Below, piece by piece: positions 1 through 35,444 of a stretch of DNA of 35,444 nt (positions are counted from its first letter, which is position 1; each line of letters starts with the position of its first letter). Both the position numbers and the translations under genes were made by a program. The stretch spans positions 1-35,444 of the forward strand of contig JYFJ02004032.1 of NCBI GenBank assembly GCA_000934665.2, read 5' to 3'. The notes under the pieces were generated by a model. That model searched no databases, had not been told where the DNA came from, and worked only from the letters and a program-made list of their open reading frames with translations. This DNA is from Catajapyx aquilonaris (lineage: Eukaryota).

Positions 1-208
1 GCACTCTCCACATGACGATGTCCGAACACGACCAGTTGCCAGGTAACGCCAAAGTCGTTGTTTACACTTGTTATATGCTATTGTGTCCAGCACTGTACTG
101 TGAATATATTAATATACTACATCTGCACCTTTATATTTGTATCACATGCCCTAAACGCATTTTATAATTTTAATGATAATTTTATAATGCTTTATAGTTT
201 ATACTAAC

Positions 209-1926
209 CGTGAGTCTCGGTGCCCCAGAGGTCTGCACAATGTCAATAAGAAGATCCAGAATTCCATGGTCTATAACGAAGGTTGCCACATCTTCCTCAG
301 CCGTCATGTCCCACAATATGCAGCAAGATTCTTCTAGATCACCGTCCAATTCTAATGGACTAGGTTCTTCTTCATTCCAGCAGTAGTTGGAGTATTCCTG
401 AAAAACACCACATATATTATTCACTTTTTCAGACATTTACTGCACACAAAGTAAAAGACAGAGCTGCAAGCATATAATATCCCATTACGGGTGGCACACT
501 GTCAAATTGTTGATAGCCACAGCACACAATCTCTGAGCTTCCACTGTAATAGTTATGTGGACCCTTAAGTGATAAGGGTCCAAATAATTATTACAGTGGA
601 AGCTAAGTCAGATGTGGTTTTGGCAATTGTGCAGAACATATGATCAATTCACAAAAGCGGCACGTTGAACCAGGATCAAGTTTAGATGCTACTTACTTCT
701 GAGTCCAGTGAGTAGTGAATATACATTTTCAGATATAATACCGCAAATAGCCAATGGACGTCCAAGAATGTACTTCTGGAACCTATCACTTTCAAATTTT
801 CATGAAGATGGCCTCATGCAAGAAGAGAAATAATAATCAGTGTCCTTTTGTTGACACTGTTTACTCTTGTTACATGATGGTATCTCCATGGAAATTTGAG
901 AAGCGGTAGGTTCCAGAAGCGCATTCTCACATGCCCATTGACTATATCAGTAACACACCAAGCATGATTTCCAGGCTGCAGCATTTTGGCAGCTTTTATC
1001 TAGTGGTCTCTGGTCAACACAATTCAATAAAGGAATAAATTTACCATAACAGTGAATATTCCACACATTTTCAAACAGTAGAGGGACATGGCACATGACT
1101 ATTGTGATCGTATCAGGTTCTTCATTGTCATCACTCCATATTAATTTCTGAGTTCGAAATTAATAACAGTGAAAGAGATCATTGAAAAATGATCTAATTA
1201 ATTAACTTTGCTGCTGTGTATATGACTTTATGGCTGGCGCACAATAGCCACATGGGAACAAGGTTATTTTGACTTTCACATGGGGTCGAATTTTCATTCC
1301 ACTGCTACCTAGTTACTGCTAAATTAGCACTAACTAGCAGTGAGGAGAAAATCCCACCCATGGTTTTTAACTTCAAAATGTATTTGTGCCACTCGTTGAC
1401 ACCTCAACAACAATTGGCATGGGCAGCCTCCTTGACAAAACACACAGGAGTGGTCCCAACTTGTGCACACTCACCATGCGCACATTTCAATGCACATGGA
1501 GATACTGACCTCGGTGAGCTTCATGAGAATCCGGAGGACCCATCTCTGGCTGTAGAGTGTGGACCCAATGGCGTCTCCCCTCAGCTTCTCGTCCTCGGTG
1601 CCAGGCTCAACCAAATTGTCCCCACTGTCATCAGCATCGTCTTCTGTGCTCTCCCCCCTGCTGACCCGCCGATACTCCATCAGGGTTGGATTCATCCTGT
1701 CTCTACTGTCGTTGTCTTCTGCGCTCTCCTCCCTGCTGACCTGATGGTACTTAACCAGGCTTGGATTCATCCTCTTTCCACCACCACCATCATCTTTAGC
1801 GCTCTCCTCCCTGCTGACCCGACGATACTCCATCAGGCTCGGATTCATGCTCCTCCCACCATCATCGTCTTCTGCGCTCTCCTCCCTGCTGACCTGATGG
1901 TTCTCCACCAGCCGGTTCGAGTCCAT
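209..1926 (-). CDS. SAAL1: Serum amyloid A-like 1 (SAAL1) homolog, first two coding exons; the gene continues off the left edge
   Basis: Coding exons 1926-1510 (donor GAG|GTCAGT) and 397-209 (acceptor tttcag|, donor ACG|GTTAGT) join in phase 0. The spliced peptide GDAIGSTLYSQRWVLRILMKL...ELDGDLEESCCILWDMTAEEDVATF...APRL matches my recollection of the SAAL1 N-terminus (GDCIGSTVYSKHW...[25 protein letters not shown]...CPRL). A probable 5'UTR exon ends near 2302 (GTAGGT donor), with an acceptor at 1966-1968. Confidence 0.88.
536..604. repeat. Short near-perfect palindrome (hairpin, MITE-like) in SAAL1 intron
   Basis: agcttccactgtaatagttatgtggaccctta / taagggtccaaataattattacagtggaagct with a 5-nt loop. 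Confidence 0.85.
747..945. mobile_element. Foldback MITE (~200 bp) in SAAL1 intron
   Basis: ~80-bp imperfect inverted arms (atagccaatgg...cttctggaacctatcac vs ggtaggttccagaag...ccattgactat) plus an inner cagtgtc/gacactg stem. Confidence 0.75.
1625..1926 (-). repeat. Coding tandem repeat, 4 units of ~75-78 bp (25-26 aa), in SAAL1 exon 1
   Basis: Units: MDSNRLVENHQVSREESAEDDDGGRS / MNPSLMEYRRVSREESAKDDGGGGKR / MNPSLVKYHQVSREESAEDNDSRDR / MNPTLMEYRRVSRGESTEDDADD. The DNA repeats gctctcctccctgctgacc on the + strand. Confidence 0.95.
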
Positions 1927-2465
1927 CCTGCCTCCTCCCTGTTAATCAGGTCAAACTACTGGTTTCTGAAAGGACCACAATTTCCCACACAGATCAGGCG
2001 CACTAGGAAATAGATTCACATGCAAAACCTGTGATGTTCACTTACTCTAATAATTAGTTTCGAGCACAAGCAATTGGAGGTCCTGGGAGTGACAATTCAC
2101 ATAGGATTTTGGGATGCGGTGCACACTTACTGCATCGTTAAAGTGTCAGTTGCGACCTTGTTGCGACCACAGGGACCACAGGAGTTGTAATGCAGGCCTG
2201 CCAACTGTCGGGTCATATCATGGTGGCGGTACTGAAGGTGTCAGCCGGTCGTGGCACCCGACAGACAACAGACGCCCCTCTTCCATACCGGCTGCACCTA
2301 CGTGTGTTGCTGCGAAAGAGTACGAATCAGGGGTACATGATGGTGGGTTACCTGCCAACTTGAAGTCTGCTCACGTTGGCAGGCCTGTGCACTAATTGCG
2401 CGGTGCAACTGTTGCTTGGAGGAACGGAACGGAACGTGGTGCATTCATGCGGCGGTTCAGGGTTG

Positions 2466-2488
2466 AACAGTTGGCCGCCAAATTTGAA
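2466..2488. promoter_or_regulatory. Candidate E2F + CHR (DREAM/MuvB-type) element upstream of SAAL1
   Basis: CAGTTG (Myb-like) followed by GCCGCCAAATTTGAA: an E2F-like site (reverse complement TTTGGCGGC) adjoining the CHR hexamer TTTGAA, in a CpG-rich patch just upstream of the putative SAAL1 first exon. Confidence 0.3.
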
Positions 2489-3147
2489 GGGAAATGAGAC
2501 CTGAGATGGCATGTCCAGACAAGAATCATTATTTGCTACACATTCATAAGTACAGTATTATTTGCTATAAAAATTGCAATTGGATTTCTCATAGCTTCTC
2601 TGAATATTTCACACTGGACTTTTACTTGATAAAAATCCTATTAATAGTAAGTAAATTTTTTCTGCGAGAAGAGCTGCGGTGCACCTCCATAAAAATGGCT
2701 GTAACAATTTTGTATGATATATTTATATGAGTAGGTAACCTAAAACAAAATATCATGGGAAACCCTCAGGTTAGGACAAAACTTGTGCCTTTTTGTGTTA
2801 CCTAAGGGAATTACAGTGCCACAATATAATCTCACTATGATTGGGACACTATTCATTGGCTTATCCAAGCCTTATGGCATCAGTGAATTGAGATCACATC
2901 TACAAGTAGTTGTGAAGAGTGCAATAATTCAGCTGATGGGCTAAATGTTTCATGAGCGCAATGGGCTGAAATTGGACAAAAACTCGCACCATTGCATCAT
3001 TTTCTTGTCATATTATACAGTTTTATATGTAGCAAAAAGAGGAGCAGTTTTATCTACTTGAGCATAAGAGCCATGAATTCACATTATCTGTGCCAGCCCC
3101 CTGATACAGCCAGACTTCCCTTGTGTTGAGGGTTGCTTCATATAAAC

Positions 3148-3345
3148 GTCTCCCCCATGCCAGGAATTTGGCGCTGATGCACCTCCACAGCAAGCTACTG
3201 GGGAGTCGGCTTGGGTTGGCCGCCTTCGGAACCAACCCAAACCGTCCTTTCCTTGTAGGACGTTTGCCGACTAGGATTTGGGTGGCTGGCAGCAGTAGCT
3301 GGCTGTGGGGGTGTCCCAGGGCCAAATTCCCCGCATGGCAGAGAC
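3148..3345. mobile_element. Foldback/MITE-like inverted repeat just downstream of zinc-finger gene A
   Basis: Outer arms gtctcccccatgccaggaatttggc vs gccaaattccccgcatggcagagac; inner arms ccacagcaagctactg vs cagtagctggctgtgg and agtcggc vs gccgact. Confidence 0.7.
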
Positions 3346-3473
3346 CAAAATGGAGCTTTACAATCCAGTAACCAAATATACAGCAATTTTCAGATGAATG
3401 CAAATTATGCAGGCAATGCAAAGGGTAAAAACACTTCTACAGCATAGAAAAATAGGAGATTTTCACAATTTTG

Positions 3474-5333
3474 TTATCGATCATGTGCTGCTCTAACATG
3501 ATTTAAAAGGGTATCAGATCGAGTGAAGGTTTGCCTGCAATATTCACATTCAAATGGCTTTTCTCCAGTGTGCATTCTGAGGTGCCTCTTTAACTTGCTC
3601 TTTTCTCTAAAATTCCTCTGACACACTTCACAAATAAATGGTCTGTCACCAGTGTGAACCGTCATATGGTCTTCCAAACGACACTTATGCTTGAATACCT
3701 TGACACAGAACTGACAGCAGTGCCTTTCTTTTTGCCCTCTACGTTTTCGTTCACGCGCCGTCCTTCCATTTTGTTCTGACTGTGTGTCTTCATTTGTTCC
3801 AGTAATGTTATCAGTTGCATTAGTAGCACTATCACCAGTCTGAGTTTCTGTTCTCCTTCTCATACTCCTCCTCCTGGCGTTACTTCCAGCTTGGTCTTTT
3901 TCATGATCAGCAATGTGCTCATCAAATTCAGAAACTGTATGGAAAGTGTTGTTACATATTCCGCACTCAATGACATCTGGTAACATGCTGAAGTAGCTTT
4001 GCTAGAAAGAAAAAAAGAAACAAGGAAGTTATTATGTAAATATTGATGTATTACAAGAGGATCTATTACACATAAGTGGCCTGAAATTATTTCAGAAAGA
4101 GATGGTATTATTTTTGATCCAAATGACTATCTTTCTCCCTGCACCCATACATGGTGAAGCACTTGCACTATCTGCACCTAAAATGCCAGAATAATTTTTC
4201 ACTATCATATGCATTGTTTTTTGCAATTGCTTAGGATCCTAGATAAGTGTGTACGGAAACTATTGGCATTATAAAGCAGGTATGGATTAAAGATTCAAAA
4301 CCAGCATTTATCAGTGACAATGGTAATAACTAATTGGGAGGCCCCAGTACTATAATTCTCACCTCACTGCTTCCATCTTCACTATTACGTGTGATTGGAT
4401 AAGTTGAGCTTTCTTGACTGTTGCCAGGATCTTTCTGCAAGTCACAAGCAGATTCCATAGGCATCTGTGGAACTGGATGGATTTCATGTGAATCTTCCTC
4501 GTCCCATCCATCCTGCAGCTCATGCTTGGTAATTTCCATTAGCTGGTCAGGATTACTTTCTGCATCACCTGCTCTGTCCTCTTCTGGCTGTGGTATACTT
4601 CTCTCTCTTCCATGACTAGTTCCTGCACAAGTAAGTCATGCAATTCAAGAATTACAACTGAGAAAAACGTAATTGAAGTTAAGAATACTATTGTCAAGTA
4701 CAGCGCAAAACAATGCATGTCCAACCACTAATTTTCCAGGAGACACAGAGGCGCTCAGAGGAAGAACGGCACATCCCAACCGACCTCCAATTTTGAGTTT
4801 GTAGTGCTGTTGTACTCTCCTTCCATCTACCTTTCATGTGCTAAAGTACCAAATGAATTGGGACATGTCAAAGCTCACATACTCCACTTGTAAAATTTGT
4901 GCGTAGCTTTAGCTGCATGATAAAGAAAAACCCAAAAAGTCACTTTTCTCAAAACAAACTCTGGTTGGGATATGCCTCTATTCCTCTGATACCCTCAATT
5001 CCTTTATTAGTGAAGATGATTCTTCACAATTTGTTTAAAATCAACTTTTGTTACTGACAGAGCTTCACTACTGATTTCAACATTCTTTCATCAGATATAA
5101 CATCGATGATATTAAAATACAGCAGACTACCAGCCCTGTACTAGGCCCTCCCTCTCACCTGCCACTCCCCTGATCAAATCCTCGATGGCAACAATCCTCC
5201 TCTCCATCTGATCCATCCTCTCCAATATCCTCCTCTCCATCCTCTCCCCCTGGTCAAGGCTCCTCTCCAACAATCTCCTGTTCTCCAGCGCAACTTCCAT
5301 CAGCCTCTCGAAGACTCCACCCCCCGTCGCCAT
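3474..5333 (-). CDS. C2H2 zinc-finger protein A (~320 aa): shared N-terminal domain + acidic linker + 1 lone finger + 3 tandem fingers
   Basis: Exons 5333-5159 (G|GTGAGA, phase 1), 4622-4363 (GAG|GTGAGA, phase 0) and 4001-3474 total 963 nt, open. TGDRPF/TGEKPF linkers between fingers. Confidence 0.9.
4749..4995. mobile_element. MITE with ~33-bp imperfect TIRs in intron 1 of zinc-finger gene A
   Basis: aggcgctcagaggaagaacggcacatcccaacc vs ggttgggatatgcctctattcctctgataccct. Confidence 0.65.
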
Positions 5334-5777
5334 GCCTCTCCCTCCCTCCAGGTCCAGATCACGGAAGCTCACGTGCCACGGTCCACCAGTACGGCGACTA
5401 CGGCCTAGGAAGAAACCTGGAGCCAACAACTAACGATCTTCGGGCCGAACACCGCTTATTCTAAGACAGGTGAAAAACCTTTCTCAATCTGTGGCCACCT
5501 TCCGCCATGTTCGATTCAGGGTGCGTTCCAACCCGCACTGTTCCGACCCGTTCCGACCTGTGCAGATCGGGAAGTTATCCGGAGGGTGTCTCTGCAGTCG
5601 GCGATTGTGTCGCCCTCGCACGGATTGTGTTCGAACCTGCAACGACGCACATTGTTGTTTGGGTACTTTTCGCACTTTCGATTAATAATTGTCCAAGTGG
5701 AGCCTAGTTTTCTCCAGGTTTTTTTGACGACTTTGATTCCAGTGGTTCGCAGAGGAAAGGAGGAGCGTGGTGGAAGG
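5334..5777. promoter_or_regulatory. Bidirectional promoter region between head-to-head zinc-finger genes A and B
   Basis: The two divergent ATGs (5333 -, 5778 +) are separated by only 444 bp. The spacer is CpG-rich and has a YY1/Pho-like CCGCCATGTT at 5502-5511. Confidence 0.7.
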
Positions 5778-8122
5778 ATGCAGTCGATCGTGGGAGCGTT
5801 TGAGAGCGTGATGGAGGTGGCGGTGGAGAGCAGGAGGCTGCTGGAAAGAGGACTGGACAGAGGGGAGTGGATGGAGAAGAGGATCATGGACAGGATCGAG
5901 AAGATGGAGAGGACCATGGAGAGCAGGATGGACAGGGTGGAGCGGAGCATTGCTGCCATTGAGGAGTGGATCGGGGGGGTCAATGCTGCGGCCGCTGCAG
6001 AGGGAGTCCTCATCGCGGGGGGAGGGGAGGGAGAGGCCGGAGGAGGAGGAGGAGACACTGGCATGCAAACAGGTGAGACAGTTGCAGGCTCAGAGGTAGT
6101 TCAGAGCACGGGTTGAGCAGGACTGATGTTCGTATGCAAAGACTAGCAGGGGACGCATTCTAAGAAATCCATACACACTGTCCGTCCTCTCCGCTTACGT
6201 CGAGGGGTTAGTCACTTATGAAGTTCTTCGTACACTGAGGCTGAAGTCCAGGGGAAGTCTGGGCAAAGTTTGTAAAGTACAACTGAAGCGGACTGAGAAG
6301 TCCGTCGTACACTATAGTATACTATCCCTTGGCGTACATGATGGGAAATAGGTATGGAATGGCTACAGAATAGAAAAGAATAAGCACGGTATGGCTGCGG
6401 TGTGAGGTAGTCAACCCCAAACCACCAAACGGGTATCCAGAAATGCTGCAGACCAGAAAAAAATCAAAACTTTTGGTTTTTAGACTCGAAACAGTTCAGT
6501 TTTCAGACTTTTCCCTCAATCAGCGGCATGTAAGTCATCAGTGTGCCAAGTTTCAGGACTCTCAGTAGTCTGGAAGTGGGTTAGGTAGTCCGGACAAACA
6601 TACATACCAGCAAACTTTCCCACATAAAAACGGAGATATGTAAAATGCATACCAATTCTGAAATTCCTGCAGGAGGCATCGCTTTATGGACTGTTGGTGT
6701 TTAATAACTACTGTTGTTTTATAGGTCACTTAGATGAGGCTGTAGCTGCAGGTGAACTGCAGGAGATACACCCGACTGTGAAACTGGAGAGTTCTGAGTT
6801 GCAGCAGCAGATTGTCATATTGCAAGTAGCAGGTGGATCACCAGCACAGCACCAGATTTCGGAAGCTCAGGTTGAGGAAAATGCGATGGAGTCTCCATTG
6901 TTGCCGATAATCACAGAGGCTCATTCAGAACAAGATGCATTGGAAGAGTCTGTGCAGATGTCAGTGGGGCATGACATGGAGGAAACTTGGGTGCACGGAG
7001 ATGGTTCGGTCCTACAAGAAGCAGTTGGAGCAAGCCTTCTTCCAGATCTGGATTACTCAAACTCTGGCTGCAGTGTGGACATGGGTGAAACTCAGTTTAG
7101 TGGCACTATTGAGGCGGCACATTCTGAGGTGGGTTTTATTAATTTACAGTATTGGCCTAAAGTAAATTAAATCACTGCATGTGGGCCAGGAGCAACTGCT
7201 CCATCAACTCTCTTCTGACTTCTCTCATTGGACCATCAACTTGAGCAGATATACACCTAATATCAGCTCTTACAGCATGACTTTTTTCTCTTAAATGGAA
7301 ACGGCAAGTTCAAATATGATGGGAAACCAGCCTCTAAACTGTCTAAAGGTTGAACAGAGGGTAATCCTTTCTTATTGACAGCATGCCTTTTTTTCATGCA
7401 ATAATGGTGCAATCATTTTTATTATTGCGATTATATTTTGTACATTATTAATATGTAGTATCAACAGACTGTCATGTATGAGTTTTCTAATTAGCAAATT
7501 GTTCTAAGGAATGCATCTCTTAAATTTCCAGGACCTTTACCGTTGCGGAACCTGTGGCGCCACCTTTCACTACATCTTGGATCTAGAAGCGCATGCTCTT
7601 TCACATAAGAGAAGCCAAGTAGAAAGTGGGACAGCAGAGACTTTGATTGATAATATAATTCGACGGACAATGCACAATGAAGACAGTGACAGTAACATTC
7701 ACCAAGGCAGCAGCAGTAGTGTGTCTGAGAATAGCCAGGAGGGGATATTGGTTGAGGCAGTTGAGTGTGACATTTGCCATAAATACGTATCAAAGGCAGC
7801 TATATCATCGCATCGGAAGCGACATGGTGGCAAACAACACAGCTGTCCTGTTTGTAAGAAGGCTTTTACTCAGAAGACACACTTGCAGAGGCACTTGCGT
7901 GGACATTATGATGAACGCCCTTTTCAATGTTCATCTTGCCCTAGTTCATTCAAGCGTGCTGACCACCTGCAGAATCACATGCGGTTGCATACTGGGGAGA
8001 AACGGATAAACGAATGTGAAGTGTGCAAGAAGCGATTTCCTTCCAAGCGACAACTTGGACTACATAACCTGCAGCAGCATACATCGCTTGAAGAGGTTCC
8101 TTGCATTGTCATTGACAGTTGA
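5778..8122 (+). CDS. C2H2 zinc-finger protein B (~429 aa): shared N-terminal domain + acidic linker + 1 lone finger + 4 tandem fingers
   Basis: Exons 5778-6072 (G|GTGAGA, phase 1), 6725-7128 (GAG|GTGGGT, phase 0) and 7532-8122 (ttccag|GAC) total 1290 nt, open. AATAAA at 8646-8651. Confidence 0.9.
6530..6640 (+). mobile_element. Possible non-autonomous Helitron/Helentron-like remnant
   Basis: tgtgccaagtttca...ggaagtgggtta...acaaacatacatac...aaactttc resembles, from memory only, the 3' motif series of insect non-autonomous Helitron-type repeats. Confidence 0.35.
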
Positions 8123-11100
8123 AGCAAGAGCTCTGCAATGTGACCAGTGAATCTTCGAAGTTTCGTGAGTGTGGTGTACAATGGAGGGTGACAGGATGAT
8201 AGATTCAGTTATTGAGTAATGTTCTTAGGGAATATTTGTGTGTATTTTTGATATGTTGGGCTATTTATTCTATGTAATTATTGTACTCGCGAACTGGTGA
8301 CTCCAAAAGAGGTGTCTTTTTTTTGCGCGTGAAATGCAAGTGATCATAAGGTTTTGGATAATGGACAGACGTAATGAATTTCATAGGTTCACTTAGTACC
8401 TCATTACAAATATTTGCTGGTCATTCCATGAAAAAACATCTGACTTTAGTACCTTCTAGTGTTACGAATAGTAGGAAGCACTCAATTGAGTTGTGGTATG
8501 AGACCTTTTGCATTTCATAGGTCTTTGTGCATATGCATATAAATGAGTGGTTCAAACAGCCCTAGGTTTTGCAATGTGCTCACTTGAAGCAGCTGGGATC
8601 TGTACACTCAATACCCATGCAGATCTTTCACAGTCAACAACATGGAATAAAATAGTTAATTCTGTTTATGAATTAAAATTAAATGGTGCAAGAAAATGGG
8701 AGCCATAAAAATTGACCAGTTCCATCTTTGGTTTCAAGTAGATTTTAAATGGCCCACTGATCACCCATTTCTTATGCTAAGCGTAAGATCAATCAAATGA
8801 AAGTCGTCTCATCCAGCATCTCAATTGACAAATTTAAACCATGCCCTTGTCATAGCTTCATGAAACTAGAGGAACACACGTCAAAAACTTGGGGAGAGGA
8901 AAAAATATTTTTGGCAGAATGCTCAAGATCTCAAGACAAGTGCCTCACTTCTTTAAACATGCCTTTGCAAATATTATGAAAACAACAGTAAGCTTAAAAA
9001 GACCACTGGTGAATTTCAAAAGAGGATTCTGGTCATTGTAAATAGTTCATAAGCATCTTGAAAAAATATGCGATGTTTTCAAGTGTTCAGGGTGTAAGAG
9101 CTAAATGGTGTGATCAAAGGGTCTTTTTTTCTTTAAAATTTTTGTTCATTATGATTACGTTAAAGAGTGACTTAGAAACAGTAGGTGCGTATTGACATTT
9201 GGGAGGAAACGTTAGTTTTGGATGTTCTCAATGCTGGTTGTGAAAAGATGAACTGTCACCAAATCATGTCACACCCTGTAACATTTCACATGGCAATAGA
9301 TGATGCCTTATAAATTTTAAAAACGTACGTTTTCCAGTACATGCAAGGTACATGTTAACGTACTGTACCACTACTTTTTGCAATGCCTGGCTGGAATGAA
9401 CTGATGTGATCAGGGAGAATGATGATCGGATTTGCTGCATTTACCTGTCATTGCAGACGTTGGAAGCAAATGTGGGAGTCAGCTTCCTTATCGCAGATGC
9501 TCATCATGCACCCTGCTTCTCCAAACATCCATCCCTAACTCTGCGGCTGTTCCTACAATGTCCTTTCTTCTCCTGAATATAGGATAGAATTGCGCATGAT
9601 ACATCAATCCACAATGCATCACATTTCTGCCTGTGAATGTTTTTAAAAGCAATGATGATGTTACAAGTTCTGATGATGACTACCAATAACTTGTGCAGGA
9701 TATTTTAGTTTATAAATTGGATGCTTTCATCAGTGCGCAGTAGAAAAATCAGTGCAAACCAACGGTAAATGAGGCATTCACCATTTTCATCATTTCTTAA
9801 TTCTGAAGTTTCGACTGAAGTGCCTTACAAAGATGGGTACATGATAGTGCATTGGTACGGGACCAGAGCAACAGTTTGGAACTTACTATTGAAATTATCA
9901 GCTTATTGCAAACTCTTTCATAATTAAAGGTGACTATGTAATGCTCAAACTTTCACTACAATCCAGTAGATTCCAAATTCTCGAGTAGAAAATATGCATT
10001 TTGTCATGTTCTTGATCATTGTGCTACTGCAATCAGAGTTAATATTATTTTAGTGAAATGTCATTGTAATAGTGTAGATATCACGTGATCATAATTGGCC
10101 CCATATGTGTCTCTTGGAGATAATAGGTACTACGCCTGTTCTGCTTGTGGATTGGTTCCACAAAATGTACAGTGAAACGTATGCGCTGCAAGACATCTCT
10201 GTGAGAACTGTGAATATTTTCAGTAGTGAACACATTTCAGTTAAATTATTATTGGCTACTTGTGAGTTAGGAAAAATCATTTTAAGTCGCATTCCCTCCT
10301 ATGGCAGTGGCAATTAAACAATTTAATAGAGGGTGAGACTATTAATGTCACCTTTGTGAGGCTAACACAGGCTAACAGGTACGCTGCCGTACACATGTCT
10401 TCCACTCTCCAACTTTCTGGGAACTAACCATGAAATTTAATATTAAATCCATCCATCGACACAACTTGCAGATTAGTTCAGCTACAGCTGACATTAATAC
10501 AGTATCAATATTGCCATACCTGGGAATTTTCTTAATCATAGTGATTTACTGTTCATTTGCATTTTGGATCCCTTTACGAAAGAAAATCAAGGGGAATCTG
10601 AATTTTCTGCTGGGACCATGAATTTTCTGTGACATGTGACTCCAGTTGAAACAATTGCATGTATGTATGGATTGCGTGTTTTTTTCCCCATTTCCTGAGA
10701 GCCCCATAAGAGTTGTACTACTACAACACTGCTGAATATTTTGTAAGGATGTTTGTAGTGAATGAAGCCTGCACACCATGACAAAATAATGTAGATAACC
10801 TGAAGTGGGTGTTTGACTTGCAATTATTCAAATCAAGAGGGAATTGTTCATATATTTTAAATGAGTGTACTGTACCGGAGTGTACTTTGCCTTGTGAATA
10901 GAAAGAAAGGAAGTAAAAAAATACTGTCATAATTTTCCCCATCCTCTTTTTTTTGTCAACATGAATGTTTGGCACATGATAAAGAAATTTAAAATACGGT
11001 AATAAAAAGTTGGGTGACCTTGATTCCCATCAGGTGGCAGCCACCCGAACGCGACCAAAGAGAGAGCCAAGATGGCGTCTTGTTCCGATTGATTATTTTG

Positions 11101-11195
11101 AGTTCGAGCGTCTGTTCGATTCAGTTTGACTGGTTTTCCCTCTGAGGCTCTCTCTGGACCTTATATTCCAAGGGATTATTGTTGGGGAGGTAGCG

Positions 11196-13407
11196 ATGGA
11201 GTGGGGGATGAGGACGATGGAGAGGCTGATGCAGATGGTGGCGGAGAACAAGAAGCTGCTGGAGAGGAGCCTGGAGCAGGGGGAGAGGATGGAGAAGAGG
11301 ATCATGGGCAGGATGGACAGGATGGAAATCAGGATTGGAGCCATCGAGAGCTGCATTAGAGGAGGTCAGGGTTTACTCTTGGGGAAGAGACGAAAAGATG
11401 ACCACCATAAACGCATTGCATTGGTCTCTCATGTTCCTATACCGACTGCTTCTTTTTGGTTAATTATTGAAAGACCACCGGTTGGTGGGAGGTGTCAACT
11501 TGGACTTTTGATTGACACAGTGCAAAGACTAGCTTTCAGTAGAGTGAAAGTGCACTAATTTCAAATGTCTTTTCAGGCAACTTTCGTAGTGGAGATGCGG
11601 AAATAGAAAGGGGCCAGGAAGAAGGCGCAGGGAATCCTGGGCAGCTGGTGGAGGTTACGGTGAAAGAAGAGATAGAGGAATGGATACCCCCGGATGTTCC
11701 AGACTCGCAGGAACCTTTTGAGGATACCATGAATCAAGCACAGGATAATGAGGATGCTCATTATGGTTTTGAAACCTCAGCGGATCCTTCTGCAAATAAT
11801 GAAGCACATCCTGAGGTAATGTGCTGGATTAGTGGCCGTTTTGTTGAATTTATCTCGTCCTGAGGAATGATGCATGTTGTGCAGGTGCAATACATTTACT
11901 CGCATTATTTGCATGCATGCAAGGTTTTTGGTTAGTGTGAAGTGAGAAGCTAAATAAATATCTGGCCTGCAAGTTTTAGGGGTATACAGGGTGAAGGGAA
12001 ACTCGCGCCCAATTGCCAGGTAGACGAATAGTACTCGCAAAACTAATAATGTAGGGATGTGCAAGTAGTTTTGGGCCCCCATAGTTAATGCATACTGCGT
12101 CTTCCAAGTCTCATGAGTCCTCTCCACCAGTTTCAAAGAAGCAAAGGTCAGCTGGGGAGCCGCCGAATAATCCGGCTTTGGGTCCGTAACACATCGCCCG
12201 TGTGCAATAGGTGATCAAGTCTTGTCAGAGTAAGATTCCAGGTGCGACACTCGTGCACTTTGTTGTATGCATTAATTACGCAGGCTACCTGGTGATTGGG
12301 AGCGAAAATTCCTTCACCCTGTATACAGCTATAATATTAGTAATGAAGCATTATGCAATTGTATTAGAGTCAAGCAAAGAGAGCATATGTTCCCAGGTAG
12401 AATAAAAATATGGCATGTTATACAATGTATTGTTATATGTGAAGTGGATCAAGGACATGATGGGCATGATTGTGTTTCCAATGGGTGTGTTCTGGTGCAG
12501 TGTGATTAAAGCCAGAGGAATTTGTTAATCAATAGATTGTATGAAATGAAGTCTCAGGTTGTTTGAGTGGGGCTACAGGAGAGGAAATGCATTTACTCAA
12601 ATGAAATTATGACAGTCAATCCCAGAAACAAATGATTTCTAATATATCAAGGAGACATCAGTTACACGACAATGCACATGGCTTGGAAAATGAATACAAT
12701 TTAACTCAAAGTGACATTGCATTCTACTGTGCCAGATGTCACATCAATCACTGGTGTAAACTTAGACCCAAATTACATATTGCATGCCATGTATTATCCT
12801 ATTTGCCTGCAAGGAGCACAGTGGTACTGTAGTCTCATAATTACAGGACCTCTACTGCTGTGGGATCTGCAACAGCACTTTCCGTTACCCTTCTGACCTT
12901 GAGGTGCATGTCCTTGAACACTCCCAGCGACGCATTGCAGCAAGCTCATGCAGTCAGGTGGAACGATCATCAGTTAAAAATGCAACCCAGCCAAACACTG
13001 TTCAAGCCAAGCCACAGAAAAGTGTGCAAAACAAATCTGCTAACAGGTGTGGAGTTTGCCGTAAAACGTTCAACAGGCCATCTCTTCTTGAAGTGCATAT
13101 GCGTAAACACACTGGAGAGAAGCCCTTTTCATGCTATGTGTGTCAGAAGGGATTTACGCAGAGGGGTGCTCTTAGGAGACACATAAACATGCATACAGGT
13201 GAAAAGAGCTATCCATGCCATTTTTGCTCAAGGGTGTTTTTTCGACTGGACAGCTGGCAGAAACATATTTGGATGCATACAGGAGAAAACCGCTTTGAGT
13301 GCCGGGTGTGTGGAAAACATTTCTCCAGCCCAAGTAATTTACGTACACATATGAGGATTCATGAAAGAAATAACCCCTCACAAATGCATTTACCTGGCAG
13401 AACCTGA
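11196..13407 (+). CDS. C2H2 zinc-finger protein C (~322 aa): shared N-terminal domain + acidic linker + 1 lone finger + 4 tandem fingers
   Basis: Exons 11196-11364 (G|GTCAGG, phase 1), 11577-11815 (GAG|GTAATG, phase 0) and 12847-13407 (ttacag|GAC) total 969 nt, open. TGEKPF/TGEKSY/TGENRF linkers. YY1-like CAAGATGGCG at 11068-11077; AATAAA at 13438-13443. Confidence 0.9.
11987..12321. mobile_element. Tc1/mariner-type MITE (internally deleted copy) in intron 2 of zinc-finger gene C
   Basis: TA|CAGGGTGAAGGGAAA...TTCCTTCACCCTG|TA; homologous to 13994-14438. Confidence 0.85.
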
Positions 13408-13520
13408 AGCGCAAAAGTTGTTTTGTTCACGTAGGACAATAAATGTGTCTCTCTCTGAGTGTAAAATCCATAATTACCCAGGTGTCAGTAACTTATTTGT
13501 GACGGGCCACTTAGATGCTT

Positions 13521-13809
13521 ATTTTATTTTATTTTTTAAACTTACCCTGTGATAGGGTGGAGCCCTTTTAGGGTGGAAGGGGAGGTTCCAGAGGGAGGGC
13601 GCTGTAATTATAGTCATTTGTGACTTTCTGAAATACACCGGATCTTTTCTCCTGGCCCTGGGCAGAGTAGGGAGTGCAATTCTGACCGGCATGTCGGGTG
13701 AAAAGCGGGAAAACATCAGGCCAAGCAGAGGTGACGGGGTCAGGAATTGAACCCCGGCCTCCCACTTGGCTGGCCAGTGGCGTAACCACCAGACCACCAT
13801 GCCTCCCTT
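13521..13809 (-). mobile_element. tRNA-derived SINE, family 1, copy a
   Basis: On the - strand: A box TGGTCTGGTGG, B box GGTTCAATTCC and an A-rich tail. 13-bp TSD cact(t/a)agatgctt at 13508-13520 / 13810-13822. Homologous to 24547-24816. Confidence 0.88.
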
Positions 13810-13993
13810 CACTAAGATGCTTGAACCTAAGGGAGGCATTCTATGTGACATAATGTGTTTCAGTGATGCAAGTGCTGTCCATAATTTAAATGAGGAGCAG
13901 CTTTTGGTGGAGGGTGTGTATTCATTTTAATATTTGTAGAACAGTAGGATTTTTACCCGGAATTTTATGATTTGTGACTATGGTGCAGCTATG

Positions 13994-14438
13994 CAGGGTG
14001 AAGGGAAACTCGCGCCTAATCGCCAGGTAGACTGATAGTACTTGTAAAACTAATATAGGGATGTGCAAATAGTTTTGGGCACTGTTGTGTAGTTAATGCG
14101 AACGGTATACCGTCAAAGTTTTGTGACGCCACATCTGTTCCGCCTGCTTCAACGAAGCAAAAGCCAGCTCGAGGGCCTCCGAATAATCCGACCTTGGGTC
14201 TGCACACATCATCCATGTGCAATAGGTTATCAAATCCTGTCAGATTAAGAAACCAGGTGCGACACCTGTGCACTTTGGCGCTTTTACCTCATGTTTTACC
14301 ATCCAGCCCTCTACACTTTAAAGGTGCCGTACGCATTAACTACACAATGGTGCCCAAAACTAATTGCACATCCCTGTATTAGTTTTGCGAGTACTGTCAG
14401 TCTACCTGGCGATTGTCCGCAAGTTTCCCTTCACTCTG
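13994..14438. mobile_element. Tc1/mariner-type MITE (longer copy, ~110-bp TIRs)
   Basis: CAGGGTGAAGGGAAACTCGCG...caagtttcccttcactctg|TA. Same family and orientation as 11987-12321. Confidence 0.85.
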
Positions 14439-15014
14439 TATGAATAGTTTGACAGTATCAAAACTTTTCTTGTTCATATATACAGTATTTATATATGTAG
14501 TGTGGTGTGTAATAAATATTATCATTAAATATCATGAAGTTCTTTCCATATTAATAAAATTAAACTGCACAATATGGCTTTGGACTTCACCCAGGATGAC
14601 TTACAGATTGGGACACTGCTTGCTATGCAGTGTGTAGTAAATATTGAGGTCCTTTTAGTTATACCGCATTCACCTGAGGTTGTTATTTTGTGTAGTTTTT
14701 TGCACCTCGATAGATGTGTTCAGTTATATTCAACCACACTTGGGAATTGGGCACTTCACGCTGGGTGCAAAAAGCTACACAAAAATAACAACTTTGGTAG
14801 AAATTTGCAATCACTTACAGTTCCTGAATACTTGGAAGACAACTGTGCAGGCGTACTAGAATTAAAGACTTTATCTGCAAACAAAATCATCTTCATTATC
14901 TTCATTAACACTCTGCGTGGCCTGACCAGTCACTAGAGGTGTCATTATGTTGGTCTTAATGAAGTAGTCAGGTAATACCTGGACACCACTGGCTACCCCT
15001 CGATGAGTCTATGG

Positions 15015-15109
15015 CAGTGGTCCCCCAGTGTGTGACCCCGGGGGTGCACAGGTTACTTGACTATCATAAACCCAAAAAATCATGACCCAGAAAAGGTTGG
15101 GAACCACTG
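15015..15109. mobile_element. hAT (Charlie-like) mini-MITE, 95 bp
   Basis: TIRs CAGTGGTCCCC / GGGAACCACTG flanked by a perfect 8-bp TSD GTCTATGG (15007-15014, 15110-15117). Confidence 0.88.
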
Positions 15110-15495
15110 GTCTATGGAAACTAATGTGATGAAGAAATGTATGTATGGCTATATGTATCTGCAAACAAAATAGGAAAGTAAACTAATGTCAGAAGTAAGT
15201 TGGTTAATATAATTTGCCAATTGTTGCGATATATTTTGCATGCAATCCTAGAAACAAAGAATTAACTTCATAATTACAGCCATGATCAGTAACAATGAGT
15301 GGATCACTATTGCAGAAATGCAGCAATCATACAGCTTGAATGAGCTGTGAAAAACTCATTCATCTGAATAAAGTATTACAGTTCTTTACTTAGCACAGCC
15401 ATATCAGCATATGTTCATGATTGGCAGCATATCTTGCATTTTAATACTGAATATTATAAGTTGCAATCAACTTGCGTCTGGGAAAGCATCCCATA

Positions 15496-18362
15496 TTATG
15501 TAACCAGCAGCTCTTCTCTCTTGCTATCAATGTAGAGCCATCTGAAATAATCGTAGGATCAGTTTCAGCTCATATCAGAATAATTCCTTTGCAAGATTGT
15601 CCGCAATAGATGTTAGATGACGAAGTGAAGCTCAGTTTTTGCCTACTTGGATCCCCAATTGAGATTGCAGGACTTGAACATTAACTTGCTCATGTCAGTA
15701 CTTCAAATTGCCAGAGCAGGAGTTAGGAACGTTTACAAAGCTCTGTTCAATTTTAATTTCAATTATAGAATATGTGAATATTTAGAGTTGCATTGTCCAG
15801 TAACATTGAAATAAATGGACATAATGTGCGTGTGAAAAGTTGGTGTTGCCCCATGTTAGGATTTCCATACTGTGCAAACAGGGTTTTCCAATCAATTATT
15901 TTGTGAAAAATTACTTTCAATGAACAATAAGTGACTCTACACTTTTCTAACAGTCAAGATGGCCCCAAAATGTACTTGTTGCAGCAAACTTACATGTAAA
16001 TGGACAATGGGATTGTGGAGATCCCACTGGACAGGAGGAATATGGCACCAGAGAAGGAGTCCAATGTGAGTCTGTAAAGTCCACTGTACACAGGAGTGGC
16101 CATCACAGGGGTCAAACTGTCCAGCACTCCAATGAAAGCATTCACTCTACCTGAAAATGGAAGCCTCCACATTAAATTTCCGCACCATGTCTACATTATA
16201 TGAACACTGACACATGAGTGTGGCTATGCTGATTAAAGGCCATGCACACTGGCCATGAATTTTTTTAATTCTTGAAATACCACATTGATTATGAAAGCTG
16301 CATACTCATAAAACGTGACTGTATTTTGTACTCCCAACATTTTCCTGCATTCTAGCACATAAATGGCACTTACCAATTTCTTCATTGGTTACCATCTTCG
16401 TTGGTATGGTTCTGCATATAAAGACAGTAGCTCCATTCAATATTCCAATCACCGGAGCTGATAATATGATTTTTTAACAATGTGAATACATCATTCTCAT
16501 TTAAAATGTAGTAGGATCAGGTCTTGCCAGGAAGGGTTGTATCTCTCACCTGAATACATCATCCAATCAGTAGAAACAAAATTGAGCATAATGTTGCTCA
16601 AAATTTCGCTTATGAAAGCGATTGCCCCCAAGGAAGTGTCTTTCATTTTCAACTTATGGCTCATCAAAAATAATGAAATAAAGCAACCTGAAAATAAGTG
16701 AGTCTCAATCACATTAATACACATTGCAAATCGGATCACAATTCCAGAAGGTGACCTTATTTACGTAGTGACAAGATCAACTGTACACCTCGTAAAGGGA
16801 GTGATTTCAGTTCATATCCCAACTCCAGTGAATTACCTTATCCCCAAGATTACTAAATGCATTTGATGGTATCTTTGCCTACGGCATGTTGAAATAAGGC
16901 TACTGCATTCATTACAACTATTGAACGGACATACCAGCCATCATAATTACTAGAGAAAATGTGGTGAAGAGACCAAAGTCGATTTCATTCCATCCAAGGC
17001 GCTTGCGAGTGAAGAGATACAAAACACTGCTTTCCCCTAGGAAAAAAAATTAAGAGTGGAAAATTAATTATAGTTGCATGTTGTGTCATGCTGCAAGTTC
17101 CCTCAACATTTCCAGTTATTAAAATGTACTATTAAAATCAACTTTACCTATGCCAGGCCAAAAGGCCAAGAATGCCACTACAAACAGAAGGTTAAGCTTG
17201 AGCCGCTTCTTGTCTTCACGCCTTTTAACTAATGTTTTCATAATGTCCGATACATTTTGGATGTCAAATACATCTAGGCAAATGTTCTTGGGTGAGGTTG
17301 GCTTAGTTTGGTCTAAGTCGTGTATGAAAATGAAGGTGTAGGCTATGGAGATAGATTCAGCGATAGCTGCCATGGTGAAGAGCCAAAAAAATCCCACGGA
17401 TCTGAAAGCATAAAGGGGAAGTAGAAATCATGGCGTAATAGTATGACATGTTTTAAATATAAGGGGCTCAGACCTGTAGATGGTTCCTCCAAGTGCATTT
17501 CCCAGAGAGATTCCGATGGGCAAGCACACGTTGAGGACACCTTGTCTAAGGGTCCTCCTGGACAAGGAAGTGAAGTCTATGACATAACTGTTGAGGGCCA
17601 TGTTGAGGGCAGTCTGTGATCCAGTCAGCGAGACTGGAATATAAGCTGCCAAGACCATGGTCTGAGCATCCCATGACTCCATTTTTGAGCTGAGGGCCAG
17701 TGCCACAAACTTGAGGAGAAATCCAAGAAGAGGCAGGAGGATACACACTTTTCGGCCATGACGATCAGACCATGACCCCATGAACAGGACAAATGCTATC
17801 GGTATGGTATTCTCCACAGCTGACTTCCATACCCCAATTTCAGACACAACCTGTGGTAGAAGGTAGCATTCATACATTTAGTCAAGAACTTTACTTGTAA
17901 TGAACAGTTTCGTATGGTGAACCTTTTAAGAAATCCATACACTGTAGTTATATTATGGTCTTGATATACAAATTTTTGGCTTGCCTTTTGTACGTCAGTT
18001 TCCACTTGGCTCATATTATGACTTCTGTGCTCTGACAAGAGCTCGTTGCATGTTTCCTCAGAATAGTTGAGATTGACTTTGCAAGCTTTGTACAGAAGAA
18101 GATTTTGGACTATGAGTTCTGAGGCCATGTTCCAAAACATGTGGAATAGTAGCATGTACTCAGTTCTTAGTGTAAAAAGGACTAGCTTAATTTTGGCAAG
18201 TAATGGCATCTGATCAAATGAATTCATGGAGCAAGTCTCCTTGTTGTCTCCTGCATTATGCACGATGCTGGTTGACTCTTGTGCACAATCTTCTGTGTCA
18301 TTGTTTGATGTCTCAGTGCCGTTCTGGTACCCAGCTACGGAATCATGACTTGCATCTCCCAT
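15496..18362 (-). CDS. SLC46 / proton-coupled folate transporter-like MFS transporter (~511 aa)
   Basis: Exons 18362-17985, 17850-17474, 17401-17148, 17036-16935, 16687-16550, 16457-16374, 16150-15994 and 15541-15496 total 1536 nt with all phases compatible. Family-typical motifs: QNLLLYKAC...C, GSWSDRHGRK (MFS motif A), GESSVLYLFTRKRLGW, EEIGRVNA. Multiple hydrophobic helices. Confidence 0.9.
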
Positions 18363-19984
18363 TTTTTCTAATAATGTTATCTTGTAATACTGGTCTCTGC
18401 AACAAGAACGCGTATCCTTCCGTAAATATTCATACAGAGCATCATCCTATGACTATCCCATAACACATATGGTATAGTATGGCTAATTATTGTGATTTCT
18501 CCTGCCCTTTCATTCTTGGCTATTGTCATTGAGGCTTGCAAAAGGCTACAATATATTAAGGTCAGATGTTTCAATCATAATTGCCACAGAGTGGTCAATA
18601 ATTTGGCGCAGAGCCTTTACACAGAGTGGTTTAATAATTACTCAAAGAAATTGACAGGTGGAACTTTTAATTTCTGGCACATTCTATTGAAAGTTTGAAA
18701 CCATACCAGTTACGGGTAGTTTCAGTTGCAGTGATATTAAAAATTACTTCAGAATAATCGAACTAGCATTAATGGTTTTTTTTAGATGCATTGCAATACC
18801 ATATAGAGTTACAGGCGATTTCATGACTTCATTAGTTCATCTTGATTTTACAATTGTGTGCAAATAACTTGATAGTAATGTTAAGTAATTATTCATGCAT
18901 ATCAATGCCGGGATAGGTAATGAAATGGTAAGTGCAGTCCCTTAGATTACAGTGGGAATCCATGCAGGTATAAAGGTGCTTTTGAAGGGTATGCCGGAAA
19001 AATGTGTCACCTCGAAGAAGAAAAAAGAGAAGATAAGGGTGGACGTGGGTGGAATCGATGGGCGAAAAAAAAGTTGGGCGAAAAAAAAGTTGGGAGCAAA
19101 TCGAAAGTTTCACCTTCCAGTAATGACCACTTCAAGAAAAAATGAGTGCAATAAAGACAAGTCTACATTGAGAGATCCAGCATTACATATATACGGTACT
19201 AATGAACTTACGGGCTCTAACCCACCTTTTTTCTTGAGCAGTCACCACCCTTGACCTCCTCGTCTCCAGATTATTTTCTAACCCCTTCCTTTCCTTCAGC
19301 ATGGCCAAGTCCACAGTGCCACACTTCTCATTGCGTATTTGTCCTTCATGTTCGCGGGGAATTCCCTCTGCACTGAGCACAGAAAATATGAAAAGTAAGC
19401 TTGGAAACAACCACGGTTTCGGATTGGTTTTGCACGAAAGGTGTATACCAGTTTCTCACCTGCTGGCACCAAGTGATCTAATCTTCTAAACATCTTCTAA
19501 AGCAGGTGTTGGTGATTTAAAAAAATTACACTTACGATAGAGTGCTATGCGGAGAGATATTGACGGTCTATTCCACAGACGGCACCCCACATACCACCAC
19601 ATACCTAATGAACTAGATATGCGTCATGCTATAACAGGTGTGCATGTTTCTATATCAGGCCCTTCACCACAGTGCTATAGGCAAACTCGAGGGAAACTAC
19701 TTCAGAGCATTTTGATAAAATCTTTGAGAGGAGCTGATGAGATAAGACTGGGTAAGATGACCTTGATGGCTTAAAGCATAAATTTGCATAAAACGCAGCT
19801 AATTAGGCACTAATTAGCCAGTGATATGTTTAGACCAGTAAAAACGATGCCAAATCCGAATTTAGTTTACTGATTTCGAAATTATTGTTCTAATTGATTT
19901 CGGTGATTTTGGCTCCAATACTGTATATCGATTATAGCATGCTTAACATTCGTGAGTCATCAATGCAATGAACAGCATGATATA

Positions 19985-20318
19985 CGAGGGGTGTTTGATA
20001 GGTTTAGGTATATAGTCTGGTGACCCGGGGTAGCTTGCCCCCTGGGGTAACTGGTTGTTTACTGCTATCCTTTTACATATGCTGCCATGGTGATTGCCCC
20101 CGGGATAGCTTACCCAGGGTCATCAGACTAGGGGCCATAGTGTGCCTACTGTGAAAGAGTTGTCCCAGGCGAATTTAAAGGCACTTGAGCACTTCCTGGA
20201 CCACTGCTGGGAGGAGTACAATCACACTCCAGGAGGACTATGTAAAGAAGTATGAAAGTGCCATTCACCTGGGACAACTCCTTCATAGGTAGGCTCACTA
20301 TTTATCTAACATCCCTCA
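19985..20318. mobile_element. Mariner-derived MITE with a nested palindromic insertion (20013-20130)
   Basis: TA|CGAGGGGTGTTTGATA...tatctaacatccctca|TA. Inner inverted arms atagtgtgcctactgtgaaagagttgtcccagg / cctgggacaactccttcataggtaggctcactat. Nested element tagtctggtgacc...ggtcatcagacta. Confidence 0.7.
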
Positions 20319-20594
20319 TACTGCCCAAGTGCACAGGACAACACTGGACACAGAGGAAGATGTTATGGATTGTTCACTCCAGCAACCAGTGAAGTAGCAA
20401 GTCATGTTGAGTAAATGTGGCCCTGATTGTTGGACAAAAACTACAAAGGCAACAATGTGCAAAAAGTTTCAGTCAAGTGTTTATGTCACCGTTGCCACTG
20501 ATACCAGATATAACAAAGGAAATCATTCAGAGGACATTTCCCCCTTATCCAGTGGATCCTGATACAAAAGAAGACCAGAAATAATCCTGTAATC

Positions 20595-21590
20595 ATGGCT
20601 CCTGTCAGAGTTATTGTGGAATACTGGTACGTCAAAACATTATTAATTTTATGATGCCACATATGCTATTTCAAGGCTGCAGATTAACTTTTGCATGCAA
20701 CCCATTCAACTAATAATCTTCATCCAGGGAATATTCTTTCTGCTCATCGCTTTACAGAAAGTGAATGGAATTAAAGTCGAGACAGGGTGAATCTCAGTTA
20801 ATAAACTGTTGGAAATACTGGTACCGCTTTTCACATACAGTTAGGAAGTGTCTACAAATTGTACTTATCAGTTTCTCGTTAAAAATATACAGAACATTGT
20901 TGCTGTGATCTTTCCGTGACATTCCTGACAAATGTTTATTACCAAGCTGACAAACACACGAACAAAATCAGGCTCTGTTCACATAACTTACATGTTACTT
21001 AAGAAGTAGTTTAAAGTACTTAGTATTAATCTTGCCACACGTTGCTAATTTTTCAGTGGGTCATGAGGGTACAGAAGGCGCTATGAAGAGCTAGCCAGGG
21101 CCATCAAAAATGCCTGTCCAGCTGAAGTTCAGGGACATACTGGAGCCAGAGGTCAGTGATTTCTCTGCGGCTGCAGTAGGCCAGTAGTAGTACTTGTAGG
21201 TATTGCATATACAGTCGACTCCAGATATGAGAGACTTCAAGGGGCCCTGTAAATCAGGATCCTATAATACACAGACCATAATATGGAAGTATGGAAGGAC
21301 CAGCCTTTCGAGTTGGCTATAACCATGGGTTGCTTGTAGCCAAGGCTTTTATATCTGCAGTCAACTGAAGAATCATTTTTAGACATTATTTTGCGAAGTT
21401 AGTGATGTCAACGTGGCTTTTAAAATATCTTCATTTATTTACAGGGTCATTTGAAATTATGGTAAATGATACTCTCATTTACTCCAAGTTAGCAAAACAT
21501 AAGTTTCCTGTTTATGATGAAATAGTCAATATCATTAAGGATGTCAGCCAAGGGAAGGAATGCAGACAAGCAGTTCAAGTGGCTGTCTAA
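20595..21590 (+). CDS. SELENOW2: Rdx-family selenoprotein (SelW2/MIEN1-like), 90 aa, with selenocysteine at the in-frame TGA 21064-21066
   Basis: Exons 20595-20626 (TG|GTACGT), 21057-21151 (tttcag|, G|GTCAGT) and 21445-21590 (ttacag|) total 273 nt. Protein: MAPVRVIVEYCGSUGYRRRYEELARAIKNACPAEVQGHTGARGSFEIMVNDTLIYSKLAKHKFPVYDEIVNIIKDVSQGKECRQAVQVAV. It has the Rdx hallmarks V.YCxxU and GxFEI...IYSKL..FP, and a SECIS downstream. Confidence 0.93.
21212..21367. mobile_element. pogo/Tigger-type MITE in intron 2 of the selenoprotein gene
   Basis: TA|CAGTCGACTCCAGATAT ... ATATCTGCAGTCAACTG imperfect TIRs. Confidence 0.65.
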
Positions 21591-21708
21591 TGAAAAAGAT
21601 TACGTGGATTGTCATTTTTTTTGGCACACACGTACACCGTTTGGAAGAAACATGATTTGGTTGCATTGGTTTAATTGATTTGGTAATTTTTCCCTTGCGA
21701 TATGTAAC

Positions 21709-21768
21709 TCTACATAATGACGACTTCCTTATAAAATGAGATACGAGGATGTCTGATGCTTAAGTAGA
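21709..21768 (+). promoter_or_regulatory. Eukaryotic SECIS element in the selenoprotein 3' UTR
   Basis: Helix I TCTAC/GTAGA; core ATGAC (21717-21721) / TGAT (21754-21757); helix II GACTTCCTT/GAGGATGTC; unpaired AAAA 12 nt after ATGA. Lies ~125 nt after the stop codon. Confidence 0.9.
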
Positions 21769-22627
21769 TCTTGTAAGAAGCTATGGGAGAAATTACATTT
21801 TGGAAATCTTTCGAAATTGATTAAAATATATTGCCAGTGATGTAAAAAGTGTGTAGCAAAGCTTTGGTATTTTTTTCAGAAGATTTTGCATTTGATGGTA
21901 TGGGGTTATAATTATTCACATATGCTGGTTGCTCAGTAAGAATCATAATCACTAGAAAGTTTGCTGTTTGTCCCATGTCACCCCCTTTGCTCTAGTTCTC
22001 CATAACAGGAACTAATGGAAAAAATTTACTAGCAAATATTCACTTCAATCTCCGCAATTATTTGAAGTTGTTGACAGATTTGGGCAAGCATTTCTACTAC
22101 AGTGCACCAAGTGTTCAAGGCACACCAAAACTTATGGATCGAGTCTCTGTTGGGAGGCTTTATCATCATTGAAAAGGACCAGAGTTTTCAATTGAGTTTT
22201 TGCAGCAGTGGTAGGCTTATTGAGTGAGCCCAAACTTTTAAGCCATTGAGTAAGTTGCTAAACTCAGAGCTGTCAGCACTGCTGAGCTCTCCTATTGGTT
22301 ACTTAGTTATTTTATTGTTACTTGTTTATTTTGCTGCGGCAGCCGCTCAGTTCAGAAACTAGAAACATACTCATTGTGTTATTCCCTAAAACTGGCACTT
22401 TTATCATATTGACTCACTCCCAACCAACTGGTGGGGGTGGGATAGACTTAGCTCCACCCACTAGAAACTTTTTTAATAGGCAAAAATTGAGATTTTTTTT
22501 TTTAACTCGCTCAAACTGCTCAAGAATTACAAATCAAACTCTTGCAGATATGATGTCAGTAACAATGCCTGAATTTCTGCCAGACTTTCTGGTATATCCA
22601 TTGAAAAGCTGTAAAAAAATATATATA

Positions 22628-23187
22628 CAGTAAAACAAAGTCGAATCTCCATGGAACCGGAAAAAAAATTCCAGATAGAGAAGATTTGAGCAAGAGAAGT
22701 TTGGAATTTTTAAAGCGCATAGCTCTATACGAAAGCATACCTTTATATCCAGCAACGGAACATGTTAAAAACTTCAAAATAACTGTCAGTATCACACTTA
22801 CAATGTTCGTGGTTTTGGTGTAAAAAAAAACTCCGTTATGGACATTTGCCTACTCTTAGATTCGAGGATTCAATTGTCACAATCGAGTCAAACGCTTCTT
22901 TCGGTACGTCTGGTAGACGGAGATCAGGAAATTGAGCCTTTCTGTACATGTGGCCTACTCTCGACCCTTGGGCTGGGAAATGAGAAAATTTTCCTTACTC
23001 GCCAACATGAACTTGGACTTAGGGGGACTGAAAATGCATTGATATCCCATCGTAAGGCCCTGCCAGCACTTCGAGTTAGGGAAGTTTATTTCCTATTATT
23101 TTACACATTGCGACCAACCAAGCTCATCATTTTCTTCGACTTATAGAGAACTTCAACTTAGGGAAGTTCGACTTATAAGTTTTACTG
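22628..23187. mobile_element. pogo/Tigger-like non-autonomous DNA transposon
   Basis: TA|CAGTAAAAC..AAGTCGAA at the left end and TTCGACTT..GTTTTACTG|TA at the right; repeated ttcgac/ttcgag subterminal motifs. Confidence 0.65.
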
Positions 23188-23275
23188 TATAATAAATAGA
23201 TCCAGTGTACAATGAAACCCTGGTTATCTACAATATCTGGTTCCAAGACCTCCTGCAGAAAAAGTCAACCTTATA

Positions 23276-23523
23276 CAGGGTGATTTACATAAAACTGACA
23301 CATTTCATTCTCAATTAATTTTAACAAGAATGGTGTATTTATTTATTTATTGTACCTCAAATGTAGAGTAACTTTGGGAGAATACTAAACTCTAGAGGAA
23401 ATGTTGAAAATGCCCTCCCTCCTTCTCTAAGCACAGCGCAACACGTTGTTCCATGTTGCTGGCCGTTTGTTGGAGAATGCTGTTGTCAAGACTATTGAAC
23501 TCTTGTGTAATGTTCTGCTTCAA
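23276..23523 (-). mobile_element. Tc1/mariner-superfamily transposon 3' remnant: transposase C-terminus plus one TIR
   Basis: The - strand 23523-23392 reads LKQNITQEFNSLDNSILQQTASNMEQRVALCLEKEGGHFQHFL*, the typical LK..I......R...C....GGHFEH C-terminus. Terminus TA|CAGGGTG at 23276. Confidence 0.8.
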
Positions 23524-23673
23524 CCCTATAACCAACCCTATAACATACGATTTTTAACTTACAACATACCTACAATCAGTTTAATATGCAAATTATATGC
23601 ATTAAGACATCAATAAAAGTAATTAACAATAAAATAGGATACTTATTATAACAATACTGTATTGTAAAAAATA

Positions 23674-23866
23674 CAGGGTGACCCAACTCTATGGCACCAA
23701 CAGTTATTGGAAAAATCGCGCAAGCTGCTTGTTTATAAGCAGGTCGTTGCTAAGAGATACTTCTAGAGTATCGGGAATAGCACCTCTTAGCAACGACCTG
23801 CTTATAAACGAGCAGCTTGCGCGATTTTTCCAATAACTGTTGGTGCCATAGAGTTGGGTCACCCTG
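23674..23866. mobile_element. Young Tc1/mariner-type foldback MITE
   Basis: 83-bp inverted arms (23674-23756 / 23784-23866) with one mismatch, CAGGGTG termini and TA on both sides. Confidence 0.92.
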
Positions 23867-24245
23867 TATTTTGGTTATTTTGGTTTAATGATATTACTTA
23901 GCATTTTCAACCATGGATAAAATTTAAACCACAGATAACCAGGGTCTCACTGTGTAGGCCATGTGTAAAAAATAATGAATCCCAAATCTCATGAAAAAAC
24001 ACAACGGTGTTTATTATACTGACACTTGAAAAGTAAAAACTTGAGATCCGCATAAACTGAAGGTACAGTAAATCCAATGTTACGCTAAAAGTATATAAGA
24101 CAAATAACGTCGTAAAAGCACCAAAATCTACCACGTAGAACAGGGCCCCTTTTGCTGTACATCTCCACATTACAAAGCACCCATATCACGCACAGCATCT
24201 TGTCCTGGAGCTCTCTCCTATTCTTCCCTATGTTAAGTGGCAGGT

Positions 24246-27200
24246 TCAATATTTCTGCTTCTTATGCCCTGATGAGTCTAGGTCGTTGTCGTTGGTCCGA
24301 CCATCTCCTGCTCCCCTCTTTGCCGCTGTCTTTGTTGAGGTTGGAGACTGTTGCTTCAGGACTTCTACATCGGTGAATACCACCTGTGCTCCACCACAAC
24401 TAGTAGGGAGAATATCAGCCTGAAGAAATAAGTCAAATGAGTGTGGAGAATGACATTTAATTTTTGAGTCAAAACTAAATTTTGTTGCTGATGTGACATG
24501 CTCAATAAGCCTGGAAGCACCTGGAAGGGTCATCCTAGCAATATTTCTTTGTTTGTTTTAATACCCTGTTATGGGGGGGGGGAGAGGTTCCCAAGGGAGG
24601 GTGCTCTTAAATAGTTTCTAGTCATTTCAGACACTCTTAAATATCAAACCTTTTCTCTTGGTCCTGGGCAGAGAAGGGAGTGCAATTCTGCCCGGACATG
24701 TCAGGTGAAAGCGGAAAAATACACGACCAAGCAGACGTGACAGGGACAGGATATGAACCCCGGACCTCCTGCTTGGCTGGCCAGTAGCATAGCCACTAGA
24801 CCACCATGCCCCCCTGCATCCTAGCAATATTTGGTAAACATTATGGTTATTCCATACACAGATGTACTTCAGTTCAAAATTTATATCCCTCTCCCCTGGA
24901 ACCATGGACTTTGAAATCTGTTCTACTAGGTCATTCCTTGGTAGTCCCTCCATAGTACAACTGCCTCACCTTGTACAGCATCGTCTCCATATCACCTTGC
25001 TCATCTGTTGACTGTGTTGTAAGGCAGTACATGGCAGTGTTAGGATTTACTACATCCTCTTTGCCCACCATTCCTGTGACAGATTTGCCCTTTTTCATCT
25101 GTGGCTGGAAAATTGTGTTCAAGGCGACAGGTGTGCAAGGGCGATGGTCTATCCACCTTTCACGACAAGCTGAGCGAGAGCGTCGGTGACGATTATTAGA
25201 CAGTGGACGATTCTAGGAGCAAAGAAGATATTATAATTGTTAATATAGGCAAGGGTTAAAACATTTCCATAACAGATCATTTCATGATCTACAGTAGGGT
25301 GGCATGGCAATTGCTGGTGAAGGCAAAACCTTCAACCTGTGAGTCACAAAAAATATAGTACCAACATTGGGCAATGAATTTTCACACGTGGAACCAGTTG
25401 TGAAGGAGTTTTAAAAGATGACTTTTGTACTATATCGCTCAAAAAGATGGAGACGTTTTTGTGTTGACACCAAATGCAAAACAAGTTCTTCGCAGCATGG
25501 AACTAAATACACTGGATATAGGCCCTTACTTCGACCTTACGTCATCGTTTCTTACATTGTTCTTTTTTGTTGACACTGATTACTCATATTGTTGTGTGAG
25601 GGCATTTCCATGGAAAACTTTAAAACAAAACTATGACGTAAGGTTGAAGCAGGGTCACCTACATGAGTGCCTCCCCCACCTAGACAGGGTATTGTCTCTC
25701 CGCCATATTGGAGCTAATTCACATAGGAGCTACATGCAGTTAAAAAAAAAACAATTGAAAAAAACAAAAACGAATCGCTTGCCAATTCCCTATCCTGCAG
25801 CGTGGGGCGGCCATATTGGAGCTAGATTGCATAAGGACTACGTGAAGACAATACCCTGGTTAGGGTGGGGGAGGCAACCATGTAGGGGACCCTGGGTTGA
25901 AGTAAGGGTGAGCCGCCTATACAGTGAAACCAGGCTATAGCTGACCCCAGATATGGTGAAACGCTGCCTACTGTGGAATATTTTTAGTTTTGACAGCAAG
26001 ATAAGATTTACTATGGACTGACTGATTATTGTAGGGCAATGACCAAGGAAGAAAGGCGATTGCAACCGGCATGTTGTGTTCGTAAGGCATGAATTGTTAC
26101 CCCACAAAATCCACTTGGACTTGTTTGGTTGCCTTTTCCAAACGACGCATGTATTAAGAATTGGGCACCAGAAAGACGTTTTTTTTTTTTTTTTAATACC
26201 CCATGCTAGAGCCATAGGCTCTCTTAGGGGAGTGGATTACCACTATCGTGCAGGGACAGGGTAGGGATAGGAGGGGGGGACACTGGTGCATGTGCAATGT
26301 CATCAAGTTGGGGGTCGTGTGCAGTCCCTCAGGGGGCCCGTTCGCCAAGATGGGGCCCGTTCGCCAAGATGGCCCCCTAGATGCGAGTCAGAAACTCCCA
26401 CTGACCCGCACCTCCTCCAGGACAGGGAAAGGAAGGAAGCGGCTGTGGCGTATTTTACAGTACGATCCCGGAAAAGTTTCCTGGGGCGACCTTGGGAAAC
26501 CACAGAAAACCAAGGTCAGGATCGCCAGCCTCCGGGATTCGAACCCAGGACCTCTCGATTAGCAGTCGGACACCATATCCACTCCACCACTACTGCTTCG
26601 GTGCACCAGAAAGACTTGTAACATGGCCCAAATGATGGGACTCTGACCCACCAATTATGGAACATGACAATGCACCTTAAATTATGTTTCCTAATGTTGT
26701 CTAATGCCGAGGACTTTGCCCATAATTTAGCAATATCATTATACAACATACTGGTTTCAATATGCACTATCAAAATCAGATCATATCATTAGAATGCAAT
26801 AACTAGGTAATGTAACTAACCAAGTTCAGGGACAAAGTTAAAAACAGATGATCACTGTTGCTGCTCGATTGTTGCCCCTTGGGAGAAAATAATTGAGTTC
26901 TAAAAGGTACCACTTTAAATATACCCCACTAACAAGTAAGAACAATTAAGGCACTAGTACCACTTCCAAGGACAAGACTCACAATAAGAGTTGCAGAAGT
27001 TGCAGCAGGCCTTTCTCCAGTGGGTGGACTGGCCTCGCTTGAACCTTGATCACTGTCAGCCATGCCTGTGGTAGAAACTGGCAGATGGACAGACTGAGAG
27101 CGTCTGCGCCTCCTAAGAGAACTTCTCACTTCAACAAGTGCTGTGTTCTGCGAAGTAGGAATTCAGTGATATATTTTGAAATATCATGGACATGCAAGTG

Positions 27201-30200
27201 ATACAATTGATACAATTTTGTTGGTTTTCAGTACTTTATACCACTAACAATAAGTTCCATTCCCCCNNCCCCCCCCCCCCCCCCCCCCTTGATCACATTA
27301 TGAAATCCATTTAGTCCTCAAAATTAATGAGCCTGCTAGCCAGGATTTACTACATATTACTACATATTTACTACATTACACAGTGTAAGAGGTTCTAAAT
27401 GACAAATCCCTTTTCAAAATTAGTGTGAATCTCTGAGTTTGCAGGGCTGTGGTGCAACCACACCTCAGCTTATATTCTTGCAACCCTGATCACGAAGATA
27501 AAAGATGAGGTCATTGTTCGACTGCCTATTATTGCTCCAGTTGATCGTAGCACAATAAGTCCTACTGACAGTGAGTGCACTTATTTTAACAAGCTTCACA
27601 CTCAACTGACTGGGTGCACTGAACCCAATTCAGCCAAATTCCCTTGTTATTAATAATTACTAGTTAATTTTTATCAATAATTAATAACAGTAGCAATCTT
27701 CTTGTATTTGCTTTACTGAGTTCCGTGATTCTCGCCCTCAGAAAATATAATTTACCGACATAAAGGTGCATTTACATGTGAGCGATTTGACGAGCAGAGA
27801 AGAGCGAAATCTTTGCCGAGGGTGAGTACCCCAAGTAACCAATATTGTTTGAGGTGAAAATCGATTATTAATTTCAGCCTCAGCAAAGATTTCGCTCGTC
27901 AAATCGCTCACATGTAAACACACCTTTATTCTGCCAGCCTCACACATGCTCAAGAGTTTAAAATGCTCATCATTTGAAGTTCTGACTAATGTCCGACTAC
28001 CTTCTGCTTACATACCCCCTGCCCCTGGTCTCAGAAAGCCTACATCATGCACCTGATGAGGAAGGAGCAGGAATGAGAGACTACTATTTCTGAAGTTCTG
28101 AAGGTCTGCTGTGAATTATGTTCCCAAATTTAAAAAAAAATCCAGACACTCTCCCAGAGTGTACACGTTCATGTATAAGTTCTAATTTTGAAAGATTAAT
28201 TTAATAAATTACTGTACTTACCAAACCATGCTCGGAAGTGGAAGGCAGTGGCCCAGAGAAGTTGCTCGTAGAATCACCCTGGGAACCATTGCTGACGATC
28301 TTCTTCACAGCTGACAGCTTTTGATCGTTGGATATTATATGGCTCTGCAGTAAAAAAAAAGGGAGCAAATTTCAGAATGCAGTGAATCACTTGTTTCACT
28401 AGGCTTATTAAGCTATAAGGCAAAAAGGCACGAGTTTCTGACCAACTTTCCATGAATATTTTAATGCACTTCTAAACACCTTCGATAATAATGCAACTAA
28501 CAACTGAATGTCAGTGCTATCAAGCTCCACCTCCGGCTGAAGCAGTGACAGGCTACTCTCAAGAGGCATTCAACTACTGACATTAGTTCCATGAGACTCA
28601 CCTCTCAATTAACCCAGTATTAGAATACGGAATGGCCCAATAAGGTACTATCAGTCCACCAAGAATTGTCGTAGCGTCAGCACACGAACTACAGTCTACG
28701 AGCACTTCTCCATTGACTTCTGCCCCCGGAAGTGCTCGTAACTGTAGTTCGTGCGCTGCCGCTGCGACAATTCTTGGTGGACTGATAGTACACTGCTTAC
28801 AGAAATTATTGTTTATTAATGGCTGCTCTCCAGTAAGCACTGACGATTACACTGCAATAATTTGTTACATTTACAAAATCTTAAAATGTTTGTTTAGCAT
28901 TCATTATTGCCCTGAGAGAAATGTGGACAGTTACATTACTAACTACACCAGGGCTACTCAACTGGTTGACCAAGGTCCAGATCCAGACACTGAGACAAGC
29001 TGCATACATGTCCACATAATAAAGGCATGAGCTACAAATTAATGAGCACAATGCCTACAACATTTAATTTCATTCTAAAATCTGCTGTAATTCAAAGGAT
29101 TTCCTGGTAACTTCTGCATCACAATAAGAGAGGGCTATCCACATGGGATCTAGAAGCACATGGAATTAATGGCTGTAGGATAGGTCTGTATCTGGTGGGA
29201 AGGAAAGTTAGGTCATGGGTTATGTTGGTACAGCGTACCCCCAGCCCTCCCAAATTCGGTCAGACAAAATGAAAGTCTTTCCGAATTAATTTCCTGAGTT
29301 CAGAACATAATTCAATGCCACATGGGGTCTTACTTTCGTCCTTCCCTCAATCCCAGCCAACTTATCATAGCACTGTCTCATTCAGTTGGGTGTTTTACAA
29401 AGTGCACAGTTTCCCCTGGTGTTGTGTGCTCCATGCCATACGCTTAGTGTGACGCGTAGAAAAATAAGTTATTGTAGAAAGCACTGATTGCCAGTTGGAC
29501 AAGTGCAGTCATGTCTAATAACGGCAAAAGAAGAAACATGGATGCCAAGAACAGATCATTTCATGCTGAACACAGGACATCCGGACCATCCGGGTTGAAC
29601 CCAAAGTGCTTATTGTGCCAAGAGACTATTTCTGTGATCATGAGCAGAAATTTGAAGCAACATTTCATGACTAACAATGCCACTGATTTCAAGTCTTGAG
29701 TTTCCACCTGGAATGAAGTGACTCTCAAAGCAAAAAACAGTCACATCTCTGAAGGCTCCCCACACCACCACAACCACCATTGGAGGGGGGATAACTTCAC
29801 TGAAAGGAGAACATGTACACTTGACTTCGGCACAAATTAGTCGAGTAGCCCTGCACTACACTGCACCATAATAAGCTAATATTCCTACATTCATTTCAAT
29901 CAAAACTTCCTTTTTCCCTCTTCTCGATTCATGACCTACCTCAAACTCCATTCTCTGTTGTATCATCTTTTTACTGAGGACGCCCTTCATTTTCTCCCTG
30001 TCATCATGGATCTTATTTATCAGCTTTTGCTCTTTCGCATTCGCCTCGTGTTTCAGCCTCTGTTTCTCTGACTCTAGCTCCCTCAGTTGTTCCTGGAGTG
30101 TCTTGATTGTTGCTTCACTGTTCTCTTGGAGTCTAGTCAACTGGGCATCCTTGGCTGCAAGATTCTTCTCCAAAGACCGTGCTGTGTTCCTCTCCCTTTC

Positions 30201-31262
30201 CCCTACCACAGACAAAGTTTTGCACTCCTCACGAAGAAGGATCAACTCCTCCTCCATTTTCACTAGGCGAATGCGGAATGCTTGTTCTAGAGGATCCAGA
30301 ACATTGGTTAGTAGTCTTGTTTTAGTGACATGAAGAGAATTTAGGGAACTTTTAAGGCCCACATTTGGGATCATTGTATGTCACAGTCTAGGGTGCTCCA
30401 TGGATTCATAACCCAAGCACTAAAACTTGCGCCTTTGTCTTACTATATTAAATTCATGAATCCAAATTACAACTAACAAGACTTCCATATCCCCTTACCA
30501 CGCCTGATCTGCTGCTGCTTCAGACATTCCCTAGTTTCCTTCCGACGCTGAAGAAACTTTTCCAAATCCATAAGTTTGTGGGCCTCTTCAGGCTCTTTGA
30601 TATTGAAGGATGGGAACTCAGGTCCCAAGCTGCAATAGGTCAAATCCATTAACAATACAATCTGAGATTTTAGATCTTCAACCCTACCTATATGCTGGCA
30701 TGTGTTCAAGAGGGATGCGACCATTTCCATTGTAGACTTCTGCCTGATCCAGGTTCCTCACTGTAGCCAAAAGTTCAGCATAAGGTCTCTGGGGTGTGAT
30801 CTCAGGACGAGCAACCTGTACCTCCTGTGACATCTCAGAAAACCGCATAACTTGCTGAAGGAGAGAAGTGAAAAATCATTATGTTCCCATCACAACTGTG
30901 CACAAAACAAGCAACTTTTTAGCAGAGAATTCAAGTTCGCTATTTTAAAACGTCTGAAAGAATACCATACGTTTGAGATATACAGCATTTACTTCATTTA
31001 CTAATAGACTATCGGGCAACACGGTGGCGGAGTGGTTAGCGCCACAGCCTTCCACCTCTAAGATCCCGAGTTCGATCCCCGGGTCGCGCAGAGGATACTT
31101 ATGTGGATCGAGTTTCTATGGGTTCTCTCCGTGTTCGCGTGGGTTTTCTCGGGGTTCTCCCGTTTCCTCCCGCAATCAAAATCCATCACACGCAGGAAAT
31201 GATTACAGTCGGTTCACGAAAAGAAGATCCCCTAAGAGGCCCAAGGCCTATCATGGGGTATC

Positions 31263-31313
<51 letters not shown>

Positions 31314-33963
31314 TAATAGACTATCTATTAGTAAATGCAGTATATCTCGAAAACTGTGCCTGACAGCCCAATTCCAAGTGCAGATTTGGAATCATGGCGA
31401 AAAGTACTATAAGAATCACTATTCACATCTTCAGAAAGAGCAAAAAGCCTTTTTGCATAAGAGTGAAATAAACGGTACATCTGCAAATCATATGAAGAGC
31501 ACAGGGGAAAAACGGGGAATGTCCAATTCCGTTGGGGTTCCTGCCAAGTGCACAGTACAATAGTATCATAGGTGACACTTATACCTGGAGGCTTTCCATG
31601 GGTACAAGGGGGACAGTTGTATATAATGACGTGAAGATATCCCTATTATTCCTTATACACGTGAAGAAATAAAGCAATTTCTTCGATTTTTCATGGACAT
31701 TTTTTGTGTGACATTCCCCGTTTTTCCCCTGTGCTCTTCATATGTATATTATTATCTCGCGAACCATGCATGACCCAGGCCTCAATACTGAACCTTATGT
31801 CAGTCACCACTAGTGTCACCAAATATGACTGATGTAACGCAAATACATCACTAATTGTTGAGCTCACAATTCTTGGGCATGTGACTGAGCAAGTGACCAA
31901 TAAAATGCTATAAAAAGTTATTTTTACATACACCCAATTCCAGTGACACATCGCCTGGTGTTTCTCTTTATTTTGATATATATGTTCATTGGGTTTTGAC
32001 TACTTCCACTAATCGAAAAAAAAAAAATCTCCACAAACTGCCTCATTTTCAGCCATTTCCAGATTTTTCCGATTTTTTCCCTCACCATTGTATTGCGCAA
32101 TATGGCTGAAACGTTATAAGCAGCATTACGGAATAGTTGAGTACATCAGCGATTATTTTCACCAAGATCCAAGATGGTCTAACAATATTTAGGCCCACTT
32201 GATTCGGAAAGACCCCTAGTAAACCGTTCCAAGTTTTATAACGATATATCTCAAAGACTGTGCCTAACAGAAACCTTCTGAGCATATATTCGGATTCAGC
32301 GTATAAATTACAATAAGAACCACTATTCACATCTTCAGAAAATAAAAAAAATTGTAATTTTGTAGAACAGTGTAATAAGTCAAAAGCCAGGTAACTCACA
32401 ATATTCTCATCATATTCCATGGCACTGGGATTGACGCAGACCACCAATCGGACTCTGGCTTGCCCATCAAAGAAATTCTTCAAGTAGTGTGTCAGCTTGG
32501 AATCACGGTAGGACACCACTTTATCAGTGCCATGTCGGTAGTTCTCACGAAGAGTCTCCAAGCACATGCGCAGGGTCATCAAAGAATTGTTAATATTGCC
32601 TGAGGATTAGAAACCCATTGTCGTTCAAATAATGCCCTATAAATGCAAGATCAGCAGACAATAATGCCTGGCAGCTGTTAAAGATAGAGAGTCGAATTTT
32701 CTTCACAAATACATTAAAAACGACCATTTAAAAAATTATGCAAGTGACCTGTCTCTCGCAGTCGATTTCCCTTGTTCCCAGTGCGGTTGGTCCTCTCACT
32801 ACCAGCAAGGTCAACAAGTGACATCTGGGTAATCTGCAATGCCCCCACATCCTGTGCCACCTCTCCTCCTCCCACTAGATGGGCTCGGACAAGTCGCAGG
32901 TTGAAGACAGCGTGGCTGCGGCTAGACTCAGCATTAAGAGCAGTGTTACCCACGCGCCGTTTTTTCTGGCCGTTGGAAAAGAGCTCCATCGCCTCCTGAG
33001 CAGATCGAACCTCAACTTCTCGAGCTGAATGGACGTACATGTTGTGCCGTTGATCCTCTCGCAAGATCTTTGACTGCGGAATCCTGTTAATGACAAGTGC
33101 AGGTCAGGCATTAACCTTCAAGGTTGATGGATCATAAAATTGGTAGATAATCCTAAGAGAGGAATAAGTGTACTTTGATATCTTCACACTGCTATTTAAT
33201 AATAGCAACAACAACAATAATCATTCGTGTGAGAAGTAACTATCATCTGAAACCTGCAGTTGTGACTGACTTTATAGTTCCCTTCTGTAAAAGTGGCACT
33301 TGCAACTCACCTCGAATCATCAAGGAGGTCATACATGACGTTGTTGTAGATCTCGACATGCGTGGCAAAAAGTGCATAGGCAAATCCATTTTCTGCCATA
33401 CAACCCCATCCATCTTCACCTCCCGCTTCTTCCCCAATTTCCATCTCATCTATCTGCATCCTCCTGCCCCGTCTTCCTCTCATCCTCTCCATTTCTGCCT
33501 CTGCCTTTGAGACTACTTCGAAGCCATTCATTCGGTCAGGCCTGATAATGCCCTTGTCCGCCATGCTTCCTCCTAGTCCATTAAAGAGGGCAGTGACAAG
33601 TCTTGGCAGGATTCCACTGGCCCTGCCAGTCCCTACCATGGTGTAAGTTTTGCCCGAGTTTGTCACTCCGTACGTTGCTATCAGTGTGTTTGTACCCCTG
33701 ACAAATGGCATAATCAGAGGTTCTGCCACTTGATGGAAGATGGATTCCTGAGTGGAGGTCTCATCAAAGACACCTGCAAAAGTGTGTTCTGTGCTCTTGC
33801 ATTGGTTGTCATTGACTGGCACAAGGAGCACTTTTGTAGGGCCGGAAAGGACCAAGCAGGTGGCATCTGCAGAATAAGTCTGAGGCAGTGGTCTAATGCG
33901 GCAGTAAACTTCCACAGGATCAGTGGGGCCTTCACGTGGCCGTCCAGGTTTTGTCGCTGGCAT
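24246..33963 (-). CDS. KIF23: Kinesin-6 KIF23/MKLP1/pavarotti homolog (~845 aa from the ATG at 33963; the true start may lie in an upstream exon)
   Basis: Exons 33963(acceptor at 33973)-33311, 33083-32749, 32599-32400, 30854-30688, 30629-30499, 30286-29940, 28344-28222, 27147-26983, 25212-24970 and 24419-24246 have compatible phases. Motor motifs: [47 protein letters not shown] neck and coiled coil. MKLP1-type tail [15 protein letters not shown]...[18 protein letters not shown]. Confidence 0.92.
24547..24816 (-). mobile_element. tRNA-derived SINE, family 1, copy b, in the last KIF23 intron
   Basis: Homologous to 13521-13809; perfect 16-bp TSD CATCCTAGCAATATTT (24531-24546 / 24817-24832). Confidence 0.9.
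25650..25894. mobile_element. hAT-type MITE
   Basis: ~48-bp imperfect TIRs beginning CAGGGTC; perfect 8-bp TSD GGTTGAAG (25642-25649 / 25895-25902); internal direct repeat gccatattggagcta. Confidence 0.88.
26178..26602 (-). mobile_element. tRNA-derived SINE, family 2
   Basis: On the - strand: A box TGGTGGAGTGG, B box GGTTCGAATCC, central GGTTTTCTGTGGTTTCCC...CCGCTTCCTTCC block and poly(A) tail. 13-bp TSD GCACCAGAAAGAC (26165-26177 / 26603-26615). Internal tandem duplication ggggcccgttcgccaagat x2. Confidence 0.92.
27764..27925. mobile_element. MITE, possibly PIF/Harbinger-like
   Basis: TAA|AGGTGCATTTACATGTGAGCGATTTGACGAGC ... GCTCGTCAAATCGCTCACATGTAAACACACCT|TTA. Confidence 0.75.
28648..28788. 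mobile_element. TA-flanked foldback MITE (Tc1-like)
   Basis: TA|CTATCAGTCCACCAAGAATTGTCG...CGACAATTCTTGGTGGACTGATAG|TA; ~60-bp arms. Confidence 0.85.
29511..29712 (+). pseudogene. Degenerate N-terminal BED-finger fragment of a hAT (SPIN/Charlie/GTF2IRD2-type) transposase in a KIF23 intron
   Basis: [12 protein letters not shown]...[24 protein letters not shown] resembles the KRK.D...R.F...P.CL.C.E.......NLKRHY.T.H pattern. The last His is lost and a stop follows. Confidence 0.65.
31014..31309 (+). mobile_element. tRNA-derived SINE, family 3, with a V-domain-like core and (ATT)n tail
   Basis: A box TGGCGGAGTGG (31025-31035), B box GAGTTCGATCC (31068-31078), V-like core 31110-31170, (ATT)~16 tail. 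16-bp TSD TTACTAATAGACTATC (30998-31013 / 31310-31325). Confidence 0.93.
31494..31739. mobile_element. MITE with perfect 30-bp TIRs and 4-bp ATAT flanks (possibly Sola-type)
   Basis: ATAT|GAAGAGCACAGGGGAAAAACGGGGAATGTC ... GACATTCCCCGTTTTTCCCCTGTGCTCTTC|ATAT. Confidence 0.8.
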
Positions 33964-34799
33964 CTTTGGTTTTCTAAAATGTAACAGAGGGTCACACCAT
34001 AAATAACCAATCAGTATTCTCCTCTGCACCATTATGCAGTAAAACCCAAGGCGGTAGTCACTCCTCAAAAAAGTGGATACCGGCTCTCTTGAATTGAGGC
34101 TCTCCCCAGCTCTCTGCGGCATCGGTGAGCCAGTAAGACCGTGGGTGTATACTCACTGATGAGCATGTTAGTGAGCCAGGAGAGCCGAGGAGGGCCCAGA
34201 GGGCTGGGGTGGGCCGAGGAGGCTGCCAAAGGCAAACCACGCGATATGAGGAGGAATGATGAGGAACACAGGTGTGTTTTGCCTCGGCTCTCCCCGCTCT
34301 CTGAGGCTCATCAGGGTGTACACCGGCTCTCCGAAGTGACTACCCCCTTGGCAAAACCTATAGGTAAAGAAGCTTGGATATAGCACAAACTTGCTTCATG
34401 CAGAATTTTTGTCTGGCCCTTGGAACTGATGCAGATGCAGATTTACTTTTGTCACATATAATACAAATTTTACATGTCGGAAAACCACATGATATTCATT
34501 ATTTTTGCGTCACCCGTACATGATATCTGCTGCACTCCAGTTGGGAACCAATATGTAAAGCAAAACGTTACACTCTCTATCGAGTGTCTTTTCAGGATAA
34601 AGGGTAAACCATTACAAAACCCATGGTGCAATACTGAGCAAAGCATGTTAATGGACTAGGGTCAGACACTGGGATGCATTGCTTCTGGATTGCACTTGCT
34701 TTTTCTGCTTCTCTGCTAGACTTCATTTGAAGAATGACAGCTATCGTACAAATTGCGGGAAAAAAATAAAATGGAAACATACGTATGCTATTTGGGTGT

Positions 34800-34945
34800 G
34801 GGTCATTTCACCGACACCCACCCCGGCCGAGAGGCCATATCACCGATAGACATTTCACCGACATACCCATTCCACCGACAAGCCATTTCATGGACATACC
34901 CATTTCACCGACATGGTGTTTCACCGACAGTCATTTGATCGACAA
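34800..34945 (+). repeat. Minisatellite of CATTTCACCGAC-like 15-17-bp units, probably a DNA-transposon subterminal array
   Basis: About 9 degenerate copies of catttcaccgaca. Confidence 0.75.
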
Positions 34946-35222
34946 ATTTACCCACACAATTCCAATATGAAAACCATCCAGTCACTGGAGAAACGGGGTC
35001 CAGATCACACCTCATTTTCGCAGCGCCCCTTATGGAAGGAACCACCTGGCAGATGTATCCCATTTCTACAGGGTGTAAATGAATTCAGCCGACAAACTTG
35101 TAGGGGTGATAGAGGGGACCAAGACAAACATATTTGACATAGGAAACCGTGTCCGGAAACGCCATCTAGAGGGGGTTCATAGACAAGGAACGGGTGCACT
35201 CAGACGCTTCAGGCTGGCGGCG

Positions 35223-35444
35223 TTAGCGAGCGGACCATTTAGTTGCTAGGTGGCGGGTGGATTGTTCACAACTTTGGGCATTTCGCCATAACCTGGCAAC
35301 AACAGAGTTGTTGTTTATTATCTGCGCGCTACCTAGCATGCTGACTGTACTTGCTAGGTGGCTCTGTTGTTGCCAGGTTATGGTGAATTGCAAAGCTGTG
35401 TACAATCCACCCGCCACCTAGCAACTAAACGGTACGCTCGCTAA
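35223..35444. mobile_element. Foldback MITE at the right edge of the window; it may extend beyond
   Basis: Outer arms ttagcgagcggaccatttagttgctaggtggcgggtggattgt vs acaatccacccgccacctagcaactaaacggtacgctcgctaa; inner arms ccataacctggcaacaacagag / ctctgttgttgccaggttatgg. Confidence 0.85.

Follow-up and report, generated by a model that had tools for sequence, protein, structure and literature searches.

Three neighbouring zinc-finger genes raise the question of whether their products share an accessory domain, encoded on an exon of its own, and what such a domain would do. Accessory domains such as KRAB, SCAN, ZAD and FiNZ decide the function of expanding zinc-finger families; to our knowledge, very few lineage-specific ones have been recognised outside vertebrates and insects. 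The locus occupies positions 3474-13407 of the window, the 35,444-nt stretch of DNA analysed here, and comprises three paralogous C2H2 genes of three exons apiece. Gene A occupies the minus strand and stands head to head with gene B, which, like gene C, is on the plus strand.

Gene models and protein plan

All six introns possess GT-AG boundaries and pyrimidine tracts, with intron 1 in phase 1 and intron 2 in phase 0 in A, B and C alike, and the encoded proteins measure 320 aa (A), 429 aa (B) and 322 aa (C). Contigs from a public run (X1, kind unrecorded) reproduce two of the six predicted junctions exactly, their joints at 4001-4363 and 7128-7532 coinciding with the intron-2 boundaries of A and B. 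This splice support covers those two introns only: the remaining four junctions lie outside X1 contig cover, which is absent over exons 1 and 2 of C and most of exon 2 of B. The original prediction had named three paralogs with a common exon layout and conserved intron phases; the genes, the layout, the phases and the exon-1 peptides that it quoted are all recovered in place. The features of the locus are as follows.

Gene A exon 1: 5333-5159, minus strand; ATG at 5333, 58 codons plus one base, donor CAG/GTGAGA
Gene A helix core (F8-G56): 5166-5312, minus strand; within exon 1
Gene A exon 2: 4622-4363, minus strand; acidic linker of 86 aa, net charge -15; 3' end at 4363 confirmed by an X1 contig joint
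Gene A exon 3: 4001-3474, minus strand; first finger (ZF1) at 3903-3965, basic spacer, three-finger cluster at 3483-3716, stop; 5' end at 4001 confirmed by an X1 contig joint
A-B spacer: 5334-5777, no strand; 444 bp between the divergent start codons, G+C ~0.53
Gene B exon 1: 5778-6072, plus strand; helix core at 5799-5978 including an extra 11-residue unit, then a Gly/Ala-rich disordered tail
Gene B exon 2: 6725-7128, plus strand; acidic linker of 134 aa, net charge -24; donor at 7128 confirmed by an X1 contig joint
Gene B exon 3: 7532-8122, plus strand; ZF1 at 7544-7606, spacer, one irregular finger, three-finger cluster at 7844-8080, stop; acceptor at 7532 confirmed by an X1 contig joint
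Gene C exon 1: 11196-11364, plus strand; helix core at 11217-11363
Gene C exon 1, internal repeat: 11263-11326, plus strand; 33-nt tandem unit in 1.9 copies
Gene C exon 2: 11577-11815, plus strand; acidic linker of 79 aa, net charge -18
Gene C exon 3: 12847-13407, plus strand; ZF1 at 12859-12921, spacer, four-finger cluster at 13048-13362, stop

An X1 contig spanning 5697-5947 places the start of the B transcript at least 81 nt upstream of the B ATG, and the spacer between the two divergent genes presumably serves as a shared bidirectional promoter. An Rfam scan of the window gave no match.

A, B and C are C2H2 zinc-finger proteins: the three exon-3 ORFs all clear the 25.2-bit cut-off of zf-C2H2 (PF00096), scoring 51.0, 62.0 and 95.6 bits, and the pattern C-x2-C-x12-H-x3-5-H finds 4, 4 and 5 fingers in A, B and C, respectively. 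Each protein runs from the exon-1 helix through the acidic linker to the isolated finger ZF1, beyond which a spacer leads to a short 3-4-finger cluster. No Pfam family was found in the linker of A. Small C2H2 transcription factors of a common plan are the best explanation of these genes.

Constraint on exon 1 and its predicted structure

Exon 1 is 50-62% identical between the paralogs, where the acidic linker reaches 18-28% and the finger exon 33-38%. Values of dN are lowest for the helix (0.22-0.31), intermediate for exon 3 (0.67-0.76) and highest for the linker (0.83-1.20). The linker is as poorly conserved as the original prediction held, and exon 1, for which it had looked for stronger constraint than on the linker, is more conserved than the linker and the finger exon both. 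The exon-1 alignment contains 25 invariant columns out of 57, the peptides find one another by tblastn at E values of 1.9e-9 to 2.1e-17, and the conserved block, written as a degenerate DNA pattern, occurs at three sites in the window and at none in 100 shuffles. Nucleotide similarity between the paralogs ends at the exon-1 boundaries, the introns being unalignable. Helix dN/dS ranges from 0.22 to 0.57, the value of 0.57 for the B-C pair indicating moderate constraint only.

Identical residues share the same codon in 16/30, 22/30 and 17/23 cases, against 18.5, 19.6 and 14.8 expected from biased codon usage. Because the counts match this expectation, synonymous sites are saturated, and the conservation of exon 1 therefore reflects constraint at the protein level rather than recent duplication. 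The peptide encoded by exon 1 is a genuine protein segment under constraint, and A, B and C are, judged from their sequences, old local paralogs. G+C at third codon positions (GC3) is 0.79-0.89 in exon 1 versus 0.33-0.48 elsewhere. Gene conversion might have explained why apparent dS is lower in exon 1, but this compositional difference and the same-codon counts led us to reject it. The sole indel in the helix is the 11-residue insertion in gene B that the original prediction had marked; it is real and equals one additional 33-nt internal repeat unit.

AlphaFold2 (AF2), run on alignments of the three sequences only, models exon 1 of A as a single helix over residues 3-55 (pLDDT 92.9) and that of B as a single helix over residues 2-74, continuous through the 11-residue insertion (pLDDT >90). 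Hydrophobic period maxima fall at 3.5-3.6 residues, so that the predicted structure combines the continuous α helix and the hydrophobic period near 3.5 expected of a coiled coil. Exon 1 is thus predicted to encode one continuous amphipathic helix, ~50 residues long in A and C and ~60 in B. After a leading segment and a Gly-Glu pair, the helix continues in 11-residue units bearing R-h-x-x-h-E motifs, two such units in A and C and three in B; the indel would roughly preserve the phase of the hydrophobic seam. Its core holds 8-12 Glu, with Arg/Lys about as abundant as Glu/Asp and a net charge of -3 to +2. An amphipathic helix of this period might equally dock onto another protein.

Motifs of the R-h-x-x-h-E type occur twice per copy, against 0.16-0.20 expected in shuffles (P ~0.01-0.016), and their residues lie among the invariant columns; in A and C the two are spaced 7 residues apart. 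Under the strict definition (h(d) = L, I or V) each copy retains one instance, the other being relaxed with Met at d. The motif is described in PMC3653964 as a determinant of coiled coils with three parallel strands, one that some dimers carry as well. With the short parallel trimers treated there (coronin-1, cc-beta and engineered cortexillin-1; PMC3653964), the resemblance lies in the two motifs per helix, which in A and C stand in consecutive heptads like the complemented R-IxxIE pair; the helices here differ in having one strict motif per copy, and no homology is implied. The motif pair hints at a trimer.

Our preferred reading is that the helix forms a parallel coiled coil through which A, B and C self-associate, to which we assign a probability of about 0.5. 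The original prediction had proposed an oligomerisation module. One long amphipathic helix fits such a role, and that part of the proposal gains a predicted structure; the self-association itself we infer. A parallel coiled coil would pair or triple the proteins as dimers or trimers, in which A, B and C might also mix with one another, and the two or three short finger arrays so joined would then bind DNA together; in other zinc-finger families, ZAD, SCAN and BTB perform this task. The acidic linker would be the better candidate for an effector region.

Relatives of the helix and its distribution

The exon-1 domain had been predicted to be unlike ZAD, KRAB, SCAN and BTB, and Pfam agrees: the exon-1 peptides match no family above its cut-off. 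KRAB (PF01352), SCAN (PF02023) and BTB (PF00651) are all absent from the matches of the exon-1 and exon-2 ORFs at E ≤1 and of the trimmed exon-1 peptides at E ≤10, as is ZAD (PF07776, zf-AD) for the exon-1 peptides at E ≤10. A profile search of the PDB returned no solved structure matching the helix, the match to the TRPP2 coiled coil being weak, and Foldseek with the single-helix model gave no match in the PDB at E ≤10, a search that a lone helix makes uninformative. The ESM Atlas returned nothing but short bacterial clusters without names, at a score of 0.91 and with recognition below the guide value.

Searched against 1.84 billion proteins, a profile of the three peptides gave one match at E ≤0.001, and it is no zinc-finger protein. 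This protein, P0001 (E 2.9e-4 over four repeats, best single stretch 15.9 bits), was rejected as a homologue, since its coiled coil is of a generic bacterial type and matches 70 Pfam coiled-coil families as well at E ≤10. Comparison of longer proteins with exon 1 of A yielded 30 candidates, none at E ≤0.01. In metagenome contigs, a first pattern produced 598 matches, none confirmed, and a second, degenerate DNA pattern produced none; tblastn over the rest of the 35-kb window found no copy beyond the A, B and C loci. Exon 3 of C matched 308 of 352 candidates in the protein collection, and none of the 120 matches listed carries the helix, all being generic zinc-finger proteins of at most 50% identity. 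The literature found by keyword describes no coiled-coil accessory domain of invertebrate C2H2 clusters, which is weak evidence of absence.

With the three copies in the window the only ones found there, in the 1.84 billion proteins and in two metagenome scans, the clustered family or lineage expansion of the original prediction is not supported. The leading alternative to a wider domain is that the helix is private to this one small, old cluster, perhaps having arisen when a GA-rich 33-nt unit expanded at the 5' end of one ancestral gene. The count of only three copies in the window, the lone non-zinc-finger protein match, the empty metagenome scans, the 120 listed exon-3 relatives devoid of the helix and its internal 33-nt repeat structure all point this way. 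Three considerations pull in the other direction. The neighbouring KIF23-like kinesin matches gastropod and insect proteins alike at 41% identity at most, so the libraries seem to be without this lineage; a 57-position profile needs ~40 bits for significance in a library of 1.84 billion, and diverged copies would escape it; and a helix kept through synonymous saturation in three genes is evidently useful, which makes further copies plausible. We regard private origin as a serious though tentative possibility, somewhat short of an even chance.

The fullest version of the preferred reading holds that an under-sampled invertebrate lineage possesses a zinc-finger-associated domain not described before: the helix, as a parallel coiled coil that trimerises, would build homo- and hetero-trimers of short-array C2H2 factors and would mark a larger clustered family in the source genome. 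Taken as a whole, we consider this version unlikely. If true, the helix would represent a third structural solution for oligomerising zinc-finger proteins, in addition to the zinc-binding fold of ZAD and the helical bundle of SCAN, and a plain coiled coil, particularly a trimeric one, would show that oligomeric zinc-finger factors can arise independently by one more route. The helix would then also help to annotate genes of this kind in an animal group that has been poorly sampled. With the helix found in only the three genes of this cluster, a private feature of one small paralog group is equally possible, and would be ordinary.

Comparison with known zinc-finger systems

ZAD has a documented role in homodimerisation of arthropod C2H2 proteins, as described in PMC7913770 and PMC12649048, and shares with the exon-1 helix a position N-terminal to a C2H2 cluster and the role proposed here. 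It differs in being a zinc-binding fold with four conserved Cys, whereas the three helices contain 0, 0 and 1 Cys and are each predicted to form a single helix. The resemblance to KRAB and SCAN genes lies in an accessory domain on a separate 5' exon, fingers in one 3' exon and clustering of the genes; the sequences do not match, and one long helix is predicted here. SCAN is a multi-helix bundle, and KRAB is a docking site for a co-repressor, which it recruits via TRIM28; a similar role has been proposed for FiNZ. On our best reading, the role of the exon-1 helix is nearer to that of ZAD or SCAN than to that of KRAB.

The helix might instead act as an effector or docking module that recruits a co-repressor or another cofactor, as KRAB does, in line with the KRAB-analogue reading of the original prediction. 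For KRAB and FiNZ genes, PMC10547256 gives the same layout, in which the N-terminal module has an exon to itself upstream of the fingers, and notes a Glu-rich composition for both; an amphipathic helix is able to dock on a partner. However, KRAB similarity is absent at E ≤10, the helix is near charge-balanced and it is the linker, on its separate exon 2, that is strongly acidic, and the heptad/hendecad regularity and R-h-x-x-h-E motifs are features of coiled coils. We judge recruitment by the helix improbable.

FiNZ is described in PMC10547256 as a 28-aa sequence in ~700 zebrafish genes with long finger arrays, linked to transposon repression. Like the exon-1 helix, it is lineage-restricted, Glu-rich and N-terminal, shows no similarity to known domains and occupies its own exon upstream of the fingers (PMC10547256); by that description, the genes here differ in their 50-60 aa module, their number (three), their short arrays and their extra linker exon. 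A transposon-targeting, rapidly diversifying system of the KZNF or FiNZ type, which the original prediction had entertained, is disfavoured. The paralogs are clustered, dispersed repeats adjoin and sit inside the genes, and one aligned finger differs at its DNA-contact residues. Against this, another aligned finger keeps nearly identical contact residues in all three proteins, the paralogs are old (saturated synonymous sites, unalignable introns), the 42 of 52 window ORFs of ≥95 aa screened match no transposon protein family, and each protein carries 4-5 fingers, where the survey in PMC10547256 sets a minimum of five in tandem. Such a system is very unlikely here.

The isolated finger ZF1 recalls the single dimerising C2H2 fingers of the CGx-Phi type, which PMC12774644 describes as isolated from the DNA-binding cluster and able to mediate dimerisation. 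That account (PMC12774644) reports the CGx-Phi motif from Diptera only and places it at the protein N-terminus, on an additional β-strand upstream of the finger. ZF1 follows the linker, and its C-G-x-C is the zinc knuckle; motif position and taxon rule out this assignment.

The least probable origin of the helix, and a very unlikely one, is remote homology to a coiled coil acquired as a 5' exon, that of HSBP1 (heat shock factor binding protein 1): positions 19-48 of PF06825 are the best or near-best Pfam match of all three peptides, but the scores of 17.9, 12.2 and 17.1 bits fall below the 28.6-bit gathering cut-off, the unrelated P0001 reaches 20.2 bits against the same profile and matches many other coiled-coil families, and the profile search of the PDB lists no chain of HSBP1 at E ≤10. 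HSBP1 and the TRPP2 coiled coil both give their weak sequence matches over the same segment of the helix.

Gene models of the three zinc-finger paralogs

A, B and C, three neighbouring paralogous C2H2 zinc-finger genes, occupy 3474-13407 of the window and were modelled from stop-to-stop ORFs and raw sequence, followed by canonical splice signals.

Gene A, minus strand: exon 1 5333-5159, exon 2 4622-4363, exon 3 4001-3474; 320 aa
Gene B, plus strand: exon 1 5778-6072, exon 2 6725-7128, exon 3 7532-8122; 429 aa
Gene C, plus strand: exon 1 11196-11364, exon 2 11577-11815, exon 3 12847-13407; 322 aa

A and B are arranged head to head, with 444 bp between their start codons. All six introns display GT-AG boundaries and pyrimidine tracts, with intron 1 in phase 1 and intron 2 in phase 0 in each gene. 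Contigs of X1, the single public sequencing run matching the window (36% of sampled words; kind of run not recorded), join 4001 to 4363 in A and 7128 to 7532 in B, exactly at the predicted intron-2 boundaries, and a further contig (5697-5947) covers the B 5' UTR together with its exon 1. X1 contig cover reaches these two of the six junctions, not the other four. The shared three-exon plan of the original prediction is thus confirmed by common intron phases, GT-AG introns and two junctions in X1 contigs.

In exon 3, a spacer of about 55-90 residues isolates the first finger from a cluster of 3-4 others. The first finger is conserved at the exon-3 start (3903-3965 minus, 7544-7606 plus and 12859-12921 plus), and its recognition helix is acidic in all three aligned genes. 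Among the clustered fingers, the alignment reveals contact residues nearly unchanged across A, B and C in one and different in another. The isolated finger may mediate protein contacts instead of DNA binding, by analogy with single fingers that dimerise in Diptera, although it does not belong to that class. Overall, A, B and C seem to be paralogous transcription factors of the ordinary sort rather than zinc-finger genes caught in an arms race.

Constraint on the exon-1 peptide

Exon 1 encodes a conserved N-terminal peptide of ~50 aa (~60 in B), referred to here as the helix. Searching the window by tblastn with the three exon-1 peptides recovers only the three loci (cross E-values 1.9e-9 to 2.1e-17), and the whole spliced proteins reveal no fourth copy or relic there. 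A degenerate DNA pattern of the conserved block matches 3 sites in the window versus 0 in 100 shuffles. Nucleotide similarity in exon 1 is 72-76%, extending from 10-16 nt 5' of the ATG to the exon-1 donor; introns and flanks of the three genes have no alignable nucleotide similarity. Of the 57 alignment columns, 25 are invariant. The proposed conserved peptide on its own exon is real and constrained.

Nei-Gojobori estimates for pairs among A, B and C, by region
Helix (exon 1): aa identity 50-62%; dN 0.22-0.31; dN/dS 0.22-0.57
Linker (exon 2): aa identity 18-28%; dN 0.83-1.20; synonymous sites saturated
Finger exon (exon 3): aa identity 33-38%; dN 0.67-0.76; synonymous sites saturated

Constraint is clearly stronger on exon 1 than on the linker (dN 0.22-0.31 versus 0.83-1.20), the reverse of the outcome named beforehand as telling against a distinct domain. 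The linkers are scarcely alignable (23-36% identity in a separate alignment) and acidic, with net charges of -15 (A), -24 (B) and -18 (C). Apparent dS in exon 1 (0.55-1.0) is lower than in exons 2 and 3, for which gene conversion was considered and rejected, as composition explains the low dS instead: GC3 reaches 0.79-0.89 in exon 1 versus 0.33-0.48 elsewhere in the three genes, and the same codon is used at 16/30, 22/30 and 17/23 identical non-Met/Trp residues, against 18.5, 19.6 and 14.8 expected from the codon usage of the region. Since these counts lie near compositional expectation, A, B and C are old duplicates whose helix has been retained through protein-level selection.

Predicted structure of the helix and its comparison with known domains

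AlphaFold2, given alignments of three sequences only, predicts one unbroken helix at residues 3-55 in A (pLDDT 92.9) and one at residues 2-74 in B (pLDDT >90 to about residue 70), the latter followed by a disordered Gly/Ala tail. The hydrophobic periodicity is strongest at 3.5-3.6 residues. Units of 11 residues, reflected in exon 1 of C as a 33-nt tandem period of 1.9 copies (TRF), make up the C-terminal half, and the alignment bears out the additional 11 residues reported in B as one extra unit, through which the predicted helix continues. An 11-residue indel approximates three helical turns and would roughly preserve the phase of the hydrophobic seam. Each copy contains two R-h-x-x-h-E-type motifs (residues 39 and 46 in A and C, 39 and 50 in B), one of which satisfies the strict definition, against a shuffle expectation of 0.16-0.20 on average (P about 0.01-0.016), and the motif residues fall among the invariant columns. 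In PMC3653964 this motif is described as determining coiled-coil assembly into three parallel strands. The helix is best read as a putative coiled-coil self-association module with a lead towards a trimer.

No Pfam family reaches its cut-off in exon 1 or in the exon-2 linkers of A, B and C. The family nearest to the helices is HSBP1 (17.9, 12.2 and 17.1 bits versus a cut-off of 28.6), and the expected lack of resemblance to ZAD, KRAB, SCAN and BTB holds, with no Pfam match at E up to 10. A PDB profile search with an E limit of 10 yields seven sequences (best 0.12), all short coiled-coil segments, such as those of AF-10 and TRPP2. Foldseek returns zero matches to the helix model, as expected of a lone helix, and the ESM Atlas nothing beyond unnamed short bacterial clusters. 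Against 1.84 billion proteins, the three-peptide profile has a single match at E up to 0.001. This is P0001 (176 aa), a repeat protein of bacterial coiled-coil type; the core of its four tandem 18-residue repeats is very similar to the last helix unit of B. P0001 matches many coiled-coil families and was judged a case of convergence in coiled-coil sequence, not a homologue. A word-indexed protein search finds no homologue, two metagenome scans no copy, and none of the 120 relatives listed for the finger exon carries the helix.

The helix is thus an unclassified N-terminal peptide. Its closest concept in the literature is FiNZ: in cyprinid zinc-finger genes, a separate exon encodes this unclassified N-terminal sequence of 28 aa (PMC10547256). 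As a self-association module, the helix would have its counterparts in ZAD or SCAN more than in KRAB; ZAD, which serves homodimerisation, is closest by this putative function.

Family size and the remainder of the window

KIF23/MKLP1-like kinesin-6 exons at 24249-34152 (minus) encode kinesin motor pieces and an Arf6-interacting domain. Their closest library matches share 41% identity, gastropods and insects being about equal, and, judged from this identity, the libraries sample the source lineage, that of a protostome-like animal, poorly. Nothing in these results supports the suggested clustered family expansion, with three loci in the window and no homologue in library or metagenome searches; with the kinesin neighbour at best 41% identical, the libraries lack close relatives, so missing helix homologues are weak evidence of absence. 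Transposon targeting likewise finds no support: none of the 42 ORFs screened with Pfam, out of 52 of at least 95 aa in the window, matches a transposon family, the remaining ten being alternative-frame ORFs, nine of which overlap screened ones.

Major-facilitator-superfamily transporter exons (MFS_1, E 2.7e-11) lie at 17122-18446 (minus), between the zinc-finger cluster and the kinesin gene. The AT-rich B-C interval 8303-10878 has almost unbroken X1 contig cover, including a 1396-nt contig at 9483-10878, and its ORFs match no protein family; the cover here may stem from a long 3' UTR belonging to B, from a non-coding transcript or from unspliced background. X1 contig depth is 12-29 at 4468-5201 and 13643-14000 versus 1-4 on exons; contigs have loose ends at 4748/4754 and at 13807/13808, and 4840-4882 holds three variant letters. 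These look like dispersed repeats, one within intron 1 of A and the other just 3' of C. Two inverted repeats, within 13991-14441 (115-nt arms, 88%, 221-nt gap) and 23668-23872 (94-nt arms, 97%, 17-nt gap), are MITE-like or hairpin-forming. A 153-bp direct repeat at 1629-1911 (two copies, 82%) translates as a Pro/Leu/Ala-rich repeated unit inside a 246-aa open frame that has no Pfam match. Two N bases at 27267-27268 mark a small assembly gap, and a long trinucleotide microsatellite at about 31.3 kb, within ORF 30958-31563, reads as poly-Ile in one frame.
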